A stretch of 64,000 nucleotides of DNA from Candidatus Doudnabacteria bacterium RIFCSPHIGHO2_12_FULL_48_16 (lineage in GTDB: Bacteria; Patescibacteriota; Doudnabacteria; UBA920; O2-02-FULL-48-8), in contig MFEY01000005.1 in the NCBI GenBank assembly GCA_001780035.1, positions 40,354 through 104,353 on the forward strand. Reading direction: 5' to 3'. Made by a program: the position numbers and the translations under genes. Below are positions 1 to 64,000 of the stretch, one piece after another. Within the stretch, counting starts at the first letter, position 1, and each line of letters begins with the position of its first letter. The notes under the pieces were generated by a model that saw only the letters and a list, made by a program, of their open reading frames with translations, was not told the origin of the DNA and made no database searches.

Positions 1-384
1 CAGGCCTTAAATTCCAATTTTTCGATGCTGACCGCGCTGGTGCCAAATTTTGAAAATGAGTTTAGCTCATTTCAAGGTTTTGGCCGTATAATCCGCGATA
101 GCGATGGGCAGCTTTTAAAAATTCAAGAATTTGTCGATGCCAGCCCCAAGGAGCGAGACATCAGGGAGGTGAACCCTGGCATTTATCTCTTCAAAACTGA
201 TTGGCTTAGGCAGCACCTGCATCTGGTGCCGAAAAACAAACATGGCGAGCACTACCTGACAGATATGCTGGAACTGGCGATCAAGGAAGGCCAGGATATT
301 GCCACGGATACGGTGGATCCTCTGGAAGTTTACGGCATCAATACGCCTCAGCAGTTAAAGCAAGCAGAAGCGTTACTAAGATAG
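1..384 (+). CDS. sugar-1-phosphate nucleotidyltransferase, GlmU-like uridyltransferase domain, 5'-truncated
   Basis: The frame is open from position 1. The protein ends GEHYLTDMLELAI...VYGINTPQQL, which is typical of the GlmU N-terminal pyrophosphorylase domain. No LbH acetyltransferase domain follows. Confidence 0.6.
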   Translation, partial: QALNSNFSMLTALVPNFENEFSSFQGFGRIIRDSDGQLLKIQEFVDASPKERDIREVNPGIYLFKTDWLRQHLHLVPKNKHGEHYLTDMLELAIKEGQDIATDTVDPLEVYGINTPQQLKQAEALLR

Positions 385-408
385 CAAAATTGTCCAAAGG
401 AGGACGTT

Positions 409-714
409 ATGAAGTGGAGAGTTCATTGTTCGTTTCATTTTGTAGATCGTGCGGCCGATCTGCCGATCTACAACTATGACTTCGAAGAATCCGACCTGAA
501 AAAGGCGCATCGTCGGATCTTGACCTACGTTAAGACAAGAACGGCCAAGCTCGGTCGAGTCAGAGGAAAATGGTTTTGTCTGCTCGTGGCCATGCCATAC
601 TTGCCAAGTGGCAAAGTCCTTAACGGAGAGAAGATGGTCTGCTTGAAGCATGACTGCAGCGATCGGCGCATCATGAAGGCTACTGATCCTGACCAAGCCT
701 TTGTCTACGGTTAA
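409..714 (+). CDS. hypothetical protein
   Basis: 101-aa ORF with a strong AAGGAGG Shine-Dalgarno sequence 6 nt upstream at 397-403. I recognise no motif. Confidence 0.35.
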   Translation: MKWRVHCSFHFVDRAADLPIYNYDFEESDLKKAHRRILTYVKTRTAKLGRVRGKWFCLLVAMPYLPSGKVLNGEKMVCLKHDCSDRRIMKATDPDQAFVYG

Positions 715-813
715 GGTCCAAGAAAACCGATAACTCAATCGTTGAACCACAGTTTCAAACAAGGCAGAGCCCGCTCCGCCTTGTTCCCATTGAAGAGGGT
801 ATGAAATTTTGTT

Positions 814-1944
814 ATGCTATCAGCCATGAACACAGGTCCTAAAATCAAAAAAACCGTCATTGTCGGCATGTCGGGAGGAGTTGATTCCTCAGTTACCGCA
901 GTCTTGCTCAAACAGCAGGGCTTTGATGTGATTGGCGTGTTCATGAAAAATTGGAGCGAGGATTTTGGCGGTTACGGCTGCACCTGGGCCGAGGATGCGG
1001 AAGATGCCCGCAAGGTTGCCCAGGTTCTGAAAATTCCTTTTTATGTCTGGAATTTCGAGAAAGAATATCGGGCCAAGGTTGTGGACTATTTTTTGCGCGA
1101 ATACCGGGCCAACCGAACCCCCAATCCCGATGTGATGTGTAACAATGAGATTAAGTTCAAGTTTTTCTTGGATAAAGCCCTAAAGCTTGGCGCGGATTTC
1201 GTGGCGACCGGGCATTACGCGCGTATCACGAAACGCGTATCACGAAACGCGTATCACTTGCTCAAAGGCGTGGACCCGGCCAAGGACCAGAGTTATTTTT
1301 TGTATACCCTCAGGCAGAAACAGCTGGCAAAAATTTTATTTCCGATCGGGGGCTATAAAAAAAGCGAAATCCGCCGATTGGCCCGAAAATTCAAACTGCC
1401 AACTGCGGATAAAAAAGATTCCCAAGGCATTTGTTTTATCGGCAAAATCAATGTGGGTGAGTTTCTGCGCGCTCATATCCGGGCCAAGGCCGGCGATGTT
1501 GTGACCGCAACCGGCGAAAAAATCGGCCGCCACTCTGGATTGCCGTTTTACACGATCGGTCAGCGCGGCGGCATCGGAATCGGCGGGGGCGGCCCGTTTT
1601 ATGTCGTGGGCAAGGATCTCAAAAAGAATCAACTGGTCGTGACCAATAAGCCGGCGGATAAAAATTTATGGCGGCGGGAATTTTCGGTTTCAGACATCAG
1701 TTGGACCGGTCAGACCCCGAAATTGCCGCTGCGCGCCGGTGTCACGATCCGGTATCATCATCCGGAGCAGAAAGCCCTGATAGGGAGAATCCCGCCAAGA
1801 GGGCGGGCAGGCAAGAATCCCGCCAAAGGGGCGGCAAGAATCAAATTCGCAAAATCACAAAGGGCGATTACGCCTGGCCAAGCCGCGGTTTTTTATAAAA
1901 AAAATGAGTTACTCGGAGGGGGAATAATTGTTCATGTTTTTTAG
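814..1944 (+). CDS. mnmA: tRNA-specific 2-thiouridylase MnmA
   Basis: PP-loop motif GMSGGVDSSV and a C-terminal AITPGQAAVFY...LGGGII, both MnmA hallmarks. It carries internal tandem repeats, described in the findings. Confidence 0.9.
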   Translation: MLSAMNTGPKIKKTVIVGMSGGVDSSVTAVLLKQQGFDVIGVFMKNWSEDFGGYGCTWAEDAEDARKVAQVLKIPFYVWNFEKEYRAKVVDYFLREYRANRTPNPDVMCNNEIKFKFFLDKALKLGADFVATGHYARITKRVSRNAYHLLKGVDPAKDQSYFLYTLRQKQLAKILFPIGGYKKSEIRRLARKFKLPTADKKDSQGICFIGKINVGEFLRAHIRAKAGDVVTATGEKIGRHSGLPFYTIGQRGGIGIGGGGPFYVVGKDLKKNQLVVTNKPADKNLWRREFSVSDISWTGQTPKLPLRAGVTIRYHHPEQKALIGRIPPRGRAGKNPAKGAARIKFAKSQRAITPGQAAVFYKKNELLGGGIIVHVF

Positions 1945-1946
1945 AT

Positions 1947-1982
1947 GTAACAACCACCAACCTATCGCTTGGTGGTTGTTAC
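1947..1982 (+). terminator. intrinsic terminator hairpin after mnmA
   Basis: Perfect 14-bp stem gtaacaaccaccaa/ttggtggttgttac with an 8-nt loop, immediately after the stop codon. Confidence 0.55.
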
Positions 1983-2055
1983 AGAGAGAAAAAGTGAAAG
2001 GCCGGCGGATGGAATGTCCGTCGGCCGATCAATCGTTGGCGGGAGAAACCCGGAT

Positions 2056-2508
2056 CTAGCAGAGGATCATCCCCGACCATTCGGTGGATTGGACGACCAC
2101 TTGGTCCTGGTTCACGATCTCGGCCGCAATCTTGACCTTGCGTTTGCCGAGCCGTCGGTAGACCTTCTGCTCCTTGAGCATGAGACGCAGCGCAATGCTG
2201 TCCCCGGGGTAGACGGGAGCCAGGAAGTCACACAGCATCTGCGTGAAGAATGAGCCGTCGGTGAGGCCCAGCTCGTAAGCTATACCCATGAGCTGCGCAA
2301 TGCACAGGACGCCGGGCGCGACGCGGTTGCGAAAGTCTTGCGCGCGGGCGTACTCGTCGCTGGTGTGCATTCTGTTTCGATCGCCATGCTCGGCGACGAA
2401 ACGATCAATTTTGGCCTCGTCAATCGTGACAAAATGGCTTTCGATCACATCGCCGACCTCGTCGAGGCCGCTGACACGCTGAATCTCCGTGGTGCTCGGT
2501 GTCCGCAT
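2056..2508 (-). CDS. MaoC-like (R)-specific enoyl-CoA hydratase / hot-dog fold dehydratase
   Basis: MHTSDEYA resembles the MaoC IHTD motif, and the protein is hot-dog sized. Confidence 0.65.
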   Translation of the reverse strand: MRTPSTTEIQRVSGLDEVGDVIESHFVTIDEAKIDRFVAEHGDRNRMHTSDEYARAQDFRNRVAPGVLCIAQLMGIAYELGLTDGSFFTQMLCDFLAPVYPGDSIALRLMLKEQKVYRRLGKRKVKIAAEIVNQDQVVVQSTEWSGMILC

Positions 2509-2580
2509 AAAGCCCTCCTTAATAAGGCTGGCGAGATTGGTAAACGGAAAAACAAAAATCCAATGGCATAAGTATAAATT

Positions 2581-2610
2581 AAAAGCCCCTCTGGTTCAAG
2601 AGGGGCTTTT
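2581..2610 (-). terminator. intrinsic terminator downstream of hppA
   Basis: Perfect 12-bp stem aaaagcccctct/agaggggctttt with a 6-nt loop and a flanking T-run. Confidence 0.6.
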
Positions 2611-2623
2611 AATGTTGCGTTTG

Positions 2624-4621
2624 TTACACCAAGAAACTGACTATTAACAAGGCAACAATGTTGATAATCTTGATCATGGGGTTGATGGCCGGGCCGGCAG
2701 TGTCTTTGTATGGGTCGCCGACCGTATCGCCGGTTATCGCGGCCTGATGGGCTAAGGATTTTTTGCCGCCGTAATTGCCTTCTTCAATGAATTTTTTGGC
2801 ATTGTCCCAAGCGGCGCCGCCTGAAGTCATGGAGATGGCGACAAACAAACCGGTAATGATGGAACCGACCAAAACTCCGCCCAGAGCCTTAACGCCCAAG
2901 AAGGGAATGAAGCCGACGGCAATCGGGACCATAACCGGCAAGAGGGCCGGAATGATCATTTCTTTGATCGCGGCTTTGGTCACAATGTCGACGGCTCGGC
3001 CGTAATCCGGTTTGGCCGTGCCTTCCATGATTCCGGGAATTTCGCGAAACTGGCGGCGGACTTCTTCGACCACGGCATGGCCGGCGCGGCCCACGGCCTG
3101 CATGGCCATGGAGCCGAATAGGTAGGGGAGCAAAGCGCCAATCATTAATCCGGCCAAGACTTTGATATCTGAAAGGTCAAATGCCATTGGGTGCCCTAGG
3201 CCCTTGAGTTCTTCCGTATAAGAGGCAAACAAGACGACGGCGGCCAATCCAGCCGAAGCGATGGCATAACCCTTGGTTACGGCTTTGGTCGTATTGCCGA
3301 CTGCGTCGAGTGCATCGGTGTGCTCACGAACTTCTTGCGGCAGCCCGGACATTTCGGCAATGCCGCCGGCGTTGTCCGTAATCGGGCCGAACGCATCAAT
3401 GGCCACGATTATGCCGGCCATCGAAAGCATGGAGACCACGGCAATGGCCGAGCCGTAAAGGCCCATGTAGTGATAAGAAACCATAATGCCGCCGATGATA
3501 ACCAGAACCGGCAGGGCGGTGGATTGCATGGAGACAGCCAGCCCGGTGATGATGTTGGTGCCATGGCCGGTGGTTGAAGCCTCGGCGATTGATTGCACGG
3601 GCCGGTATTGTTTGGAAGTGTAGTATTCCGTGATCACCACCATGGCAGCGGTCACCACCAAGCCCACGAAGGAAGCGTAAAGCAAGCCGGTGCCGAAGAA
3701 GGGAATAAACAAGCTTTTGGTTACCCAGTAAAATCCAACCGCGGCCAGCAGGCCGGAAACGATCAGACCTTTATAGAGAGCGGCCATGATTCCCTTATTG
3801 ACCAAGCGGACGAAGAAGGTGCCGATGATCGAAGCGAAGATCGAAATGGCGCCCAAAGCGAGTGGGTAAAGAACGAAGGTCGTGTTGCCCTGGAATAAAA
3901 TATTGCCCAGGAGCATGGCGGCAATGGTCGTGACGGCATAAGTTTCAAACAGATCCGCCGCCATGCCGGCGCAGTCACCAACATTATCACCAACGTTATC
4001 GGCGATAACCGCTGGGTTTCTTGGATCATCCTCGGGAATGCCGGCTTCAATTTTGCCGACCAAATCTGCGCCGACATCGGCGCCCTTGGTAAAAATGCCG
4101 CCGCCGAGGCGAGCAAATACCGAAATCAAGCTGCCGCCGAAACCGAGGCCAATCAGCGCCTTGATGTCACCGGTAAAATGGTAAAAGAGTGAGACGGACA
4201 GTAGGCCCAAACCGACCACAAACATGCCAGTTACTGCACCGCCCCGAAAGGCCATGTCGAAAGCGGCGGTCAGGCCCTGTTTCGCGCCTTCAGCAGTGCG
4301 AACATTGGCCCGCACAGCCACAAACATTCCGATAAAGCCGGCTAAGGCCGAGGCCACGGCCCCGACAATAAACCCTTCGGCCGTATGGGCGCCGAGGAAT
4401 TTCCAGATGACAATGGCCAAAATTACAGCCACCACGCCCACGGTTTTGTATTGGCGGGCCAGATAGGCGGTAGCGCCTTCTTGGATGGCTTTGGCGATTT
4501 CCTGCATCTTTTCGTTGCCAGCCCCTTTCTGCATCACGAGCCAGGTTAGGATAAACCCATAAACAATCGCGGCCAATCCCGCGATTACGGCAAACCCGAT
4601 GATATTGGATTCGGATAACAT
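2624..4621 (-). CDS. hppA: membrane-bound H+/Na+-translocating pyrophosphatase
   Basis: 665 aa and polytopic. Motifs [26 protein letters not shown] and [13 protein letters not shown] are diagnostic of V-PPase. Confidence 0.95.
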
Positions 4622-4794
4622 AAGTTAAAAATTTCTAAATTCTAATGACTAATTGACCTGAGCATTATAGCCCAAAGTGTCGGCTTTTTCAAGCTTAGAT
4701 TGAGCCCTTGATTTTTTAGTAGATTCATATATAGTAACCCTAATTACGGTTGGGGATGGACTTATCGTAAACGTGCAAAGCAATAGGAGGCATC

Positions 4795-4977
4795 GTGAGA
4801 GCAAAGACTCATACGGAAGCAAGGCCGATCGAAGACACGAGCACCAACAAATCGGTCGAGGAACTTCTCGCCGAAGCCGTGCCGCCGACGAAGCACAGGA
4901 TCCCGTGGATCCTCATCACCTTCATCCTGATCGCCGCGGGCATCGCGCTCGGTATTTTCAAGGGTGTGCTCTCGTAG
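4795..4977 (+). CDS. small membrane protein
   Basis: 60 aa with a C-terminal TM helix. GGAGG lies 6 nt upstream of the ATG, and a terminator hairpin follows. Confidence 0.4.
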   Translation: MRAKTHTEARPIEDTSTNKSVEELLAEAVPPTKHRIPWILITFILIAAGIALGIFKGVLS

Positions 4978-5003
4978 CCGGCCGTGCGGCCGGCGCCCTT
5001 TAG

Positions 5004-5040
5004 AGGGTCGGGTGGACACATGTGCCGCCCGACCCTGTTT
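5004..5040 (+). terminator. intrinsic terminator
   Basis: agggtcgggtgg-acacatgtg-ccgcccgaccct hairpin followed by gttttgttt. Confidence 0.5.
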
Positions 5041-5067
5041 TGTTTATATGTTAAAATTAGTCCATAT

Positions 5068-5172
5068 ACCCCGTTAGAAGTAAAAAAATAGTAACTGCTC
5101 TCTCGGAGGTGAATAATTTTTTATATCTTAATTCGATTATATTTTAATGTCTTCAGAAACTTCTAACGGGGT
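5068..5172. repeat. inverted-repeat (MITE-like) element, copy A
   Basis: Perfect 14-bp TIRs: accccgttagaagt at 5068-5081 and acttctaacggggt at 5159-5172, around an AT-rich 77-bp core. The right TIR overlaps the 5' end of the GT2 gene. Confidence 0.7.
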
Positions 5173-5872
5173 GAAATACCAAAAAGTCAGCATTGTCATT
5201 CCCGTTTACAACGAACGAGCAACGATTGAGCAGGTCTTGGCTCAGGTTCGGGCGGCGTCGACTCTTGGTTTGGAAAAAGAAATCATTCTGGTGGATGATT
5301 GTTCCACCGACGGCACGAGAGAATTTTTGGCAACTTTAATCGATGAAAATTTTAAAGTTTTTTTGCAGGATAAGAACACGGGCAAGGGCGGGGCGCTCCA
5401 TTATGGATTTGAACAAGCCAGCGGGGATATCGTGATCATCCAGGATGCGGATTTGGAGTATGATCCGGCCGATATCCAGAAAATTTTAGAGCCGTTTATG
5501 AAAAATGGCGCCGAGGTCGTCTACGGATCCCGCTACCTTCAGCCGAGCGTCGGATTAAAATTTTGGCACAGTTTTTTTAATAAACTCTTTACTCAAGTTA
5601 GTAACCTTTTGATCGGCCAGAAAATTACCGACATTATGACTTGTTACAAAGCTTTTAGCCGTAAGGCGATTGGCAGTTTCGTCCAAAAGCTGCAATCGCA
5701 GCGATTTGGGTTTGAGCCGGAAGTGACGGCGCGGGTCAGCCAGGCCGGTTTTAGAATTGTCGAAGTTCCGGTCTCATACCGCCCGCGGTCGCACACCGAA
5801 GGTAAGCATATGAATTTAAAAGGCCAGCTAGAATCGCTGGCCGCCTTGATCAAATACAGTTTATTTGGTTAG
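5147..5872 (+). CDS. family 2 glycosyltransferase (Dpm1/polyprenol-phosphate mannose synthase-like)
   Basis: VSIVIPVYNE...DDCSTDGT...IQDADLEYDP is the GT2 DxD signature. The native start may be the GTG at 5171 (MKYQKVSIVIP), directly after the TIR. The listed ATG at 5147 lies inside the element. Confidence 0.85.
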   Translation: MSSETSNGVKYQKVSIVIPVYNERATIEQVLAQVRAASTLGLEKEIILVDDCSTDGTREFLATLIDENFKVFLQDKNTGKGGALHYGFEQASGDIVIIQDADLEYDPADIQKILEPFMKNGAEVVYGSRYLQPSVGLKFWHSFFNKLFTQVSNLLIGQKITDIMTCYKAFSRKAIGSFVQKLQSQRFGFEPEVTARVSQAGFRIVEVPVSYRPRSHTEGKHMNLKGQLESLAALIKYSLFG

Positions 5873-6639
5873 GAAATTTTACGATAGCGATAAACGGCCA
5901 GCGGCACAAACACAATCAGGAGCGCCGCGGCCCAAATTAGGGAATACCAGACATTGTCGCCCACCGGGGTGCCCAACGATAAAGCCCGGACAGTATTGGT
6001 CGTATAACTGATCGGATTGTGTTCGGCGAACCATTTGACTGGGCCGGATAAGGTATTGGTGGGCACGAAAATCGAACTGGCGAAAACGAGCGGGAAGACC
6101 CAAATAAATCCGGCGGTTTGGGCGATTTCGACGTTTTTGACAGCCAGTCCGATGGTCGCAGAAACCCAGGAAAAGGCAAAGCCGAACAAGAGCGTCAAAA
6201 GGATGGCCAGGAAATATTTGAAGAATCCATGCTCAATGCGAAATCCGATGGCGTAACCCACCAAAGTCATAACGATGATGACGAAAAAATTGCGAATCGT
6301 TTCAGAAATTGTTCGGCCGGCCAGGACCGCGGAGCGGGCCATAGGCAGGGAGCGGAACCGGTCAATCATGCCTTTGGACAAGTCATCAGCCAAGCCCACG
6401 CCAGTCATCATGGCGCCGAAGATCACGGTCTGCACGATAATTCCCGGAATCAAGTAATTGATGTATTTCGTATCCGTGTGAATCGCGCCGCCAAAGACGT
6501 AGGCAAAGAGTAGGACAAACATTACAGGTTGGATGAAAGAAAACACGATTAACTGCGGCATGCGGCGGTAGCGCAGGAGGTTGCGTTTGACCATAATCAA
6601 AATGTCAGTGAGAGTTCTATTCATTGGATTGGGTGCCAT
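5869..6639 (-). CDS. ABC-2 family transporter permease
   Basis: Six-TM ABC-2 type permease, overlapping the ATPase gene upstream. Confidence 0.8.
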   Translation of the reverse strand: MAPNPMNRTLTDILIMVKRNLLRYRRMPQLIVFSFIQPVMFVLLFAYVFGGAIHTDTKYINYLIPGIIVQTVIFGAMMTGVGLADDLSKGMIDRFRSLPMARSAVLAGRTISETIRNFFVIIVMTLVGYAIGFRIEHGFFKYFLAILLTLLFGFAFSWVSATIGLAVKNVEIAQTAGFIWVFPLVFASSIFVPTNTLSGPVKWFAEHNPISYTTNTVRALSLGTPVGDNVWYSLIWAAALLIVFVPLAVYRYRKIS

Positions 6640-7717
6640 GACCGGTTAATTTCATAAACACATCGTCGAGACTGGGCCTGCGCAGAATAATATCAGAGAG
6701 TTTCAGTTGCGCGCTATCGAGGCGGCGAACTACTTCCACCAGGATTGATGGGCCTTGGCTAGTGGGCATGATCACAATGCCATTACTAGAATTGGCCTGC
6801 GGCTCACCATCTCCGAATTCTTTTATCAGCTCCGCGGCTTGACTGACGTCGTCGTGATTGGTCATGTGCAACTCCAATACATCTCCGCCGACTTGTTTTT
6901 TGAGTTCATTGGCAGTGCCTTGAGCGATGATGTGTCCGTGATCAATGACGAAGATATGATTGGCAAGCTGATCGGCCTCTTCCATGTATTGGGTGGTCAG
7001 CAGCACCGTGGTGCCTTCCTCCACCAATTCCCGGATAACATTCCAGAGCGTAAAGCGGGAGCGGGGATCCAGGCCGGTGGTCGGTTCATCCAAGAATAAA
7101 ATTTTAGGGTGGTTAACCAGGCTTGCAGCCAAATCCAACCGGCGGCGCATCCCACCAGAATAAGTTTTGACCGGCCGGTCAGCGGCGTCTTCTAAATCAA
7201 ATTGTTTGAGCAATTCGGCGGCCCGCGCTTTGGCTGTGGCTGGATTCAGGTGATAAAGTTGGCCGACCATGTCCAAATTTTCCCGGCCGCTCAAGACTTC
7301 ATCCACGGCCGCGTATTGGCCGGCCAGACCGATAGCAGAGCGCAGTTTCTGGGGTTGCGTCACGACATTTAACCCATTGACCGTGGCTTCGCCGGAAGTG
7401 GGCAATAGCAGTGTGGCGAGAATTCGAACCAAGGTCGTTTTGCCAGCGCCATTGGGCCCGAGCAGGGCTGTGACAGCACCACGCTTAACTTCCAGACTGA
7501 TATTATCGAGTGCTTTGGTTTTGTCGTATTGCTTGCTGATACCGCGCACGGAAATAATTGCATCGGCTGATGCGCCAGCGGGGCGAGGCGGTTCCAAAAC
7601 AAATTCCAAGATTTCATGAGCTTGCCAGCCAGCATCGGTGAGAGCTTTCATGATCTGTTCATTCGTGAGCCCGTGGTGACGAGCTTCTTTGATATATTGT
7701 GTAACTTGATGAGACAT
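6617..7717 (-). CDS. ABC transporter ATP-binding protein with extra N-terminal ~45-aa helical module
   Basis: Walker A GPNGAGKTT, signature YSGGMRRRL and Walker B ILFLDEPTTGLD. The N-terminal QYIKEARHHGLTNEQIMKALTDAGWQAHEI module recurs in ORF 16214..16834. Confidence 0.85.
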   Translation of the reverse strand: MSHQVTQYIKEARHHGLTNEQIMKALTDAGWQAHEILEFVLEPPRPAGASADAIISVRGISKQYDKTKALDNISLEVKRGAVTALLGPNGAGKTTLVRILATLLLPTSGEATVNGLNVVTQPQKLRSAIGLAGQYAAVDEVLSGRENLDMVGQLYHLNPATAKARAAELLKQFDLEDAADRPVKTYSGGMRRRLDLAASLVNHPKILFLDEPTTGLDPRSRFTLWNVIRELVEEGTTVLLTTQYMEEADQLANHIFVIDHGHIIAQGTANELKKQVGGDVLELHMTNHDDVSQAAELIKEFGDGEPQANSSNGIVIMPTSQGPSILVEVVRRLDSAQLKLSDIILRRPSLDDVFMKLTGHGTQSNE

Positions 7718-7797
7718 AGGGTATAATTGTATCCGGTTAGCGAGAGATTCGCAAGATCTTTAAAAAGGTGACCAGATATGTTAAAATAAATTGCTTT

Positions 7798-7871
7798 TGG
7801 GGAGTAGCCAAGCGGTAAGGCAACGGACTCTGAATCCGTCATCGTAGGTTCGATCCCTACCTCCCCAGCCA
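7798..7871 (+). tRNA. tRNA-Gln (anticodon CUG)
   Basis: Hand-folded cloverleaf. Acceptor stem tggggag/ctcccca, anticodon stem acgga/tccgt with loop ctCTGaa, T-arm gtagg-ttcgatc-cctac, and an encoded CCA. Confidence 0.8.
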
Positions 7872-7945
7872 AATAATCTTTTTATTGTGGGCGACCGAGG
7901 ATCGTTAAGAGCAACTTATTTATTTGGATTAAATCAAAATATTAT

Positions 7946-8752
7946 ATGGACATCGCTTTCATTAGTAGGACCAGTGGAGAAAAAATAAGTGACGATTTAA
8001 ATGAACGCTTGGATGAAATTGAGAAAGTAACCGGTCATAAAATTGCGGTGTATATTTTGTCTGGGTTTGATTTTGATGATGAGATTAATAAATCAAAGAA
8101 ATTATCTATTGAGATAATTAAAGTAGACGATCCGATAAGTCCTGTATCAATAAATTCTGTGCTAGAGTATATGAATAAGACAAGGAATGATCCCGAGGCG
8201 TTGTTTATCTTTTCGCAAGAAACTGTATTTACTACAGAGAACATACAAGCGCTCATTACAGAACTGCAAAATAAAGAAACATTATTAGTCGCTGGATACA
8301 AATTTGAGATTGTTGAGGATCGTGGCAAAATCAATCAAAAATTGAACGATGAGCTTAAAAGCTATTATGCAAACGAAGATTTAATTGCATATCGTGTACC
8401 TTGGAACACATGTGCGATATGGAACTATGACTTGTTTAAACAATATATTGGTAAGTTTGATGAAATAACAATGGGGAGATATCCTTTCTTTCAATTTCCA
8501 GTCACTATAGATGGGGTCTCCAGTTTAACAGATCATAAGGGTATGGAGGACGGCTTGGCTATTGCAAAAGCTGCTTCACAATCGAGAAATATTCATTTTA
8601 AATTGCTCCCAACGGCATTGCCTTGGAAAGTAACTGAAGATAAAATAAATAACCATCGTAAAAAACTGGCCAGGAAAGATTATGTCATGAGGAACTTCAT
8701 GGCCATGAGAAATTATTCAATAGAGGCTTTAGAAGCCGCCGAAGTAAAATAG
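7946..8752 (+). CDS. hypothetical protein in an AT-rich islet next to tRNA-Gln
   Basis: 268-aa ORF that is visibly more AT-rich than its neighbours. No confident family assignment. Confidence 0.5.
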   Translation: MDIAFISRTSGEKISDDLNERLDEIEKVTGHKIAVYILSGFDFDDEINKSKKLSIEIIKVDDPISPVSINSVLEYMNKTRNDPEALFIFSQETVFTTENIQALITELQNKETLLVAGYKFEIVEDRGKINQKLNDELKSYYANEDLIAYRVPWNTCAIWNYDLFKQYIGKFDEITMGRYPFFQFPVTIDGVSSLTDHKGMEDGLAIAKAASQSRNIHFKLLPTALPWKVTEDKINNHRKKLARKDYVMRNFMAMRNYSIEALEAAEVK

Positions 8753-8762
8753 ATTGTAATAA

Positions 8763-9899
8763 ATGGATATAAACGAAGAATCATTACAGCTGCACGAAAA
8801 GCATCGCGGCAAGTTGGAAATCAAAAGCAAAATTCCGCTTGAGGACAAACATGACTTGGCTGTGGCTTATACGCCGGGCGTGGCCGCGGTGAGCCTCGCG
8901 ATTGGCAAAGACAAAAGTTTGGCCCGCGAATACACGATCAAGCACAACACAGTTGCGATAGTCTCGGACGGCTCCGCCATCCTGGGTCTCGGAAACTTGG
9001 GACCGGAAGCGGCATTGCCGGTCATGGAAGGCAAGGCGATTTTATTTAAGCAGTTCGGCAATATTGATGCTTTCCCCATTTGCCTTGATACGCAAGACAC
9101 CGAGGAGATTATAAAGACGGTCAAACACCTGGCACCGGTGTTTGGTGGCATCAATCTGGAAGATATTTCGGCGCCGCGCTGCTTTGAAATCGAGCGGCGG
9201 CTGCGTGCGGAATTGGACATTCCAGTTATGCATGATGACCAACACGGCACGGCTGTGGTGGTCCTGGCCGCGCTGATCAATTCACTCAAGCTTCGCGGCC
9301 TGACAAAAGAGCAAGTCAAAATTGTCATTAACGGCGCGGGCGCGGCCGGATTGGCCGTAACGCAATTATTGCTCGAATACGGATTTAAAAATATAGTAGT
9401 TGGTGATACCAAAGGCGCGATTTTTGAAGGCCGGGCTGGACTCAATGACGAGAAAGTTTTAATAGCCAAATCCACGAATCGGGAAAAAATAAAAGGGGAT
9501 CTGGCTCTGATAATTAAAGCCACGGACATTTTTGTCGGCCTGAGTAAACCGAATTTGCTGTTGCCGGAGATGATTCGGAGCATGAATGAAAAACCAATTA
9601 TCCTGGCTTTGGCCAATCCGGTGCCGGAGATCATGCCGGATCAGGCCCACTCTGCCGGCGCGTTCATTGTGGCCACCGGGCGGTCGGATTTCCCCAATCA
9701 GATCAACAATGTCCTGGCTTTTCCTGGGATTTTTCGCGGCGCTTTGGACAACGGAGTTGTCCAATTTTCCTCGACAATGTTCATCAACGCCGCCAATGCC
9801 CTGGCCGGTTTTGTGCAAAATCCCGCTCCGGATAAGATTTTGCCATCCGTATTTGATCCGGGCGTGGCCGCAGCCGTGGCTAAAGCCATTATTAAATAA
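8763..9899 (+). CDS. NAD(P)-dependent malic enzyme (short form)
   Basis: AYTPGVA...IVSDGSAILGLGNLGPEAALPVMEGKAILFK is the malic enzyme signature. Confidence 0.9.
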   Translation: MDINEESLQLHEKHRGKLEIKSKIPLEDKHDLAVAYTPGVAAVSLAIGKDKSLAREYTIKHNTVAIVSDGSAILGLGNLGPEAALPVMEGKAILFKQFGNIDAFPICLDTQDTEEIIKTVKHLAPVFGGINLEDISAPRCFEIERRLRAELDIPVMHDDQHGTAVVVLAALINSLKLRGLTKEQVKIVINGAGAAGLAVTQLLLEYGFKNIVVGDTKGAIFEGRAGLNDEKVLIAKSTNREKIKGDLALIIKATDIFVGLSKPNLLLPEMIRSMNEKPIILALANPVPEIMPDQAHSAGAFIVATGRSDFPNQINNVLAFPGIFRGALDNGVVQFSSTMFINAANALAGFVQNPAPDKILPSVFDPGVAAAVAKAIIK

Positions 9900-9904
9900 C
9901 AACC

Positions 9905-10531
9905 TTGGAAAAGAAAGTTCTGCTTAAAAAAATCGTCGGCGTGACTCTGATCATATTGGGGGCCATTTCGGTGTTGACGCCTTTTACGCCGTTTGGCTGG
10001 CTGATTTTTGTGGGGCTTGGTTTTTTGGGTGTTAGGATCGGCTTTTGGGCTCGAATTAAAAGTTATTTTAACCGATGGCGGACGAATGGCGGACGAATGG
10101 CGGACGAAATAATCATCAAGTTAAAGCCGGGCGACTCTTTGCATACCGTTCACAGCGCATTGATTCCAATCTTGACGCGAGCCAAAACTGGGACGAGACT
10201 GGGTTATTGCGCCGGCCTGGTCAGTTCGGAAGGGTCGGAGCATGTGACCAAAAATTTTGAGCGCCTGGTCAGATTTGCTCGCCATTTGGAGCAGTTGCAT
10301 GGCTTTGCCGTTTTTTCCAGCGGCGATATTTTTCGGCCCGAAGTGTTGGAAATCGTCAAACACTCGCCCGAACATGATTTTTATCAATTTTGGCGCAACG
10401 TCCTGAGCAGCGGTCTGGTTACCGATGTGTTCATGACCCCGAGGTGGGAGCGATCGAGAGGGGCAATGGACGAGCACGAAACAGCCAAGAAGCTCGGAAT
10501 AGCGATTTATTATTTGGATTTTGAAATCTAA
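9905..10531 (+). CDS. membrane-anchored DUF4406/nucleoside 2-deoxyribosyltransferase-like protein
   Basis: Two N-terminal TM helices and a C-terminal ...MTPRWERSRGAMDEHETAKKLGIAIYYLD. It contains a 3 x 11-bp tandem repeat. Confidence 0.45.
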   Translation: MEKKVLLKKIVGVTLIILGAISVLTPFTPFGWLIFVGLGFLGVRIGFWARIKSYFNRWRTNGGRMADEIIIKLKPGDSLHTVHSALIPILTRAKTGTRLGYCAGLVSSEGSEHVTKNFERLVRFARHLEQLHGFAVFSSGDIFRPEVLEIVKHSPEHDFYQFWRNVLSSGLVTDVFMTPRWERSRGAMDEHETAKKLGIAIYYLDFEI

Positions 10532-10535
10532 AACT

Positions 10536-10559
10536 AAAAATCCCGTTATCGGGATTTTT
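10536..10559 (+). terminator. intrinsic terminator; palindrome resembles abutted TIR cores
   Basis: aaaaatcccg-ttat-cgggattttt followed by a T-run. The stem carries the same tcccgtta/taacggga core as the repeat family. Confidence 0.5.
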
Positions 10560-10804
10560 AGTCAGTATGCGTGGTGTCCATGTTTGGCTTGTCGAACTTA
10601 TTTATATAGAAGGCATAACCGCCTTAAGGGTTGGACCGCAAATCATGGACTGGCGCATACGCGTTTCATCCTTTGTTGCATCCATTTCTCCTTTCCATAA
10701 GCATCGTAAAAAGTTATAATTATTTCGTCAACTTTGACATTTAAGCGCTCGTGTTTTGTAATCCAGAAATAGCTGCCGTTTAAAACTGAAAATTTACTGG
10801 TCTT

Positions 10805-10834
10805 TTGACAAGCCACTGCTTACAGGAGTAAAAT
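10805..10834 (+). promoter_or_regulatory. candidate sigma70-like promoter upstream of rarA
   Basis: TTGACA at 10805-10810, an 18-nt spacer, then TAAAAT at 10829-10834. Confidence 0.3.
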
Positions 10835-10889
10835 TAAAGATAGGGAATTTACCTGTGGACAGCGGCATTGGCGCCGCTTTATTTTTTTA

Positions 10890-12131
10890 ATGGAGAGGGG
10901 AGTTCTAAGCAAAAGAAACTCAAAGCAAATGGAACCGTTAGCATCAAAGATTCGACCCAAAAACCTGGAAGAATTTATCGGGCAAGCGCATTTGGTCGGC
11001 CTTGATAGGCCGTTAAGAATCGCCATCGAGAACAAGCATTTGTTTTCCTTCATTTTTTGGGGACCGCCGGGCGTGGGCAAGACGACCCTGGCCAAAATTT
11101 ATGCCAAAGCTCTGAATGCCGACCTGTTTGAATTGTCCGCAGTTTCATCTGGTAAAGATGATGTCCGGCAGATTGTGAACCCCGTTAGAAGTAAGACGCC
11201 TGGGACGTCTGCCGATATGTTTACATACCGGACTTCTAACGGGGTGAATGCCAACACGGCCAAACCGAAAGTCTTGTTTCTGGACGAAATCCATCGGTTC
11301 AACAAAGCCCAGCAGGATTACTTGCTGCCGTTTGTCGAAAAAGGAGAAATCACTCTGATCGGCGCAACTACGGAAAATCCCAGCTTCGAGATTATCCCGG
11401 CGTTGCTGTCTCGCTGCCGGGTGTTTGTCCTGCATGAATTTTCGGCCGAAGAAATGTCAAAAATCATTGACCGCACCGGAGTCAAGCTCGATAAAAAATC
11501 CAAAGAATGGCTGGTCAATATGGCCAACGGCGATGCGCGGCAGGCAATCACTATGTTGGAGAATACGGTTAATTTTTACGGCAAAGCTACAGTTGAGAAC
11601 CTGAAGAACACGCTGCAGAGCAAATTCCTGCGGTTCGATAAGAAGGGCGAAGAGCATCACAACACGATTAGCGCGTTTATCAAATCCATGCGGGCCAGCC
11701 AGCCGGATGCAGCGCTGTATTATTTGGCCCGGATGATTGAATCAGGCGAGGATCCGAAATTTATTGCCCGGCGCATGGTCGTGTTCGCATCCGAAGACAT
11801 TGGATTGGCGCAACCCACGGCTTTGGTCGTCGCCAATGATGTGTTCCGCGCCGTTGAAACTATAGGCTTGCCGGAGGCGGCGGTCAATCTGGCGCACGGC
11901 GTGGCGTATCTGGCTTTGGCCCCTAAGAATCGCGATTCTTACAATGCTTATTATGAAGCGCTCGATGACGTCAAAGAGCTGGGCAATCTGCCGATCCCGA
12001 TGATGATCCGCAATGCCCCGACCAAGCTTATGAAGGATTTGGGCTACCACCAAGGTTATGAATTGTATCCAAAGGAAGATCTTTTGCCGGAGCAGCTGAA
12101 AGGCAAAAAATATCTGAAGCGAAAAAAATGA
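10890..12131 (+). CDS. rarA: replication-associated recombination protein A (AAA+ ATPase)
   Basis: FWGPPGVGKTTLA, LFLDEIHRFNKAQQD and GATTENPSFE. It carries a 23-aa in-frame insertion, which is repeat copy B. Confidence 0.9.
   Translation: MERGVLSKRNSKQMEPLASKIRPKNLEEFIGQAHLVGLDRPLRIAIENKHLFSFIFWGPPGVGKTTLAKIYAKALNADLFELSAVSSGKDDVRQIVNPVRSKTPGTSADMFTYRTSNGVNANTAKPKVLFLDEIHRFNKAQQDYLLPFVEKGEITLIGATTENPSFEIIPALLSRCRVFVLHEFSAEEMSKIIDRTGVKLDKKSKEWLVNMANGDARQAITMLENTVNFYGKATVENLKNTLQSKFLRFDKKGEEHHNTISAFIKSMRASQPDAALYYLARMIESGEDPKFIARRMVVFASEDIGLAQPTALVVANDVFRAVETIGLPEAAVNLAHGVAYLALAPKNRDSYNAYYEALDDVKELGNLPIPMMIRNAPTKLMKDLGYHQGYELYPKEDLLPEQLKGKKYLKRKK
11179..11245. repeat. inverted-repeat (MITE-like) element, copy B, in-frame inside rarA
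   Basis: Perfect 14-bp TIRs: accccgttagaagt at 11179-11192 and acttctaacggggt at 11232-11245. The flanking dinucleotide GA is duplicated, so 67+2 = 69 bp adds 23 codons. Confidence 0.7.
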
Positions 12132-12152
12132 TTTCTATGGCTTTTTTTGATT

Positions 12153-12716
12153 TCAAGGGTTCATGAAAAAAATTACGAGGGCTGCAAAAACCGCGACCAG
12201 CCCGACATAAAACGTTTTCATCCTCATATACACGTTACGAAACATCTTTATGTAAAATATCAATAAACTTTCATGGATATAAGGGTTGCTGTCAGTGTTG
12301 GCCTCGAATAAGAAATATTGTTTTTTGCTAAACGGCCAAAGCCACATAATTCCAATTTCAATCGAATCCACGACCATGTGGCTGGTAAACGAGGCCAAAA
12401 ACACCAAGGCAAAATACTGCGCATAAAGAGAGTCGGAAAGAAAATATATACTGAGTCCGATCACCAATCCGAATATTGGCGTGTGGGTCAGAAAACGCCG
12501 GTGGCTGACATTGTTTCGTATCCGGACGGACCGGAGCATTATGAAGGAGATAATCATATCCCAATCCACCGCCACAGCCCAAAATAAACTCCATAGCAGT
12601 AATGAATTTACTTGATCCAAAGAAAGGGCCGGGTGCAAAATTTTAAGCAAAACAAAAGCAAATAAATAACCGGTGGCGGCATGATCGTAAGGCATCATAT
12701 AAGGAAAGAGTAGCAA
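12153..12716 (-). CDS. membrane-bound metal-dependent hydrolase (YdjM/DUF457-like)
   Basis: Polytopic membrane protein with a HRRFLTHTPIFG motif. Confidence 0.45.
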   Translation of the reverse strand: MLLFPYMMPYDHAATGYLFAFVLLKILHPALSLDQVNSLLLWSLFWAVAVDWDMIISFIMLRSVRIRNNVSHRRFLTHTPIFGLVIGLSIYFLSDSLYAQYFALVFLASFTSHMVVDSIEIGIMWLWPFSKKQYFLFEANTDSNPYIHESLLIFYIKMFRNVYMRMKTFYVGLVAVFAALVIFFMNP

Positions 12717-12748
12717 AAATAAAACCGCCCAGGTAGGGCGGCTTTGGT

Positions 12749-14125
12749 TTAGTAAGAGCTGCGGTCGTCGCGATAGCGGATGCGGTTCGCATCAAACCCT
12801 TGATCCTGCGGTCGGCTGGGATCGCGGCGGGGAAACTGGTCGCGCGATTTATAGCGGCCGGGTTTTCTAAACCCAGGGCGGGCAGGGCGATCAGAGGAGC
12901 GGTTGCCCTGTTCGCGCACATAATCATGACGCGGCTGGCCCGGGCGGCTGGGCATTGGACGGGCTTCGCGTCTGAATTCAGCTCGGCCCGTGGTGGGAAT
13001 CGATTGCAACCCTTCAGCTTGCTTGACCGGAAGGGTAATTCTGATTAGGCGTTCAATACTGCGAACATCGTAGCGCTGGTCCGGCGTGGCGAAGGAAATC
13101 GCTTTGCCAGCCAGGCCCGCCCGGCCAGTACGGCCGATGCGATGGACGTAATCTTCCGGGTTTTCCGGCAGATCGTAGTTGATCACGAGCTCAATGCCGC
13201 TAACGTCGATGCCGCGGGCCGCAATATCGGTGGCGATCAACACGCGGTAACGGCCGATTTTGAACCCTTCCAGAGCTTCTTTGCGCTGGCCCAGGGAGCG
13301 GTTGGAATGGATTTCAGAAGAGGTGTGGCCCATATTGCGGACGGCATGGGCGATTTTTTTGGCGCCAAATTTCGTCCGGGTAAAAACCAGGATGCTGCCT
13401 TTATGTTCGGTTAAAATCTTGGTCAGCAGAGAAACTTTCTGGTCGCGGGCGACGAAGAAAACTTCCTGGGCCACGTCGCGCGCGGCGGTGCCGGATGGCG
13501 CCACTTCGATTCGGATCGGGATGGTCATGTATGAGGTGGCGATCTGAACGATGGAGTTCGGCATGGTGGCCGAGAACAGCATGGTCTGTCTGGCTTTGGG
13601 CACTTTGGCCAGGATGCGGCGGATCTGGGGCTCAAAGCCCATGTCGAGCATGCGGTCGGCTTCGTCCAAAACCAAAATCGTGACCGAAGACAGATCGATT
13701 GTTTTTTGTTCCAGATGATCGTTGATGCGACCGGGGGTGCCGATGATAATATGTGGATTTTGGCGCAGGCTGCGGATCTGTCTGTTGATTGGTTCGCCGC
13801 CGATTAAGACGGAAGTTTTGAGTCCGACTTGGCGGCCGATTTTTTGCAGAGCCTCGTCGACTTGCAACGCAAGTTCGCGGGTCGGTAAAATGATCAGGCC
13901 GCGGCCTTTGTTTTGAGCCAGGCGCTGAATCATCGGAATGCCAAAAGCCATGGTCTTGCCAGTTCCGGTTTGCGCAATGCCCATGACATCTTTGCCTTCA
14001 ATCGCAATCGGAATCGATTGGAACTGAATCGGGGTCGGTATAGTGAACCTAAGTTGTTGGAGGATTTCAAACAGCTTGGGAGCTATTCCTAACCCTTCGA
14101 AAGAAGTGTTGGTCGGATTGACCAT
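12749..14125 (-). CDS. DEAD-box ATP-dependent RNA helicase
   Basis: AQTGTGKT, DEAD (LVLDEADRMLDMGF), SAT and HRIGRTGRAG, with an R/D-rich C-terminal tail. Confidence 0.9.
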   Translation of the reverse strand: MVNPTNTSFEGLGIAPKLFEILQQLRFTIPTPIQFQSIPIAIEGKDVMGIAQTGTGKTMAFGIPMIQRLAQNKGRGLIILPTRELALQVDEALQKIGRQVGLKTSVLIGGEPINRQIRSLRQNPHIIIGTPGRINDHLEQKTIDLSSVTILVLDEADRMLDMGFEPQIRRILAKVPKARQTMLFSATMPNSIVQIATSYMTIPIRIEVAPSGTAARDVAQEVFFVARDQKVSLLTKILTEHKGSILVFTRTKFGAKKIAHAVRNMGHTSSEIHSNRSLGQRKEALEGFKIGRYRVLIATDIAARGIDVSGIELVINYDLPENPEDYVHRIGRTGRAGLAGKAISFATPDQRYDVRSIERLIRITLPVKQAEGLQSIPTTGRAEFRREARPMPSRPGQPRHDYVREQGNRSSDRPARPGFRKPGRYKSRDQFPRRDPSRPQDQGFDANRIRYRDDRSSY

Positions 14126-14251
14126 AAAAAATGAGTTTCTTCCGCCGTCGCTAAAGCTATGGCGGATCCGCCGAAGCTTTACGCGTAGGCGGAGACCCGA
14201 ACGTCCAAGGGCCAGAAATACAGCGCAATTTGGTATCGAGTCGATTATTTA

Positions 14252-14347
14252 TCCCGTTTAGAAATTTTTCTAAAAAGGGGATTGATTAAGATTAACCGTT
14301 GTCGTAATTAGCGATAATTGTATGCTAATCACTTATTTCTAACGGGA
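14252..14347. repeat. inverted-repeat element, copy C
   Basis: tcccgtttagaaat at 14252-14265 pairs with atttctaacggga at 14335-14347. The element sits in the divergent intergenic region between the helicase and the GT-C gene. Confidence 0.6.
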
Positions 14348-14444
14348 TTTAACTAACAACTAATTATACTCCTTTTTGGCGATTTTGTCAACCCTCACAA
14401 CAAATCCTCGCTAAAAGCGATAAATTGGTGCTAAAATATTAATC

Positions 14445-16178
14445 ATGAACAAACATTCAAAGCTGATTGTCGTGACCATGTTTATAATGATTTTCGCCAC
14501 GTGGTTTTCGCACAATGTCAAATCAGATTTGCCGTTGATCTTCCAAAAAGACCTGCGCGCGCATGATGAATCCTCCAATTCGACCGTCGCGGCCAATATC
14601 ACCCGGCAATTTTTCCCACCCATGATCCGGGTCAACCCGCTGGATGATAAACAGGGGAACTGGATGGAGGGCCCGTTTTGGCAACATATCCCCCCGCTGT
14701 TTGCTTACGTGCCTTATGCGTTTTTCGAGCTCGACGGACATGTCAGCATAGAAGTTAAGCGGCTCTCTTATGCCTTTGTGACGCTGTTGACCGGGATCTT
14801 GTTCATTGCGATTGTCTTTTGGTTTTCCAGGAATTTACTCGCGGCGTTCGCCGCGCTCTTGGCCAGCTTATTTTGGATCAATACGCCGTTTACCCACGAG
14901 TTGATAACCGGTTATGCGTTCGGCGTCTCGGATATTGTTCTGGCGTTTACGGCCGTTTTGGCCTTTGGCGGGATTTTATTTTATCTTGAAAAAGACCGAG
15001 CAGAGCGTTTAAATTATTCCTGGAAGCGCTTAGCTGTCATCGCTTTGCTCGTGGCCCTGCCGGTCATGGCCAAAAATCTGCTCGGCGCGCTGCCGGCGGC
15101 TGGATTTGTGCTCCTTTTGTTTTGGGACCAGAAAAAATTCAATCGGAACTTTTGGACCTCTCTCTCTTGGCTGGCCGGCTGGCTGATTGCGTATTATTCG
15201 CCCCTGCTGATTGCCTCGCCAGGCACGTTCAAAAATGAAATCCTGGTATCTTTTTTTCATGCCGTCAACTACGAAGGGTGGGGGCGGCCCTGGCATTTTT
15301 ATATTACGGACTATTTGCCGCACCGGTATTTGTTCGGTTGGACGGTTTGGTATTGGCTGGGAATAATTGGCGCTCTGCTGACTCTTGGTATTCGAATTAC
15401 GAATTACGAATTACGAATTACGGTTGAAGCAAAAATGCTGGGGCTCTGCTTGGGCTGGTTTGCGGCCAACCTCTTGGCGATATCTCTAATCATCTCTAAA
15501 ATTCCGAATTTCATTTATCAGAGTTATTTGTTCAGTCTGTTTGCCATCTTTTTAAGCCTGTTTTGGTGGTTCGACAAGTGGCGAATTGAGCAGCTGGACC
15601 AAAAGTATCTGAAGTGGGGGCTTGGCATAGCGCTCGTGATCGCCTTGTTGGTTACCGGGCGCAGCGTTTGGCGGTTTGAGGTTTTGTTCGAGGCGCATCG
15701 GGCGGCGGCGTATAATTACAATTCGGAGCGTGAAAAATTCTATCAGGTGGGGGAGTGGCTGCAGAATTTCGGCCTTGGCCCATCCGATCTCGTAATTGCG
15801 CGCGTCTCGGACAATGATTGTTGGCTGCGCTACGATGTTTTGTTTTTGACCGGTGCGGAAGCCAAAACGCTGACGGAACTCTCTTTCCATCTGCCAGCCG
15901 GGGAACTGGTAAGGCAAAAGTACGGTCGGATCTTTTTTATCGTCAACAAAGCCGAAAGTGTGCCGGCCGGGATTGCCGCCTACCAGCGGGTGGAACTGGA
16001 CAATTATTCGGTCGTCGCGTTTGATCTGAAAAATTTAGACAACGAGGCAACACAGCGGATAATCGCCGCGTTTGCGCGTTCTCATGAAAAGGACATTGCG
16101 CAGGATGTGGCGCGGATCAAGGCTGACAAAACCTCCTGCCAGTGGCTGGTGCCGGACGAAATTTTAAACGCCGACTAA
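14445..16178 (+). CDS. GT-C fold membrane glycosyltransferase-like protein (ArnT/PMT-like)
   Basis: 577 aa, with a polytopic N-terminal half and a soluble C-terminal domain. It carries an internal 4 x 7-bp repeat. Confidence 0.45.
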   Translation: MNKHSKLIVVTMFIMIFATWFSHNVKSDLPLIFQKDLRAHDESSNSTVAANITRQFFPPMIRVNPLDDKQGNWMEGPFWQHIPPLFAYVPYAFFELDGHVSIEVKRLSYAFVTLLTGILFIAIVFWFSRNLLAAFAALLASLFWINTPFTHELITGYAFGVSDIVLAFTAVLAFGGILFYLEKDRAERLNYSWKRLAVIALLVALPVMAKNLLGALPAAGFVLLLFWDQKKFNRNFWTSLSWLAGWLIAYYSPLLIASPGTFKNEILVSFFHAVNYEGWGRPWHFYITDYLPHRYLFGWTVWYWLGIIGALLTLGIRITNYELRITVEAKMLGLCLGWFAANLLAISLIISKIPNFIYQSYLFSLFAIFLSLFWWFDKWRIEQLDQKYLKWGLGIALVIALLVTGRSVWRFEVLFEAHRAAAYNYNSEREKFYQVGEWLQNFGLGPSDLVIARVSDNDCWLRYDVLFLTGAEAKTLTELSFHLPAGELVRQKYGRIFFIVNKAESVPAGIAAYQRVELDNYSVVAFDLKNLDNEATQRIIAAFARSHEKDIAQDVARIKADKTSCQWLVPDEILNAD

Positions 16179-16213
16179 TTGCCTAAAAAAAGCCCAAGCT
16201 ATATAATATATAC

Positions 16214-16834
16214 ATGCTCGAACAAAGTTTGATCAATTACATCAAAAGCGCTCTGGCTGAAGGCCGCAATGGCTCAGAAATCCGCCAAGCGCTGCTTGGT
16301 CATGGCTGGCAGGCCGGAGATGTCGATCAGGCCCTTTCCTTGCTCGTTTCCCACGGGCAATCCAGCGCGCCGAGCGCGCCGGCACCGGCTCTAGCGCCCG
16401 TAACTTTCGGTGAAATCAGTTCAGCCATTCCGATTGCCCGGACTAATTTTATCTCCCCTTACAGCTATCTGTTGGAGCTGGTTTTGTTTTTTGCCCTCCT
16501 GATTTTGGGCAACAAGGCCATCAGCGACATTCATACGCATTTCCCCACCGATATTAACGGCCGCTTGATTTTTGACGCCCTGGTAGTAATTCCGTTTTTG
16601 TTGGCGGCGACGACTCTGCATATGTCGTTTCTGCACAGCAAAGAGCGGTTCCGGGTCCTCTCCGAGCCTTATTATTTGGTCGCCGGTTGGTTGATTGTTC
16701 GGCTGCTGTGGAACGCGAGCAAATACATTCTCGACAAGAACGCGGTTTACGGCGTCTATATTGTCCTGCTGCTCGTGGTCGCGGTTCTGACCGGAATCGT
16801 CTTTTTTATCCAGAAATATATTAAGAAAGATTAA
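16214..16834 (+). CDS. membrane protein with N-terminal module shared with ABC ATPase
   Basis: N-terminal NYIKSALAEGRNGSEIRQALLGHGWQAGDV, then a P/A-rich linker and four TM helices. Confidence 0.5.
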   Translation: MLEQSLINYIKSALAEGRNGSEIRQALLGHGWQAGDVDQALSLLVSHGQSSAPSAPAPALAPVTFGEISSAIPIARTNFISPYSYLLELVLFFALLILGNKAISDIHTHFPTDINGRLIFDALVVIPFLLAATTLHMSFLHSKERFRVLSEPYYLVAGWLIVRLLWNASKYILDKNAVYGVYIVLLLVVAVLTGIVFFIQKYIKKD

Positions 16835-16838
16835 ACCC

Positions 16839-17288
16839 ATGGATGATTTGACCAAACAAGACTCACTTTGGCATTACAAGATGACTCCGGGCACCGGATT
16901 TGTGATCACCCTTCTGGTTTTGGCCTTGGTTGCTTTGGGTGAGCGGGTGCTTTATGATCTTGGCCGCCTTTATGCGCCATTGCCGCTTGATTATTTCCAA
17001 AATTTAAGCGTAATCGTGGTTCATTCGTTTTTCATCATTCCGCTGCTGATCGTTTCGATCATCGTTAACGCTCTGGTCGGCCACAAGAAAGAAAAATACG
17101 CGATCGTCCTGATCCCGTATTTCGTGCTGAGCATTGTGTTGGCCCTGCAGTTGATCTTGCAGATCGCGATTTATTTTGGTTTCCACCATACCAGTTTTCA
17201 GTTTTATGTCGTGATGACCGTTCTGGTTGCCGTTTGCACGATCGCCATCTTTTACATTCAGGACAAATATAACCCCAAGAAAACTTAA
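16839..17288 (+). CDS. hypothetical membrane protein
   Basis: 149 aa with four predicted TM helices. Confidence 0.4.
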   Translation: MDDLTKQDSLWHYKMTPGTGFVITLLVLALVALGERVLYDLGRLYAPLPLDYFQNLSVIVVHSFFIIPLLIVSIIVNALVGHKKEKYAIVLIPYFVLSIVLALQLILQIAIYFGFHHTSFQFYVVMTVLVAVCTIAIFYIQDKYNPKKT

Positions 17289-18922
17289 AGTCGGCGTTCC
17301 ACCTGATCGATCAATTGTTTGATCGAATCATCATTCGGATAAAGTTCTTCCAAAAGCCTGAGGTATTCGAGGGCTTTTTTGCTGTCATGGTCGTCGAGAT
17401 AGATTTGAATCAGGGCGTTGTAAGAGTAAGTGAACTTCGGGTCCTTTTCGATCGCCAACTTAAAATTTTCGATCGCGAGATCTTTGCGATCAAGGGCTTT
17501 GTAAGCATTGCCTAAATTGTGGTAGGCGACTTGAATGTCAGAATTAAGCGCAATGGCCCGTTGGTAGGTTTCGATTGCTTTTTCGTGCTGGTTGTCATCG
17601 TCATAGGCCATGCCGAGGTTATTGATTACGCGGTAACTGGTTGGCGCATAGCGCAGGGTCTGGTTATAAAAAATGATCGGATCACGCCATTCGGCGTTGC
17701 GGGAGATGGTTGTTTTGGCCAAAAAGACCAGGTAAATGAGCAATAATATTGAGATGGCTTGGGCGACCCTCACCCGCCCCTTCGGGGCACCCTCTCCCGT
17801 AAAGGGAGAGGGAAGAATAGAAAAAAAACTGATCCAGAAGCCGGCCATGGGCAGATATAACCAGTGTTCATAGAGCAGGCCGTTGATCGGCACCAAAATG
17901 TTGGAAACAGGCGCCAAACAAATCAGAAACCAGAGGCAGCCGAATGAAACCGCTGGCCGCTTTTTGAATTGCCAGAAGGCGGCCGCGATCAAAATTACGA
18001 ACAGCGCGAAACCGGCGATGACCTGAGAATTCCGGAGGCTTTGGGCGATTTCAATTGAGCGCTCCATGTGCAGATCATGCGGATAAATCAAAAGACCGAG
18101 GTAGACCCATAGGCTTTTGAAAAAAGTCAAAATGCGGACATAGACATGGCTGGTGAATAAATTTTGCTCGTTGTAAAGGTTAAAAGTGTTTTGGAAATTT
18201 AAAACCGTGGCGCGAAGGAGGATGTAGAATCCGGCAATGACAACGCTGGGCCACAGATTGTAAAAGAAATTACGTAACCTCGAATTAAATTCGGGATTGC
18301 GAAAAAACAGCTCAATTAACAGAATCAATCCTGGATAGACGATCGCGGTTTCCTTCGACATCAAAGCCAGCGGGAAAAAGGCGATTGACCACCAGAAAGA
18401 AGAGCGAACTTTATACTGTCGCCAAAACAAATAATTATTCAAGCCCAGCAACATGAATAAAACCGAGAGGGAATCACCCAAGCTGTTGACGTAAGTGACC
18501 GCCTCGGTTTGCAGCGGATGGATCAGAAATACCAGAGCAGTTAAAAAAGCCAGCGAATCTTTTTTGAATAATGCCCGCAGCAGATAGAACAGCAGAATGC
18601 TATCCGCGATATGAATAAATAAGTTAACGAGGTGATAACCATAGACCTGGCTGCCCCAGAGATGGTATTCGACAGAAAACACTATCAATAGAACCGGCCG
18701 CCAATAGTTACTGACGATATTGGCGCCGGCAACGACATTTTGTGAAAAATATTCCGGCAAATGCGACCAGTTGTGGACAAACTGGTTGTTTAGAATAAAA
18801 TCATTGTCATCCCAAAACATCTGGTTGGGGATTGTGTTGGCGAACAGAATCAAGCCGAACAGGGTCAAAACTGCGGGAATGAACCAAGATTTTTGTTTCA
18901 GAGTGAGCCAAATGTTCCCCAT
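17285..18922 (-). CDS. TMTC-like protein O-mannosyltransferase family membrane protein with C-terminal TPR repeats
   Basis: HPLQTEAV-type motif in the TM region and C-terminal TPR units (AYHNLGNAYKAL...). It contains a GC-rich double-hairpin insertion. Confidence 0.65.
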   Translation of the reverse strand: MGNIWLTLKQKSWFIPAVLTLFGLILFANTIPNQMFWDDNDFILNNQFVHNWSHLPEYFSQNVVAGANIVSNYWRPVLLIVFSVEYHLWGSQVYGYHLVNLFIHIADSILLFYLLRALFKKDSLAFLTALVFLIHPLQTEAVTYVNSLGDSLSVLFMLLGLNNYLFWRQYKVRSSFWWSIAFFPLALMSKETAIVYPGLILLIELFFRNPEFNSRLRNFFYNLWPSVVIAGFYILLRATVLNFQNTFNLYNEQNLFTSHVYVRILTFFKSLWVYLGLLIYPHDLHMERSIEIAQSLRNSQVIAGFALFVILIAAAFWQFKKRPAVSFGCLWFLICLAPVSNILVPINGLLYEHWLYLPMAGFWISFFSILPSPFTGEGAPKGRVRVAQAISILLLIYLVFLAKTTISRNAEWRDPIIFYNQTLRYAPTSYRVINNLGMAYDDDNQHEKAIETYQRAIALNSDIQVAYHNLGNAYKALDRKDLAIENFKLAIEKDPKFTYSYNALIQIYLDDHDSKKALEYLRLLEELYPNDDSIKQLIDQVERRL

Positions 18923-18949
18923 GGACGTATTGTAGCATTTGATTGTTGT

Positions 18950-19460
18950 TGACAGACAATAGCTGGTGATTTAAGATGTTTTTAACCACATTGCGTTCCG
19001 AACGCGATGTGGCGGTAGTAGGCAGGATGCCGTAGAGCTGCAAAGAGATGGGGAGACAAGCTAAGTCCCCGTTTCTGTCAGGCGACAGCAGTTCGATCGG
19101 CATTAAAGGAGGTCACCGGGTGCAAATCTGTGTGTTCACCCTCGATTTCGTGAGCACCGTCACCAAGCGGAGTCAGGACGAGTGCACGACGAGGGAAAGG
19201 GCATCGATGGGTCGCGACCCGGACATCGACCGCGGCCAGCGAGGCCCGCCGTAGCGTAATCGGGCGCAATCCTGAACCAGAGGCGATAGAGCCGAGCTTC
19301 TGCTTCCAAAGCAAAGAAGCGACAACGTAACGGCTCAGAATGTGATCCCCGCTCTTCGGAGCGATGGAACGCATGTGTCTCTGACGACTCGCGACAGCCA
19401 ATAGGCAACAATCGGGCGCTGACTGCAATGTTGGCGCCCGTCTTCTTTTGCCCGGATAAT
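18950..19460. other. GC-rich, ORF-poor ~0.5-kb segment (possible structured RNA or foreign remnant)
   Basis: Visibly higher GC than its surroundings, with only short overlapping ORFs on both strands. No rRNA, tmRNA or RNase P motifs found by eye. Confidence 0.3.
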
Positions 19461-19499
19461 TATATTTTGCTATATTTTAAGCACAATTAACAAAAATTT

Positions 19500-20267
19500 A
19501 TGGATACAAACTTTCAAACCAACAACAGACCCGTGTTAAAAGCAATCGTAATTTTAATCGCCGTATTTTTGGCCTTAGCGGTTGTGGAGAAAGCCATAAC
19601 CCTGGCCAAGACCATTTCACCTTCCAAGCCGGACAATACGATCTCGATGACGGCCGAGGGCAAGGTCACGGGCAAACCTGACTTAGCTACGGTCAGTCTG
19701 GGCGTGCTGACACAGGCGGATACAGCCAAGGGCGCGTCGGATGAGAATAATAAAAGTATCAACAAAATCGCCGAGGCAGTGAAAAAATTGGGCATTGCCA
19801 ACGAGGACATTGTGACGTCCAACCTTAACGTTTATCCGAATTACACTTATACCAACGGCAAAAATGAGATTAACGGATATCAGGCCAACCAAAATTTGAC
19901 TATAAAAATTCACGGTGTGGACAAATCTACGGACACTCTGAACAAAGTTTTGGATGCGGCGGTATCATCGGGCAGTAACCAGATCCAGGGAGTGGGTTTG
20001 AGCTTTGATGACCCGGATAACTTAAAGCAGGAAGCCCGCAAGCAGGCAATTGATAAGGCTAAGCAAAAGGCCAAAGAACTGGCGGATCAGGCCGGCCTCC
20101 GGCTTGGCCGCATCGTCAGTATCTCAGAAAGCTCTGGTTATGATACACCCATTCCATATATGATGGACAGCAAAGCGGGCATGGGCGGCGGCGGCAGCGC
20201 TCCGGCTGTTGAAACTGGCAGCCAGGACATCACCGCGTCTATTACGGTGGTATTCGAGGTGAAATAA
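19500..20267 (+). CDS. SIMPL (DUF541) domain periplasmic protein
   Basis: Signal anchor plus a SIMPL-like body (DLATVSLGV...NGY...NLTIKIHGVDKS). Confidence 0.8.
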   Translation: MDTNFQTNNRPVLKAIVILIAVFLALAVVEKAITLAKTISPSKPDNTISMTAEGKVTGKPDLATVSLGVLTQADTAKGASDENNKSINKIAEAVKKLGIANEDIVTSNLNVYPNYTYTNGKNEINGYQANQNLTIKIHGVDKSTDTLNKVLDAAVSSGSNQIQGVGLSFDDPDNLKQEARKQAIDKAKQKAKELADQAGLRLGRIVSISESSGYDTPIPYMMDSKAGMGGGGSAPAVETGSQDITASITVVFEVK

Positions 20268-20271
20268 ATTT

Positions 20272-20424
20272 ATGAACAAGCATTACGTCTGTCCGGTGTG
20301 TGGCGGTGTTTCGTCCACGCCGAAAAATTGTGGCACCGAAGGCTGTCATGCTCATGGTCAGCCATTGGTCGAATGTCATTGCACCGATGGCCAACACGCC
20401 GGAGTAGTTAAATCGAATGGATAA
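20272..20424 (+). CDS. small zinc-ribbon protein (not in ORF track)
   Basis: 50 aa, MNKHYVCPVCGG...CGTEGCHAHG...CHC, with two CxxC-like pairs. Its stop overlaps the ATG of the next gene. Confidence 0.35.
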   Translation: MNKHYVCPVCGGVSSTPKNCGTEGCHAHGQPLVECHCTDGQHAGVVKSNG

Positions 20425-20980
20425 TATTGAAATTGAAGTTAAATTTCTAGAGATCGACAAACCTAAACTAATTGAAAAATTAGTCTCTTTGGGCGCAAAA
20501 GATTTAGGCGAAGAAAAGATTACAGAAAAAATTTTTCATGACCCAGAAGGCAAATGGTATGCGGAACGAAAATTCGGTCGTATTCGAACCACCAGTAAGG
20601 GCGTCACGTTTACTTATAAGCACGTGAAAGAGCGGACCGCTACGGGGACAACTGAAATTGAATTTAAAATTACTGAGCCGGACAAGGTCAAAGCTTTTTT
20701 GGAAGCGATGGGGCTGGTTATGGATCGCGAGCAAGAAAAGATCCGCCATAAATTTACGTTGGCTGATGTAATTGTCGATATCGACACTTGGCCTCGAGTG
20801 CCAACTTATGTGGAACTTGAAGGGCTGAGCGAGGAGGCAATTAAATCAGCTGCGGCTAACTTGGGCTTTGATTGGGGCAAAGCAGTATTTGGCACGGCAG
20901 ATACGGTTATCCGGGAAGTTTATAAAATCGATTTAAAGGCAATTAGGCACTTCACGTTTGACTTTGGGAATAAATCATAA
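20417..20980 (+). CDS. CYTH-domain protein (triphosphate tunnel metalloenzyme)
   Basis: N-terminal EIEVKFLE, the EXEXK hallmark of CYTH. Confidence 0.75.
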   Translation: MDNIEIEVKFLEIDKPKLIEKLVSLGAKDLGEEKITEKIFHDPEGKWYAERKFGRIRTTSKGVTFTYKHVKERTATGTTEIEFKITEPDKVKAFLEAMGLVMDREQEKIRHKFTLADVIVDIDTWPRVPTYVELEGLSEEAIKSAAANLGFDWGKAVFGTADTVIREVYKIDLKAIRHFTFDFGNKS

Positions 20981-20987
20981 GAAAAAA

Positions 20988-21014
20988 ACAGCGGCTGCAG
21001 ATGCCGCTGTTTTT
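20988..21014 (+). terminator. intrinsic terminator
   Basis: acagcggc-tgcagat-gccgctgt followed by tttt. Confidence 0.6.
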
Positions 21015-21030
21015 GTGCTAGAATTCAGAT

Positions 21031-21303
21031 ATGAAGCACGTCAATCTAAAAATTGTCGGATTTGTGCAAGGAGTGAATTTTCGCAACGAAGCCAAAATTA
21101 TGGCGGATAGGCTGGGCGTGTGTGGTTTTGCCCAAAATGGCCCGGACGATTCAGTGCTGATTGAAGCGGAAGGGGACGAGGCCCGGTTGCAAGAGTTTAT
21201 CAAATGGTGCGGGAACGGCCCGTTTGGCGGCGAAGTCGATGATGTGCAAATTGAAGAATCAGCGCCAAAAGGTTATCATAACTTTGAGATTAGATATCAT
21301 TAA
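21031..21303 (+). CDS. acylphosphatase
   Basis: VGFVQGVNFR motif in a 90-aa protein. Confidence 0.9.
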   Translation: MKHVNLKIVGFVQGVNFRNEAKIMADRLGVCGFAQNGPDDSVLIEAEGDEARLQEFIKWCGNGPFGGEVDDVQIEESAPKGYHNFEIRYH

Positions 21304-21314
21304 TTTTTTACATT

Positions 21315-21752
21315 ATGAAAATCAGCAGCCCGGCTTTTGAAAACAGCTCCATGACGCCGAAAAAATATACGTGCTCGGCCGAAAATGTAAACCCGCCGCT
21401 GCGATTCGCGGATATTCCGGCTGGCGCCAAAAGCCTGGCTTTGATTATGGATGATCCGGACGCGCCAGCCGGAACTTATACACATTGGGTGGTCTGGAAT
21501 ATTCCGCCGAAAACTGTGGCAATTGACGAAAATAGCATGCCGCCCGGAACAGTGGGCAAAAACAGCGCTGGTACCACAACCTATATCGGCCCGTGTCCGC
21601 CTAGCGGCACGCATCGATATTTTTTTAAATTATACGCGCTTGATCTGGTTTTGTCTGAGGACGGAATTGAAACTAGGGCTGATCTGGAACAAGCAATGCA
21701 GAATCATATTTTGGCTGAGGATCAATTAAGGGGGTTATTTAAAAAATCATGA
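21315..21752 (+). CDS. YbhB/YbcL-family PEBP (Raf kinase inhibitor-like) protein
   Basis: DPDAPAG...HWVVWNIP...GPCPP..GTHRYFFKLYALD. Confidence 0.85.
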   Translation: MKISSPAFENSSMTPKKYTCSAENVNPPLRFADIPAGAKSLALIMDDPDAPAGTYTHWVVWNIPPKTVAIDENSMPPGTVGKNSAGTTTYIGPCPPSGTHRYFFKLYALDLVLSEDGIETRADLEQAMQNHILAEDQLRGLFKKS

Positions 21753-22078
21753 AACTGGCGCAGAAACGTTGTATCCCGTGCGAAGGCGGCATTCCGCCGT
21801 TTGGTAAAAAGCAAATCGCCAAATATTTGCCGCAATTGCCCAAAGGCTGGTCGGTGATTGATGATAAAAAGCTCCGAAAGCGGTTTCAGTTCAAAAATTT
21901 CGTGGACACCATGGGTTTTGTAAATAAAATTGCCCTGATCGCCCAGGCGGAAGATCACCACCCAGATATGCAGATCTCTTACAGTAAAGTTGCGGTGGAA
22001 CTTTGGACGCATGCCAACGATGGACTCACTGAGAATGATTTTATTTTGGCCGCGAAAATTGACCAACTGAACGTTTGA
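21749..22078 (+). CDS. pterin-4a-carbinolamine dehydratase
   Basis: EDHHPDM...Y.KV.VELWTH motif in a 109-aa protein. Confidence 0.8.
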   Translation: MKLAQKRCIPCEGGIPPFGKKQIAKYLPQLPKGWSVIDDKKLRKRFQFKNFVDTMGFVNKIALIAQAEDHHPDMQISYSKVAVELWTHANDGLTENDFILAAKIDQLNV

Positions 22079-22079
22079 T

Positions 22080-22727
22080 ATGAAAATCACGAAATATGGC
22101 CATTGTTGTTTATTGATAGAAGAGAGCGGGGTTAGAATCTTGACCGATCCCGGAGCTTTTAGCATTGAGAGCGGCCAAAAGGATGTCAAAAATGTCGACA
22201 TTGTCTTAATTACGCATGAACACCAGGATCACTTGCACATCGATTCGGTCAAGGCCCTGCTTACTAACAATCCGGGAGTTAAAATTTTTACCAATGAGTC
22301 TGTCGGCAAGCTGCTGGCGAAAGAATCATTACCCTATGAACTTCTCGCTCACGGCCAGTCCTATAATTTTAAGGGAGTGAATATTGAAGGGCATGGGGAT
22401 AAGCATGCGGTGATCTATCAAGATTATGGCCAAGTGGAAAACACGGGTTTTTTGGTGGCCGATAAATTGTTCTATCCGGGAGACGCCTTTTATAATCCGC
22501 AAAAACCCGTGGAAATTTTGGCTCTGCCGATTGCCGGGCCTTGGCTTAAGGCTCAAGATGCGATTGATTATGCCAAAGCCGTCAAACCAAAAAAAGCATT
22601 TCCAGTCCACGATGCGATTGTCAATATCCCGATCAGCGGTTTTTTGTATAATTTATACGGCATGTTTTTAAAAGCGGACGGGATAGAGTTCATTGACACT
22701 ACAAAAAATAATATTATTGAAATCTAA
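22080..22727 (+). CDS. MBL-fold metallo-hydrolase
   Basis: VLITHEHQDHL motif. Confidence 0.8.
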   Translation: MKITKYGHCCLLIEESGVRILTDPGAFSIESGQKDVKNVDIVLITHEHQDHLHIDSVKALLTNNPGVKIFTNESVGKLLAKESLPYELLAHGQSYNFKGVNIEGHGDKHAVIYQDYGQVENTGFLVADKLFYPGDAFYNPQKPVEILALPIAGPWLKAQDAIDYAKAVKPKKAFPVHDAIVNIPISGFLYNLYGMFLKADGIEFIDTTKNNIIEI

Positions 22728-23920
22728 TGAAAATATTTCTTAAAAATCTGGTCGTAGTGGCTGCGGGCGTCGCCATTTTATACGGCATTTATTTTTATCA
22801 GGTTAACTTGCGGGGTGAGGTTCCAGCTGCTCCGAAAACATCAGATAATGGCGGGAACATAAATAAGCCGGGCGAAAACCTGACCAAGATGCCTCTTAAG
22901 GTTCCGGATAATTTTAAAATCGAAATCTTTGCCGATAAATTGCCCGGCGCCCGGGTCATGGCTTTCGATGGATTTGGCAATTTATGGGTCTCTCGAACCT
23001 CGGCCGGGGTGGTTACCATGTTGGAAATAAAGAGTGGCAAAGTCGTTTCGCAAAACGACGTGCTGCGCAAACTGAATAATCCGCACGGTTTGGCGTTTGA
23101 TCCTCAAAATTCCGGCGCGCTGTATTTCGCCCAGGAGGGAAAAATTACCCGAATTGCGACTTATTCCGATGACAAAGGCACGAAAATTGCCGACCTGCCC
23201 GCAGGTGGCGGGCATTTTACTAGAACGCTGAAGTTTGGCCCGGACGGGAGGCTGTATGTTTCCATTGGCTCTTCCTGCAACGTTTGTGAAGAGAAAGATG
23301 ACCGCCGGGCCGCGATTTATTCCATGAAGCCCGATGGCAGTGATTTTAAGCAATTCGCCAGTGGCCTGCGCAACACCGTTTTCTTTGATTGGAGTTATGT
23401 CGATGGCCGGATGTGGGGCACGGATATGGGCCGGGACAATCTGGGGGATAACACCCCGCCCGACGAGATCAACATTCTGGAAGAAGGCAAAAATTACGGC
23501 TGGCCGATTTGTTATGCGCAAAATGTTCACGATACCGCTTTTGATAAAAAGGTTTATATCCAAGACCCGTGTAACGGCAAAACCCCGCCCGCAATTGAGT
23601 TGCAGGCTCACTCTGCCCCGCTGGGATTGGGATTTGTTCCGGAGGAAGGCTGGCCGGAGGAGTATTGGTATGATTTGATTGTGGCTTTCCACGGATCTTG
23701 GAACCGGAGCGAACCTACCGGTTACAAACTGATGAGGGTCAAGCTCGACGCCAAAGCTAATTTTGAAGGTCTGGAAGATTTTATTTCCGGTTGGTTTTCC
23801 CAAGGCACGGCCTTGGGCCGTCCTGTGGATGTTTTGATTCAGCCGGGCGGCGTCATGTATGTCTCCGATGACAAGGCTGGCGTGATTTATAAAATTAATT
23901 ATCAAGGCCGTGGAAATTAA
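22727..23920 (+). CDS. PQQ-dependent soluble sugar (aldose/sorbosone) dehydrogenase-like beta-propeller
   Basis: NPHGLAFDP, GRLYVSIGSSCNVCEE and GKNYGWP, plus an N-terminal TM anchor. Confidence 0.8.
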   Translation: MKIFLKNLVVVAAGVAILYGIYFYQVNLRGEVPAAPKTSDNGGNINKPGENLTKMPLKVPDNFKIEIFADKLPGARVMAFDGFGNLWVSRTSAGVVTMLEIKSGKVVSQNDVLRKLNNPHGLAFDPQNSGALYFAQEGKITRIATYSDDKGTKIADLPAGGGHFTRTLKFGPDGRLYVSIGSSCNVCEEKDDRRAAIYSMKPDGSDFKQFASGLRNTVFFDWSYVDGRMWGTDMGRDNLGDNTPPDEINILEEGKNYGWPICYAQNVHDTAFDKKVYIQDPCNGKTPPAIELQAHSAPLGLGFVPEEGWPEEYWYDLIVAFHGSWNRSEPTGYKLMRVKLDAKANFEGLEDFISGWFSQGTALGRPVDVLIQPGGVMYVSDDKAGVIYKINYQGRGN

Positions 23921-24620
23921 AAATAAGGTGTTCATTGTGACCGGGGCGGCAAGGATTGGCTTGGATGTGGCTCAGGGCCTTTTGAAGAATGAAGCGAAAC
24001 TGGCAGTGACTTATATGACAAGCGAGCCGGATCTGGGGCAGGAAATTTTGTATATCAAGGCGGATTTAACTGCGGAAGCGGACGTTAAAAATGTCATTGC
24101 GGAAACCCTAAAAAAATACGGCCATGTTGACGGCCTGATTCATATGGCGGCCAATTATATAAGGACTACTTGGGCCGAACTCAACGATGAAACATGGAAT
24201 AAGTCGATGCGGCCGATTGCCAGAAGCGCATTTTTGATGTCAAAGGCCGTCGGGGATCAACTCTTGAAAAATCCGGGAGATATAAAGGGCAAAATAATTT
24301 TATTCTCGGATTGGTCGGTACAATCGCAGCCCTACAAAGATTATTTGCCCTACAATGTGGCCAAAAGCGCTGTGGAGGGCTTGACTAAATCGCTGGCCAA
24401 GGAGCTGGCGCCCGGGGTCATGGTCAACTGCATCGCGCCCGGGCCAATATTAAAACCGGCGGATTTGCCGGATGTGGAAAATGCGGAAGCACTGCGCAAT
24501 ACTCCTCTTGGGCGCTGGGGCGGAGCCTATGAAATTACCAAAGCCGTATTGTTCTTGATTGATTCGGATTTTGTGACCGGCCAAGTGCTGGCGGTCGACG
24601 GCGGCCGTTCCCTGGCATGA
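23910..24620 (+). CDS. SDR family oxidoreductase
   Basis: Rossmann motif TGAARIG in a 236-aa protein. Confidence 0.8.
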   Translation: MEIKNKVFIVTGAARIGLDVAQGLLKNEAKLAVTYMTSEPDLGQEILYIKADLTAEADVKNVIAETLKKYGHVDGLIHMAANYIRTTWAELNDETWNKSMRPIARSAFLMSKAVGDQLLKNPGDIKGKIILFSDWSVQSQPYKDYLPYNVAKSAVEGLTKSLAKELAPGVMVNCIAPGPILKPADLPDVENAEALRNTPLGRWGGAYEITKAVLFLIDSDFVTGQVLAVDGGRSLA

Positions 24621-24668
24621 GAATTACCTCTGTTTTGTGCGATCGTCAAAAATAGAGGTAAAATAAAA

Positions 24669-25655
24669 TCAGAGAAACAGCTTGTTATTCAAGCTTTGCA
24701 GGCCGTTAAGGTAATCCTTACCGGTCATTTCGTTTTTGCCTTCCGGTTTGACTTTTTTGAGCAGTAACGAGTTATCGACGCATTTAACGGCCAACCCTTC
24801 GCCGGTGCCGTAAAGTTTGCCGGGCAGTTCGATTTTGTGATCGCTGATAATTTCAACTTCCAGGATTTTTACAAGTTTGCCGCCCAAGGTCGTCCAGGTT
24901 CCGGGCTCCGGGTTGTAGGCGCGGATCTTGCGGTCAATTTCTGCGGCGGATCGGGCCCAATCGATTTTCCCGTCGTCCCGAGTGAGCATTTTGGTGTAGC
25001 TGGCTTCTAGGTGATTTTGAGGTTGACGGGACAGCCGGCCGGCGACTAAATTAGTCAGCGCTTCGCTGACTAATTCGGCTGACAAGAGTGAGAGCGAATG
25101 ATAAAGCTCCGGCAAGGTTTCTCGACCGGTCAGGGCCATAGTTCGGATAGCCAAAATATCGCCATGATCCATTTTTTCATCCATCTGGATCAGAGTTATC
25201 CCGGCGCTTTTGTCGCCATTGAGAATAGTCGCCTGGATCGGCGTCGCGCCCCGGTATTTGGGCAGCACGGAGCCGTGAATATTGATCGAGCCAAATTTGG
25301 GCAGATCAAGAATTGCCTGGGGGAGAATCTGACCGTAAGCCGCAACCAATAAAAGATCAGGACTTAAATTAGAAATTATAGATTTTAAATTATAAATTTT
25401 TTCAGGCTGCTCAACCGGTATGCCGTTCTTTAGGGCCCAAACTTTAATCGGCGGGGGAGTAAGTCTCCTGTCCCGGCCGGCGGGCTTGTCCGGCTGGGTA
25501 ATGATTAAAACAATTTCAAAAGGAGTTTTTCCGCCGGAGGCGCCCGCCTGCCCGGCCGGCAGGGATCCGCCTTTGGCGGAGAGTTTTTCCAGGGTCGGGA
25601 TGCCGAATTCAGTTGTGCCGGCGAATATGATTTTTAGCATGTTACATCTTCTCAT
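24669..25655 (-). CDS. fmt: methionyl-tRNA formyltransferase
   Basis: IVLIITQPDKPAGR...SINIHGSVLPKYRGATPIQ. It carries a roughly 17-aa P/A/G-rich insertion from a GC-rich hairpin pair. Confidence 0.9.
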   Translation of the reverse strand: MRRCNMLKIIFAGTTEFGIPTLEKLSAKGGSLPAGQAGASGGKTPFEIVLIITQPDKPAGRDRRLTPPPIKVWALKNGIPVEQPEKIYNLKSIISNLSPDLLLVAAYGQILPQAILDLPKFGSINIHGSVLPKYRGATPIQATILNGDKSAGITLIQMDEKMDHGDILAIRTMALTGRETLPELYHSLSLLSAELVSEALTNLVAGRLSRQPQNHLEASYTKMLTRDDGKIDWARSAAEIDRKIRAYNPEPGTWTTLGGKLVKILEVEIISDHKIELPGKLYGTGEGLAVKCVDNSLLLKKVKPEGKNEMTGKDYLNGLQSLNNKLFL

Positions 25656-26118
25656 CCGGTTTGCCGGACGTTTTTCTGATAATCTTGCTCGTAAATAAAA
25701 TTCCGTCCAGATGATCGACTTCGTGCTGGATCACTCGGGAGAGCATGCCGTCGGCATCGAATTTATGTTTTTTACCGTCGAGATTTTGCGCCTCGACCGT
25801 GATCTCAACCGGGCGTTTCACAATTCCGAAGATTCCGGGGATCGACAGGCAGCCTTCCTCCAGCTCCACTTTTTTCCAGGATTTTGTGACAATTTTTGGG
25901 TTGACCAGGGCAAAGGGCGGCAGGCCGAGGTGTTCGAGGTTGATAATGCAAAATCGGATGGATTTGCCGATCTGCGGGGCGGCCAGGCCGATGCCGTTGA
26001 CCACGCGGGAGGTTTTGATCATTTCATCGGCGAGTTTAACCAGCTCGTCATCGATCTTTTTAACGAGAGTGGTTTTCTTATTTAGGATCGGATTTGGGGC
26101 TTGGACTATTTTCAGCAT
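25642..26118 (-). CDS. def: peptide deformylase
   Basis: GIGLAAPQIG, EGCLSIPG and QHEVDHLDG. Confidence 0.9.
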   Translation of the reverse strand: MLKIVQAPNPILNKKTTLVKKIDDELVKLADEMIKTSRVVNGIGLAAPQIGKSIRFCIINLEHLGLPPFALVNPKIVTKSWKKVELEEGCLSIPGIFGIVKRPVEITVEAQNLDGKKHKFDADGMLSRVIQHEVDHLDGILFTSKIIRKTSGKPDEKM

Positions 26119-26386
26119 CTTTGTTGAGACCCTGACTTTCGTCAGGATTGCGGTTCTTTTTTAATAAATATGCGAATAAAGCGCCTGGTTTCCTGGTCGT
26201 TTTACTCTCTAGCACCTCACCGGCAATGCGCCGCAGAAAACCGTGATCGTGCGTCAACGCCAGTTTCAGATAAAATCCGAAATGACGCTTGTCTGAAAAT
26301 TTATTCGAAAGCTCGTCTGCCAAAGCGTGGGCAGGGGAGTGGATGTGTTGCTCCGCATGTTTTTTGAACTGACGCTTTATATCCAT
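26078..26386 (-). CDS. hypothetical protein (doubtful)
   Basis: 102 aa with no recognisable motif. Its 3' end overlaps the def start by about 40 nt and contains a hairpin, so it may be spurious. Confidence 0.25.
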   Translation of the reverse strand: MDIKRQFKKHAEQHIHSPAHALADELSNKFSDKRHFGFYLKLALTHDHGFLRRIAGEVLESKTTRKPGALFAYLLKKNRNPDESQGLNKDAENSPSPKSDPK

Positions 26387-26422
26387 AGTAAATTTCTCAG
26401 AAAGCTATGCTATAATTCTACC

Positions 26423-27217
26423 ATGAAAAGCAGTATTGCGGGAGTTCTGGTGGATAATATAACCAAGCACGAGGCGATTGAAGCAATCGATAATTTTGTA
26501 AAATCCGGACAACCGCACAGCGTTGTGACTCCATACTCAGAGCTGATTGTTTGGGCGCTAGATAATTCCAGCTATAGAAATATTCTTAATAATGCGGATT
26601 TGTCCCTGCCCGATGGCGTCGGCATACTTTGGGCGGCTAAATATCTGTCCTCTCCGAAAGTCGGCTTATGGCGCTCGCTCTTGTCCATTATTTTTGACCG
26701 GCCATATATCCGTTCGGTCATTCAGGAACAAATCAGCGGCAGCCGGTTTATTTATGACATCGCAGAATTGGCCGAAGAAAAAAACTACTCGCTAAGCCTG
26801 GTCGGCGGCTCTGGTAACGTGGCGGCGCAGTCAGCTTATGAACTCAAAAAACTTTTTTCTAACCTGAATATCAAACTGGCGCTGTCTGGTCGGCCGTTTG
26901 ACGCCAAGATCGTCGAAGAGATTAGCCGGAGCAATTCTGATATACTGTTGATAGCTTACTCGCCGCCCAAGCAGGAAATCTGGCTGAGCCAAAACCTGCC
27001 CGATCTGAATGTTCGGGTAGCCATGGGAGTGGGTGGCAGCTTTGACTATATCGCCAAAAAACACCCAGTTGCACCTTCCTGGGCCAAATCCTGGGGCTTG
27101 GAATGGTTTTGGCGGCTGATCACTCAGCCCTGGCGCCTTAAGCGCATTTGGAACGCCGTCCCGATGTTTATTTGGAAAATTTATAAGTATAAAAAATATG
27201 CCCGAAGTTCGAACTAG
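26423..27217 (+). CDS. WecB/TagA/CpsF-family glycosyltransferase
   Basis: DGVGILWAAKYL...LVGG...QEIWL...MGVGGSFDYIAKK...WFWRL. I used the start at MKSSIAGV rather than the track's 26327, which overlaps the upstream gene. Confidence 0.8.
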   Translation: MKSSIAGVLVDNITKHEAIEAIDNFVKSGQPHSVVTPYSELIVWALDNSSYRNILNNADLSLPDGVGILWAAKYLSSPKVGLWRSLLSIIFDRPYIRSVIQEQISGSRFIYDIAELAEEKNYSLSLVGGSGNVAAQSAYELKKLFSNLNIKLALSGRPFDAKIVEEISRSNSDILLIAYSPPKQEIWLSQNLPDLNVRVAMGVGGSFDYIAKKHPVAPSWAKSWGLEWFWRLITQPWRLKRIWNAVPMFIWKIYKYKKYARSSN

Positions 27218-28730
27218 ATTTGCGCCGAGTCCGACAGGTTTTTTGCATATTGGTGGCATCCGCACCGCGCTTTACGAATTTCTTTGGGCGCGCAAAAATA
27301 ATGGCAAGTATCTCCTGCGCATCGAGGACACAGATCGCCAGCGGCTCGTGCCCGGATCGCTGGAGAATATTGTGCAAAGTTTGGAGACTCTGAGAATCGT
27401 CAGCGATGAGGGGCCGTATTGGGACAAGGGCCTCAAATTTCGCGGTGAGTTCGGGCCCTACATCCAATCCGAGCGGCTGCCAATTTATCAAAAATATGCC
27501 CAAGAGTTGATTGAAAAAAAAGCGGCTTACTATTGTTTCTGCTCGAGCGAGCGGCTGGATAAACTGCGTGAAGAACAGCAGGCCCAGAAACTGCCGCCGA
27601 AATACGACAAACTCTGTCTGAAATTGTCATCAGAAGAGGTTAGCAGTAAGCTAGCCGCGAAGGAAGCGCATGTCATCCGCCTGAACGTGCCGAGTGATCG
27701 GATAATTAAATTTCATGATCATATACACGGCGATATTGAGATTCCGAGCAAGGATGTAGATGACCAGGTGCTACTCAAGTCGGACGGATTTCCCACGTAT
27801 CACTTGGCGGTTGTCGTGGACGATTATTCGATGAAAATTTCCCACGTGATCCGAGCGGATGAGTGGATTGCTTCCACCCCCAAGCACATTCTCTTGTATG
27901 AAGCTTTTGGCTGGCCACTGCCAGTGTTTGTGCACTTGCCGGCGATCTTGTCCCAAGCGACCGGGAAGAAACTTTCGAAACGCGAGGGAGATGTCTCGGT
28001 TAAGGATTTTTTAGACAAAGGTTATCTGCCTGAAGCGTTGATAAATTTTTTGGCCCTGCTTGGCTGGAATCCGAAAACGGAGCAGGAGATTTTCAATATG
28101 CGTGAATTGGTCGCAGAATTTTCCCTTGATAAGCTCAATAAATCCGGTGCTGTGTTTGATTTGGACAAATTGGACTGGTTTAACAGCATGTATATCCGAG
28201 CTCTTAAAATTGAGGACTTGTTTGCCAGACTGGTTCCATATTTGGTCAAGGCCGGAATTCAAACCGAAAAATATCCGAAAGAGTTTCTAGAAAAGATTTT
28301 ACTGCTCGAACAAAGCCGGCTTAAAAAACTCTCCGAGATAGGGGAGAGGGTCAAATACTTTTTCGAGGAGCCGCAATACGAGCCCGGACTTTTGTGCCCG
28401 CCTGCGCGCAAGGCTTCGGCGGGTCCGCCTCCGGCGGAGAAAAAATCAGAAAAAGAGACAATTCTCAAAAATTTGAATTCACTGCAGATTTTTCTGCAAA
28501 CATTGTCCGCCGAGAAGTTTGCGCAAAAAGACATTGAAGCAGAGATCAAAAATTTTATTGAGAGCAACCAATTAAAAACCGGAGAAGTGCTCTGGCCGTT
28601 GCGCGTGGCTCTGTGTGGCCTGGAAGCCTCGCCTGGGCCGTTTGAAATCATTGACGCGTTCGCCAGTCTGCCCGATGGCAAAGAACAGGTGCTTAAGCGC
28701 ATCAGCCGGGCGTCGGAAATGCTGTTTTAA
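27198..28730 (+). CDS. gltX: glutamate--tRNA ligase
   Basis: HIGH motif (PSPTGFLHIGG) and KLSKR (KMSKS). The C-terminal region carries a P/A-rich insertion from GC-rich hairpins. Confidence 0.9.
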   Translation: MPEVRTRFAPSPTGFLHIGGIRTALYEFLWARKNNGKYLLRIEDTDRQRLVPGSLENIVQSLETLRIVSDEGPYWDKGLKFRGEFGPYIQSERLPIYQKYAQELIEKKAAYYCFCSSERLDKLREEQQAQKLPPKYDKLCLKLSSEEVSSKLAAKEAHVIRLNVPSDRIIKFHDHIHGDIEIPSKDVDDQVLLKSDGFPTYHLAVVVDDYSMKISHVIRADEWIASTPKHILLYEAFGWPLPVFVHLPAILSQATGKKLSKREGDVSVKDFLDKGYLPEALINFLALLGWNPKTEQEIFNMRELVAEFSLDKLNKSGAVFDLDKLDWFNSMYIRALKIEDLFARLVPYLVKAGIQTEKYPKEFLEKILLLEQSRLKKLSEIGERVKYFFEEPQYEPGLLCPPARKASAGPPPAEKKSEKETILKNLNSLQIFLQTLSAEKFAQKDIEAEIKNFIESNQLKTGEVLWPLRVALCGLEASPGPFEIIDAFASLPDGKEQVLKRISRASEMLF

Positions 28731-28794
28731 ATCTCTGTCTGCTGAGCCCTAGGCAGGTGGACAAAATCTCCAATCCGTGGTAAAATAATGGTAG

Positions 28795-30102
28795 ATGTTA
28801 TCCTCACGGAAACAAAAACCAAATAACAAACTATACCGCCTGTTTTCCGCCTTCCTGATTGCCGGCGTTTTCTTGGTTATGGGCGCCCGACCCTCCATTT
28901 TGGCTCAAACCGCCACTGATTTGCAGCAGCAAAAAGCCGCCAAGCAGGCGCAACTGAATGCCATTGAAGCCAAAATTGCCGATTACCAGCGACAAATCAA
29001 AGAAACCCAGGGTCAGCTGAACAATTTGGCCAACCAAATAAAAATTTTGAACCTGCAAATTGCCCAGACCGAAGCCCAGATCGAAGCCACCGAAGGCAAA
29101 ATCGACGCCGCGAATTTGGAAATTGCGGATGTCACAAACAAAATCATCCAGACGGAAAAGAATATCAATAAGCAAAAGGCAATTCTGAAATCTTTGATTT
29201 TGGAAATTAACGATCTGGATCAGCGTAGCCCGCTCGAGATCGCGCTTGAGAACGATAATTTTTCCGAATTTTTGGACCAAGTCCAATATACTACCAGTAT
29301 CCAAGAGCAAAGCCAGGAGGCTTTGACCAAAATCAAGGAATTGAAAGTTGATTTGGATGAGCGCCAGGCTGATCTGAAAGTTGAAAAAGCCAAATTGGAT
29401 ACGCTCCTGAGCCAGCTGGACCTAACCAAGGTTAGCTTGGGCGGCGAGCAGAAAGGCAAACAACAGCTCTTAGATCAAACCCGGGGTCAGGAACGGGTTT
29501 ACCAGCGCCTGCTGACCGACTCAGAAGCACAGGAAAAAGCTTTAAACGATGAAATCAATAATCTTGATGCCCTGATTGCGGCGAAGTTGGGCAATAAAAA
29601 ACTAAAGGCGATTCACGGTCTGCTTGGCTGGCCGATGGATGGAATCATGACCCAAGGGTATGGCAACACAGGCTTTACCGCGCTAGGCTATAGTTTTCAT
29701 AACGGCATCGACGTGGCCGCGGCCGCCAACACGCCGATCTATGCGGCCGGCGATGGCACAGTGGCAGCCAGCGGCACGGGCGGCGGCGCTTATGGCAACT
29801 GGGTCGCCATTCGCCACGATACGGGGAAATTTCTCGCGCATCCGATTGTGACGCTCTACGGCCATATGTCGTCATTTGTCGTCCACAATGGCCAGGTGCT
29901 CAAGCAAGGCGATTTGGTCGGATTTGAAGGCAACACCGGCAATACAACCCGGCTGCTTTATGGCCCGCACCGGGGGTATCATATTCACTTTACTGTGTTT
30001 GATGCGGAAGGATTCGGCGTCGCCAACGGTGCATACCCAAATATTTATGGCCCATACAAGGTTCCATACGGCGCGCCATACAATCCTCTCGATTTCCTGT
30101 AA
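28795..30102 (+). CDS. M23 family metallopeptidase with N-terminal coiled coil (EnvC-like)
   Basis: Q/L/K-rich coiled coil, then YGHMSSF...GNTGNTT...HIHF, the M23 signature. Confidence 0.85.
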   Translation: MLSSRKQKPNNKLYRLFSAFLIAGVFLVMGARPSILAQTATDLQQQKAAKQAQLNAIEAKIADYQRQIKETQGQLNNLANQIKILNLQIAQTEAQIEATEGKIDAANLEIADVTNKIIQTEKNINKQKAILKSLILEINDLDQRSPLEIALENDNFSEFLDQVQYTTSIQEQSQEALTKIKELKVDLDERQADLKVEKAKLDTLLSQLDLTKVSLGGEQKGKQQLLDQTRGQERVYQRLLTDSEAQEKALNDEINNLDALIAAKLGNKKLKAIHGLLGWPMDGIMTQGYGNTGFTALGYSFHNGIDVAAAANTPIYAAGDGTVAASGTGGGAYGNWVAIRHDTGKFLAHPIVTLYGHMSSFVVHNGQVLKQGDLVGFEGNTGNTTRLLYGPHRGYHIHFTVFDAEGFGVANGAYPNIYGPYKVPYGAPYNPLDFL

Positions 30103-30126
30103 AAGAGGGGAGTAGCTTAATTTGTC

Positions 30127-30154
30127 AAACACCCCAGACCCGTCTGGGGTGTTT
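30127..30154 (+). terminator. intrinsic terminator (member of repeated terminator family)
   Basis: aaacaccccagac-ccg-tctggggtgttt followed by aaatttg. Both flanks match the terminator at 36128. Confidence 0.6.
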
Positions 30155-30330
30155 AAATTTGTTCAAAATCCCGCGCCATTTTGCTACATTTAAAAGTAAT
30201 TGCTTAATTTGAAATGTCCGCAGCAATGGCGCGAATGTTATACGGCGTATTTAACCAGTGATAAATATTATACGTCGTAGAAGATACAATGTGCGACGTG
30301 CTGTTTGTTTCTGAATGGGGCTCCCCTGGG

Positions 30331-31080
30331 CTACTTCTCAACCACAATCATGGCCTTGGGCCGGCCTGTTTGGTCTTCGTGATACCCCGTCTTGTAATCG
30401 ACAAGGGCATTAAAGAAAATATTGTAGCTATATCTGTAGCCTTTGCCATTGCGTGTGCCAGGATCATTGGTTATGACTTGTTTCTTCGCCTCATCGTATC
30501 CTATAACCACGAGCATATGCGTCAGTGGCCCGGCACCGGTGAAATTAGGGTTATTGAGCTTCTGGCCATTGGCCGGAGTAATGACTAACTTCCCTGCCGC
30601 CAGTTCTTTTTTGATGTCTTCTATAGTGATCCCTGACTTTACAGTATGGTTATCGTAGTGATAATAATCCGTCATGAGCTTGGCCGTATCGGCTGCGCCC
30701 AGGTCCAGGTAGTTACCATAAGTTTCTTTTTCAAACTCAGACATGGCAATAATGGTTTTTTCCGCTTCAGAAGCTGAGATGGAAGTTTTCCCTTGGGTCC
30801 AGGCGTAGGCCATGATCAACGAAGCCTCTTCGCAACCATCCTGTTGGCGCGGATCAGACCAGTTGGCCGTCGGCGCTTGGGCAGTAAAAGGCACGGTCAA
30901 GAGGACATAACCCGGCAAGGCGCTCGCCTGCCCGGCCGGAGTTGACGGGCTTTGGCTAGCGGGACTCGTTTCGTTCTTGGGTTGATCCTTGGGCTGATCA
31001 TTTGGTTTGGGTTTGAATATCAAAACCGCTGCCAAAGCCAGAGCGACCATGATCAAAATTGTTAAATTGATTTTTTTCAT
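30331..31080 (-). CDS. secreted C39-like (BtrH/YvpB-type) cysteine peptidase domain protein
   Basis: Signal peptide, a Cys in QQDGCEEAS and a His in THMLVVIGYD. Confidence 0.55.
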   Translation of the reverse strand: MKKINLTILIMVALALAAVLIFKPKPNDQPKDQPKNETSPASQSPSTPAGQASALPGYVLLTVPFTAQAPTANWSDPRQQDGCEEASLIMAYAWTQGKTSISASEAEKTIIAMSEFEKETYGNYLDLGAADTAKLMTDYYHYDNHTVKSGITIEDIKKELAAGKLVITPANGQKLNNPNFTGAGPLTHMLVVIGYDEAKKQVITNDPGTRNGKGYRYSYNIFFNALVDYKTGYHEDQTGRPKAMIVVEK

Positions 31081-31176
31081 CCCGTTATGATTAGTTAAAT
31101 TTAATTAACATTTTATGGCGCTGCATTGATTATAATTTATTAGTATATTGCCCGCTATGTCAAATGTCTAACGGGA
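31080..31176. repeat. inverted-repeat element, copy D
   Basis: tcccgttatga at 31080-31090 pairs with gtctaacggga at 31166-31176. It fills the intergenic gap exactly, and the left TIR abuts the ATG of the C39 peptidase gene. Confidence 0.55.
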
Positions 31177-31177
31177 T

Positions 31178-32335
31178 TCATCTGCGCAACTGCTTAATTA
31201 TTTTAGTTAATATATTCACGGCGGATTTAATTTCCGACGGCTTGGTATTCTGCCCGAGCGTCAATCTGATTGTGGCGGCATCGGCTTGGCCGATTTTGCC
31301 CAGCGCCTCGATGACATGGGACGGCACGGATGAGCCGGAGACGCAGGCCGAACCGGTAGAGGCGGCAATGCCAGCTAGATCCAAAGCGGTCATCAGGGCA
31401 TCCTGGTCGACTCCATAAACAGTCAGGCTGGCATTGTTGGCGGCCCGCTCCTCCCCTGTCGGGCCATTTAATTCAACGTTTTTGATTCTTAGAGCGTTAT
31501 CAATCAGCAAATCGCGCAGCGTGGAAATTTTTCGCGCTTGATCCTGCCGATTTTCCAATGGGCCCAACAGCTCGATGGCTTTGGCAAAGCCCATAATTCC
31601 AGCGGTATTTTGGGTCCCGGGGCGTTTGCCGTATTCCTGTGAGCCGCCAAACGTCAGATTTGCCAGTTTAAGGCCGGATTTGATGTAGAGGGCTCCTATT
31701 CCCTTCGGGCCATAAATTTTGTGCGCGGACAGTGTTAAAAGGTCGCAGCCGAGTTTTTCCACGTTGCAATTGTAAAACTGGGCGGCCTGGACCGCGTCGA
31801 CGTGGAAGATAGGTTTGAGGCCCTTGATTGATTGGCCGATTTCTCGGATCGGCAAAATGGTACCGATTTCGTTGGAAACAAAAATCACGCTCACAAGCTC
31901 GGTATTTTTTTTCACGGCTTTTAAAATTTGATCCGGCCTAATTTTGCCGTTTTTGTCCGGCTTGACGAAGGTGGCCTCAATCACTCCCCTCTTTTCGAGT
32001 TCCTTAACCGTATTGTAAACGGATTGGTGTTCAAGTTGCGTGGTCACGACGTGCGGTTTGGATTTATTTTTTTGAACCGCATAATTGATAACGCCTTGAG
32101 TGGCCAGGTTGTTGGCTTCGGTTGCCCCGGAGGTGAAAACAATTTCCTGCGGTTTGGCGTTTAGAAATTTGCCAACTGCAGCGCGCGCAAAGTCAATTTT
32201 AGCTCGCGCATTCTGACCTTCCCGGTGGGAGGAACTCGGATTGCCAAAGTGCTGCAATTCAAAATCCCGCATGTGTTGGGCAACGTGCGGGTTGACCGGG
32301 GTTGTGGCAGCATGGTCCAAATAGATTCGTCTCAT
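31178..32335 (-). CDS. cysteine desulfurase (NifS/IscS family)
   Basis: MRRIYLDHAATTP N-terminus and the PLP-lysine context SAHKIYGPKGIGALY. The track start at 32428 is probably an over-extension. Confidence 0.9.
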   Translation of the reverse strand: MRRIYLDHAATTPVNPHVAQHMRDFELQHFGNPSSSHREGQNARAKIDFARAAVGKFLNAKPQEIVFTSGATEANNLATQGVINYAVQKNKSKPHVVTTQLEHQSVYNTVKELEKRGVIEATFVKPDKNGKIRPDQILKAVKKNTELVSVIFVSNEIGTILPIREIGQSIKGLKPIFHVDAVQAAQFYNCNVEKLGCDLLTLSAHKIYGPKGIGALYIKSGLKLANLTFGGSQEYGKRPGTQNTAGIMGFAKAIELLGPLENRQDQARKISTLRDLLIDNALRIKNVELNGPTGEERAANNASLTVYGVDQDALMTALDLAGIAASTGSACVSGSSVPSHVIEALGKIGQADAATIRLTLGQNTKPSEIKSAVNILTKIIKQLRR

Positions 32336-32351
32336 CAGAGGTATTTTAGCA

Positions 32352-32813
32352 TTGACCGTGAATAAAGAAAATGCTATGATTTTTTGTTCCCCAAACGGAG
32401 GAACAAGGCGCCAGGGAGAGCGCCACACAATGCTGAGAATAATGGTAATCCGTCCGGTGCATCAGCCGATTACGGCGGACGCGGTCCCCTGTGGCTGCGG
32501 TGGGAGCCGGAGCCACGGCTACGTCCGGATGCGGCAGGAAGATCGGAAATTCGGACCCTTCTACTCCGTCGAGGCCGGATCGGACCTGGTGGAAGCGCTG
32601 GCCGAGGGAGCGGTGATCAACGCGGAAACCGACGCCTACATTCGCCGGCAGCTGGAGGTGTTCCACATGCCGGATCTGCGGATCGACAGCGACGAGCGGG
32701 CCAAGAAACAGGTAGCGCTCCAGGTGCAGATAGCCGAGGGGCTTGCCCTGATGCGGAGGATCGCGGCCGGGTTCGATCGCAGTGGCAGTTGGTCTGGCTC
32801 GGGACGCTTCTAG
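32352..32813 (+). CDS. hypothetical protein in GC-rich patch (doubtful)
   Basis: 153-aa ORF in a visibly GC-rich 0.5-kb patch, with ORFs on both strands. No family recognised. Confidence 0.25.
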   Translation: MTVNKENAMIFCSPNGGTRRQGERHTMLRIMVIRPVHQPITADAVPCGCGGSRSHGYVRMRQEDRKFGPFYSVEAGSDLVEALAEGAVINAETDAYIRRQLEVFHMPDLRIDSDERAKKQVALQVQIAEGLALMRRIAAGFDRSGSWSGSGRF

Positions 32814-32873
32814 CGCTCTCGTAGACGTGAACACAGGATGGGTCCGCTGGGCTCATCCTGTTCATTATTTATA

Positions 32874-33230
32874 TTATCTTAAAGCTTTTCTGAAACCCGC
32901 AGCCTGGGCGGCGGACTCGGTTGCAAAGCAGGTCAGTGCGTTAAGCTTATCATATCCGGATTGTCCGGGCACATGGTAAATTCGCGAGCTCGGCGTGCCT
33001 TTGATTTTGCATTCCGCGCTGTTGGTTTCTGATTGTAAACCTGACACGGTTGGAGTATAATTACTCTCAGCAGATACGTTTTGCTCCAGCCTGATTTCCG
33101 GGCCTTTTTCTTGAACGGTTGCCAGCTGACCGAGAGCAAAGCCAATCGAGGCAACCAGGAGATAGCCGATCGCGAGGACAATTGCCTGCTGACGGGTTTT
33201 GATAAACAGTTTTATTTTTTCCATATGCAA
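32874..33230 (-). CDS. membrane-anchored protein with Ada-type metal-binding-like domain
   Basis: An N-terminal TM helix and C-terminal C..IYHVPG..Y....CF.TE.AA.AAGFR, which resembles the Ada N-terminal Zn-binding motif. Confidence 0.4.
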   Translation of the reverse strand: MHMEKIKLFIKTRQQAIVLAIGYLLVASIGFALGQLATVQEKGPEIRLEQNVSAESNYTPTVSGLQSETNSAECKIKGTPSSRIYHVPGQSGYDKLNALTCFATESAAQAAGFRKALR

Positions 33231-33261
33231 TATGCGTTTATCCTAGGGAGGGTTTATACTT

Positions 33262-34583
33262 TGTCCTTGGCCGAAATTCTCAAGGTCTTGCAGGCTTTGG
33301 GCGTGGGGCACAAAATTCTGGCTTGCTCCCCCGAGGTCGTGGTCATCGAAACCGACAAAGCCTTAAAACCCGAAGAACTGCAGCCGCGCCTGGGCGGTGT
33401 TATCAAAATTATACGACTTTTTGACACTTTTCAAAAGAAGGGCAAGGAATTCCCTTCCCAGGTTCTGGGCAGTTACTTCACCTTTAAGCGCATCAAGGAA
33501 TATTTTCACGAATATTCCGGCAAGAAGCAGTTCGGCGTTTCAATTTACAGTTTGGATCCGACAGTTCGATTTCGCGAAGAAGCCCAGCGCGTGGCTTTCC
33601 TGATCAAAAAAGTTTTACAGGACGAAACCCAAAGCGTTCGGGCCGTCCTGCCGCAGTTTCCCTCCCAGGCGCTGACCTCGGTGCAGGTCAACGAAAATCA
33701 TATTTTGGAAAAAGGCGCTGAGGTAGTAGTCATTAGTGGCAACCAAAGATTATTTATCGGCAAGACCATCACTGTGCAAAATTATGAGGACTACGGGCGC
33801 CGGGATTATCAGCGGCCAGCTCGTGATGAAAAAGTCGGTATGATTCCACCCAAGGTCGCGCAGACCATGATTAATTTCGCCCAGCCGCTCAAGCCTCTCG
33901 ATTATATCCTTGATCCGTTCTGCGGCTGCGGCACGGTGTTGCAGGAAGCTATCTATATGGGCTATCGCGCTATCGGCGCGGATCTGGAGCAGAAAATGGT
34001 GGAAAATAGCGAGAAGAACCTTGAGTGGTTCCGAAACCGCTACCACGTTTCGCCGGGCCGCTACAAGTTGTTTAAATCAAATGCGGCGGAAATTTCGATT
34101 ATCCTCCCCAATTATCAGGTTGCGGCCGTGGTCACCGAAGGCACCCTGGGCCCGATCTATAGCAAGTTACCAAAAAAGCCGGAGATGACGGAAAATTTTA
34201 AAACCTTAAGCAAGCTCTATGATCAGGTTTTCAAGGAATTTAAAAAATTCCTGACCGAGGGGGCGCGGGTTGTGATCTGCCTGCCGGCCTATAAAGTCAG
34301 CGCTACAGACTACGCCTTTCTGCCCGATCTTGACTTTGCGACCCAAAACGGGTATACTGTCTTGGATCCCCTGCCCGATTTTTTGGTCAAAAAATACCGC
34401 TTCCTCAAAGTCACGGAACGCAAATCCTGCGTCTATGACCGGCGAGATCAGATCGTGGCGCGCGAGATTGTTATATTTCAATATGGAACTAACGATTCGA
34501 ATCAAGTATTAACCGAAGATCGTAATAGCAACCCCGCGGGTGAAGACGAGAATTCGGAACTAACCGAAAACAATGGCGCATAA
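33262..34583 (+). CDS. class I SAM-dependent methyltransferase (UPF0020/putative RNA methylase-like)
   Basis: [13 protein letters not shown] is SAM-binding motif I. The probable start is TTG 33262 with a GGGAGGG SD 10 nt upstream. An in-frame ATG at 33225 is the alternative. Confidence 0.55.
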
Positions 34584-34863
34584 GAAAGCCGGCGGCTCCA
34601 CAGCTTTAGGCCGCGACTCACAATCCAAGCGATTAGGCATCAAGAAATTTGGCGGCCAGACCGCCGAGATTGGCAATATCATAGTCCGCCAGCGCGGGAC
34701 CAAGTGGCACCCGGGCAAGAATGTCCGCATCGGCGGCGATGATTCCATCTATGCCGTGGCAGTCGGAATCGTTAAATTCACTTCCAAGAAAGTCCGCGGG
34801 TTTGATGGTAATCTGCATTTACGTAGGTTCGTCCACGTCCTGCCCGCAGAAGCCAAGAAATAA
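34573..34863 (+). CDS. rpmA: 50S ribosomal protein L27
   Basis: [28 protein letters not shown]...[10 protein letters not shown]. Confidence 0.9.
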
Positions 34864-34880
34864 TTATATAGTTCGAAGAC

Positions 34881-34903
34881 AACCCCGCCTCTGGCGGGGT
34901 TTT
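34881..34903 (+). terminator. intrinsic terminator after rpmA
   Basis: aaccccgcc-tctg-gcggggtt followed by ttg. Confidence 0.6.
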
Positions 34904-34965
34904 GAGTTGCTTAAATTTTATCCCGGTGCTTTAATAACCTTAGGTATTAATTTAGAGCAAGTTAT

Positions 34966-36108
34966 ATGAAAAAATTTAAAGTATTCGGTCTTGCAGCGGT
35001 CGTGTTGGCATTGGCCGCTTCTCCGGTTCTGGCCGCGGAGTTTATTGCGCCGGAAAGCAAAACAGATGCCAATATCTCGACTCTGCAGCAGGACGTGCAT
35101 AAAAATCTTTATATTGCGGGCGCCGCGGTGACGATCAACGGCAAAATCCAGGGCGACCTGGCTGCGGCTGGCGGCGTCGTGACTGTGAACGGTGATGTCG
35201 AAAAAGGCCTATTGCTCGCCGGCGGCAATCTGAATCTCAACGCTGCTGTGGGTGAAAATGCCCGCATCGCCGGCGGCAATGTTTCCATCAATGCTCCGGT
35301 CGGCGGCGATTTGCTGGTCGGCGGCGGGAACATTACAATTGCCCAAAAAGCCAAAGTGGGTGGCGATCTTGTTATCGGCGGGGGCAATGTCTTGCTGGAC
35401 GCGGATGTGGCCGGCAATGTGAAAATCGGCGGGGGCAATGTTACAATCAATGGCAAAGTCAGCGGCAACGTCGAGGTTATGGCCAATCAAAATCTAACGT
35501 TCGGCCCGGCCAGTCAGGTTCTGGGGAAAGTTAGCTTCAAGGGTCCGCAGGAAGCGGTAGTCAAACCAGGCGCGAAGGTGGGCGTGATTACTTACACTCA
35601 TATCAACAAGCGAGTGGCCCACCGGAGCGGCATAATCGGATTGTTGATCATTGGCAGCTTGTTTAAACTGATTATGCTGCTGGTTGCGGCCGTAGTTTTG
35701 GCCTGGCTCTTGCCCAGTAAGATTTCAGCCGTTGTCGCCGAAGCCAAAGCCAAGCCCTGGCACAGCCTAGGATTCGGGGTCTTGGTGGTAATTCTCTCCC
35801 CCATCTTGGGAGTGATTCTGATGGCAACGGTTCTGGGGATTTATCTGGGAATGATTGTGTTTATGATCTTTGGCCTGCTTATGATTATTTCGGCCATTCT
35901 CTCTCTGTTCTATGTCGGTAACCAGGTTTGGAGCTGGTATCACCGCGATGCAATCGCCAATCGCTGGCGCGATCTAGGGCTTGGCGCGCTGATCACGCTG
36001 ATTCTCGGGTTTATCCCGATCGTGGGCTGGGTAATCCTCCTGGTCATCTGGCTCATTACGCTGGGGGCGCTTAAAAGATACACTTATCAGGAAGCCTTCG
36101 GTAAATAA
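34966..36108 (+). CDS. secreted/membrane protein with beta-helical GGN repeats (bactofilin/DUF4097-like) and C-terminal TM domain
   Basis: Signal peptide, a repeated xGGNVxIN/VGGDLxV pattern, and four C-terminal TM helices. Confidence 0.5.
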   Translation: MKKFKVFGLAAVVLALAASPVLAAEFIAPESKTDANISTLQQDVHKNLYIAGAAVTINGKIQGDLAAAGGVVTVNGDVEKGLLLAGGNLNLNAAVGENARIAGGNVSINAPVGGDLLVGGGNITIAQKAKVGGDLVIGGGNVLLDADVAGNVKIGGGNVTINGKVSGNVEVMANQNLTFGPASQVLGKVSFKGPQEAVVKPGAKVGVITYTHINKRVAHRSGIIGLLIIGSLFKLIMLLVAAVVLAWLLPSKISAVVAEAKAKPWHSLGFGVLVVILSPILGVILMATVLGIYLGMIVFMIFGLLMIISAILSLFYVGNQVWSWYHRDAIANRWRDLGLGALITLILGFIPIVGWVILLVIWLITLGALKRYTYQEAFGK

Positions 36109-36127
36109 GGCAAAAACTAAACACCCC

Positions 36128-36161
36128 GTCTCTCGCGAGAGGCGGGGTGTTTAAATTTGAT
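36128..36161. terminator. bidirectional intrinsic terminator (convergent genes)
   Basis: aaacaccccgtctctcgcgagaggcggggtgttt hairpin with a self-complementary ctcgcgag core. It abuts the pyrG stop codon. Confidence 0.6.
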
Positions 36162-37793
36162 CTATTTTTTAATGCTGGCTTTTATAAATTCACAGAATAA
36201 TGGGCCAGGGTTTAAGGGCCTTGATTTAAATTCCGGGTGGAATTGCACGCCCAGGAAGAACGGATGATCGGCCAACTCGACGATTTCCACCAGGTGGCCA
36301 TCGGGTGTGGTGCCGGAAAAGATCATGCCGGCGGCTTCAAACTGCTTGCGGTATTTGTTATTAAATTCATAGCGATGGCGGTGGCGCTCGGAAATCTTGC
36401 GCGCGCCATAGGCTTTTTCTGCGATTGAACCGGGCTTGAGGACACAGTCCCAGGCACCGAGGCGCATGGTGCCGCCGTATTCTTTTTTCAAAAGCTTCTT
36501 TTCCTGATCCGGCATGATATGAATCACCGGATGAGGAGTTTCGTCATCAACCTCCACGGTGTGGGCGTTTTTGAGCTTCAGCACATTGCGCGCGAACTCG
36601 ATGGTCGCCATCTGCATGCCATAGCACAGTCCCAGATAAGGAATCTTGTTCTCACGGGCGTAAGTGATGGCCTGAATCATGCCTTCCACTCCTCGCTTGC
36701 CGAAGCCGGGCGTAATCACAATCCCATGCATATCGTCGAGGTGCTTTTCGGCGCCGTCCTTCTCGATTTTTTCGGAGTCGATCCAGTGCAGCACCGGTTT
36801 GGCCTTGTTATGCCAGCTGCCGTGCTTGAGAGCTTCAATAATCGAAACATAAACATCGGCGAGGTTGTAATTGCCGGTGCCGAAGTATTTGCCAACCACG
36901 CCGATATGAACTTCTTTTTTGACCGTTTTCATGGTCCGGACCAGATTTTTCCATGGCTGCAGGTCTTTGCGGCCGGGCGGCAGCTTGAGTTTTTCCAGGA
37001 TTTTCTCGCCAAAGCTCTGGTTCTGCAATCCCAGGGGCACTTCGTAAATTGAGGGTAGATCCGGGTTGGAAATCACGTCTTCTTTGCGGACGTTGCAAAA
37101 CAGAGCGATGCGCTCCTTGCGCTTGTCGTCTACGGCGTGTTCGGCGCGTGCCACCACAAAATCCGGCTCAATCCCCAGCGAGTTGAGCAGCCGCACCGAC
37201 TGCTGCACGGGTTTGGATTTCATTTCCCCGAGATTGCTAGGGATCGGCAGATAGGCGACGTGAACCTGGATGACATCGCCGGGCGCACGAAGTTTCATGA
37301 GCCGGGAAGCTTCGAAGAAAATGCCGTTTTGATATTCGCCCACGGTGCCACCCAGTTCAATGATAACCACGTCGGCATCCTTGCCCGCGAGTTTAAACCG
37401 CCGGATAATTTCATCGGTAATGTGCGGAATGGCTTCTACGTCCTCGCCGTTATATTCAAAAGCCCGTTCCTTGCGTAAAACTTCGGAATAAACCTGGCCG
37501 GTGGTAATATAGTTTACCCGGCTCAGATCCCGGCCCAGAAACCGCTCGTAGTGGCCGAGGTCTTGGTCGGTTTCGACCCCATCATTGGTCACGAAAACCT
37601 CACCGTGCTCCTGGGGCCGGATAGTGCCAGCGTCCAAGTTGAGATACATATCCACCTTGACCGGCGAAACTTTATAGCCTTTGCTTTTTAAAATGGCGGC
37701 AATTGATGCCGCTGTAATGCCCTTGCCGAGACCCGAAATGACTCCCCCGGAAACAAAGATATATTTGGTGCTGCGTTTGAGTTTGGCGCTCAT
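36162..37793 (-). CDS. pyrG: CTP synthase
   Basis: YIFVSGGVISGLGKGITAASIA N-terminus and a C-terminal GATase domain (GLCYGMQ). Confidence 0.95.
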   Translation of the reverse strand: MSAKLKRSTKYIFVSGGVISGLGKGITAASIAAILKSKGYKVSPVKVDMYLNLDAGTIRPQEHGEVFVTNDGVETDQDLGHYERFLGRDLSRVNYITTGQVYSEVLRKERAFEYNGEDVEAIPHITDEIIRRFKLAGKDADVVIIELGGTVGEYQNGIFFEASRLMKLRAPGDVIQVHVAYLPIPSNLGEMKSKPVQQSVRLLNSLGIEPDFVVARAEHAVDDKRKERIALFCNVRKEDVISNPDLPSIYEVPLGLQNQSFGEKILEKLKLPPGRKDLQPWKNLVRTMKTVKKEVHIGVVGKYFGTGNYNLADVYVSIIEALKHGSWHNKAKPVLHWIDSEKIEKDGAEKHLDDMHGIVITPGFGKRGVEGMIQAITYARENKIPYLGLCYGMQMATIEFARNVLKLKNAHTVEVDDETPHPVIHIMPDQEKKLLKKEYGGTMRLGAWDCVLKPGSIAEKAYGARKISERHRHRYEFNNKYRKQFEAAGMIFSGTTPDGHLVEIVELADHPFFLGVQFHPEFKSRPLNPGPLFCEFIKASIKK

Positions 37794-38233
37794 AGTGCTG
37801 TTATCTTCAACCTAATTTTAAAATTAATTGTTTCGTTCAATTTTATTAAAACTTCGTGCAATCCCAGATGCTTGATCGGTTTTTCGATCACAATCTTATT
37901 CGCGTCCAGGCTGTCCGGGAATTTTTGATTTATCGCGCTGGCGATTTCATCTTCGTGGACGGCCGCAAATAAACTGTTGCTGGAGGCCCGCGCCTTAATT
38001 TCAAATTCCTGATGGCTGAGTTTGTTTTTGAGCTGTTGCTGGAATTCCTGGATCCGGGTAACTTTGGCTTGTTTTTCTTTCTCTTCCTTCTGGACTTTGG
38101 TCAAGACTTCTGTCGTGGCCGGCAGGGCCAGATGCCGAGGAATGAGGAAGTTTCTCGCATGGCCATCGGAGACATCCTTGACGTCGCCCGTTCGGCCCAG
38201 CCCTTTGACATCCTTAGTCAGAAGTATTTTCAT
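37790..38233 (-). CDS. rplI: 50S ribosomal protein L9
   Basis: MKILLTKDVKGLGRTGDVKDVSDGHARNFLIP. Confidence 0.85.
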   Translation of the reverse strand: MKILLTKDVKGLGRTGDVKDVSDGHARNFLIPRHLALPATTEVLTKVQKEEKEKQAKVTRIQEFQQQLKNKLSHQEFEIKARASSNSLFAAVHEDEIASAINQKFPDSLDANKIVIEKPIKHLGLHEVLIKLNETINFKIRLKITAL

Positions 38234-38243
38234 ACTACAATCA

Positions 38244-39161
38244 TTATACCTTCAAGTAGCGGCGCATGGCAATACTGGAAGCAATGGCCGAAAGGACAAT
38301 GCTGGCGGCGAGATTCACCAGCAGGATGCGCCAGAACAGAGCGCTGATCAGGCTGGAGCCCAGAACCTGAATTGAAAGGAATTGCTCAATCCGGCCGGAC
38401 AGCAGAATCAGCAGAATCAGGATAATGAGCGAAGTTAGAACCGTGGCGATCAGGGAATAAAGAATGCCCTCGATCATAAACGGCCAGCGGATATACCAGT
38501 TGGTGGCGCCGACGAGGCGCATGATCTCCACTTCCTCCCGGCGGTTGTAGATCGTGAGGCGGATGGTATTGAAAGTTACCATAACAGTTACGACCATAAA
38601 GATGGCGGCCAGGAGGATGCCGAACCTGGTAATGAACTGGATGATCCGATAAAGCTTGTTGATGACCGTCTGGTTGTCGCGGACATTTTGAAAGTAAGGC
38701 GCGTAGCGCTGGCCCTTGAGGGTGTCGTAAATTCGGGAATAATCGGTCAGATCGTAAGCCTTCACCGCAATGGAACCGGTTAAGGGGTTTTCAGCGTCGG
38801 TAAATTCATTTAAGCTCTCAATCCAGTTGGGTTCGTTTTGGTGGATCAGCTTAAACTGCGCGATCGCTTCTTCTTTGGTCGTGTAATTGACTTCCCTCAC
38901 GCCCTCTAGGCCTTTTATTTCCGTAATGACGTTCTGGACTTCCTTATCCGTGGTTTGCTGGTTGAAATACGCGGTCACCACGCCAATCTTATCTGTGGAA
39001 TTTTGGATGGCGACCGAGGTTAAAGCATAAAGGACAATTATTATGGAAATAATAAACAAGGTAATGGCGACCATGGAAGTGGCCGCGATTGAAATCCAAA
39101 TGTTCCGCAGAAAATTTGTTAAACCCGATTTAATCAAGCGTTTCGTCTCCAAGGTTGTCAT
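38244..39161 (-). CDS. ftsX: cell division ABC transporter permease FtsX
   Basis: FtsX topology and the FtsX C-terminal motif region, directly downstream of ftsE. Confidence 0.85.
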   Translation of the reverse strand: MTTLETKRLIKSGLTNFLRNIWISIAATSMVAITLFIISIIIVLYALTSVAIQNSTDKIGVVTAYFNQQTTDKEVQNVITEIKGLEGVREVNYTTKEEAIAQFKLIHQNEPNWIESLNEFTDAENPLTGSIAVKAYDLTDYSRIYDTLKGQRYAPYFQNVRDNQTVINKLYRIIQFITRFGILLAAIFMVVTVMVTFNTIRLTIYNRREEVEIMRLVGATNWYIRWPFMIEGILYSLIATVLTSLIILILLILLSGRIEQFLSIQVLGSSLISALFWRILLVNLAASIVLSAIASSIAMRRYLKV

Positions 39162-39162
39162 A

Positions 39163-39258
39163 TCCCGTTAGAAAATTGATAATAATATGATATTTTTTTC
39201 GATGCTTATATTATAAATTTAATGCTGTTAATTTAACTTTGAGCTATTTCTAACGGGA
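39163..39258. repeat. inverted-repeat element, copy E, exactly filling ftsE-ftsX gap
   Basis: tcccgttagaaaat at 39163-39176 pairs with atttctaacggga at 39246-39258. One end abuts the ftsE stop and the other abuts the ftsX ATG. Confidence 0.6.
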
Positions 39259-39936
39259 TCATAGGACGTATTTGCCTTTCTCCTGGTCGTAAATGATTTC
39301 ACCTTTTTCAATGGTGATCACGCGTTTTTTGACGCTGTTGACCAGCTCCTTGGCGTGCGTAGCCAGAATGACCGTGGTTCCCGTTTTATTGATCTTCATC
39401 AGCAGCTGTAAAATTTCCCAGGCATTAATCGAATCCAAGTTTCCCGTCGGCTCGTCAGCCAAAAGCAGCACCGGCTTGTGCACCATGGCGCGCGCAATTG
39501 CTACGCGTTGTTTTTCGCCGCCGGACATTTGGTGTGGGAAAGCATGAGCCTTTTCCTGCAAGCCGACCAGTTCCAGAACCCGCGGCACTTCTTTTTTGAT
39601 CATGGCCGCCGGTTCCCCGGAAACTTCCAGGGCAAAAGCGACGTTTTCGAGAGCAGTACGGTTGGGTAGAAGCTTGATGTCTTGGAACACCACGCCGATT
39701 TTGCGGCGCAGATATGGAATGTCCCGGGCTTTGATTTGGGCCACGTCAATGTCATCGATCAGGATCCGGCCGCTGTCCGGCTTTTCTTCCCCGATAATCA
39801 GGGAGATGAGCGTGGACTTGCCGGCGCCGGATTGCCCGATCAACGATAAAAAATCCCCTTTGTGGATGTCGATGCTGATATTTTTCAGCGCAATGATTTG
39901 GGGATATGTTTTTGTTACTTTATCGAAACGAATCAT
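39259..39936 (-). CDS. ftsE: cell division ATP-binding protein FtsE
   Basis: GQSGAGKSTL, MSGGEKQRVAIARAM and LLADEPTGNLD. Confidence 0.9.
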   Translation of the reverse strand: MIRFDKVTKTYPQIIALKNISIDIHKGDFLSLIGQSGAGKSTLISLIIGEEKPDSGRILIDDIDVAQIKARDIPYLRRKIGVVFQDIKLLPNRTALENVAFALEVSGEPAAMIKKEVPRVLELVGLQEKAHAFPHQMSGGEKQRVAIARAMVHKPVLLLADEPTGNLDSINAWEILQLLMKINKTGTTVILATHAKELVNSVKKRVITIEKGEIIYDQEKGKYVL

Positions 39937-39964
39937 ATAAATTATTATAGCAAAGATTTTACGT

Positions 39965-40750
39965 TTACCCTAGCAATTGTTTGACTAAGGCGATCATTTC
40001 ATCGCGTTCTTGTTTTAAAACCTCGGGCCGGGTCTCCAACAGGCCGTTTGATTCCCCAGCCGGTGGCATTATTTCGTAAACTCGGTCGGAAAACAGGGCC
40101 GGCGCCAGATACTGGCTGTTATTATTGTAAATTACCAGGATATCAGTGGCTTTCGTCTTTAGAATTTGATCCAATTGCCATTGATAATCAGCGACACTCC
40201 ACATTAGCGGATCTTTGTATTGACTGTGGCCAAGTTTCGTGCTGCCTGGGTGCAGAAACGGCGCGGAAATCGCGGCTTTCATTAAATTAAAAAAATTCTG
40301 CGAGCCGACCTTGTGAACCTCCAGATATTCAATCTTGTTTTCCCCAAGGTTTTTAACGATAACAAATAATTTGGTTTTGCTCGCCAGGACTTTGTCCACC
40401 GGCAAAGGCTTCTTGTTTTTGAAAACATCTATCAAGTAATCAATATCCATTAAATTCCACGGATGGGAGGCGTTAATAAATTTTCGGCCGGCCAGCTCTT
40501 CATAATAAATTGACGGGCCCTTGTCCGGATCGTCGGCCAGAAAATAGCAGGCATTGGGAAATCCTGCGGACATTGAGTAGATTTCATCGAATGCATGCGT
40601 CAGGCCCAGCTGCTGCAATCCGATCAAGGCTCCGGAGCCGCGCATTCCGCTCATCACGCCGCCGAATACGAGTAGGACGATCCGCCGGCCGTCTTTAAGC
40701 GGCACTTTTTTGTTTCTTCTGGCATTAATATGTTCAAGCGCAGGGTGCAT
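39965..40750 (-). CDS. patatin-like phospholipase
   Basis: Gly-rich loop GGVMSGMRGSG and the GxSxG nucleophile elbow YSMSAG. Confidence 0.65.
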   Translation of the reverse strand: MHPALEHINARRNKKVPLKDGRRIVLLVFGGVMSGMRGSGALIGLQQLGLTHAFDEIYSMSAGFPNACYFLADDPDKGPSIYYEELAGRKFINASHPWNLMDIDYLIDVFKNKKPLPVDKVLASKTKLFVIVKNLGENKIEYLEVHKVGSQNFFNLMKAAISAPFLHPGSTKLGHSQYKDPLMWSVADYQWQLDQILKTKATDILVIYNNNSQYLAPALFSDRVYEIMPPAGESNGLLETRPEVLKQERDEMIALVKQLLG

Positions 40751-41840
40751 TTATTTATTTTTTTCCAGATATTTTTTAATGAATTCTTCGAGGTTGCCTT
40801 CCAGAACATGTTCGGCATCCGAAGTTTCGTAACCCGTCCGATGGTCTTTGACCAATTTGTAAGGATGCAGGACATAGGATCGGATTTGATTTCCCCATTC
40901 GGCGCTGTGAAACTCGCCGCGGATTTGCAGGCGTTCCTGCTCCTTTTTTTGTTCGTCCAGCGCGGCCAGTTTGGCGGATAAAATTTTTAAGGCCTGTTCT
41001 TTGTTCTGCGACTGGCTGCGCTCATTTTGAATCGTGACGGTGATTCCGCTCGGCCGATGCACGGCGCGGATAGCTGAATAGGTCGTATTTACCGATTGAC
41101 CGCCATGGCCGCGTGAGGTTTTGGCTTCAAGTTCGATTTCGCCCATATCCAGTTTATATTCCGATTGCTCGGTCACGGGTAAAACTTCGACCAGGGCAAA
41201 CGAAGTTTCGCGGGTATGCGCCGGATTATACGCCGACAATCTGACCAGGCGATGCACGCCGGCCTCGGATTTGAAATAGCCGTAAGCATGGGGGCCGGAA
41301 ATTTCAAGCACCACGCTTTTGATGCCGGCTTCCCCACCGCGGCTTTCATCGATCATCGTCACTTTGAATTTTTTGGCTTCGGCAAAGCGGGAATACATCC
41401 GCAGCAGCATCTGCGCCCAATCTTGGGCATCCACCCCACCCGCCCCGGCGTGGATGGACAAAATCGCGTCGTGATCATCGTATTTGCCCGAAAGGAAGGT
41501 GTTGAGGCCAAACTGGCCGTATTGGGCCGTTAAAAGCTCAAATTTGACCTTTAGCTCGGCTTCCAGGGCCTTGTCGCTGTCTTTGGTCGCCAGGGCGGTT
41601 AGCTCCTCCAATTCATGCAAATCAGCTTCAAATTTAAACCAGCTTTCAATCTCACTTTTTAGGTGGGCATGCGTCTTGGATTTTTCACGCGCCGAATTTT
41701 GGTCAGACCAAAATTCGGGCTGGGCCATGGCGTCTTCGAACTCTAGCAGTTTTTGTTTCTTTTGGGGCAGGTCAAAGATGCTCCTTCAGATCTTTGGCCT
41801 GATCTTTTAGCGTTTTAATTTTTCGCAGCAGTTCGTCCAT
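40751..41840 (-). CDS. prfB: peptide chain release factor 2, with programmed +1 frameshift at 41774
   Basis: ORF0 encodes MDELLRKIKTLKDQAKDLKEHL then stops. The +1 frame continues DLPQKKQKLLEFEDAMAQPEFW and reaches the GGQ motif. The CTT TGA C shift site has AAGGAG 3 nt upstream. Confidence 0.85.
41771..41786 (-). promoter_or_regulatory. RF2 autoregulatory +1 frameshift site (internal SD + CUU UGA C)
   Basis: On the minus strand the sequence reads gAAGGAGcatCTTTGAC. Confidence 0.8.
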
Positions 41841-42513
41841 GATCTTGAATGATATTTTTTAATTTTTTGAGGTGATGAATCAAGTGATCGGGTTTTGTCG
41901 CCTTGAGCCGCCGGGTGCTGGAATTGCCACCCGACAGAGCTACGGTGACGTATCCGAATTTTTTTCCGATCTCAATTTCTTCGGTAGTGTCGCCGACGAC
42001 CAGGACCTCGTTTGGCTTCAGTCTATTTTTTATCACGTATTCCTCGAGCTGGCTTTCTTTGCCTCGCTTGTGCATCAACGAAGTGTCCTCCACGGTGGTA
42101 AAGCCCAAAATATCTTTAAAGGAATCAATTTCCAGGCGCTTTAGTTGCTTTCGGATATGAGATTCCATATGGTTGCTAAAAATAACCTTGTTGATTTTTT
42201 GAGTTTCCAGCCAATCCAAAATTTCGCGGGATCCGGCCCTGGTTCGACATAAACCTTCCCGGGGTTCGTAATAAGTGAAATATGTTTTACGGATTGTTAG
42301 AACATTTCGCTCGAAGTCTTTTAGTTTCATCCCCATCGCCAGCCAATACAATTTAAATGGAACAACCATCTTGTGCTGCAGCTCTTTTAGATTTGTCGGC
42401 TTTAAACGAAACTTGACCAAGGTATGCGACATGGCTCTTACCACCAGATTAGTATCGGCAAAGATAGTGCCGTTCCAATCAAAAGCCACTAGCTTAATTT
42501 TATCCTTTGTCAT
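41815..42513 (-). CDS. HAD-family hydrolase/phosphatase
   Basis: VAFDWNGTIFADT is HAD motif I, and VVGDT..E is motif IV. Confidence 0.7.
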   Translation of the reverse strand: MTKDKIKLVAFDWNGTIFADTNLVVRAMSHTLVKFRLKPTNLKELQHKMVVPFKLYWLAMGMKLKDFERNVLTIRKTYFTYYEPREGLCRTRAGSREILDWLETQKINKVIFSNHMESHIRKQLKRLEIDSFKDILGFTTVEDTSLMHKRGKESQLEEYVIKNRLKPNEVLVVGDTTEEIEIGKKFGYVTVALSGGNSSTRRLKATKPDHLIHHLKKLKNIIQDHGRTAAKN

Positions 42514-44230
42514 ATTTTTTATCCAGTTCCGCCTCCTTGACCCGCTGTTTGGCTTCGCTGTCAGCGCGGGACCAGTAATAGTTTTCGTAATCGACGAATT
42601 TCATCATGTCCGCTCGCCATTGGCTGCGCTTGGCAATCAGTTTATGCATTTCCTGGGCCGCCAGCCGGTATTGCGGATGCCCTTGCGGCGTCGAGCGCAG
42701 CTCCAGCATATGCATAGCTTCCCGGTCGTTAAAGGCAATCGACCAGCGGATGTAATGGCCATGCAGCGTTGCATATTGGGCGGCCAGTGGCGCCGTCTTG
42801 AGCATGGCATCGAACAGCTTATCGGATTTTTCAATGCAGATTTTGATTTTGTCTTCCACTCCGGCCTGGATAATTTCCTGCGGCATCTGAAAGCCGATTT
42901 TCGTGGTAAACATCTGGCGCTGCTGCGTGTTCATGCGATGCCGCTGCAAATCCTTATAAGTGCCAAAGTTAATTACTGTATCAAAGCTATGCGGATAACC
43001 TGTTTCAAGGCCCCGGCCGGGCCGCTGGCGGCGATTTTCGCGCTCTCCGACGTAGACCCGGACAATTTCCTTGCGGTCATTCTCGCTCATGTTTTCAATT
43101 TTGCGGCGTATTTTTCGCAGGGGCATATTGGAATAAGGAAAAACCATGGCGGCGAGCTGGTCAACGTCCGCAGTTTCTTGTAACAGGGCGGTGATTGCCG
43201 CGGCATTGACCGCCTTGTTCTTGAGCTTTATGGCCAGGTATTCTTCTCCGCGATCCTGCAGGTCATAATGCGGCAGAGTTGGCGGCACTTCAGGTGTGTC
43301 TAACCAAAAATGCTTTTTAGCCAGACTCGCTATTTCTTTTTCGGTTTCATGCCAGTATTTGTCTGCTTTGGCCCGGCGCACGTATTGCGGAATAGTTTGC
43401 GCCAAGGCTTTGGCGGTCTGGTTCGCAATGCTGTTGAATTCCGGCAGCTTATGCGTCAGCAAATTCGAGATCAAGGTTTGATAGAAGCGGCCATTGCCAA
43501 ACATGCCGACATTCGTCAGAGTGCCGATCGGCAGCAGGCAGCGTAGGGTATCACAAGCTTTGGACCGCAAATCAAAGTTGTAGGTGGTTTTAAAAGCCTT
43601 CTGTTGCTTCTCATCAGTTATGTCGGCAAATTTTTCTTTGGCGCCGTCACCGTTGATATCGTATTCGGCTTCGCCGATCGGCTTGAGTTTTTCGTAGTAA
43701 GCCTTGAGCGGCTCGACCAGGTCGGCATATGTCTGGAAGATAAAATCCATCGTTTTCGCATATTGCGGTCCGAACGGTGCGCCTAAAACATCCTCGCCGC
43801 GATAATACAGCCAGTTGCCTTTGTCGTCCTTCTGGTCATAAAACACGTAGCGCGTGGATTGCTCGATTGGTGAACCGCCAATGCGGTGATCCTCGATTTC
43901 CTTGGCCGCGATCATCGTCACCTTTTCAAACGAAACATGACCCCCCTCCAATTCCCCCACGCTGTCGTCGCCATAAGCGACCAATACCCGGGCAATCAAT
44001 TCATCCGCATGTTTCGGGTCAATCTGACCTTCTTTGATAAATTCTTTGAGCAAAGTTTCGCGAAATCCGCCCTTGGCGCGCGAGTAGCGGGCATAAGCGG
44101 CGCCGACGATGCCGCTTAAGTTTCTGATGGCAAAGACATTGTCCTCGGTCGAGGTGACATAGGGTTCCAGGAGTTTTTTTTCGTCGTCAGTGAACATATA
44201 AATGCGTATTAGAACCTTAACTTTTTCCAA
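42500..44230 (-). CDS. thyX: FAD-dependent thymidylate synthase ThyX, long (~570 aa) form
   Basis: RHRMNTQQRQ is the ThyX RHR motif, with ELRSTPQGHPQYR alongside. The extra N-terminal half contains a degenerate YARYSRA. The start may be the M at 44197. Confidence 0.6.
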   Translation of the reverse strand: MEKVKVLIRIYMFTDDEKKLLEPYVTSTEDNVFAIRNLSGIVGAAYARYSRAKGGFRETLLKEFIKEGQIDPKHADELIARVLVAYGDDSVGELEGGHVSFEKVTMIAAKEIEDHRIGGSPIEQSTRYVFYDQKDDKGNWLYYRGEDVLGAPFGPQYAKTMDFIFQTYADLVEPLKAYYEKLKPIGEAEYDINGDGAKEKFADITDEKQQKAFKTTYNFDLRSKACDTLRCLLPIGTLTNVGMFGNGRFYQTLISNLLTHKLPEFNSIANQTAKALAQTIPQYVRRAKADKYWHETEKEIASLAKKHFWLDTPEVPPTLPHYDLQDRGEEYLAIKLKNKAVNAAAITALLQETADVDQLAAMVFPYSNMPLRKIRRKIENMSENDRKEIVRVYVGERENRRQRPGRGLETGYPHSFDTVINFGTYKDLQRHRMNTQQRQMFTTKIGFQMPQEIIQAGVEDKIKICIEKSDKLFDAMLKTAPLAAQYATLHGHYIRWSIAFNDREAMHMLELRSTPQGHPQYRLAAQEMHKLIAKRSQWRADMMKFVDYENYYWSRADSEAKQRVKEAELDKKYDKG

Positions 44231-44883
44231 ATTAACTCATGCACTTGCTCCGGCGTGAATAAAATTCCTTTTTGGAAGCACTCCACCAAGGGATAGCCGA
44301 ATTTTTTTGAAATTTCCAGGTAAGTGCGCTCCGCCGCCAGCAAGTGTTTCAAATCCTTTTCGTGCAGATCGCGCTTTTTGCTGCCAATATAGAACCGTGG
44401 TCCCTTTTTATCCACCAGCTTTTGGGCAATTTTTGCCGGCATATGCAAGATGACATTTAAATCAGGTTTGGGGATGCCAAAAAATTTATATTCGAGCTCA
44501 AACAGCCATTTGAAATACTCGCTGCGTTTGGCTTTGCCGGCGATCTTTCCGCCCTGGTGCGCCATGTTCGCGGTAACGTAGCGATTGGAGATAATGATAT
44601 GGCCTCTATTCAGGTGGTCTTTGATTCGCGTGGCCGCGGCAAACCGGTCGACAGCAAAAAATATCGATGGAATTTTTGGGCCAAGCTCCTGAGCCGTGCC
44701 ATACAAGCCGTTCAGATAATCCTCGATCGGCCCGGCCGACTTCTTGCCGTATTGCGGGAAATCTTCCACATGGACCTTTTTGCCCATTTTTTCCAATCGC
44801 TGAAACAGCATCCTAGTTTGAGTGGCTTTGCCCGAACCGTCCGTGCCATCGATGACAATAAATTTGCCGCGCCTCTTAGCCAT
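44209..44883 (-). CDS. tmk: dTMP kinase
   Basis: GKFIVIDGTDGSGKATQ P-loop. The start was trimmed to MAKRRGKF because the track's 44952 overlaps dut by 77 nt. Confidence 0.85.
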   Translation of the reverse strand: MAKRRGKFIVIDGTDGSGKATQTRMLFQRLEKMGKKVHVEDFPQYGKKSAGPIEDYLNGLYGTAQELGPKIPSIFFAVDRFAAATRIKDHLNRGHIIISNRYVTANMAHQGGKIAGKAKRSEYFKWLFELEYKFFGIPKPDLNVILHMPAKIAQKLVDKKGPRFYIGSKKRDLHEKDLKHLLAAERTYLEISKKFGYPLVECFQKGILFTPEQVHELIWKKLRF

Positions 44884-45316
44884 TGAGCCCTCCGGTTGAG
44901 CCGAAGCCGCCGCGCGACTGCTCTCTGATCTGATCGACCTCTTCCCATTCAATGTGATCTACGGCCAGGAACATGCCTTGGGCCAAGCGCTCACCTTTTT
45001 TGATCATCACCGGCTGCTCGGTAAAGTTAAACAGCTGTAGTCGGACTTCATCCGTCGGACCGGAAAAATCACGATCCACAATTCCAATCGCTTGTGGCAC
45101 AGACAAGCCTTTTTTCACCGGGGTGCTGGAGCGCGAGGCAATGAGCAAAAAATGCCCATGGGGGGCCTCGATAATCAACCCGGTTTTAATCAGTTTGATT
45201 TCCTTGGGGCTAATTGTTGCGTCCTCATTGGCCGCAATGTCAAAAGCCGCGGATTCCGCGGTTTGGTATTGGGGCAGTTCCACTGAGGGGTCGAGGCGTT
45301 TGATCTTTACTTTCAT
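44876..45316 (-). CDS. dut: dUTP diphosphatase
   Basis: GIVDRDFSGPTDEV is dUTPase motif 3, and the C-terminus is RGGFGSTG. Confidence 0.85.
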   Translation of the reverse strand: MKVKIKRLDPSVELPQYQTAESAAFDIAANEDATISPKEIKLIKTGLIIEAPHGHFLLIASRSSTPVKKGLSVPQAIGIVDRDFSGPTDEVRLQLFNFTEQPVMIKKGERLAQGMFLAVDHIEWEEVDQIREQSRGGFGSTGGLNG

Positions 45317-45334
45317 GTCGATACTAATTGATAA

Positions 45335-46027
45335 TTAAGATTTAAGACCTACGATTAATCCGCGATCAAACTCGAGTTGCAGACAAGCCGCTTTAAAGCC
45401 CGATTCGCGCAGCCAAGCCAGCTGATCCTCTACTAAGTCGGGAAAATCTTCCTTAATGCTCATTCGCTTCTTATATTCAGCAAACGGCTCCTTCCAATCC
45501 GTCCAAGTTGCCGATTTAGTTTGCGATCTCCACTGGCTTTCATAAGCTGAAGCCAAACTATCCGATTCTATTTTAAAGCGATCCACCAACACATACATCC
45601 CCCCGGAAACTAAATTTTTATATATAAATTTGAATATCTCCTGCTTGTGGATTGACGGGATTTCATGGAGAGCGAAGGAAGTTATTGCGAACTGATATTG
45701 GCCTTGAGGTAATTTTAAATTCTTGATTTCATTTAGATCATGCTGAATTGTAATCATATTGCGCCCCTTTAGTCTGTCTTCCGCCTTCGCAATCATGGCC
45801 TCGGATGAATCGACGCCCACAATCTGAGCTGCAGGGATTTTGTTGAAAATCATTTCCTCAACCAGTCCAGTGCCGAAACCTAAATCTAGAATCATCCCAT
45901 CGTTGCTATAAGAGTCTGTAATAATAGTTAGAAGCAAATCCAGTAACCTAGCTCTCGAAGGGTTGTTAACGGCGGCATCCGCATCCCATCCCATCGCAAA
46001 TTTTGGATCGTGCCAATTATCCTTCAT
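45335..46027 (-). CDS. class I SAM-dependent methyltransferase
   Basis: ILDLGFGTGLV motif I. It sits between dcd and dut. Confidence 0.7.
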   Translation of the reverse strand: MKDNWHDPKFAMGWDADAAVNNPSRARLLDLLLTIITDSYSNDGMILDLGFGTGLVEEMIFNKIPAAQIVGVDSSEAMIAKAEDRLKGRNMITIQHDLNEIKNLKLPQGQYQFAITSFALHEIPSIHKQEIFKFIYKNLVSGGMYVLVDRFKIESDSLASAYESQWRSQTKSATWTDWKEPFAEYKKRMSIKEDFPDLVEDQLAWLRESGFKAACLQLEFDRGLIVGLKS

Positions 46028-46617
46028 TGTTTAAATTTAATCCAGCCGTTGTTCTTCAGGAAATTTTTATAATACTGCGAGGCCTGGGGCTTGGTGGCGC
46101 CGAAATATTTGCTGCCGAGTTTTTTGTTGCCATAGGCCGAGTCAGCTGGGCTGGAAAGGGGTGTAAAAGAAATTTGAGCGATGGGCATTTTGTAGTAGAG
46201 TTTAATCGGCAAAATAGAAATGTTGTGCAGCTCCAAAGTCATTTTGAGTTTGTTGCCGGGATCCAGATAACCGGCGGTAGCATGGATAATCAGGCCGATC
46301 CGTCCCAGCGAACTCTTCCCTTCCAGCCGCCCGACCATATCATCGGAGACTCCCACGGTTTCATATGTCATACCGAGGGCAAATTCACCCGGGTGCAGGA
46401 TAAATTGGCGCTTCTCGCTGATTGAAACCCGTTCCATCATATCATCGAGCGGCAGTTTGGGATCGATGCAAGTATGGTTATCGGTGCGAAAAAACATAAA
46501 ATCCTTGCCAAGGTGCAAGTCTATTGAGGCGGGCTGAATGGAGTTTGGAAACAATGGATCGACACTGATCCGGCCCGTTTTAAGATATTTTTTGATGTCT
46601 TTGTCGGATAAAATCAT
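46024..46617 (-). CDS. dcd: dCTP deaminase
   Basis: MILSDKDIKKYL...ASIDLHLG... is the Dcd family pattern. Confidence 0.8.
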   Translation of the reverse strand: MILSDKDIKKYLKTGRISVDPLFPNSIQPASIDLHLGKDFMFFRTDNHTCIDPKLPLDDMMERVSISEKRQFILHPGEFALGMTYETVGVSDDMVGRLEGKSSLGRIGLIIHATAGYLDPGNKLKMTLELHNISILPIKLYYKMPIAQISFTPLSSPADSAYGNKKLGSKYFGATKPQASQYYKNFLKNNGWIKFKQ

Positions 46618-46673
46618 ATAAAGTAAAACAAAAGACCTGCTCGTATTATAGCAGATCTTTTTACTTTTGACTT

Positions 46674-47387
46674 TTAAATTTTGACCTTGATACCGGGGCC
46701 CATGGTCGCATTGACTGAAATGGACTGGATATATTCTCTTTTTAGGCCCGCCGGTTTGGCAGTTTCCACCGCATCCATAAAAGTCTTAAAGTTGGCCAGG
46801 ATTTGATCATCCGGAAAACTGGACTTGCCGAGAATCATATGGATGTTACCGGATTCATCATTTTTGAATTCAGCCTTGCCAGTCGCAAATTCCTTGACGG
46901 TCTTGCCGATATCGGCCGAAACGGTGCCAGATTTGGGATTCGGCATCAAGCCCTTGGGTCCCAAAATTTTGGCCACAGATGCCAGTTTGGCCATCATGGA
47001 CGGTTCGGCAATGGCGATGTCGAAATCCAGCTTTTCGGTTTCCTTGATTTTTTTTATCAAGTCCTCGCCGCCAACCACCACCGCACCCGCATCCAGAGCT
47101 TCTTTTTCTTTGCCACTTGATACAAAAGCGGCAATGCGCTTGGTTTTACCCGTGCCATGGGGCAGGGTGACGGTCGCGCGCAGGGCCTGATCGCTTTTTT
47201 TTGGATCGATGCCGAGGCGGATGTGAACTTCAATGTTGCCTACGAATTTAGTGGTCGCGGTTTTTTTGGCCAAAGCAATCGCTTCGGCAGCCGGATAAGT
47301 CTTATTCTGGTCGACTTCTTTCAGTGCGGCGTTAAATCTTTTACCCATGTTTCTCCTTTGTGGTACAAACGCCTTTCGGGCTCCCAC
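46674..47387 (-). CDS. rplA: 50S ribosomal protein L1
   Basis: MGKRFNAALKEVD...KFVGNIEVHIRLGIDPKKSDQ. Confidence 0.9.
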   Translation of the reverse strand: MGARKAFVPQRRNMGKRFNAALKEVDQNKTYPAAEAIALAKKTATTKFVGNIEVHIRLGIDPKKSDQALRATVTLPHGTGKTKRIAAFVSSGKEKEALDAGAVVVGGEDLIKKIKETEKLDFDIAIAEPSMMAKLASVAKILGPKGLMPNPKSGTVSADIGKTVKEFATGKAEFKNDESGNIHMILGKSSFPDDQILANFKTFMDAVETAKPAGLKREYIQSISVNATMGPGIKVKI

Positions 47388-47420
47388 GAGTTAATTTATA
47401 ATCTCTAATTTATAATTTTT

Positions 47421-47756
47421 CTAAACCTGGTTTTCTTTTCGTATAACCACCCAATGATAGAGGTAGAGAGGCAAACCAACAATGATTTGAGCCAAGGCGG
47501 TTGAAGCCTGGCGCTGCTTATCCGAGGTTCGCTGTTCTTGACACCGCTTCTGCTGATCTTCGCTAGAGAGTGTCACGCCGCTCTTGTCCACCGACATAGG
47601 TTGAATGTCATAGTAGCAGGGATAATCCGATTTGGTAAACACATAGGTCTTCAAACCCAGATCGATTAAACTGACCGCACCCATAATGAGCAGGACCAGG
47701 CCGATAATCGCAAACAGATAGAGATAAACTTTTCGAAGTGTTAGATTGAGTGCCAT
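47421..47756 (-). CDS. hypothetical membrane protein inserted between rplK and rplA
   Basis: 111 aa with two TM helices. Confidence 0.4.
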   Translation of the reverse strand: MALNLTLRKVYLYLFAIIGLVLLIMGAVSLIDLGLKTYVFTKSDYPCYYDIQPMSVDKSGVTLSSEDQQKRCQEQRTSDKQRQASTALAQIIVGLPLYLYHWVVIRKENQV

Positions 47757-47760
47757 ATGA

Positions 47761-47820
47761 TATAGTGTTGAGCGTGGAGCGTTCAGCGTGTAGAGCTACA
47801 CGCTCTACGCTGTCCACTAT
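47761..47820. other. long imperfect palindrome/hairpin downstream of rplK
   Basis: Outer stem tatagtg/cactata, inner stem agcgtggagcg/cgctctacgct, and a related third unit agcgtgtagagc. Confidence 0.4.
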
Positions 47821-47823
47821 ACG

Positions 47824-48246
47824 CTATTTAATTTCCACGCCCATGGACCGGGCCGTGCCGGCGACTATTTTTTCAGCGGCTTCAATGTTGTTGGCATTTA
47901 GGTCCGGCATTTTCTTTTCTGCGATTTCGCGCAGTTGGGCTTTGCTGATTTTGCCGACTTTGTTCATGAGCGGATTGCCGCTGCCTTTCTCAATACCGGC
48001 CGCTTTCTGGATCAAAACCGCCGCGGGCGGGGTTTTGAGAATAAAAGTATAAGTGCGGTCCTCAAACACCGTAATTTCCGCCGGAATGGTCAGGTCGCCC
48101 ATCTGGGAGGTGCGCTCGTTAAACTCCTTGATAAACTGGCCGATGTTGATCCCGTGGGGCCCAAGGGCCGTCCCTGTTTGCTGAGATGGCGCGGCTTTCC
48201 CGGCCGGGAGCTGAATTTTTAAAACAATTTTTACCTTTTTAGCCAT
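47824..48246 (-). CDS. rplK: 50S ribosomal protein L11
   Basis: [18 protein letters not shown]...GPALGP.GINI. Confidence 0.9.
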
Positions 48247-48259
48247 AAATTTGGATTAA

Positions 48260-49015
48260 TTATTTCTTTTCGCTTGCCAAAAAATTCTTGATGTCCTGGA
48301 CGGTGCTCATGAATTGAGCGGGGAAAATAATAGTGGAATTTTTTTCCATCGCGATTTCCGCCATGGTCTGCAGGTTTCGCAACTGCAAGGCAATCGGATG
48401 TGCGGCCATGACATCGGCTGTTTGGGCCAGTTTTTCCGAGGCTGCCAATTCCCCTTCCGCGGCAATGATTTTGGCGCGCTTTTCACGTTCCGCTTCGGCC
48501 TGTTTGGCCATGGCGCGCTGCATGTTCTCCGGCAGCTCAATGTCTTTGATTTCAACTACGCTGACGACAACGCCCCAGGGCTCGGTATGAGCGTCCAGAA
48601 CTGTCCGGATCTGATTATTGATCGTTTCCCGCTCCGATAGAATTTCATCAAGCTGGAATTGGCCCACGATATTGCGGACCGTAGTCTGAGCAATCTGATT
48701 GATCGCGCTCATGACGTCTTCAATGGAGACAATGCTTTTAATCGGATCTGCGATCCGGTAGTAAGCGACCACCGAGACATCCACCGAAACGTTGTCCTTG
48801 GTGATGATTTTTTGCGGTTGCACCGGCAGCGTCACAGTGCGCAGGTCAATCTTGCGGACAATGTCAATATAAGGGATGACCCAATTCAGGCCCGGCTGCT
48901 TGGTGCCGATGATCCGGCCCAGGCGGAAAACCACGCCGATCTGATACTGCTGGACAATCCGGAAACCCGGAAGGATCAGAAAGACAATTATAAACGCAAG
49001 GACGTAAAATAACAT
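48260..49015 (-). CDS. SPFH/band-7 (stomatin/prohibitin-like) membrane protein
   Basis: An N-terminal TM helix and an SPFH body (VDLRTVTL...TKDNVSVDVSVVAYYRI). Confidence 0.85.
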   Translation of the reverse strand: MLFYVLAFIIVFLILPGFRIVQQYQIGVVFRLGRIIGTKQPGLNWVIPYIDIVRKIDLRTVTLPVQPQKIITKDNVSVDVSVVAYYRIADPIKSIVSIEDVMSAINQIAQTTVRNIVGQFQLDEILSERETINNQIRTVLDAHTEPWGVVVSVVEIKDIELPENMQRAMAKQAEAEREKRAKIIAAEGELAASEKLAQTADVMAAHPIALQLRNLQTMAEIAMEKNSTIIFPAQFMSTVQDIKNFLASEKK

Positions 49016-49020
49016 AAAAT

Positions 49021-49566
49021 TTAAATTTTCTTAATTTGTAAAAAGTCGAGCTCAATCGGCGTTTCCCGGCCAAAGATCGACACCAGGACCTTAATTTTGC
49101 CTTTTTCGTCATCGACTTCCGAGATTTTGCCTTCGTAATCTTTAAACGGACCGTCCATGATCCGGACCAGATCGCCGACCCGGACGTCGATTTTGTATTT
49201 GGGCTCTTCCATGCCCGTGCGCTTCTGTAGAATGGAAATTTCTGCATCGCCGATCGGCGTTGGGATGGTCCCCGATCCCACAAATCCGGTAACGTTGGGC
49301 GTATTTCTGACCACATACCAGGAATCATCCGTCACAATCATTTCGACTAAGACGTAGCCAGGGAAGATTTTTTCTTCCACAGTCGTGCGCTTACCGTCGC
49401 GAATTTTGATCTTCTTTTCCTTGGGCACGAGGACGTTAAAAATCTTGTCCTCCATACCCATGGATTCGATACGCTGCTTCAAATTGAACGCGACGCTGTC
49501 CTCATAACCGGAATAGGTGTGAAGGACATACCAATGTTTTTCACCCGTGACTTGTTGACGTGCCAT
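49021..49566 (-). CDS. nusG: transcription termination/antitermination factor NusG
   Basis: NGN domain, and a KOW motif [18 protein letters not shown]. Confidence 0.9.
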
Positions 49567-49567
49567 A

Positions 49568-49942
49568 TTATCTTAAATTACGAACAAATAAGAGCCAACC
49601 AATTAATGAACCAACGCCATCGTTAAAGAGATCACCGATCGTATCCCGTAATGTGAACCCCGTGGAAGGAAAAATGTGTCCCCGGACCAACAAAAATTCC
49701 AATGCTTCCCAGCTGGATCCGATAAACATTACAAACCCGGCGGTAAAAATTAAATTGAACCATACGGGATTACGTTCAGTTTTAGCCTTGCCAATCATCC
49801 AAGCGGCAAACATTGCCCAACCAATTCCGCCAGCAATGTGAAATGGTATATCCAGCCATTCAGGTTGCGGTGCCAGGAATCCAACTATCTCGGCTATAAC
49901 TAAAACCATTATTATGCTGAAAACCGCGGTTCGCAGTTTCAT
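49568..49942 (-). CDS. hypothetical membrane protein
   Basis: The start is trimmed to [11 protein letters not shown], because the track's extension overlaps secE. Four TM helices. Confidence 0.35.
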
Positions 49943-50127
49943 TACCGGCTCAGGAAATACTCGACCAGTTTGGTCAGGCCGTAGTCGACCGCGCCCAAGA
50001 AAGCTGCCACCGCCAGACAAAGGGCAATTACACCGAGTGTAATTCGGATTGCTTCGCGGCGGGTAGGCCAAACAACCTTGGTTAGTTCAGCCTTCGCTTC
50101 TTTCAAAAATTGGATCGGATTTGACAT
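49942..50127 (-). CDS. secE: preprotein translocase subunit SecE
   Basis: 61 aa with a single C-terminal TM helix. It sits directly upstream of nusG in the conserved secE-nusG-rplK-rplA arrangement. Confidence 0.7.
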   Translation of the reverse strand: MSNPIQFLKEAKAELTKVVWPTRREAIRITLGVIALCLAVAAFLGAVDYGLTKLVEYFLSR

Positions 50128-50245
50128 AGTGATTGAAAGTGACTTTAGGCTTTTTTAAAAGGCCTTTCGGGCCCTTATTGATAATATTATACATAAGACG
50201 GGTCAGCGGGTCAAGAGATAATATAAACCAGAACAAAGAGTTATG

Positions 50246-50325
50246 AGTCTTTGCGAGCGAGCGAAGAAATCTCTATAACCAGATTGCTTCGTCGTCCCGA
50301 TAAGTCGGGACTCCTCGCAAAGACT
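50246..50325 (-). other. multi-hairpin structured element abutting gyrB stop (complex terminator or small RNA)
   Basis: A 12-bp outer stem agtctttgcgag/ctcgcaaagact encloses two hairpins, gtcccga-taa-gtcggga and cgaagaaatct...agattgcttcg. Confidence 0.4.
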
Positions 50326-52386
<2,061 letters not shown>

Positions 52387-52434
52387 TTATACCAGTTTTT
52401 TGACTCAAAATAAAGACTCAAAAATGGATATTTA

Positions 52435-53565
52435 TTATCTAATTTCAGCTTGAAATTGATGTTCTGTTTCGTCAATAAGCCTATTCTGTAGTGGTTGAAT
52501 TTCATTATCCGTTAAAGTTCGATCATTGCTCCTATAAACTACTCGATATGTATAACTTACGTTATCAGCGCCGATTCTGTCAGGATTCTCATATTTATCG
52601 AGTAGCGCGACTTCTTCAACAAGATCGCCTCCGATGTCGCGTATAAGATCAAAGTAATTATTTGGAACAAAATTCGTATTCTTTTTGACAATGAAAGAAA
52701 TGTCTCGAGTGATCGGCGGGAACTTGCTGACCTCGACAAATTTTTGGCCAAGTTTGAGTTGTTTGGTCACGCGCGGATCAGTAGACCACAAAAGCCGGAT
52801 ATCTGGCAAACGCATGTTGCCAATCGCCAGACGCTCCAAACCAAAACCAAAAGCCCAACCGTGATAGCCTGTTAACCCGAAATTCTGTAGAACACTTTTT
52901 CGAACCATACCTGAACCTACCAGTTCAACCCATTTGCCATTCATTTCCATTTCCATTTCGAAACTGGGATCAGTGTAGGGAAAATTATGGTCATAAAACC
53001 GATGGTTAATTCCCAAACTTTCAGCGACCTCCGAAAGTGTTCTTTTCAAGTCGTCCGGAATAATATTTTTGCCTTCATCAGGTCCTATATACCATGCCCC
53101 GAACTGGTGGAATACATTCATGTGTGTACGATCGATCTCATCTTTACGGTAAACCTTACCGTAACAAATCGCGCCCAAGGTTTCTTTATTGACAATCCTT
53201 TTTTTGATTTCAGGGTCGTTTAAATAATAATACCAAAAAACCGTGTCATGAGATCTTAAAATATGTCCATCGTCTACATAATAAGTATCTGACCTACTAC
53301 GAGCTGGATGGCCGGGTGGCATATTGAATAGATCGAAGAAAATATCTATGGGTATAATTTCCGGAATTTCTATGACATCAAAGCCGACCAAGCTTTTGAC
53401 TTTGCTGGCCCTATCGACGATTTCCTTCAGCGGACTGCCAACGGTTCGCGACAAATCGGGCATATTTAAAAGCCTCAATATCCGTGCCGCGTCAGCGCCA
53501 CCGCGTTGTTGTAATTGTTGTTTTAGTTTATTTTCTTGAGATTTATCAATAATAATCTCGCTCAT
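52435..53565 (-). CDS. pheS: phenylalanine--tRNA ligase alpha subunit
   Basis: Class II aaRS motifs (FRPSYFPFTDPSFEME...GWAFGFGLERLAI). Confidence 0.9.
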   Translation of the reverse strand: MSEIIIDKSQENKLKQQLQQRGGADAARILRLLNMPDLSRTVGSPLKEIVDRASKVKSLVGFDVIEIPEIIPIDIFFDLFNMPPGHPARSRSDTYYVDDGHILRSHDTVFWYYYLNDPEIKKRIVNKETLGAICYGKVYRKDEIDRTHMNVFHQFGAWYIGPDEGKNIIPDDLKRTLSEVAESLGINHRFYDHNFPYTDPSFEMEMEMNGKWVELVGSGMVRKSVLQNFGLTGYHGWAFGFGLERLAIGNMRLPDIRLLWSTDPRVTKQLKLGQKFVEVSKFPPITRDISFIVKKNTNFVPNNYFDLIRDIGGDLVEEVALLDKYENPDRIGADNVSYTYRVVYRSNDRTLTDNEIQPLQNRLIDETEHQFQAEIR

Positions 53566-53566
53566 A

Positions 53567-53989
53567 TCAGTTCATGCTGGAATTAAAAGTTTGGCCGAGC
53601 AATTCTTCGCTATTTTTCAGAACAATGATCCCGCTGCCGGCGTCTGAGAGGCCGAGCTCCTTGCCCGAGCAGATCATGCCTTGCGATTCGACGCCCCGGA
53701 TTTTGGCTTTGCCGAGCACAAACGGTTGACCCGCCGGGTCATGATTGTCATGCGGGATAGTGGCACCGGGCAGAGCCAGCGGCACGACCGCACCCTCTTC
53801 GAAATTCCACGCTCCACAAACAACTGGTTCAATCGTGCGTTGCCCGTCTGACAAAGAGATCACCCGTAGCCGGTCCGCGTTGGGATGTTTTTCCACTTTT
53901 AAAACTTTTGATACGACAATGCCCGAAAAAACTGCCAGCGGCGCTGGAGTTTTTTTTGACGCGAACAGATTCCAAAGTTTACTTAACAA
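53567..53989 (-). CDS. stand-alone tRNA-binding (EMAP/CsaA/PheT-B1-like) domain protein
   Basis: VVSKVLKVEKHPNADRLRV...VCGAWNF is the OB-fold tRNA-binding domain. It sits directly upstream of pheS. Confidence 0.7.
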   Translation of the reverse strand: MLSKLWNLFASKKTPAPLAVFSGIVVSKVLKVEKHPNADRLRVISLSDGQRTIEPVVCGAWNFEEGAVVPLALPGATIPHDNHDPAGQPFVLGKAKIRGVESQGMICSGKELGLSDAGSGIIVLKNSEELLGQTFNSSMN

Positions 53990-55031
53990 TGACAGTTCCT
54001 TTGATAGTTGGGTTCAGATGGTCGTGATATCCGAATGTCCCGGTTTTGGTAAATGTAAAGCTGTAAGTTTGATTGCCCGACAGATCCGGTGACTCGAAGC
54101 CGGCCAAACCAGTATGGGTTGGGTGCGGATCCGATGCGACATGGTGATTCTTGCCGTCTTTGTTGAGCCAAACAACTGAATCACCTGCGCTCATCGTAAC
54201 GGTCGCCGGGTTAAATTTATCGTTTTCAATTGTCACGGTCACGGATTTCTTGGTTGACTGGCCGCCGGTGGGATTGGTGGGCGCGGGAGGGGTAACGGTT
54301 TTAAGCGACGTGATGGATGGTTCATGCAGCGGATTGGCAGCGGTATCGGCTTTGATTTGCTGGGTGCGGGAGTCGGTAAACTTTTTGCCCGGGGTCAGAG
54401 GGTCATAGCCATTTCGTATTTGATACGAATCGGTCCAGTCGTTCTGCTGGACAATCTCGCGCCGGTCCGTATATTTGAGAGTCGGTTCGGTCTTATAAAC
54501 ATGCAATTCATCCCCGTCTGCCAGGCCGTCCTTGTCCGAATCGGAATCTATCGGCGAGGTGCCGGTTTTGAATTCATCATAATTGCTCAGACCGTCGTTG
54601 TCGGGATCGGCATTGTCGCCGCAAATACTCTGATCGTCGCAGGCTTCTTTGTTAAAATATTGGGTCAGCCAAACCTTAGGCAGCCGGGTTGCAACCGCTT
54701 GCGGCTGATCACCGGGTTTATTGTCAGTTTTTTTCGCCCCCAAGAAATAATACAAACCAAAGCCAATTAAGCCTATGACTATGATTATTCCGCCAATCAG
54801 CAAAATATTGCGGTGCGAGTTCGGATCTGATTCGGGAAGGGGCGGCATGGAGTTCAGGCCCATATCGCCAATCGGGGCCTTAGGCGGCATACCGGATGGA
54901 GACCGTGGCGGAGGCGGCGGCATCGGTGACGAGAAGTTTGTATTTTTTTCCGGGTGGTTTAAATCCTGCGGCATGACTTGAAAGGTCAGGTCCGGCGAGG
55001 TTGCGGGGGCGTTGGGCGCATGGGGCTCCAT
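53979..55031 (-). CDS. membrane-anchored cupredoxin-domain protein with TSP3-like Ca-binding repeats
   Basis: Pro-rich N-terminus, a TM helix, DxDxDGxxDxxE repeats, and a C-terminal cupredoxin with an H...C...H...M-like pattern (HHVASDPHPTHTG...GYHDHLNPTIKGTV). Confidence 0.55.
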   Translation of the reverse strand: MEPHAPNAPATSPDLTFQVMPQDLNHPEKNTNFSSPMPPPPPRSPSGMPPKAPIGDMGLNSMPPLPESDPNSHRNILLIGGIIIVIGLIGFGLYYFLGAKKTDNKPGDQPQAVATRLPKVWLTQYFNKEACDDQSICGDNADPDNDGLSNYDEFKTGTSPIDSDSDKDGLADGDELHVYKTEPTLKYTDRREIVQQNDWTDSYQIRNGYDPLTPGKKFTDSRTQQIKADTAANPLHEPSITSLKTVTPPAPTNPTGGQSTKKSVTVTIENDKFNPATVTMSAGDSVVWLNKDGKNHHVASDPHPTHTGLAGFESPDLSGNQTYSFTFTKTGTFGYHDHLNPTIKGTVIVK

Positions 55032-55036
55032 AAAAT

Positions 55037-55411
55037 TTAACCGTTCTTAGTTATAAGATAAGATTCCAAAAATACGAAAACGAGAATCAGAAACGAGGTA
55101 TTGATCCAGGAAAACAGGCCGTGACTGGACAAAAGCAGGGAAAAAATTACGATCAGGCTGAGCCACAGGCTTTGGCGCAAGGCGGTGGCGAAATACAAAT
55201 GCTGGAATTCGCGCTGGCCCAGCAGGCGTCGGATGTAAAAATTAACCAGCGTCAGAGTGCTGAGGCAAAAACAGGCCAGAACCAGGTAAAACAGCAGAAT
55301 CGTCCAGGCCCCGGGCACACGAAGGAGCATCAAAGTCATCAGGCTCGCCAGAGAAATCAGCGCGATGACCAGGAGCGCTCGCTGAGTTGGGTTGAATTTA
55401 TTATACCACAT
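55037..55411 (-). CDS. hypothetical membrane protein
   Basis: Start trimmed to MWYNKFNP. Four TM helices. Confidence 0.4.
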   Translation of the reverse strand: MWYNKFNPTQRALLVIALISLASLMTLMLLRVPGAWTILLFYLVLACFCLSTLTLVNFYIRRLLGQREFQHLYFATALRQSLWLSLIVIFSLLLSSHGLFSWINTSFLILVFVFLESYLITKNG

Positions 55412-58370
55412 ATTGGCGGTATCGACACTCTTTGGCGTGCTGAGTCCGGCGGTCGGCTTCCAGGAAATTTCCAGTCTGCGTAGTTTCAATAATTTCCGCA
55501 ATTGTTTTGAGCAGCCGGGTTTTAATTTCGCCGATTTCCGTGGCCGTGCCCAAAAATTCACCGGAATCATCCAGACTTTCCAGGAACCAGTAACTGAGGC
55601 TTTGGATTTTTTCTTTGAACTCCTCTTGTGCCGCCCACTGATAAATTAGCAATTGCTGCTTGTCGACCGACGAAAGTTTACCGCGCGCAGCGCCGGTTTT
55701 ATAGTCAATAATGCTGATAGAGCCGTCCGGATTCAGATCGCCCCGGTCGATTTTGCCGACAAACTTAAATTTATCGAGCCGGAGCTTGAAGGGCTTTTCC
55801 AAAAACTTCGGCAACTTCGGGTCATCGGAAAATTTCCTGAAAAAGTTATCCAAATATCTGATTCCGCGCTTGCGATATTCTTCCTTATTGATCTTGTCAG
55901 GAAACCAGTCATCGACCCAAGATTCGGCGTAATATTTTTCCAGCAATTCTTTTTTAGGTAATTCAACCTGGCCGGTTTTTTTTGACCCAAACAGATCCGG
56001 TTGCACTAGTGTGTTAATCTGAACCAGGTGTTTGAGATATTTTTCCAAGGTTTTGTGAATCGTAATGCCGAAAGACAATTGCGCTTCGCCCGGCAGTGGC
56101 AGATGATAAACGTATTTGAATTGATACTCGAGCGGGCAGTGGAGAAAACACGAAATCTGGGAGAAAGAAAACGTGTCGGGAATGATCAGTTTGGTTTTGA
56201 GGCCCAGGAGCGGCGGTTGCTTGGTAAAAAACACTTCACCGGCGGGCGGCGCCTTCTTGATTTTTTCCTCGAGGCCCAGCTCGACCAGAAATCGGGACGG
56301 TTTTTTGTTGGTCGTGCCGCCGTAATCATCAGCCCAAGTCAGAAACAAAAACCGCTTGGCGCGCGTAGCCGCCACATAAAACAGACGGCGTTCCTCCATC
56401 AAATGCGCATCCCCTTCCGGCAAAATTTCCTTGACCAACGGCGGCGGAATCTCGATTTGTTCGGATCGGGCGCGCGACGGGAACCGCTGATCCACCATAT
56501 TGACCACAAAGACGCAGCCAAACTCCAATCCCTTGGAAGAGTGCACGGTCATGATCCGGACCGCTTCCGGCCCGGCATCCGGGTTAAATGCCAGCTCGCC
56601 CTGGTCGCCCGCTTCCATTTCCAGACGGATCTGGGCCATAAACCCTTTGAGCGATCGGTCGGTATTCTCTTCCTCATATTTTTGCGCTTTGCGGTAAAAT
56701 TGCTCCAAGAGCGAGCGGTTCTCTACGTTCGCGGCAGAGTCGGCGATTAAATTTTTAGTCCATTCCAGATCATGGAGGACATTCACCAGCAGTTCAGCCA
56801 CAGGCAGGTCGCGGCTCGCAGCCGCATGCTTGGCCAGGAGCCGAAGCAGATCCTGCGCCTTGAGGTTGTGGCTGTCCTTGACCGCTTCATACAAGGAAAC
56901 CGCCTTGCGCCTGGCAGTTTGCGATAAGAAAATCAGTTCCTCGTCCGGAATTTTAAATTTTGGCAAATTGAACACGCGAAACAGATTTTCACTTTCATGA
57001 TAATTATCCAGGAGCCGCAGGTAAGCCAGAATGTCTAAAATCAGGGGTTTTTTGTAAAGGCCACGGTTGGCTACAAACATATATGGCAGGCCCCGCCGCG
57101 ACAATTCGGCAATAAAGGCCTCGGCCGAATCATTGGCCCGCACCAGAATGGCAAAATCATTAAAATTTAATTGCTCACTTTGGGCCAACTCAATGATTTT
57201 ATCCGCGACCTGGCGGGCTTCCTCGTAAACACTGCCGGCATGCAGAACCTCGATCTTGCCGGACAGGCTGGTGCCGGCAGTCAGTTTTTTGGAAATTTTA
57301 AGCTTAGCTTCCAGACGCTCGGGATTGTTCTGTTGGATAAAACCGTAAGCCAAATCCAAAATCTTTTGGGTTGAGCGGTAATTCTCGGTCAGCGTCACTT
57401 CCTTGGTCCTAGGGAAATCTTCCTGGAATTTTAAAATATTGGAAATGGAAGCTCCGCGGAATTTATAAATCGACTGGTCATCGTCACCGACCACGGTAAT
57501 GTTGTTTTCCGGCAAAGCCAGTATTTTGACCAGATGATATTGGGCCAGGTCCGTGTCCTGAAATTCATCGACCAAAATATATTTAAATTTTTTCTGATAG
57601 AGTTCGAGGATCTTGGGCCTGGTGCGAAAAAGCTTCAGGGCATAGTTAATCAGATCCCCAAAATCCAGATGGCCCTCATCCAGCAGGAGTTTTTGATATT
57701 TATGATAAGCATTCGCCACTTCCAAAATCCTGGCCACTTCAGCTGCGTCAATCTGCAATCCTGAACTTGCTTCAGGATCTGTCTTTTTCTTCCGGGCTTT
57801 CTTTTTAATTTCAGCGCTATCTGAATTTAACCGCAGCCCTTCCGCGTATTTTAAATAATCATCCGGCCTGATTTCCTCACCCTTGGCCTTGTTAAAGTGC
57901 CGGAGCAGGGCGTGAATGAATTTATTGGGATTGCCCACGGGCTTATAATAATCCAAATCAAAATCATACAGGTGTTTTTTGATCAGCATCCAAGCTTGGG
58001 TGTCGGTGATTACCTTGAAATCGCCCGGCAGCCCGATATCGAGGGCGTGTTGGGACAAAATTTTCTGGGCAAAGGCGTGAAAAGTGGAAATTTGAATATC
58101 GGAATAGCCAAGTGGCATCAGCATGTCGACCCGCTCTTCCATTTCGTTGGCTGCTTTTTCGGTAAAGGTTAGGGCCAAAATTTCTTCGGGCTTGGCCAAG
58201 CCCTGCTCGATCAGCCAGACAATGCGCCTAGTTAGAACCGTAGTTTTGCCCGTGCCGGCCCCGGCTATGATCAAAAGCGGACCTTGGCCAAACGTCACGG
58301 CTTTACTTTGGTCTTTATTTAAGCCATTTAAAGTTTTGGAATCAGTTTGTGTTTTAGTTGCGGCCTTCAT
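55401..58370 (-). CDS. UvrD/PcrA-type ATP-dependent DNA helicase with C-terminal PD-(D/E)xK nuclease domain
   Basis: AGAGTGKTTVL is the Walker A motif, with UvrD motifs throughout. The C-terminal ...IDRGDLNPDGSISIIDYKTG... is a RecB-like nuclease fold. Confidence 0.9.
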   Translation of the reverse strand: MKAATKTQTDSKTLNGLNKDQSKAVTFGQGPLLIIAGAGTGKTTVLTRRIVWLIEQGLAKPEEILALTFTEKAANEMEERVDMLMPLGYSDIQISTFHAFAQKILSQHALDIGLPGDFKVITDTQAWMLIKKHLYDFDLDYYKPVGNPNKFIHALLRHFNKAKGEEIRPDDYLKYAEGLRLNSDSAEIKKKARKKKTDPEASSGLQIDAAEVARILEVANAYHKYQKLLLDEGHLDFGDLINYALKLFRTRPKILELYQKKFKYILVDEFQDTDLAQYHLVKILALPENNITVVGDDDQSIYKFRGASISNILKFQEDFPRTKEVTLTENYRSTQKILDLAYGFIQQNNPERLEAKLKISKKLTAGTSLSGKIEVLHAGSVYEEARQVADKIIELAQSEQLNFNDFAILVRANDSAEAFIAELSRRGLPYMFVANRGLYKKPLILDILAYLRLLDNYHESENLFRVFNLPKFKIPDEELIFLSQTARRKAVSLYEAVKDSHNLKAQDLLRLLAKHAAASRDLPVAELLVNVLHDLEWTKNLIADSAANVENRSLLEQFYRKAQKYEEENTDRSLKGFMAQIRLEMEAGDQGELAFNPDAGPEAVRIMTVHSSKGLEFGCVFVVNMVDQRFPSRARSEQIEIPPPLVKEILPEGDAHLMEERRLFYVAATRAKRFLFLTWADDYGGTTNKKPSRFLVELGLEEKIKKAPPAGEVFFTKQPPLLGLKTKLIIPDTFSFSQISCFLHCPLEYQFKYVYHLPLPGEAQLSFGITIHKTLEKYLKHLVQINTLVQPDLFGSKKTGQVELPKKELLEKYYAESWVDDWFPDKINKEEYRKRGIRYLDNFFRKFSDDPKLPKFLEKPFKLRLDKFKFVGKIDRGDLNPDGSISIIDYKTGAARGKLSSVDKQQLLIYQWAAQEEFKEKIQSLSYWFLESLDDSGEFLGTATEIGEIKTRLLKTIAEIIETTQTGNFLEADRRTQHAKECRYRQYVV

Positions 58371-58379
58371 GTGTTTATT

Positions 58380-59060
58380 ATAACATTTTTGGTAAATAAA
58401 AAGAGGCCCCAGAATGGCCTAAAAACGACGACGGGGAAGGATGAGTTAGCTTCTTCCTTCCCCGAGACAAAGACGAGTTCTCCTCCCAATAAATTTGGTG
58501 GCTGGGTTATGGCACAGGTCCAGCCGATCGTTCGTTAAGTATGCGAGGACCGTGCGTCGCCGCCCACTCAACTTCCAATCACCCCTGCTTTTTCGGCAGA
58601 CACACCCTCAAGTAGGAAAGAAGGTTTGGGCCACAGTCGCCAGACTGTGACGGTCGTCATACCATCGCCTCAACTCCGGCCCAGGAAGATTGGCCGGCAA
58701 GACGCGGAATAGGACTCCGCGCGGCATGGTTTGCTTCTTCAGTCGATCCTATGTCTGCGGAATTACCGCGGGATGCTAACCTCCGAGTGGAGGAAGCTCA
58801 CTGGGCCTTACCGCCACCGCTGAAGGATTGTCAGATTATCGACCTGTCTAGTTCAGGCTCTGACATATTTGGCGCTATCGCACCACACGCCTCTTTTCGG
58901 CCCTCAACTCCAGGAATCGATATCCGGAAGCGAATAGGCTCTGGATCAAGAAGTAACCTTGCGCAGGTAACTATTATAATTTCTTACGGTTGTGTCGTCA
59001 AATAAAAAGGCTAGGGATTCCAGTGGAACCCCTAGCCCGAATAGAGTCTGACCGCAATGT
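58380..59060. other. GC-rich ~0.65-kb ORF-poor segment between uvrD-like gene and purH-like gene
   Basis: Visibly high GC with no convincing ORF. I could not classify it as tmRNA or RNase P by motif. Confidence 0.3.
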
Positions 59061-59066
59061 CGCGAG

Positions 59067-60779
59067 TCAGTGCTTGCAGAACATCCGGAACATCTCGTCC
59101 GGACCCATGACCACGTTGACGCGGCGCTTCCGGCCCCGGCACAGCGTGCGGAAGGCCTTGTCGTTGAGCGAACCCGACGTAGCGAAGATCGCGCCCACAC
59201 CGGCCCTGATGAGCTTTCTGGGTCCATCGTTGAACGGGAAGAAGCTGTCGCTGACTGCGACGGAGCCCCTGATGTTGTGTCCGCAGCGGCGCGCACCATT
59301 CACCGCATGCTCGCAGGCCACGACCCGGGAGTTCTGGCACAAGCCCAGTCCCAGCATCATGCCGTTCTTGGTGATCACGATTGTGTTGCTATTGGCCGCG
59401 CCGCAGATGGCGAGGCCAAGCAGCATGTCCATGCGCTGCCGCTTGGTCAGCCGGCCAAGCTTCGTCAGATGTGGGTCGTTCAGGTTGAAAACCTGATCGC
59501 CCGGCCCTTGCCGAAGGAATTCGTCCGCCTCCAACTGCCGGAAGCGCTTGGCCACGCTCAGCTCGGTTGTGCCATAGCTGAAGCTGGAACTCACCATCAT
59601 CCGGCACCGGTTGTTGACCCGGCGGAGCTGTGCGACCGCACAATCGGTGACTGTCGGCGCCCACACCGCGTCAATCGGTCGCTTCTGCTTGCCCGTGAGG
59701 TAGGTGCGCAGCAGCGCGGCGGCCTCGTCATCGATGACGAAGTTGGTCATGACCGTGCCGCCGAACAAGGCGCCCGGATTGCCGGCGACCATGTTCCGAA
59801 TGGCGCGAAGCATGCCCGCGCCAGTATCGAAGTCAGCGATGCCCACACCGCACGGATTGCCGTGTTTGAGTCCGACGGCAATCGCGGGAATCGACAGCCC
59901 GTTCTTGCGGTAGAAGTTCTCGATGCGGGCAATCAGTCGACGACCGCCGTCAGCGTCCGTATAGTTGATGTATCCGGGTTCGCTTCCTTCCTTGCGCCGG
60001 AACGTGGACAGTGCTCCCTTGGCTGCGCGATCCTTGGAACCGAACCGGCGCATCAAGTCAGCGCCGCCCATCCAGCGATTCTCCGCGTAGCCCAACTTCT
60101 GGGCGCGCTCGAGGACAAGCACCGAATAGTCGCCGCCGCTTAAACGTTCGACCAGCGGGGCATAGTAGGCCAGGTTGTTGGCCAGGGCTTTGGCGATGCT
60201 GCGAGTAACAAACTCTTCTTCATTCGGGCGGCCAGCACGGAGCCAGTTAATGGTTTCCTGCCGGTCCTCCGGGGTGGAAACCACGATGCGTCCGCCCTTG
60301 CTGGCGGCCGTAGCCTGTGTCGGCCCGCCGACATCTATCGCTTCGATGATCGAGGCGATAGTGGCGTCAGGCCGTTCGAGCTCGGCATGCAGGGCGTAGT
60401 AATCAACGCACACGAGAGAGATTCTCACCATCCCCAGCGCTTCCAGCTGGTCAGCCATTGCCGTGGTGGCAAGAAGGACGCCGTGGATCTCAGCATGCTG
60501 GCCGGCAATCTGGCTGGCCCAATGGATGTTCTGTTCGGGAATGCGCTCCTGTTCGGGCTTCGCATTGTTGGCTGCCGTCAGCCGGCGAATCAGCGACGTC
60601 TGACGGAACTCCTCGACGCTGGTGACTGCGATGTCATGCTCCTTGAGGTAGCGGTAGGTCCCGCCGGATGAGATGATGCTAAAACCCAGTTCGACGAGGT
60701 TTCTGGCAAACTGATCAATCCCGTCTTTCACGCTGACGGAAATCAACGCATACAGCAAACTTGAAGTCATGTCTGTCAC
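59067..60779 (-). CDS. PurH-like bifunctional AICAR transformylase/IMP cyclohydrolase homolog (divergent, high GC)
   Basis: ALISVSVKDGI...SSGGT is the MGS-like IMPCHase N-terminus. GLKHGNPCGVGIA, LFGGTVMTNF, LGLGLCQNSRV and SDSFFPFNDG match AICARFT motifs. GC is much higher than the rest of the window. Confidence 0.55.
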   Translation of the reverse strand: MTDMTSSLLYALISVSVKDGIDQFARNLVELGFSIISSGGTYRYLKEHDIAVTSVEEFRQTSLIRRLTAANNAKPEQERIPEQNIHWASQIAGQHAEIHGVLLATTAMADQLEALGMVRISLVCVDYYALHAELERPDATIASIIEAIDVGGPTQATAASKGGRIVVSTPEDRQETINWLRAGRPNEEEFVTRSIAKALANNLAYYAPLVERLSGGDYSVLVLERAQKLGYAENRWMGGADLMRRFGSKDRAAKGALSTFRRKEGSEPGYINYTDADGGRRLIARIENFYRKNGLSIPAIAVGLKHGNPCGVGIADFDTGAGMLRAIRNMVAGNPGALFGGTVMTNFVIDDEAAALLRTYLTGKQKRPIDAVWAPTVTDCAVAQLRRVNNRCRMMVSSSFSYGTTELSVAKRFRQLEADEFLRQGPGDQVFNLNDPHLTKLGRLTKRQRMDMLLGLAICGAANSNTIVITKNGMMLGLGLCQNSRVVACEHAVNGARRCGHNIRGSVAVSDSFFPFNDGPRKLIRAGVGAIFATSGSLNDKAFRTLCRGRKRRVNVVMGPDEMFRMFCKH

Positions 60780-60939
60780 TCCCCCTTGAAAATCTAAAAG
60801 CTAAGCCTACTTAGCTTAGCCCCTATTAGCAACATACTAGGCGATTATCGATATATTGGCAAATAAAAACGAGGGTAACTCTAGGCAAGCGTCTGCGTGA
60901 AGCAGAACTTATCTAAAGTTACCCAAGCGGGCGGCGCCG

Positions 60940-61233
60940 CTAGTCGAGGTCGATGAATCCGAGCGGTTCGGCTGGCGTCGTGAGCGCCGACGGCTCGCCG
61001 TGAATGGCGACTTCGCTCGAGATGTCCGCGGCTGTGAGCGCTTGGGAACGAGCCCCGAATTCACCCACGTCGGCGCCGATTGTGGTCGATCCCCAGCCCT
61101 CCACCCGACGATCGTCCGTCGGATAGCTTATTGTGGTTGAGTCAAAACCAAATGGCCTCAATGTGTCCCCCTTAGTGAAATGTTTGCCCGAGCTTATTTT
61201 GTATATCCTGCCACGGAGACGACTCTCTGTCAA
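60940..61233 (-). CDS. hypothetical protein (GC-rich island)
   Basis: 97-aa ORF with no motif recognised. Its start overlaps a terminator-like hairpin. Confidence 0.25.
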   Translation of the reverse strand: MTESRLRGRIYKISSGKHFTKGDTLRPFGFDSTTISYPTDDRRVEGWGSTTIGADVGEFGARSQALTAADISSEVAIHGEPSALTTPAEPLGFIDLD

Positions 61234-61257
61234 CCCCGCCGCTCGCGAGAGGCAGGG

Positions 61258-61653
61258 TCAATATTCCAGTTTGACTGCCCGGTGGGCCGCCTTGTAGATT
61301 TGATCCAGGTAGTAATCCTGGTCAACAGGGTGATTTACCGGCCGGCCTTTGCGGTCAGTGGTGGCGTCGCGCAGCCAGATGACAGTTTGGCCGCCAATGA
61401 CGATAAACTCCAGGGATTCTCCCAGGTCCCGGATGCTGACAGTAATCGTCTCGGTGAGCGAGCGGCCCTGAGCCACCCGCCGGTAGCGCAGAATCGAGAC
61501 GTCGTTGGTAAACACCGAGTCCGTGGATTCTGTTGCCCGCTGCGGCTCCAGGGCGCTGCCCCAGCAAATCGCTGTCAGCGCGCGCTCGCGCGTACAGCCC
61601 CGGTAAAACAACGAACGCAACAAGCGAACCAAAGAAAGCATAAGCCTCTCCAA
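61258..61653 (-). CDS. hypothetical protein (GC-rich island), possible secreted
   Basis: 131-aa ORF with a hydrophobic N-terminus. A hairpin at 61227-61261 follows its stop. Confidence 0.3.
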   Translation of the reverse strand: MERLMLSLVRLLRSLFYRGCTRERALTAICWGSALEPQRATESTDSVFTNDVSILRYRRVAQGRSLTETITVSIRDLGESLEFIVIGGQTVIWLRDATTDRKGRPVNHPVDQDYYLDQIYKAAHRAVKLEY

Positions 61654-61723
61654 AATATAGCACCCAACACTAAAACCGAATGAATCGGTTTTAAGGTTCG
61701 GTGCTTATTTTGATAGGAATTAT

Positions 61724-61799
61724 GGTGCGCCTGGTGCGAATCGAACGCACGGCCTTTCCCTTCGGAGGGGAACGCTCTATCCACTGAGCTACAAGCGCC
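61724..61799 (-). tRNA. tRNA-Arg (anticodon CCG)
   Basis: Hand-folded. Acceptor gcgcttg/caggcgc (one G-U), D-arm gctc-agtggata-gagc, anticodon stem ttccc/gggaa with loop ctCCGaa, T-arm gtgcg-ttcgatt-cgcac, and an encoded CCA. Confidence 0.8.
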
Positions 61800-62674
61800 T
61801 ATATTAAAAATAAAACCAAGGAACCAAGGATAAAAATTGTTCCACTCCACATCCGCACAGTTATTTGTTCTTTATATTTTATACGGCTTAAGAAATACGC
61901 AGCTGGGATCGTCAATGTCCCCAGCATGGCGAACGTGGTCACGGGTAGCTGGTATATTAACCAGGAGAGTAAAAGTGCGGAAGTCGCCATACCAATCACC
62001 ATGGCGAGCCCGGTGTAGGTGCGGAAGCAACGGAATAGCTCTACGACCGGGTTTCGGTGTAAGGGCCAGATACTAATAATTATCCATATTAAGCTCCATC
62101 CGATCAAGTCCCCAATCAACCGGCCGGAAAGAAAAGTAAAATAATTAGGCGTATGAAAAGTAGCGAGCTTGTAGAACACAGTGGCTAAACCTGAAAAGAT
62201 TATCGAAGCGATCATAAATAATACTCCCCGGTCCCAAACTAAGTCTACGCGCGATAGTTTCTGCGGCCATACAAAGAACCCCACCCCTACAATAGCCAGT
62301 CCGAGTGCAGCCATTTGCATCGGCAGCAAGCGCTCACCGATCACGAAGATAGCTCCCAGACTGCTAGTCACAAACCCAAGCTTGCCGAGGATTTGAGCGG
62401 CAAAAAACTTACTTTCCACCAGACCCCAAATATTCAGCGTCAGTGCGGCTGCCGCCATAACTACCATGGCAAACCAGAATACATAAAAATACGGATCAGG
62501 GGGCGGTACAAAGAGTCCAGCGGCCAGTAAAACCGCAATTACGATCGGATGACCCGCGAGCGTAGGCGCATGGATAATCGTCAGTGAAGAAATTCCATCT
62601 TGGAAAAGTTTTTTTTTCAGCGTATCCCAATATGGCAGCATTAAATTGTAAATGATCGTAAGAAGAATCAACAT
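61799..62674 (-). CDS. polytopic membrane protein
   Basis: 291 aa with eight or more TM helices. Family not recognised. Confidence 0.5.
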   Translation of the reverse strand: MLILLTIIYNLMLPYWDTLKKKLFQDGISSLTIIHAPTLAGHPIVIAVLLAAGLFVPPPDPYFYVFWFAMVVMAAAALTLNIWGLVESKFFAAQILGKLGFVTSSLGAIFVIGERLLPMQMAALGLAIVGVGFFVWPQKLSRVDLVWDRGVLFMIASIIFSGLATVFYKLATFHTPNYFTFLSGRLIGDLIGWSLIWIIISIWPLHRNPVVELFRCFRTYTGLAMVIGMATSALLLSWLIYQLPVTTFAMLGTLTIPAAYFLSRIKYKEQITVRMWSGTIFILGSLVLFLI

Positions 62675-62678
62675 TGAA

Positions 62679-63193
62679 TTAGCGTCGAGAATTCCCTTTC
62701 CGGATCGGCATCATGTATTTCCGGGGATCAGTGTCTAGGTCAAGGTAAGAATCAACCAGTTCGCGCATTTTAGAAGATGTTGATTTGCCAAAAGAAACTA
62801 ATTCTACTCGGACACCTAAAACTTGTAAGTATTCTAGAAGAGGGATATAGTCGCCGTCCCCAGAGGCTAAAACTACCACATCGAGTTTCGGGATGAGCTA
62901 AACAATATCCATAACGATTCCGACATCCCAGTCCCCTTTTTAGCACCCCCGTAAAACGTCTGGAGTTCCTTGAGCTTTACTTCAAAGCCCGCTTTGCGCA
63001 AGGCGTCGAAGAAAGTTCCTTCTTCGGGCATATCGGCTTTGATGCCGTAAGCTATCGCTCGCACCATAGGGCGGTCGCCCACGGCGTCCTTCAAGACATT
63101 GTTAAAATTTACGCGGGAATTGTAAACATTTCTCGCCGTATAATAAAGATTCTGCACATCTACGAATAACCCAACTCTCTGCTCTGCTTTCAT
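62679..63193 (-). pseudogene. NYN/LabA-like domain gene disrupted by frameshift plus in-frame stop
   Basis: The upstream ORF has LFVDVQNLYY...RAIAYG. The downstream ORF has VVVLASGDGDYIPL..LGVRVELVSF. The connecting frame GDWDVGIVMDIV* is broken at a C4T5 homopolymer run and a TAG. Confidence 0.6.
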
Positions 63194-63289
63194 GTGTTTT
63201 CCTTTGTCATTCCGGACGCGATCCGGAATCTAAACAATAATTAATATTTAAAGATAAACTGGATCCTGAAACAAGTTCAGGATGACAGC

Positions 63290-64000
63290 CTAAAGAAGTT
63301 TATCCAGCGGCGGCTCAGGTAACTTCTCAGCTTCGACATCCAATTGCAAATTCGAGGCGTTCACGATCTGGCCGCGCAATTTAACGTAACCGTCAATCAC
63401 TGTCGCCATACTGTTATTCGTATTCTTGACGTGATTGGCCATGGTATCTAAACCCTTGCCGAACTTATCACTCTCTTGCTTGATGCCATTAATCATAGCC
63501 AGAACTTGCTGGGCCGCTTTGTTGATCTGTTGGCCGCGGAGAGAAACCAAAAACGTTTGCAGGGTCAGATATAAAGTATTCGGCCCAACCATGACAACTT
63601 TTTTATCTCGCGCATAGCTGCAGGTCGGTAAATCTTCCGCGACTTCCAGATATATTCCTTCGCTTGGGATAAACATCAAGGCAAAATCATAAGTGCCTTC
63701 CTGCGGCAAGATATATTTCTTATGGATTTCATCCACGCGCTTTTTGACGTCTTTTAGAAAAAGTTTTTTTTGCTCTTCAATTGATTCGTCAGTTTTCGCT
63801 TCCTTATATAGTCGGTAATTCTCCATGCTGAATTTGCTGTCGATCGGTAGGAGTAATTCCCCGACTTTGACAGCGGCATCGACCACTTCGCCGTTTTTGA
63901 ACCGATACTGAAATTTGGTAAACTCCTTGGGAAAAACCTGATTGAGCATATTCTCCAGCACTTCCTCGCCAAAGTTCCCGCGCATTTTGGGTGACGCCAA
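63290..64000 (-). CDS. rmuC: DNA recombination protein RmuC, C-terminal part (gene continues beyond window)
   Basis: ...KFSMENYRLY...YDFALMFIPSEGIY... is RmuC family. The ORF is open to the window edge. Confidence 0.75.
   Translation of the reverse strand: MASPKMRGNFGEEVLENMLNQVFPKEFTKFQYRFKNGEVVDAAVKVGELLLPIDSKFSMENYRLYKEAKTDESIEEQKKLFLKDVKKRVDEIHKKYILPQEGTYDFALMFIPSEGIYLEVAEDLPTCSYARDKKVVMVGPNTLYLTLQTFLVSLRGQQINKAAQQVLAMINGIKQESDKFGKGLDTMANHVKNTNNSMATVIDGYVKLRGQIVNASNLQLDVEAEKLPEPPLDKLL

What the first reader, a model, noticed from the sequence alone, without database searches (positions are those of the whole stretch)
25528..25582. GC-rich palindromic in-frame insertion in fmt (ctgcccggccggcag + ccgcctttggcgg)
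It adds about 17 aa (AKGGSLPAGQAGASGGKTP) between the N-terminal beta-strand and the conserved TQPD motif of Fmt. The region contains two perfect short palindromes. A 15-mer, cgcctgcccggccgg, is shared with the C39 peptidase gene at about 30920. By itself that is within chance expectation, so I treat it only as supporting.
Basis: partly seen in the sequence, partly recalled or inferred. Interest (0 to 1): 0.55.

Follow-up and report, generated by a model that had tools for sequence, protein, structure and literature searches.

The report
Mobile-looking palindromic insert in fmt
The GC-rich extra loop in this bacterium's Fmt enzyme is one copy of a tiny DNA element (a 15-base hairpin, usually doubled into a 30-base palindrome) that recurs almost letter for letter inside many unrelated genes of ultra-small groundwater bacteria, so it looks like an apparently undescribed kind of selfish DNA that survives by being translated as a harmless floppy loop.

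Summary
Window 25530-25580 is a 51-nt, 17-codon in-frame insert in fmt (Candidatus Doudnabacteria). About 109 of 118 close Fmt homologues lack it.

It is not a one-off. It is built from a 15-nt hairpin unit, TCCGCC-nnn-GGCGGA. Two such units in tandem form a 30-nt near-palindrome centred on GGATCC, which I call "E".
- A Doudnabacterium whose Fmt is only 63% identical carries the intact 30-mer at the same fmt site.
- The window copy is that 30-mer plus a third, 21-nt hairpin unit nested inside it.
- The exact 30-mer occurs on at least 120 metagenome contigs. Most copies lie inside long ORFs, and 82% of those are in the frame that reads SAxGGSAxGG.
- The window holds two more copies: one in gltX in a different reading frame, and one intergenic.
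- Filled versus empty orthologous sites in fmt, gltX and an Omnitrophota miaB show seamless insertion with no target duplication.
- Presence and absence differ between proteins 93-94% identical.
- Stem changes are compensatory.

Best reading: a non-autonomous, hairpin-based mobile or selfish element, tolerated in surface loops. It resembles Rickettsia RPEs and mitochondrial GC clusters. The mobilising enzyme is unknown. I found no Rfam family and no paper describing it.

The parts
24669..25640 (-). fmt (methionyl-tRNA formyltransferase), the host gene of the insert. The start ATG at 25640 lies 1 nt after the def stop codon.
   Evidence: ORF list. 100% identical to P0001 with Pfam Formyl_trans_N/C. 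Matches in PDB 1fmt/2fmt.
25530..25580 (-). The whole in-frame insert: 51 nt, SAKGGSLPAGQAGASGG. It consists of three hairpin units of the TCCGCC...GGCGGA family.
   Evidence: Sequence. Absent from at least 70% of syntenic orthologues. Covariance model R1 gives E = 3e-8. AlphaFold pLDDT below 50 for residues 24-37.
25566..25580 (.). Unit A: TCCGCC-TTT-GGCGGA on the plus strand. On the coding strand it reads TCC GCC AAA GGC GGA = SAKGG.
   Evidence: 15/15 nt identical to L001:10061-10075 and L007:10061-10075 at the same fmt site.
25530..25565 (.). Unit B, TCCGCC-GGA-GGCGGA, split into 25530-25542 and 25564-25565 by the nested 21-nt unit.
   Evidence: Removing 25543-25563 gives TCCGCCGGAGGCGGA, the reverse complement of L001:10076-10090.
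25543..25563 (.). Nested third unit CCCGCC-TGCCCGGCC-GGCAGG. It contains the inner hairpin CCTGCC/GGCAGG (25547-25563) and encodes LPAGQAG. It holds the 15-mer also found at 30925.
   Evidence: Extra relative to L001. It sits at the apex of the long hairpin. It shares GCCCGCCTGC with the gltX copy.
28397..28438 (+). Second copy, in gltX: CCCGCC-(15-nt loop)-GGCGGG followed by TCCGCC-TCC-GGCGGA. It is read in a different frame (PPARKASAGPPPAE).
   Evidence: R1 gives E = 1.4e-12. 117 of 120 GluRS orthologues are empty at this site. It appears as an 11-aa gap against PDB 4gri. Removing it restores TGG AAA AAA.
14141..14193 (.). Third copy, intergenic, in the 5' region of the DEAD-box helicase gene. 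Both units have 14-15-nt loops, and the whole is a 53-nt near-palindrome centred on GGATCC.
   Evidence: Sequence. R1 gives E about 2e-6 on both strands. Its loop is 12/15 identical to the long loop of the gltX copy.
30925..30939 (.). Exact 15-mer shared with the nested unit, lying in the variable linker of the C39-like peptidase gene. Whether it belongs to the element family is not established.

Best explanation
The fmt insert is a copy of a very small, non-autonomous, hairpin-based mobile (selfish) DNA element.

Structure. The basic unit is a 15-nt hairpin, [T/C]CCGCC-loop-GGCGG[A/G]. The common form is a head-to-tail dimer, TCCGCC-RRA-GGCGGA|TCCGCC-TYY-GGCGGA. This is a 30-nt near-palindrome centred on GGATCC, usually flanked by T's upstream and A's downstream.

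What is shown:
- Copies are inserted seamlessly, with no target-site duplication and no loss of flanking bases.
- They often lie next to an A-run.
- They can nest within one another. The window's fmt copy is a dimer with a third unit nested inside unit B.

What is inferred:
- The element is 15 or 30 nt long and lacks stop codons, so insertions that land in surface loops or right after the start codon are translated as short flexible peptides and persist. SAxGGSAxGG is the best-tolerated frame.
- Insertions elsewhere are purged by selection.
- Movement is driven in trans by an enzyme that recognises the hairpins on single-stranded DNA. The best known analogues are the HUH/Y1 transposases of the IS200/IS605 and RAYT type, which also insert and excise seamlessly. 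No such enzyme has been linked to the element here.
- The insert contributes nothing to Fmt function.
For: Same DNA in unrelated places.
My own estimate of the chance expectation is about 0.01 or less.
- In 1.31 Mb of fmt-centred loci, nearly all labelled as Patescibacteria, a covariance model finds about 11 copies, in Doudna-, Yanofsky- and Buchananbacteria and Paceibacterota.
- The window itself has three copies.

Independence from reading frame.
- Of 93 copies in ORFs of at least 150 aa, 76 read SAxGG, 12 read PPxADPP and 5 read RRRIRLWR.
- A further 25 copies lie in no sizeable ORF.

Filled versus empty sites are seamless.
- fmt: CTC|E|AAA against CTC AAA.
- gltX: TG|E|G AAAAAA against TGG AAAAAA.
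- Omnitrophota miaB: TC|E|A GAG against TCA GAG-type relatives.

Patchy and dynamic distribution.
- 9 of 118 Fmt and 3 of 120 GluRS homologues are filled.
- Empty P0011 and filled P0013 are sisters: 94% identity, bootstrap 100.
- Empty P0012 is nested inside a filled clade: bootstrap 98-99.5.

Hairpins are maintained.
- 96% of cells are paired, and 8 of 12 pairs show changes on both sides.
- Variant stems keep their pairing: TCCACC/GGTGGA, TCCTCC/GGAGGA, TCCGGC/GCCGGA, TCAGCC/GGCTGA, CCCGCC/GGCGGG.

Conservation beyond coding need.
- Window against L001 is 30/30 identical in the element, while third-codon identity in the flanks is about 0.6.

Nesting, merging and decay.
- Intact, nested and decayed forms are all seen.

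Tolerated position.
- The insert is a disordered surface loop in Fmt.
Against: - No transposase or other mobilising gene has been tied to the element. The one Y1_Tnp found (L025) is flanked by different hairpins.
- Copy number is low, roughly 1 per 100 kb. This is unlike REPs.
- The 24 stem bases are almost invariant across phylum-level lineages (Patescibacteria and Omnitrophota). This is unusual for neutral selfish DNA and could instead mean a conserved cis function.
- Repeated occupation of exactly the same site in different lineages (fmt loop, gltX TG|G) needs either target specificity or a strong survivorship filter. Neither has been demonstrated.
- The metagenome set was ascertained with an exact pattern, so stem invariance within that set is partly circular.
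- No within-population insertion polymorphism at more than 99% identity was observed.
Confidence: 0.6

Rival explanations
1. The 30-mer is a functional cis-acting site. It would be either a palindromic DNA site for a dimeric protein (as parS, NBS or matS organise chromosomes) or an RNA hairpin that affects mRNA stability or translation. It would have been implanted in or retained at a few places per genome, and the coding insertions would be the price of carrying the site in a compact genome.
For: - The 24 stem nt are almost invariant across Patescibacteria and Omnitrophota.
- Copy number is low, about 1 per 100 kb.
- The element is kept at the same site in diverged orthologues: fmt in window, L001 and L007; AlaRS-like pairs L162/L172; also L120/L174 and L094/L106.
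- Stem changes are compensatory.
- Three copies cluster within 14 kb of the window.
- In the paralogue pair on L157, the loops and flanks differ while both copies have all 24 stem bases.
Against: - Most orthologues of each host gene lack the element, and closely related proteins differ in presence.
- Copies decay (L002, L004, L006).
- Copies nest in each other and pile up in hotspots together with unrelated palindromes.
- A dimeric protein site would not be expected to tolerate paired stem changes.
- The flank polarity (T's upstream, A's downstream) is not that of a terminator.
Confidence: 0.2
2. The insert is a lineage-specific, selected protein feature of Fmt: a flexible Gly/Ser/Ala loop. 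Its DNA looks palindromic only because Gly (GGN) codons are the reverse complements of Ser/Ala/Pro (NCC) codons.
For: - The insert is in frame and Gly/Ala/Ser-rich.
- A similar peptide, SAKGGSASGGK, is present in P0019.
- 82% of copies inside ORFs use this frame.
Against: - The same DNA is read in two other frames and also lies outside ORFs.
- All synonymous positions are identical between proteins 63% identical.
- About 109 of 118 homologues do without it.
- The loop is predicted to be disordered and lies away from the conserved motifs.
Confidence: 0.05
3. The insert arose on the spot through replication errors, either hairpin-templated strand switching (quasi-palindrome correction) or slippage, with no copying from another locus.
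For: - Palindromes can grow and be 'corrected' by template switching.
- The nested 21-nt piece sits near the centre of the palindrome and could have arisen this way.
- The 15-mer shared with the C39 gene 5.4 kb away could mark an ectopic template.
Against: - It cannot explain more than 120 loci converging on the same 24 bases in unrelated genes and organisms.
- The nested piece itself has family-type ends, CCCGCC...GGCAGG.
Confidence: 0.08
4. The insert is an assembly, library or contamination artefact, for example a linker or adapter palindrome containing a BamHI site.
For: - The centre of the element is GGATCC.
- The long-loop copies contain ACGCGT and AAGCTT.
- Literature hits for GGCGGATCCGCC are all cloning primers.
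Against: - Copies are in frame in natural genes.
- Loops vary and stems show compensatory changes.
- Copies occur in independent projects and sources (JGI, ENA Hainich, NCBI WGS, Logan).
- Orthologous copies have diverged flanks.
Confidence: 0.02

Closest known systems
Rickettsia palindromic elements (RPEs)
   Same: Palindromic repeats inserted in frame into unrelated housekeeping genes and translated as extra peptide segments compatible with the protein fold. No associated transposase is known (PMC10969869).
   Different: RPEs are about 100-150 bp, form about ten families and are confined to Rickettsia. The element here is 15-30 nt (up to about 55 nt with long loops), has short G+C stems, and is spread across Patescibacteria and at least one Omnitrophota lineage. 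There is no sequence resemblance.
Mitochondrial GC clusters (yeast GC42/GC18), double-hairpin elements, repetitive hairpin-forming elements
   Same: Short G+C-rich palindromic units sitting between A/T-rich flanks. They show sporadic presence and absence, substitutions concentrated in loops, and units that merge, shuffle and nest into larger clusters. The mechanism is unknown (PMC4478555).
   Different: They occur in organelles and are mostly intergenic. GC42 carries a putative AG target duplication. The element here is bacterial, mostly intragenic and in frame, and shows no duplication.
REP / REPIN elements mobilised by RAYT (Y1 HUH transposases)
   Same: Hairpins of 20-40 nt that often act as inverted doublets (REPINs). 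They are non-autonomous, and the hairpin is the recognised feature. Stems are kept by paired changes.
   Different: REPs are extragenic, occur in tens to hundreds of copies, carry a GTAG or CGTC tag (PMC3733652, listed) and flank a RAYT gene. The element here is mainly inside genes, in low copy number, has no such tag, and no RAYT gene was found nearby.
IS200/IS605-family elements and their palindrome-associated derivatives
   Same: Seamless insertion and excision without target duplication. They depend on hairpins in single-stranded DNA and insert next to a short specific sequence. This comparison rests on my own knowledge of the family.
   Different: Known ends need about 30-40 nt each plus guide sequences. 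No TnpA has been linked here. The target preference (next to an A-run) is only a statistical tendency.
PARCELs and the coding palindromes of Nematomorpha mitochondria
   Same: Palindromic DNA inside ORFs in which both strands encode a similar peptide (PMC2996958, PMC6649704; listed).
   Different: Those are much longer (about 100 to 284 bp). PARCELs are tandem amphipathic repeats in surface proteins, not single seamless inserts in housekeeping enzymes.

Membership tests
Rickettsia palindromic elements (RPE) | Palindromic repeat inserted in frame in protein-coding genes | tested here: met
   In-frame copies in fmt, gltX, miaB and AlaRS-like genes.
Rickettsia palindromic elements (RPE) | Length about 100-150 bp and membership of one of the RPE sequence families; Rickettsia host | tested here: not met
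   The element is 15-55 nt and the hosts are Patescibacteria and Omnitrophota. RPE properties are taken from PMC10969869.
REP / REPIN (RAYT-mobilised) | Short imperfect palindrome, often as an inverted doublet | tested here: met
   15-nt hairpins in doublets whose loops are RRA and TYY.
REP / REPIN (RAYT-mobilised) | Extragenic location and high copy number | tested here: not met
   93 of 123 copies lie in ORFs of at least 150 aa. Density is about 1 copy per 100 kb.
REP / REPIN (RAYT-mobilised) | Conserved GTAG or CGTC tag at one end | tested here: not met
   The flank and element logo shows T-T-T / TCCGCC ... GGCGGA / A-A-A, with no GTAG or CGTC.
REP / REPIN (RAYT-mobilised) | Cognate RAYT gene flanked by the same repeats | tested here: inconclusive
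   tblastn with two Y1 transposase sequences recalled from memory gave nothing in the window. One Y1_Tnp was found in L025, flanked by GGGGACAGTCCCC hairpins rather than this element. Whole genomes were not available.
MITE | Terminal inverted repeats plus a target-site duplication; about 50-500 bp | tested here: not met
   Three filled/empty comparisons show no duplication. The element is below the usual MITE size.
Mitochondrial GC clusters / double-hairpin elements | G+C-rich palindromic units flanked by A/T, sporadic distribution, merging of units | tested here: met
   Flank logo. Patchy distribution. Nested and merged forms.
Mitochondrial GC clusters / double-hairpin elements | Organelle genome; putative AG target duplication (GC42) | tested here: not met
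   The host is bacterial, with def-fmt synteny. No duplication is present.
Intrinsic (rho-independent) terminator | G+C hairpin followed by a U-run at the end of a transcription unit | tested here: not met
   The plus-strand hairpin 25566-25580 plus GAGTTTTT scores as terminator-like, but it is antisense and lies inside fmt. Family-wide, T's precede and A's follow the element on both strands.
Any Rfam RNA family | Match at or near a family's gathering score | tested here: not met
   Only two tRNAs in the window reach gathering score. The best hit over the insert is 19.8 bits against a gathering score of 70.
IS200/IS605-type seamless ssDNA transposition (mechanism, not membership) | No target duplication, precise excision, hairpin ends, fixed short target | tested here: inconclusive
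   Seamless insertion, an apparently precise loss (P0012) and hairpins are seen. The target is only a tendency towards A/T runs. The enzyme cannot be tested with these tools.

The most novel reading that the evidence does not exclude
A previously undescribed family of ultra-short hairpin elements (15-nt unit, 30-nt dimer) is shared by Patescibacteria (CPR) and Omnitrophota. It inserts and leaves seamlessly, nests within itself, and colonises essential genes (fmt, gltX, alaS-like, miaB) by being translated as a flexible decapeptide. It is either moved by an ssDNA hairpin-recognising enzyme not yet linked to it, or kept by the host as a conserved cis-site. Its near-invariant 24 stem bases across phylum-level lineages would then point to an active, shared mobilisation or recognition machinery in ultra-small bacteria.
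Probability: 0.45. Interest if true: 0.8.

Novelty: new variant of a known kind. Interest (0 to 1): 0.68.

Why it matters
If correct, the compact genomes of ultra-small, host-dependent bacteria carry a class of selfish DNA small enough to hide inside essential genes.

- For annotation: odd G/S/A- or P/A/D-rich loops in CPR proteins would be recognised as element scars rather than as adaptations.
- For protein evolution: insertion hotspots would mark permissive loops.
- For mobile-DNA biology: this would be a minimal substrate (15-30 nt, no target duplication) whose enzyme could be sought by correlating copy number with gene content.

The element is also a convenient natural marker of gain and loss among closely related uncultured lineages.

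Tried and rejected
- **Rfam.** A scan of the whole window and a permissive scan of the insert found nothing relevant.
- **Literature.** Searches by concept and by the sequence or peptide itself found only cloning primers, synthetic linkers and analogous systems (RPE, GC clusters, PARCEL, REP). None describes this element.
- **Phage origin.** Only 2 exact copies occur in IMG/VR.
- **Linked Y1/RAYT transposase.** One Y1_Tnp was found, in L025, but it has its own different flanking hairpins.
- **Spread by homologous recombination of an fmt patch.** The flanks of window fmt are no more similar to L001/L007 than to empty orthologues, so there is no support for this.
- **The 15-mer shared with the C39 gene as proof of a further copy.** It lies in a variable linker and is not a clear insertion relative to orthologues; p is about 0.017. 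This is left open.
- **Terminator function.** Rejected on the polarity of the flanks.
- **A single long-hairpin model for the 30-mer.** Positions 7-8 and 23-24 are not systematically complementary, and the compensatory changes fit the two-hairpin model.
- **Biopython bootstrap.** It timed out and was replaced by a numpy version.
Full report
**1. The observation**

The window comes from a Candidatus Doudnabacteria genome (RIFCSP bins). This follows from the 100% identity of its Fmt and GluRS to named NCBI proteins. fmt lies at 24669-25640 on the minus strand, directly downstream of def.

Positions 25530-25580 encode 17 extra residues, SAKGGSLPAGQAGASGG. These lie between helix alpha1 and strand beta2 of the N-terminal domain.
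- The phmmer alignment to E. coli Fmt (1fmt/2fmt) begins right after the insert.
- In an AlphaFold model the protein is confident (mean pLDDT 89.8), except that residues 24-37 fall below 50 and have no secondary structure.
- The stretch has the highest 40-nt G+C content in the window: 0.88 against 0.49 overall.
TCCGCC-TTT-GGCGGA is at 25566-25580 and CCTGCC-CGGCC-GGCAGG is at 25547-25563.
- The whole insert folds into one long hairpin: -44.1 kcal/mol on the plus strand, z = -3.9.
- The 15-mer shared with 30925-30939 is exact.

**2. Orthologue comparison for Fmt**

Among about 118 close homologues, about 109 have nothing at this site. The typical sequence is LEKL-KAQ-HELVL, in proteins of 304-306 aa. 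Nine carry inserts of 4-17 aa in the same loop.

The DNA of these inserts is the key result.
- L001/L008, another Doudnabacterium whose Fmt is 63-64% identical, has ctc-TCCGCCAAAGGCGGA-TCCGCCTCCGGCGGA-aaa at the same position.
- L007 has only the first 15-mer.
- The window has the same 30-mer with 21 extra nt (25543-25563) inside the second unit.
- L002, L004 and L006 have inserts that start or end like these units but have otherwise decayed.
- The element is 30/30 identical between the window and L001, while third-codon identity in the flanking 38 codons is about 0.6.
- The flanks of L001 and L007 are no more similar to the window than those of empty orthologues, so a recombined patch is not the explanation.

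**3. A family, not a one-off**

I call the 30-mer 'E'.

With 24 fixed bases, I estimate the chance expectation at well below one. Most contigs have 33-50% G+C and a few have up to 72%. They come from independent projects: JGI, ENA Hainich and NCBI WGS.

The logo shows:
- position 9 is A in 94% of copies and position 22 is T in 91%;
- positions 7-8 are purine-rich and positions 23-24 pyrimidine-rich;
- the flanks are T-rich upstream (T at position -2 in 85%) and A-rich downstream (A at the second flanking position in 84%), with both present in 72% of copies.

The location of copies:
- of 93 copies inside ORFs of at least 150 aa, 76 are in the frame reading S-A-x-G-G-S-A-x-G-G, 12 read PPxADPPxAE and 5 read RRRRIRLWRK;
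- 25 copies lie in no sizeable ORF;
- 8 of 123 follow an ATG directly.

Because the element is a near-palindrome, both strands encode the same type of peptide.

**4. Unbiased sampling with a covariance model**

A covariance model with two hairpins (R1) finds three significant loci in the window:
- gltX 28397-28443, E = 1.4e-12;
- fmt 25530-25586, E = 3e-8;
- an intergenic copy at 14141-14193, E about 2e-6.

It also matches a lone hairpin followed by a T-run at 34884-34898, which looks like an ordinary terminator.

In 86 fmt-centred loci (1.31 Mb) that were not chosen for the element, about 11 loci match. They include Doudna-, Yanofsky- and Buchananbacteria, Paceibacterota and unclassified Patescibacteria, going by the record titles. 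This is roughly one copy per 100 kb. Only 2 exact copies occur in IMG/VR.

**5. Hairpins are the conserved feature**

On the model-aligned hits, 96% of cells are paired and 8 of 12 pairs show changes on both sides. No shuffle out of 500 reached the observed values on four of the five measures. The caveats are that the alignment is fitted to the model and that both strands are counted.

Independent examples of paired changes are CCCGCC/GGCGGG, TCAGCC/GGCTGA, TCCACC/GGTGGA, TCCTCC/GGAGGA and TCCGGC/GCCGGA. These fit two separate 15-nt hairpins. They do not fit one 30-nt hairpin: positions 7-8 and 23-24 are not systematically complementary.

**6. Seamless insertion, shown three times**

- **fmt.** Filled sites read CTC|E|AAA and empty sites read CTC AAA.
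- **gltX.** 117 of 120 orthologues read LL[IV]W-KKSDK. The window reads TTG TG|CCCGCC...GGCGGA|G AAA AAA, so deleting 28397-28438 restores the conserved Trp codon; one neighbouring codon is also missing in the window. L210 (P0142) carries a homologous long-loop copy at the same nucleotide. L211 (P0129) carries a different 45-nt filling with GCCGCC...GGCGG ends, also at TG|G. Against solved GluRS 4gri the insert is an 11-residue gap.
- **miaB on contig L109.** The best named homologues are Candidatus Omnitrophica. The sequence reads AAG TC|E|A GAG. Relatives 70-71% identical have ...KSEVR... with no E.

No target duplication is seen in any of the three cases.

**7. Dynamics**

A neighbour-joining tree with the insert columns masked, using 200 bootstrap replicates, gives:
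- empty P0011 and filled P0013 are sisters, with 100% support and 94% identity;
- empty P0012 is sister to filled P0005 (98% support, 93% identity), inside a filled clade supported at 99.5%. This suggests an apparently precise loss;
- the window groups with the empty P0002/P0004 at 76.5%;
- P0019 falls in another clade, supported at 67-71%.

The fmt loop has therefore been gained and lost several times within Doudnabacteria. Across 74 more distant species representatives, nearly all labelled CPR, the loop length is essentially constant.

**8. Nesting and variants**

- The 21 nt extra in the window (CCCGCC-TGCCCGGCC-GGCAGG) has family-type ends and shares GCCCGCCTGC with the gltX copy. I read it as a third unit inserted into unit B.
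- The gltX copy and the intergenic copy carry 14-15-nt loops (TGCGCGCAAGGCTTC and TACGCGTAAAGCTTC) that are 12/15 identical. Similar loops occur in a Yanofskybacterium (L075) and an Uhrbacterium (L047).
- In Omnitrophota MiaB, the site after EKRQ is a hotspot carrying 0-49 extra residues. Their peptides look like translated palindromes, and E sits inside one of them.

**9. Mechanism**

Shown:
- identical DNA at unrelated loci, in all frames and outside genes;
- seamless filled/empty pairs;
- patchy gain and loss;
- maintained hairpins;
- nesting;
- a tolerated, disordered position in Fmt.

Inferred:
- the element is a non-autonomous mobile or selfish unit whose hairpins are the recognised feature;
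- its length (a multiple of three), its lack of stop codons and its benign G/S/A peptide let copies survive in permissive loops, which would explain the 82% frame bias;
- mobilisation probably acts on single-stranded hairpins without leaving duplications, as HUH/Y1 transposases do.

No enzyme is linked to the element. The one Y1_Tnp I found (L025:7005-7517) is flanked by different hairpins.

The main rival is a conserved cis-site at the DNA or RNA level. The extreme conservation of the stems and the low copy number favour it. The patchiness, decay, nesting and hotspots argue against it. The readings as a selected protein feature, a purely local mutational origin, or an artefact are each contradicted by the data above.

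**10. Comparison with known systems, and novelty**

The element behaves like Rickettsia RPEs in being an in-frame palindromic insertion (PMC10969869). It behaves like yeast mitochondrial GC clusters in being made of small G+C hairpin units in A/T flanks that merge and turn over, with most substitutions in loops (PMC4478555).

It fails the defining tests for:
- RPE, on size and host;
- REP/REPIN, because it is not extragenic, lacks a GTAG or CGTC tag, is in low copy number, and has no RAYT gene nearby;
- MITEs, because there is no target duplication;
- intrinsic terminators, on flank polarity.

There is no Rfam family, and no paper in the searchable library describes it. I therefore rate it a new variant of a known kind. 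The caveat is that the literature search covers only open-access text.

**11. Verdict**

The finding widens into an apparently undescribed element family spread across ultra-small bacteria. The link to the C39 peptidase 15-mer remains unproven.

Noticed in passing
window 1790-1836 (in mnmA, 814-1944 +): mnmA carries an 11-residue insertion (IPPRGRAGKNPAKGA) relative to solved MnmA 2hma. It is encoded by two hairpins, CCCGCC-AAGAG-GGCGGG and CCCGCC-AAAGG-GGCGG, spaced 28 nt apart. The stems match the fmt element, but the loops are 5 nt and there is a spacer. Covariance model R1 scores it only 4.6 bits.
   Followed up: partly
window 12956-13000 (in the DEAD-box helicase gene, 12749-14125 -): A 15-aa in-frame insertion (IPTTGRAEFRREARP) that is absent from at least 70% of orthologues. 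It is encoded by a different hairpin, ACGGGC...GCCCGT, surrounding the 10-nt palindrome CTGAATTCAG.
   Followed up: no
window 34884-34898: A lone hairpin CCCGCC-TCT-GGCGGG followed by GTTTTG, downstream of ORF 33081-34583. It looks like an ordinary terminator, but its stem is the same as the element's.
   Followed up: partly
window 59000-61800: A block with 58-62% G+C in a window that averages 49%. It holds a purH-like gene (AICARFT/IMPCHase plus MGS, 59067-60779 -) and ends next to a tRNA gene at 61726-61798. It may be foreign or recently acquired DNA.
   Followed up: no
window about 36000-44000: Cumulative GC skew rises until about 41 kb and then flattens or falls. From 36 kb to 58 kb all large ORFs are on the minus strand. 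This may be a replication-related switch point.
   Followed up: no
L143:3265-3388: The first 17 nt of a tRNA-Val gene (GGGCCCGTAGCTCAGTT) are duplicated 107 nt upstream of the intact gene. An exact copy of the 30-mer follows the duplicate directly. It looks like an insertion or duplication event at a tRNA gene.
   Followed up: partly
P0241-P0360 (Omnitrophota MiaB); L109:4040-4260: The site after EKRQ in MiaB is hypervariable, with 0-49 extra residues. Peptides there, such as SEVRSQRSE, TSDIRHQTS and SMDHGPSTMD, look like translated palindromic or tandem DNA. This suggests that several unrelated hairpin elements pile up at one hotspot.
   Followed up: partly
L025:6860-7580: An N-terminally truncated IS200-like Y1 transposase (Pfam Y1_Tnp, E = 1.7e-12) in a Patescibacteria contig. 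It is flanked on both sides by GGGGACAGTCCCC-type hairpins, which is a REP/RAYT-like arrangement distinct from the element studied here.
   Followed up: partly
L157:34-1290: Two tandem paralogous membrane-protein genes (170 and 168 aa) both begin with Met followed directly by the 30-mer. The loops and flanks differ between the two, while both copies have all 24 stem bases.
   Followed up: partly
L132, L159, L187 (59-63% G+C contigs): Here the 30-mer sits inside a larger repeated unit with flanks related to ACCGGCTCTAC / GTAGAGCCGGT. A second, partial copy lies on L159 at 3301. The element may be part of a longer composite repeat in some hosts.
   Followed up: no
window 26078-26386 (-): A small ORF (102 aa) just upstream of def has no Pfam match. 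A gene of 83-98 aa with no recorded Pfam hit occupies the same position in all the syntenic Doudnabacteria loci.
   Followed up: no

Follow-up and report, generated by a model that had tools for sequence, protein, structure and literature searches.

The 96 bp that separate ftsE from ftsX are very probably a mobile-element insertion. The best explanation overall, in which we have good confidence, is a non-autonomous, MITE-like DNA transposon that was inserted in an ancestral ATGA overlap of the two genes. It was found by analysis of a 64-kb stretch of DNA, which as a whole is referred to as the window. The element belongs to a family that is defined by the termini YCCCGTTAGAAR...YTTCTAACGGGR and comprises members of 65–130 bp in many bacterial phyla. 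Two features of this family are unusual: its termini are identical across phyla, and its copies are strongly associated with start codons and stop/start overlaps. No description of it was revealed by literature searches, whether by sequence or by topic.

Insertion at the ftsE-ftsX junction

The gap between the two genes extends over 39162..39258 (97 bp). The features of the locus are as follows.

39163..39258, unstranded: MITE-like element, ftsEX copy; 96 bp, AT-rich, non-coding; the orthologous sites of relatives are without the element
39163..39174, + strand: left terminal inverted repeat (TIR), sequence TCCCGTTAGAAA
39247..39258, + strand: right TIR, sequence TTTCTAACGGGA, perfect complement of the left TIR
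39158..39162, unstranded: TSD copy TCATA (coding strand TATGA), holds the ftsX start codon
39259..39263, unstranded: TSD copy TCATA (coding strand TATGA), holds the ftsE stop codon
39259..39936, − strand: ftsE, 225 aa; TGA at 39261-39259; NCBIfam TIGR02673 above cutoff
38244..39161, − strand: ftsX, 305 aa; ATG at 39161-39159; Pfam and NCBIfam matches

FtsE was assigned by NCBIfam TIGR02673 with 282.9 bits (cutoff 264.85). For FtsX the Pfam models FtsX and FtsX_ECD were matched, and the best score against the NCBIfam FtsX models, 199.9 bits, is under the curated cutoff of 225. The TIRs pair perfectly over 12 bp, or over 13 bp with positions 39162 and 39259 counted, and enclose a 70-nt interior of 19% G+C in comparison to 49% in the window. 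Direct repeats of 5 bp, TCATA, which the original prediction does not mention, are located on both sides (39158-39162 and 39259-39263), and the coding strand across the insertion reads ...GTCC TATGA [element] TATGA CAACC.... The original prediction of a 96-bp TIR element between ftsE and ftsX is correct in coordinates and description as judged from the sequence and the open reading frames. The right TIR adjoins the ftsE stop, the single base 39162 parts the left TIR from the ftsX ATG, and both reading frames are intact, with an ftsX N-terminus that agrees with homologues and a conserved start position.

With the in silico removal of the element and one repeat, the sequence GTCCTATGACAACC is obtained, in which the ftsE TGA overlaps the ftsX ATG; a precise-excision allele of the site would read CCTATGACA. 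For comparison, the DNA of six distinct Doudnabacteria relatives was used, the closest FtsX homologues being those of Candidatus Doudnabacteria. Identities of FtsX and the ftsE/ftsX junctions in these lineages are listed below.

L001 (GCA_040960095.1): FtsX 85% identity; 4-bp ATGA overlap
L002: FtsX 85% identity; 21-bp spacer
L003-L005: FtsX 79% identity; 4-bp ATGA overlap
L135: FtsX 79% identity; 4-bp ATGA overlap
L136: FtsX 75% identity; 4-bp ATGA overlap
L137: FtsX 71% identity; 4-bp ATGA overlap

The ATGA overlap is present in five of the six lineages. The L001 junction reads AAATACGTCCTATGACC, which is the predicted empty site, and the empty-site sequence CCTATGAC occurs in L001 as well as in L003. 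When aligned with a relative, the flanks match and the window exhibits a 101-bp indel, corresponding to the 96-bp element and the 5-bp TSD. The element was absent from all six related lineages examined, and no TIR motif was found in the 20-kb loci of the relatives. These empty sites agree with the insertion of a TIR element into ftsEX as it had been proposed, and the directly abutting genes that were to be looked for in related genomes were found in the form of the 4-bp overlap. The element had also been thought to replace the intergenic region, which has to be revised: according to the overlap in the relatives there was ancestrally no ftsE-ftsX spacer, so that the insertion itself created it. 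The insertion postdates the split from the lineage with 85% identical FtsX.

Element and flanks are identical in all six independent assemblies of the source population that were compared. The ftsEX element is therefore no assembly artefact and can be considered real and fixed in this population. At least 24 contigs, which come from ENA, JGI and two NCBI MAGs (GCA_001780075.1 and GCA_001777855.1), encode exactly the FtsX protein of the window.

During insertion, staggered cleavage of the target duplicated TATGA at the junction, with one copy retaining the ftsE TGA and the other the ftsX ATG. Neither of the two reading frames was changed, since the duplicated TATGA supplies both stop and start. 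Hence both codons derive from the duplicated target and not from element sequence, and the integrity of the reading frames is owed to duplicated target codons, not to signals carried by the element. The locus shows how an insertion into a cell-division operon spared both genes, the duplicated ATGA giving a stop as well as a start.

Copies in the window and in other genomes

The 13-mer of the termini, with at most two mismatches allowed, occurs nine times in the window compared to 2.2 expected occurrences, and none of 100 shuffles reached nine. The matches constitute five inverted pairs, 63–101 bp apart. In addition to the ftsEX copy, the following copies were assigned.

31080..31176, unstranded: second copy; 97 bp, TSD TTCA (4 bp), left TIR decayed
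11180..11244, unstranded: third copy; 65 bp, TSD TGAA; in frame inside rarA/mgsA (10890..12131)
14252..14347, unstranded: fourth copy; 96 bp, TSD TTTA, left TIR with a 1-bp insertion
5069..5171, unstranded: fifth copy; 103 bp, CCCCGTTAGAAG subtype, no recognisable TSD

Sizes in the window thus range from 65 to 103 bp with no conserved ORF, TSDs of 4 bp are found in three of the five copies, and the TIRs occur in two subtypes, ATCCCGTTAGAAA and ACCCCGTTAGAAG, that co-vary on both arms. The second copy fills the gap between the stop of a class-V aminotransferase gene and the start of a Peptidase_C39_2 gene, a site that is an intact ATGA overlap in L001. Here, one TSD copy contains the upstream TGA, and the downstream ATG is formed by the last A of the element and the TG of the other. 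The third copy adds about 23 residues to RarA between Walker A and Walker B, which are missing from a 73%-identical homologue; element and TSD (65 bp and 4 bp) amount to 69 bp, so that the frame is kept. A divergent region between the genes of a DEAD-box helicase and a weakly PMT_2-like membrane protein (below cutoff) harbours the fourth copy. The fifth is located directly upstream of a family-2 glycosyltransferase gene, where its terminal G and a TG result in a GTG at 5171; the element also contains an in-frame ATG, at 5147.

The interiors of the five window copies could not be aligned and showed no similarity above shuffled controls, and compared with 135 elements elsewhere no similarity was detectable either. 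Even the three copies of nearly equal length (96–97 bp) are without sequence similarity. Such a divergence of the interior is unusual for a MITE family. The window copies may derive from distinct old subfamilies, or selection may have preserved the termini; the perfect TIRs of the ftsEX copy may point to a young copy or to a helix under selection.

To survey the family, one genome per GTDB species (596 Gb) was scanned with the pattern CCCGTTAGAAR-N50-80-YTTCTAACGGG. At least 119 loci in other genomes were found to have the paired termini, whereas about 4 are expected by chance according to our own calculation. Among the matches listed, with lineages taken from the record titles, 61 are from Patescibacteria/CPR of many classes, 19 from Planctomycetota (including anammox, Pirellulales and Sedimentisphaerales) and 15 from Deltaproteobacteria/Thermodesulfobacteriota, including the closed chromosome CP113000.1. 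Smaller numbers in the same set are contributed by Nitrospirae (3), Omnitrophota (2), KSB1, Ratteibacteria and Clostridia (1 each); four matches are labelled Gammaproteobacteria and 12 are unclassified. In the viral contigs of IMG/VR the termini were found in three stretches, and there is no sign of phage carriage of the family. A search of metagenomes with a 22-mer from the interior of the ftsEX element gave no matches, and as the element's own locus was also unmatched, this result is uninformative.

TSD statistics were obtained for 130 elements among the matches listed, an element being defined as Y-CCCGTTAGAA...TTCTAACGGG-R. An exact 4-bp TSD, mostly of the form TNNA, was found in 82 of these 130 (TGAA 15, TAAA 12, TTTA 12, TTCA 9, TCCA 7, TTGA 6, and others). 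The flanking hexamers agree at four or more of six positions in 94 of the 130 elements compared to 11 of 130 control hexamers. Repeats of 3 bp were seen at five of the 130 and a repeat of 5 bp at one, which makes the 5-bp TSD of the ftsEX copy atypical among the matches listed. The TIR cores of the listed matches are 72–129 bp apart with clusters at 72–79 and 90–102 bp, and some genomes contain minimal TIR-loop-TIR palindromes.

Related or near-identical copies at separate loci occur in some lineages, as in delta-proteobacterial sets and in a trio of copies in L026. In the MAG DX4.bin27 a larger MITE, about 325 bp in length and bounded by TTAA-CCCGAAAAATGC...GCATTTTTCGGG-TTAA, encloses the element; as the identical DX4.bin27 copies spread inside this MITE, they are uninformative on the element's own copying. 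In total, TIRs, TSD, small size, lack of a transposase gene, multiple copies and orthologous empty sites are found as in other MITEs, while the five window copies share no internal sequence. The family is best read as a MITE-like non-autonomous cut-and-paste DNA transposon.

Present-day copies show an enrichment at RTGA gene junctions and start codons. Of the 132 elements listed, 58 have an ORF of 80 or more codons beginning at the edge (control 15%), and in 49 of these 58 the start codon is composed of the element's terminal purine and the TG of the duplication. Gene stops at the edge, typically the TGA of the duplication, were observed in 16 of the 132 listed (control 3%) and exactly filled stop-to-start junctions in 11 of the 132 (control 0.3%). 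Of the 72 RTG triplets formed at the ends of elements, 65% open an ORF of 80 codons or more, compared to 21.5% of all RTG in the same loci. In elements with a gene start at the right edge, the original ATGAA is usually preserved in the left flank, often with a TATAAT-like box 7–9 nt upstream, as would be expected of leaderless genes. The preferred target, R-TNNA-Y (often RTGAAY), would resemble the beginnings of genes, and survivors in compact genomes would be those insertions whose duplication regenerates stop and start codons. The bias for gene boundaries is probably due to the likeness of the target to gene starts and to the survival of codon-regenerating insertions.

Proposed expression of ftsX across the element

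No terminator-like site was found in 39162-39258 on either strand. An intrinsic terminator as the identity of the element was also rejected on account of its hairpin, which has a 70-nt loop and no U run after the stem. A coding-strand promoter-like site was not found inside the element; the sole coding-strand match in the scanned 1.2 kb lies outside. Two promoter-like matches overlap the element, both antisense, and the total count is within chance. With neither a terminator nor a coding-strand promoter in the element, transcription of ftsX by read-through from ftsE would be the simplest assumption. The original prediction that the element tolerates read-through is consistent with these data, as far as sequence motifs can tell. 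That it may provide translation initiation is not supported, since the element contains no SD-like sequence. SD motifs are present in five of the 51 window ORFs, and the prfB frameshift site is of the typical form AAGGAG-N3-CTTTGAC. Given the scarcity of SD motifs in the genome, an SD-less ftsX start is normal here. A TATAAT box precedes the ATG of ftsE itself by 7 nt.

In the predicted RNA fold of the ftsEX element, the TIRs pair into a 13-bp helix (MFE −19 kcal/mol, z = −3.5), at the base of which the A of UGA pairs with the U preceding AUG. The opening energy was computed for −15..+15 around the ftsX AUG and compared with other starts.

ftsX start, helix free to form: 16.3 kcal/mol
ftsX start, ribosome held on the ftsE stop codon: 7.6 kcal/mol
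ftsX start, element-free L001 junction: 7.8 kcal/mol
Median of 34 window gene starts: 7.9 kcal/mol

The 16.3 kcal/mol of ftsX is the second highest value of the gene starts compared. Ten other filled junctions follow the same pattern, with a median opening energy that drops from 17.3 to 10.0 kcal/mol. Structure at a start site limits initiation, and upstream translation can relieve this limitation. In the mRNA, the TIR helix would hold UGA and AUG at its base and sequester the stretch that precedes the AUG. On completing ftsE, a ribosome would melt the 5' arm and free the ftsX start, and translation would stay coupled as with an ATGA overlap. The folding model suggests that the helix hinders free initiation at ftsX and makes this start depend on ftsE translation. 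That the helix preserves the translational coupling of ftsE and ftsX by such unmasking is a plausible but tentative proposal; it offers a model of a TIR helix substituting for a stop/start overlap. An upstream ORF starting from the duplicated ATG and kept open through the element was considered as well and rejected, the ATG frame being open in 12 of 31 cases versus 10 of 31 and 5 of 31.

An exaptation of the element seems unlikely to us; in this reading the TIR helix, or a protein on the conserved termini, would have come under selection as a regulatory module, for example a coupler that sets stoichiometry or an RNA processing/stability site, and would be more than a tolerated parasite. Exaptation would account for perfect TIRs around an interior unrelated to other copies, for three window copies of 96–97 bp without sequence similarity, for the strong masking of the ftsX start and for an element that is fixed and invariant in the six assemblies examined. 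However, relatives do without the element, the 31080-31176 copy with its decayed left TIR exhibits a masking of 6.1 kcal/mol only, a stem of 13 bp is short for RNase III, and ascertainment favours copies with intact TIRs. Likewise, the lack of a coding-strand promoter-like site inside the element makes it improbable that ftsX is expressed from a promoter in the AT-rich interior, perhaps on a short-leader mRNA and uncoupled from ftsE. Many genes here, including ftsE, do have a TATAAT-like box 6–9 nt before the ATG and no SD, and outward promoters are frequent in IS and MITE elements (PMC9330008). At ftsX, however, the positions −13..−6 before the ATG (TTCTAACG) constitute a poor −10 box, and the two sites overlapping the element are antisense in a count within chance.

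Other identities of the 96 bp were weighed against the MITE-like transposon. Neither Y1 transposition nor IntI recombination makes TSDs, whereas TSDs are pervasive in this family; a REP/REPIN palindrome that moves by means of a RAYT (Y1) transposase, or an attC-like site of an integron, is therefore very improbable. This holds despite the paired inverted short motifs with variable spacer, the minimal TIR-loop-TIR palindromes of some genomes, a Y1_Tnp gene in the relatives L003-5 and the resemblance of GTTAGAA and TTCTAAC to the attC core sites. The core order GTTAGAA...TTCTAAC is reversed in comparison to 5'-RYYYAAC...GTTRRRY-3', the neighbours are housekeeping genes and not the cassettes that go with attC, and among about 40 of the 51 long window ORFs that were scanned there is no RAYT or integrase gene. 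REP/REPIN, which is characterised by a conserved GTAG-like 5' tetranucleotide, an associated Y1 RAYT gene and the absence of TSDs, was rejected on the same grounds, with no Y1 gene among the window ORFs scanned. Hardly any credence can be given to a native, vertically inherited regulatory spacer or structured RNA gene, or to an assembly artefact. A stable fold (z = −3.5) and a location between two co-directional genes would suit the former two; the spacer is refuted by the empty sites, the element being absent from six of six related lineages, and the artefact is opposed by identity in six independent assemblies. As to a structured RNA, the interior is unconserved between copies and Rfam gave no match: at the gathering threshold two tRNAs were the only hits over the window, and for the ftsEX element, with E up to 10 admitted, the best E was 8–9, far under threshold. 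A DNA-uptake sequence was rejected too, for it is complete 65–103-bp units with TSDs that are inserted, and the motif is found across phyla; the motif agrees at nine of 12 positions with the Neisseria DUS ATGCCGTCTGAA.

Relation to known elements and possible transposase

The precedents nearest in function to the MITE-like element are MIRUs, Rickettsia palindromic elements (RPEs), with regard to the rarA copy, and the Correia, ERIC and RUP families. MIRUs are repeats of about 40–100 bp between genes of mycobacterial polycistronic operons, for example senX3-regX3 (as summarised in PMC3184786). According to the same summary (PMC3184786), they share with the present elements the occurrence of filled as well as empty sites, tetranucleotide direct repeats at these, and ends that overlap the stop and start codons of the neighbours, the operon staying functional. 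MIRUs differ in being Mycobacterium-specific and often tandem, with small ORFs and only imperfect TIRs, whereas the family described here has sharp 12–13-bp TIRs, single copies, no conserved ORF and a distribution over many phyla. RPEs are also palindromic and found in frame in housekeeping genes (PMC10969869), comparable to the rarA copy at 11180-11244. With about 150 bp they are larger, genus-restricted and mostly within genes, in contrast to the predominance of gene boundaries here.

Chunjie, a MITE from Geobacter uraniireducens, is likewise AT-rich and forms a stable hairpin (PMC3184786, PMC10969869). It is of other sequence and TSD length, comprising 178–235 bp with 21-bp TIRs and 9-bp direct repeats in one species. 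Correia elements of Neisseria, ERIC and RUP are MITEs that are co-transcribed with their neighbours and whose TIR hairpins affect the fate of the mRNA (PMC10969869). Correia elements are distinguished by 26-bp TIRs, a TA duplication, IHF sites, promoters and RNase III cleavage, compared to a 13-bp stem and a TNNA TSD in the ftsEX-element family. To our knowledge, the Correia, ERIC and RUP families are all lineage-restricted.

Bacterial MITE families in general are normally restricted to a genus or family. Here, the range of the same 12-base termini reaches from Patescibacteria to Planctomycetota and Desulfobacterota and takes in the closed genome CP113000.1; this cross-phylum breadth points towards a widely shared transposase. 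The five copies in 64 kb are in contrast to the common view of CPR genomes as streamlined, with little mobile DNA. The observations also bear on how compact genomes tolerate transposons and on the gene calling in MAGs, where landings at starts and junctions can yield spurious spacers, N-terminal extensions and in-frame inserts.

In the window and in about 0.9 Mb of other loci, neither a transposase nor a full-length parent bearing these TIRs was detected; for transposases, the window search was a Pfam scan of about 40 of its 51 long ORFs. The search for a parent IS covered long TIR pairs with TSD, solo TIRs beside large ORFs, and recurrent protein families; the recurrent protein clusters annotated around the listed loci were all housekeeping genes. 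The ISEcp1 transposase, compared by phmmer with all ORFs of the fetched loci, gave no match, and no IS1380-like or piggyBac-like transposase was detected beside any of the copies there. As a lead, the CC(C) ends and the T..A duplications of 4–5 bp resemble those of IS1380/piggyBac-type elements. It is conceivable, if rather doubtful, that the copies represent a pan-bacterial MITE superfamily with the termini YCCCGTTAGAAR and a 4-bp TNNA TSD, which is adapted to gene boundaries and maybe moved by a piggyBac/IS1380-like transposase. In such a superfamily, the terminal purine and the duplicated TG would regenerate ATG or GTG, the duplicated TGA would regenerate stops, and the TIR helix would re-create translational coupling. 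If true, it could colonise start codons, ATGA overlaps and even coding sequences at little cost, with streamlined, SD-poor or leaderless genomes as hosts.

IS1380 is the prokaryotic relative of piggyBac, and its direct repeats comprise 4–5 bp. The ends of ISEcp1 as read on pC15-1a, CCTAGATTCTACGT, exhibit CC termini. The TIRs of piggyBac begin with CCCT or CCCA at TTAA targets (PMC10813416, PMC7351741), and the 4-bp duplications at TTAA have the variants TAAA, TCAA and TATG (PMC10813416). The elements described here end in CCCCG or TCCCG and share with both groups the CC(C) termini and short TIRs, whereas the similarity of the TIRs is weak beyond the first bases. A comparable layout, TTAA-CCCG...CGGG-TTAA, is exhibited by the larger DX4.bin27 MITE, which carries a copy of the element.

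Element copies at gene junctions and within rarA

A copy of the MITE-like family fills the gap between the genes for a class-V aminotransferase and a Peptidase_C39_2 protein. At the same junction the related locus L001 shows the ATGA overlap of the two genes that represents the pre-insertion state. The left terminal inverted repeat (TIR) of this copy is decayed, and the downstream ATG consists of the element's last base and the TG of the target-site duplication (TSD).

31080-31176: element copy between the aminotransferase and peptidase genes
L003 19196-19636, L004 19701-20141, L005 17650-18090: Y1_Tnp gene, 146 aa (IS200/IS605-type or RAYT-like)

In these three relatives (FtsX identity 79%) the Y1_Tnp gene closely follows the Peptidase_C39_2 gene. 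The window genome lacks it at this position, and no link between the Y1_Tnp gene and the element was seen.

At the ftsE-ftsX junction of the relative L002, whose FtsX is 85% identical, a short spacer was found. It contains TTTCTAA twice, similar to the inner part of the family TIR (TTTCTAACGGG). The spacer may be an element remnant or footprint, or the similarity may be a coincidence.

L002 4946-4966: ftsE-ftsX spacer, 21 bp, ATTTCTAATTTCTAATTATTA
11180-11244: element copy, 65 bp, in frame within the rarA/mgsA ORF 10890..12131, 4-bp TSD TGAA

The rarA/mgsA insert lengthens the protein by ~23 residues (NPVRSKTPGTSADMFTYRTSNGV), which lie between Walker A and Walker B. The RNA fold of this copy is very stable, with -34 kcal/mol and z = -5. 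Elements also occur close to RarA genes in four further loci (L053, L076, L084, L092), slightly above our chance expectation.

The copy at 5069-5171 is the only one in the window without a TSD. Between it and the H+-PPase gene lies a short GC-rich ORF with a strong Shine-Dalgarno (SD) motif (AGGAGG); a GC-rich hairpin and then a T-run come after it. The ORF looks compositionally foreign.

~4795-5040: region of the GC-rich ORF, ~60 codons (GTG ~4795, stop ~4977)

Gene starts and the prfB-ftsE region

Across the window, an SD-like motif precedes only 5 of 51 long ORFs, and at many gene starts a TATAAT-like box ends 6-9 nt upstream of the ATG. This suggests that mRNAs with no leader or a very short one are widespread in this Doudnabacteria genome. 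Despite the rarity of SD motifs at gene starts, prfB carries a classical programmed +1 frameshift site preceded by AAGGAG, a sequence arrangement indicating that an anti-SD interaction exists in this genome.

39937-39955, 16199-16213, 58371-58390: examples of the gene starts
~41765-41795, minus strand: prfB frameshift site, CTT TGA C, with AAGGAG before it
39965-40750, minus strand: ORF of 261 aa between prfB and ftsE

The 261-aa ORF has no match in Pfam or NCBIfam. It contains an SMSAG motif that is GxSxG-like, so its product may be patatin-like. L001 lacks this ORF at the same position, with ftsE directly following prfB.

Variant and nested forms in other genomes

The element was also found nested inside a larger MITE, with ends CCCGAAAAATGC...GCATTTTTCGGG flanked by TTAA on either side. 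This larger MITE represents another family, whose termini are CCCG and whose duplication is TTAA.

L013 2057-2380 and 4832-5155, also L027, L047 and L011: larger MITE, ~325 bp, MAG DX4.bin27
L042 6015-6041, L111 2082-2108, L121 ~1369-1395, L132 3963-3989, L093 6817-6843 and 7024-7050: minimal palindromes, 26-28 bp
L037 4315-4392, L118 7194-7271, L122 1254-1331: 78-bp subfamily, Levyibacteriota-like MAGs

The minimal palindromes, two of them in L093, consist of both TIRs with just 3-6 nt between. They look REP-like and may have arisen by extreme deletion or as products of excision. In members of the 78-bp subfamily, AAGGAG precedes the regenerated ATG by ~13 nt, so that the element may supply a ribosome-binding site in SD-using hosts.

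Follow-up and report, generated by a model that had tools for sequence, protein, structure and literature searches.

The 64,000-nucleotide stretch of DNA analysed here (the window) carries a GC-rich islet of about 3.25-3.3 kb (~58,405-61,650) between a tRNA-Arg(CCG) gene and a UvrD-type helicase gene. We consider it probable that this is a genuine, horizontally acquired islet of ~3.25 kb in the chromosome of a tiny groundwater bacterium of Candidatus Doudnabacteria (Candidate Phyla Radiation, CPR), and that its PurH-like protein most likely still catalyses the final two steps on the way to IMP; it is a tidy and fairly ordinary case of gene acquisition. The units of the islet are all on the minus strand and each is flanked by promoters, Shine-Dalgarno sites and terminators predicted by consensus scans; we infer transcription from these predicted promoters. 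The GC content of the islet (58,400-61,640, extending to ~61,650) was 0.585, against a mean of 0.489 for the other 3-kb segments (sd 0.019, maximum 0.550), corresponding to a z-score of 5.0. Along the profile, GC rose from ~0.39-0.45 at 58,300-58,400 to 0.54-0.665 over 58,400-61,600, and was back down to 0.42-0.49 at 61,650-61,900, bearing out the sharp high-GC shift that a first-pass annotation had placed between the uvrD-like gene and tRNA-Arg(CCG). The GC and tetranucleotide check suggested there was run along the window, and the islet was aberrant in both: its GC-corrected tetranucleotide usage correlated with that of the rest of the window at r = 0.59, whereas all non-overlapping segments gave 0.83-0.95.

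The conserved left anchor of this variable site is the tRNA-Arg gene (anticodon CCG; 61,723-61,798, minus strand; ARAGORN, and Rfam tRNA at 69 bits), which lies directly upstream of uvrD in L101 and L106, two related Doudnabacteria-like genomes. A 21-bp hairpin with a T-rich run (61,659-61,705, minus strand; inverted repeat I1), AT-rich and host-like, is probably the terminator of the tRNA-Arg gene, and the islet begins just beyond it, at ~61,650. The right-hand anchor is the host uvrD promoter (58,371-58,403, minus strand), 85% identical over 34 nt to the sequence upstream of uvrD in L101 (blastn); the islet ends at ~58,405, the point where this homology returns. The limits first proposed, 58,380-61,700, were roughly right and are corrected here to ~58,405-61,650. 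A TATAAT 7 nt ahead of the uvrD ATG suggests a leaderless or very short-leader transcript. The host gene itself (55,401-58,370, minus strand) encodes a 989-aa fusion of a UvrD/PcrA-type helicase and a PD-(D/E)XK nuclease (Pfam UvrD-helicase, UvrD_C and PD-(D/E)XK), with orthologues of 70-72% identity in sister genomes.

The gene order RmuC-NYN-tRNA-Arg-uvrD-cupredoxin is shared by relatives, and the islet is absent in L101 and L106. In L101, whose UvrD, RmuC and NYN are 70%, 88% and 93% identical to those of the window, a spacer of 363 nt separates RmuC-NYN-tRNA-Arg(CCG) from uvrD; L106 (UvrD 53% identical) has 585 nt between tRNA-Arg(CCG) and uvrD. With these empty sites in relatives, the islet is an insertion. 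The closest relatives (L096-L098 and L181; UvrD 72% identical, host GC ~0.39) carry in the same place an island of GC 0.55, whose PurH is of the canonical type, 53-56% identical to ordinary bacterial PurH and 28% identical to the window's protein; this sister island also contains two small orphan ORFs, the 3' 43 nt of tRNA-Arg(CCG) and a Replic_Relax gene (Pfam, 1e-25). Since a different, canonical-type purH island occupies the same site in the closest sister species, the tRNA-Arg(CCG)-uvrD site acts as a foreign-DNA hot spot.

Two origins other than acquisition were weighed. A fragment of a GC-rich organism misjoined into a Doudnabacteria contig would be consistent with the sharp change of composition at the islet edges, with an N-gap in the NCBI assembly inside the islet (window ~58,523-58,641) and with several contigs of other assemblies that stop inside the ORF-free stretch (58,525-58,532, 58,904 and 58,986-58,995). 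This chimeric assembly, raised in the first-pass annotation, was nevertheless refuted, as the two junctions recur unchanged in about two dozen contigs of ENA, NCBI and JGI assemblies, and four MAGs have records of the islet proteins, the orphan ones included. Contigs from different assemblers and samples, including some of 83-444 kb, run straight through with 100% identity, and the fragments that stop inside the ORF-free stretch match the window fully as far as they reach. The PurH-like protein was found on 23+ contigs, with the same flanks in all six neighbourhoods shown; the islet DNA was 100% identical in five other assemblies, the 13 mismatches of one further assembly all fell outside it, and it was present in every contig with an identical UvrD that reached far enough upstream. 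Host-type promoter/terminator modules (TTTTTATTTG..., repeat family D2) are also interleaved with the islet genes, and we regard a misjoin as next to impossible. Because all the sampled strains are identical, they provide no selection signal.

It is also very improbable that the region is native, its high GC stemming from the amino-acid content and codon choice of a conserved enzyme gene and not from a foreign origin. The gene itself could account for some of the GC excess, because PurH-like genes of CPR genomes were GC-richer than their flanks in all ten loci of a first set and in those added later, mostly by 1-7 points and by up to 12 in a single truncated locus; one lineage has the gene stably behind rplJ-rplL, where it looks vertically inherited. 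The excess of the islet, however, is 10-13 points and takes in the 0.55-kb non-coding stretch as well as the orphan ORFs, the tetranucleotide usage is aberrant even after GC correction, the site in relatives with the same flanking genes is without such genes, and the purH of the sister species at this site is not orthologous to the PurH-like gene. Horizontal acquisition, the other origin proposed at first pass, is thus supported by composition, by the island-free relatives with the same synteny, and by the codon usage, foreign to the host, that the PurH-like gene shares with one of the small ORFs (ORF131). No donor lineage was found, the nearest PurH-like relatives being only 39-41% identical, and a tetranucleotide comparison assigned the islet to no lineage.

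Like tRNA-adjacent genomic islands, the islet directly follows a tRNA gene, stands out in GC and oligonucleotide composition, combines a metabolic cargo gene with orphan genes and is absent at the same site in relatives; at the same tRNA, the sister genome shows the classical signature, with the duplicated tRNA 3' half and the Replic_Relax gene. Unlike integrase-mediated islands at tRNA 3' ends, it is only 3.3 kb long, starts past the tRNA's own terminator and not inside the tRNA, and contains no integrase, recombinase or transposase, nor do its surroundings (Pfam domains and neighbourhoods); its far end carries neither a direct repeat nor part of a tRNA (repeat search). The "classical island integration context" described at first pass therefore stands as regards tRNA adjacency and absence from relatives, and falls as regards an integrase and a duplicated tRNA end in the window. 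The islet has the appearance of a remnant, or of a cassette swapped through recombination between the conserved tRNA and the uvrD promoter; insertion would probably have occurred by recombination at the hot spot, the mobility genes having been lost or never having been there.

The PurH-like gene (59,067-60,779, minus strand; Pfam MGS, 8e-11, and AICARFT_IMPCHas, 2.7e-30) encodes 567 aa from an ATG at 60,770 with the Shine-Dalgarno sequence AAGGGGGAG, or 570 aa from a GTG at 60,779. It has a promoter-like site (TTGCCA-17-TAGTAT; 60,834-60,862, minus strand; promoter scan), a short 5' leader with a small hairpin (60,798-60,817), and a predicted intrinsic terminator made up of a 14-bp stem followed by TTTTTATTT (59,008-59,038, minus strand; terminator scan, inverted repeat I11). 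The product combines an N-terminal MGS-like/IMP-cyclohydrolase domain with a C-terminal AICAR-transformylase domain, matches PDB PurH sequences at 1e-36 to 1e-15, and gave an AlphaFold2 model (pLDDT 91.4) with Foldseek TM-scores of 0.73-0.84 to bacterial PurH structures. It thus resembles bifunctional PurH (TIGR00355, NF002049; PDB 3ZZM, 4EHI and 1ZCZ) in its two-domain architecture and fold, and in the transformylase Lys-His (KHGNPCG), the SDSFFPF motif and the cyclohydrolase Tyr, Asp and Lys, whereas it is only 20-25% identical to the solved structures and scores about half of the NCBIfam PurH equivalog cut-offs (226 bits against 402, and 179 against 528). The Pfam matches and these low scores agree with the earlier description of a PurH homologue with divergent AICARFT/IMPCHase motifs, and the search for nearest relatives proposed with it, now run, placed the protein in a divergent clade of ~60 proteins, mainly from CPR genomes, at 30-41% identity (best matches 39-41%).

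The window's copy retains all of the 26 residues that are invariant in a 56-member alignment of the clade, including K302-H303 (KHGNPCG), Y125, D146, K158, N462, R482 and the SDSFFPF motif. It also deviates from the consensus at 49 of the 164 columns that are strongly conserved in the clade; with a clade median of 5, this copy and P0002 (58 deviations) are by far the two most derived members. The whole clade has Val or Ala at the lysine of the canonical GRVKTLHP and SVYNK in place of SVSDK, and in the window's copy the GHRV.TLHP motif of the cyclohydrolase pocket is lost, with a disordered insert of ~25 aa there in the AlphaFold2 model. The activity of this copy may be altered or lost.

A purine role for the clade is supported by its gene neighbours, as members lie beside purB, purC-purE and purO. 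A purC-purE fusion adjoins the clade gene in L088, purB is nearby in L014, a Lyase_1 gene is adjacent in L012 and a phosphoribosyltransferase gene adjoins in L009; in L016, from Saccharimonadales, a PurO-type IMP cyclohydrolase stands beside a match that spans the transformylase part only (residues 222-567). This split, archaeal-style arrangement of PurO and a transformylase-only PurH places the transformylase domain of the clade in a purine context, whereas in the window's protein the two domains are fused, and no purO lies nearby. The predicted activity of the latter would be the conversion AICAR -> FAICAR -> IMP, by which a purine-dependent symbiont would obtain IMP from salvaged or partly made AICAR/ZMP.

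A changed function, in which the PurH fold would serve another substrate or a non-enzymatic role, e.g. a ribosome-associated one, could account for the substitutions of the whole clade, the many deviations of the window's copy and P0002, the disordered insert in the cyclohydrolase domain and the scores under the equivalog cut-offs. Archaeal PurH is part of a complex that dimerises 50S subunits, the PurH-aEF2 factor of Methanosarcina acetivorans (a PurH2-aEF2 heterotetramer; PDB 9ou7; PMC12605026), and in one CPR lineage the clade gene is directly behind rplJ-rplL. The methanogen factor shares the PurH fold with the window's protein and shows that a second role is possible for PurH, but it is an ordinary archaeal PurH that works together with aEF2; the sole ribosome link of the window's protein is the gene order in that one other CPR lineage, to which the rplJ-rplL linkage is limited. 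Against a changed function, the transformylase retains its catalytic Lys-His and the motifs of its folate/AICAR site, and the clade shows no variation at the cyclohydrolase Tyr, Asp and Lys. The acquisition of a canonical purH at the same site by the sister species suggests selection for the ordinary activity. The new use of a PurH-fold enzyme put forward at first pass is not supported, given the clade members beside purB, purC-purE, a PurO-type cyclohydrolase or a phosphoribosyltransferase, and we consider such a change unlikely; synthesis of IMP is the preferred reading.

The two orphan ORFs of 97 and 131 aa previously noted do exist, and neither had a match in Pfam, PADLOC, PHROGs or NCBIfam. 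ORF131 (61,258-61,653, minus strand; called as 127 aa from an ATG at 61,641, with GGAGAGG ahead) has GC contents of 0.59/0.46/0.72 at codon positions 1/2/3, like the PurH-like gene, and scored +0.27 bits per codon in its own frame only under a model trained on that gene, held-out thirds of which gave 0.21-0.38 bits per codon. ORF131 thus carries a coding signal that points to a shared origin with the PurH-like gene, and it is probably a real protein, albeit a functional orphan: phmmer over 1.84 billion cluster representatives gave spurious cadherin-repeat matches but no real homologue, the protein is a singleton cluster in a 15-billion-protein collection, and its single-sequence AlphaFold2 model (pLDDT 55) was uninformative. 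ORF97 (60,940-61,233, minus strand; called as 73 aa from a TTG at 61,161, with AAGGGGGA ahead) is in the same frame as ORF131, beyond one TGA (61,258-61,260) and 8 codons. It is doubtful as a gene, with a weak coding signal (+0.06 bits per codon; GC1/2/3 of 0.55/0.54/0.65) and a cluster in the 15-billion-protein collection that consists of only two start-codon variants of one sequence; a joined ORF131-X-ORF97 query had zero matches in a word-indexed search. A hairpin followed by a T-run (TTTTTATTT; 60,873-60,924, minus strand; inverted repeat I7) is the predicted terminator of the small-ORF unit.

Between the PurH-like gene and uvrD, the GC-rich, ORF-poor stretch reported earlier was confirmed at 58,371-59,066 (696 nt). 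A near-consensus sigma-70 promoter (TTGACG-17-TATAAT, 11/12 matches; 58,973-59,001, minus strand; promoter scan) points into it, and tandem terminators, two hairpins each with a U-run (58,432-58,464 and 58,404-58,420, minus strand; inverted repeat I14, terminator scan), lie at 58,404-58,464. The ORF-free GC-rich sequence of ~0.55 kb between its own promoter and terminators, named nc570 (58,421-58,966, minus strand), could be either a non-coding transcript or inert spacer DNA. It has stops in all three minus-strand frames, the codon model was negative in six out of six frames with no local coding patches, and six-frame translations contained no protein-domain remnant (Pfam). That nc570 is a structured non-coding RNA gene, and not spacer or decayed DNA, is a tentative and rather unlikely reading. 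There was no Rfam match at E <= 1 and no similar DNA in phage or plasmid collections or among ~180 fetched loci, including the L106 and L101 spacers; the available copies of nc570, being all identical, contain no covariation to draw on, and its promoter and terminator calls are consensus matches only. An RNA gene would, on the other hand, fit the promoter immediately upstream, the tandem intrinsic terminators at the end and the lack of coding signal. The minus-strand fold (z = -3.6; plus strand, z = -2.1) was more stable than every one of 100 shuffles, a minus-strand value that in GC-rich DNA is suggestive, not decisive. The layout upstream of uvrD in L106 is alike, with a terminator, a TTGACA-17-TAAAAT promoter, ~470 nt without a convincing ORF and a second terminator.

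The GC content of the window stayed between 0.39 and 0.56 in all 1-kb intervals except 59,001-61,000, where it rose to 0.58-0.62; at a resolution of 200 nt, it stepped up at about 58,400 and down at about 61,650. The islet as a whole (58,400-61,640) had a GC content of 0.585, against a mean of 0.489 (sd 0.019, maximum 0.550) for the other 3-kb windows, which corresponds to z = 5.0. Its tetranucleotide usage, corrected for base composition, correlated with that of the rest of the window at r = 0.59, compared with 0.83-0.95 for non-overlapping windows. The composition statistics along the window single out the islet as deviant and bear out the sharp shift to high GC that the first-pass annotation had described between the uvrD-like gene and tRNA-Arg(CCG). 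The flanks were also as described, with tRNA-Arg(CCG) at 61,723-61,798 (minus strand) on one side and the gene for a 989-aa UvrD/PcrA helicase on the other, and the ORF listing of the window contained the PurH-like ORF and the two small ORFs. A second, milder composition bump was observed at 2,056-4,621 (GC 0.53-0.56, tetranucleotide r = 0.87), spanning the genes for an H+-translocating pyrophosphatase and a MaoC-like dehydratase.

A chimeric assembly, one of the origins proposed earlier, was ruled out because both junctions are identical across many assemblies. The window matched contig MFFH01000001 (GCA_001777785.1) and many other assemblies, and the PurH-like protein, which has an identical counterpart annotated as hypothetical in a Candidatus Doudnabacteria MAG recovered from Rifle groundwater, was found on at least 23 contigs, with the order EamA-ORF127-PurH-like-UvrD in all six neighbourhoods displayed (ORF127 being the 127-aa call of ORF131). 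A stretch of 4.8 kb spanning the islet was 100% identical in five assemblies, and the 13 mismatches of a sixth all fell in the NYN gene, outside the islet. The identical UvrD occurred on 24 contigs, and the islet was present in every contig that reached upstream. In the NCBI assembly, an N-gap interrupts the ORF-free stretch at about 58,522-58,641, and the same stretch holds a cluster of end points of five contigs from other assemblies (58,525-58,532, ~58,904 and 58,986-58,995). The contigs broken there matched the window identically over their whole reach, an alignment pattern that points to fragmentation, with no alternative allele; a local drop in coverage, strong hairpins or variants within the population could account for the clustering.

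Read along the minus strand, tRNA-Arg(CCG) is followed by a 21-bp AT-rich hairpin with a T-run (61,705-61,659), of host-like composition and probably the terminator of the tRNA, and the islet starts about 75 nt downstream of the tRNA, that is, adjacent to its 3' end. ORF131 begins (127-aa call) at ATG 61,641, preceded by GGAGAGG, and ends with a TGA (61,260-61,258) directly followed by a GC-rich hairpin (CCCUGCC...GGCGGGG, 61,233-61,260); the 73-aa call of ORF97 starts at TTG 61,161, after AAGGGGGA. A hairpin with a T-run (60,924-60,873) and a promoter (TTGCCA-17-TAGTAT, 60,862-60,834) lie ahead of the PurH-like gene, which extends from ATG 60,770, after AAGGGGGAG, to the stop codon at 59,069-59,067. 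Then come a 14-bp terminator (59,038-59,008), a promoter with 11/12 matches (TTGACG-17-TATAAT, 59,001-58,973), the ORF-free stretch of about 0.55 kb, two hairpins with U-runs (58,464-58,432 and 58,420-58,404) and the promoter and ATG (58,370) of uvrD, whose product joins the UvrD/PcrA helicase to a PD-(D/E)XK nuclease domain. The motif TTTTTATTTG(n)C, a terminator T-run fused to a -35 box, has three occurrences (repeat families D1 and D2). A TATAAT/CATAAT box was located ahead of the uvrD start in the window (58,371-58,383) and in the related loci L101 (7,975-8,000) and L106 (7,975-7,997), and its distance of just 6-9 nt from the start suggests that these uvrD mRNAs are leaderless or nearly so.

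Metagenome contigs were scanned with the UvrD protein, yielding 80 related loci. In L101 (70% identity to the window for UvrD, 88% for RmuC and 93% for NYN), the order is RmuC-NYN-tRNA-Arg(CCG), 363 nt, uvrD-orf177-cupredoxin; in L106 (UvrD 53% identical), it is RmuC-NYN-tRNA-Arg(CCG), 585 nt, uvrD. With a GC content of about 0.61, the genome of L106 is unusually GC-rich among CPR bacteria. Aligned with L101, the window regained similarity only at the T-run and promoter just ahead of uvrD (85% over 34 nt), so the variable part is the entire interval from the tRNA to the promoter, which measures 3.3 kb in the window versus 0.35-0.55 kb in L101 and L106. At another locus (L102), 4.5 kb of ordinary genes separates the same tRNA from uvrD. 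As judged by these comparisons, the islet is an insertion at a variable site; the aberrant composition and the two sites without the islet sustain the horizontal acquisition considered in the first pass.

The closest relatives (L096-L098 and L181; UvrD 72% identical, host GC ~0.36-0.42) represent a sister species and also carry GC-rich DNA (0.50-0.58) upstream of uvrD. This sister island (L097 1-3,754) encodes a 540-aa PurH (L097 2,050-3,672) that is 28% identical to the window's PurH-like protein, 42-47% to the ordinary PurH sequences fetched and 53-56% to its best database matches, and is thus a canonical-type xenologue, with KHLCACG where KHxNPCG is expected. Upstream of it are two small ORFs (87 and 120 aa), for which a family search gave no match, and farther upstream the 3' 43 nt of a tRNA-Arg(CCG) (L097 1,205-1,252), spanning the anticodon to the CCA end, with unrelated sequence on its 5' side. 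Beyond this fragment lies a Replic_Relax gene (L097 718-2, minus strand; Pfam 1.1e-25). Site-specific integration into a tRNA gene usually leaves a displaced 3' half of that tRNA as its footprint, so in the sister lineage the tRNA-Arg was used by a mobile element. The sister-species contigs all stop within, or just past, the PurH island, and the two species co-occur in one JGI metagenome (Ga0209343 contigs).

At the window's islet, unlike that of the sister genome, the tRNA 3' end does not recur (up to 3 mismatches allowed) and long flanking direct repeats are lacking; the islet's ORFs and the six-frame translations of the ORF-free stretch gave no Pfam match to an integrase or recombinase. Its neighbours are EamA, NYN and RmuC genes on one side and UvrD and cupredoxin genes on the other. 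Of the classical tRNA-island context proposed earlier, the adjacency to the tRNA 3' end, the atypical composition and the empty sites in L101 and L106 held, in likeness to an integrase-mediated tRNA island, and the integrase and att repeat did not; the islet differs from such an island in gene content and probably resembles it in how it works. A known mobile element or a phage or plasmid origin was rejected: blastn of the whole islet against 50,697 phage and 72,556 plasmid records gave no match, a PADLOC search returned nothing, the sole PHROGs match was a family of unknown function, to the MGS domain, and viral contigs contained only distant giant-virus-type PurH genes (22-26% identity). A donor was also sought by tetranucleotide correlation with ~180 loci, which gave no meaningful nearest lineage, the high-GC L106 matching the islet no better than the host did. 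In sum, the islet is small, occupies a tRNA-linked hot spot and carries no mobility genes of its own.

The PurH-like protein (P0001) carries both PurH domains in a single chain, an N-terminal MGS-like IMP-cyclohydrolase domain (Pfam MGS, 8e-11, residues 21-154) and a C-terminal AICAR-transformylase domain (AICARFT_IMPCHas, 2.7e-30, residues 165-494). It aligned over its full length with PDB 4EHI (residues 6-541), and PDB PurH chains matched it at 1e-36 to 1e-15. An AlphaFold2 model built from the clade alignment (pLDDT 91.4, pTM 0.88) matched the PurH of M. tuberculosis, C. jejuni and T. maritima in Foldseek (E 1e-30 to 4e-38, TM 0.66-0.84), its superposition on bacterial PurH structures gave TM 0.73-0.84, and the predicted PurH fold spans the whole protein length. 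Both NCBIfam equivalog cut-offs were missed (226 bits vs 402 for NF002049, 179 vs 528 for TIGR00355). The PurH homologue with divergent motifs that had been recognized in the first pass is thus corroborated, with both Pfam domains and scores about half the cut-offs; it falls outside the curated equivalog families by score and would be alike in how it works. The transformylase motifs are kept (KHGNPCG at 302-308, SDSFFPF at 507-513), and K302, H303 and D508 are invariant across the clade alignment; the Lys-His pair is catalytic according to studies of human and avian ATIC. In the cyclohydrolase domain, SVSVK replaces SVSDK, ASQIAGQHA replaces GRVKTLHP, and there is an insert in addition (SVSDK and GRVKTLHP being the canonical consensus in the aligned ordinary PurH sequences), while Y125, D146 and K158 of the later motifs are retained. 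The insert, of 25-45 residues and the less confident part of the model, is common to P0001, P0002 and P0003, a derived branch of the clade.

A search of 5.8 billion proteins returned about 60 at E 1e-110 to 1e-44 (28-41% identity), with ordinary PurH matching more weakly, at 1e-40 and beyond. The named proteins were all from Patescibacteria (Paceibacterota, Nomurabacteria, Buchananbacteria and Parcubacteria), and relatives on genome contigs included Kaiserbacteria, Harrisonbacteria and Saccharibacteria; the search for nearest taxa recommended in the first pass therefore led to a clade found mainly in CPR genomes. All 26 residues invariant in the clade alignment (56 sequences) occur in the window's protein, which belongs to the clade and by the search scores is closer to it than to ordinary PurH. 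The clade consensus reads SVYNK and HRVVTLHP versus SVSDK and GRVKTLHP in ordinary PurH, and retains KHGNPCG, GQQDRV, SNSNT and SDSFFPF. The window's copy, from which HRV.TLHP is entirely absent, departs from the consensus at 49 of 164 strongly conserved columns (median 5) and is surpassed by P0002 alone (58 columns), which places it as one of the two most derived members. The clade had no entry in curated family libraries, and a literature search found nothing on it or on CPR PurH.

The gene neighbours of clade members in other genomes point to purine metabolism. The P0003 gene is followed by a SAICAR-synthase/AIR-carboxylase fusion (PurC-PurE, 499 aa; L088 2,034-3,533), and in a Saccharimonadales locus (L016 7,215-9,011) a PurO-type IMP cyclohydrolase directly precedes a transformylase-only match (residues 222-567), two contexts suggesting that CPR-type genomes harbour partial versions of the late purine pathway. 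An adenylosuccinate lyase lies about 1 kb from the PurH-like gene in L014, a Lyase_1 gene adjoins it in L012 and a phosphoribosyltransferase gene in L009. The best reading is that the window's protein works, or worked until recently, as an AICAR transformylase/IMP cyclohydrolase, which would convert AICAR to FAICAR and IMP.

The new use of a PurH-fold enzyme entertained in the first pass finds no support in these purB, purC-purE, purO and phosphoribosyltransferase neighbours. One such use would be at the ribosome: Foldseek also matched the PurH of a Methanosarcina acetivorans 50S dimer (PDB 9ou7), PurH and aEF2 being a ribosome-dimerising factor in that archaeon (PMC12605026), and in a Paceibacteria-like lineage the PurH-like gene follows rplJ-rplL. 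This linkage is confined to one lineage, however, and purine-gene neighbours are at least equally frequent, so a ribosome-linked role for the clade has a low probability. The gene that follows rplJ-rplL has a host-like GC content, and its inheritance in that lineage looks vertical; the P0012 gene lies between groEL and a two-component system, and in all three members of the derived branch the gene is 6-13 GC points above its flanks. The cyclohydrolase pocket is remodelled and a loop inserted in the fast-evolving branch P0001-P0003. Recruitment of these three, in a host-dependent bacterium, to a new substrate or a non-enzymatic role, with the gene and a non-coding RNA repeatedly captured at a tRNA-Arg hot spot, was also weighed, with the Methanosarcina PurH recruited to ribosome hibernation as a model; as a joint reading, it is quite improbable next to the enzymatic one.

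Among the small ORFs, ORF131 resembled the PurH-like gene in GC1/2/3 (0.59/0.46/0.72 and 0.60/0.46/0.77, respectively; uvrD 0.55/0.33/0.57). A codon model trained on the PurH-like gene gave it +0.27 bits per codon in the frame of the ORF, with a peak in the 5' two-thirds, and negative values in every other frame; thirds of the PurH-like gene that were held out of training scored 0.21-0.38. From this codon signal and base usage, ORF131 is probably a genuine gene that shares the foreign origin of the PurH-like gene. It formed a singleton cluster without homologues among 1.84 billion representatives, the two matches being summed weak cadherin-repeat matches, and its single-sequence structure model was too poor for structure search. 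No homologue of either small ORF was found near other PurH-like genes, and a word-indexed protein search with a joined ORF131-X-ORF97 query returned nothing, a null of little weight because the search missed the query's own 127- and 73-aa proteins although both were in the collection. ORF97 scored only +0.06, its 73-aa version having a strong ribosome-binding site, and is doubtful as a gene. The two ORFs share one frame with a single TGA between them, which might reflect one gene broken by a nonsense mutation, two separate genes or a signal for recoding. A SE[VT]AIHGE match between ORF97 and a 69-aa ORF of L101 was discarded, since its E values from single pairwise comparisons (0.07 and 0.012) lacked significance.

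The ORF-free stretch (58,421-58,966, minus strand) has stop codons in every frame and scored negatively with the codon model in all six, without local positive patches, in agreement with the ORF-poor GC-rich stretch reported earlier. Its six-frame translations had no Pfam match, and without Pfam remnants or coding patches a decayed gene was ruled against. A known RNA was likewise rejected, since Rfam 15 covariance models (54,000-64,000, E <= 1) yielded only the tRNA as a meaningful match, as was a conserved uvrD-upstream element, given the lack of similarity to the spacers of L101, L106, L113, L152 and L160; the DNA had no similarity in the fetched loci or in the phage and plasmid collections. 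The stretch is bracketed by the region's best promoter match and by tandem terminators, and its predicted fold on the minus strand was more stable than 100 of 100 shuffles (z = -3.6; plus strand, z = -2.1). L106 has a similar layout before uvrD (promoter, ~470 nt ORF-free, terminator) without sequence similarity. That the stretch encodes a non-coding RNA is a tentative and rather unlikely reading.

CPR bacteria are thought to be host-dependent for nucleotides. The two Doudnabacteria sister species acquired different purH genes independently at one tRNA-Arg/uvrD site, and this parallel capture suggests selection to complete the last steps of IMP synthesis; it also marks out, in genomes that are otherwise streamlined, a small hot spot of recombination. 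The kind of phenomenon is already known, and the details added here, namely this PurH clade and the finding that sister species captured unrelated purH genes in parallel at a single site, refine rather than overturn the current understanding of CPR metabolism as a patchwork built by gene transfer.

Small GC-rich ORFs (69-98 aa) with strong Shine-Dalgarno sequences were also observed directly upstream of uvrD in L101 (7,679-7,888), L113 (7,603-7,896) and L152 (~1,640-1,880), with no detectable mutual sequence similarity and a local GC of 0.5-0.66 versus 0.30-0.40 in these AT-rich CPR genomes. In a further locus (L100 1-706; UvrD 70% identical), the uvrD promoter region is present twice, with a gene of ~160 aa between the copies. 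Imperfect direct repeats of ~28 nt (GTGTCCGATCGGACAG...GTACAT, ~66-93 and ~630-657) border this gene, which resembles a small cassette inserted at the same hot spot.
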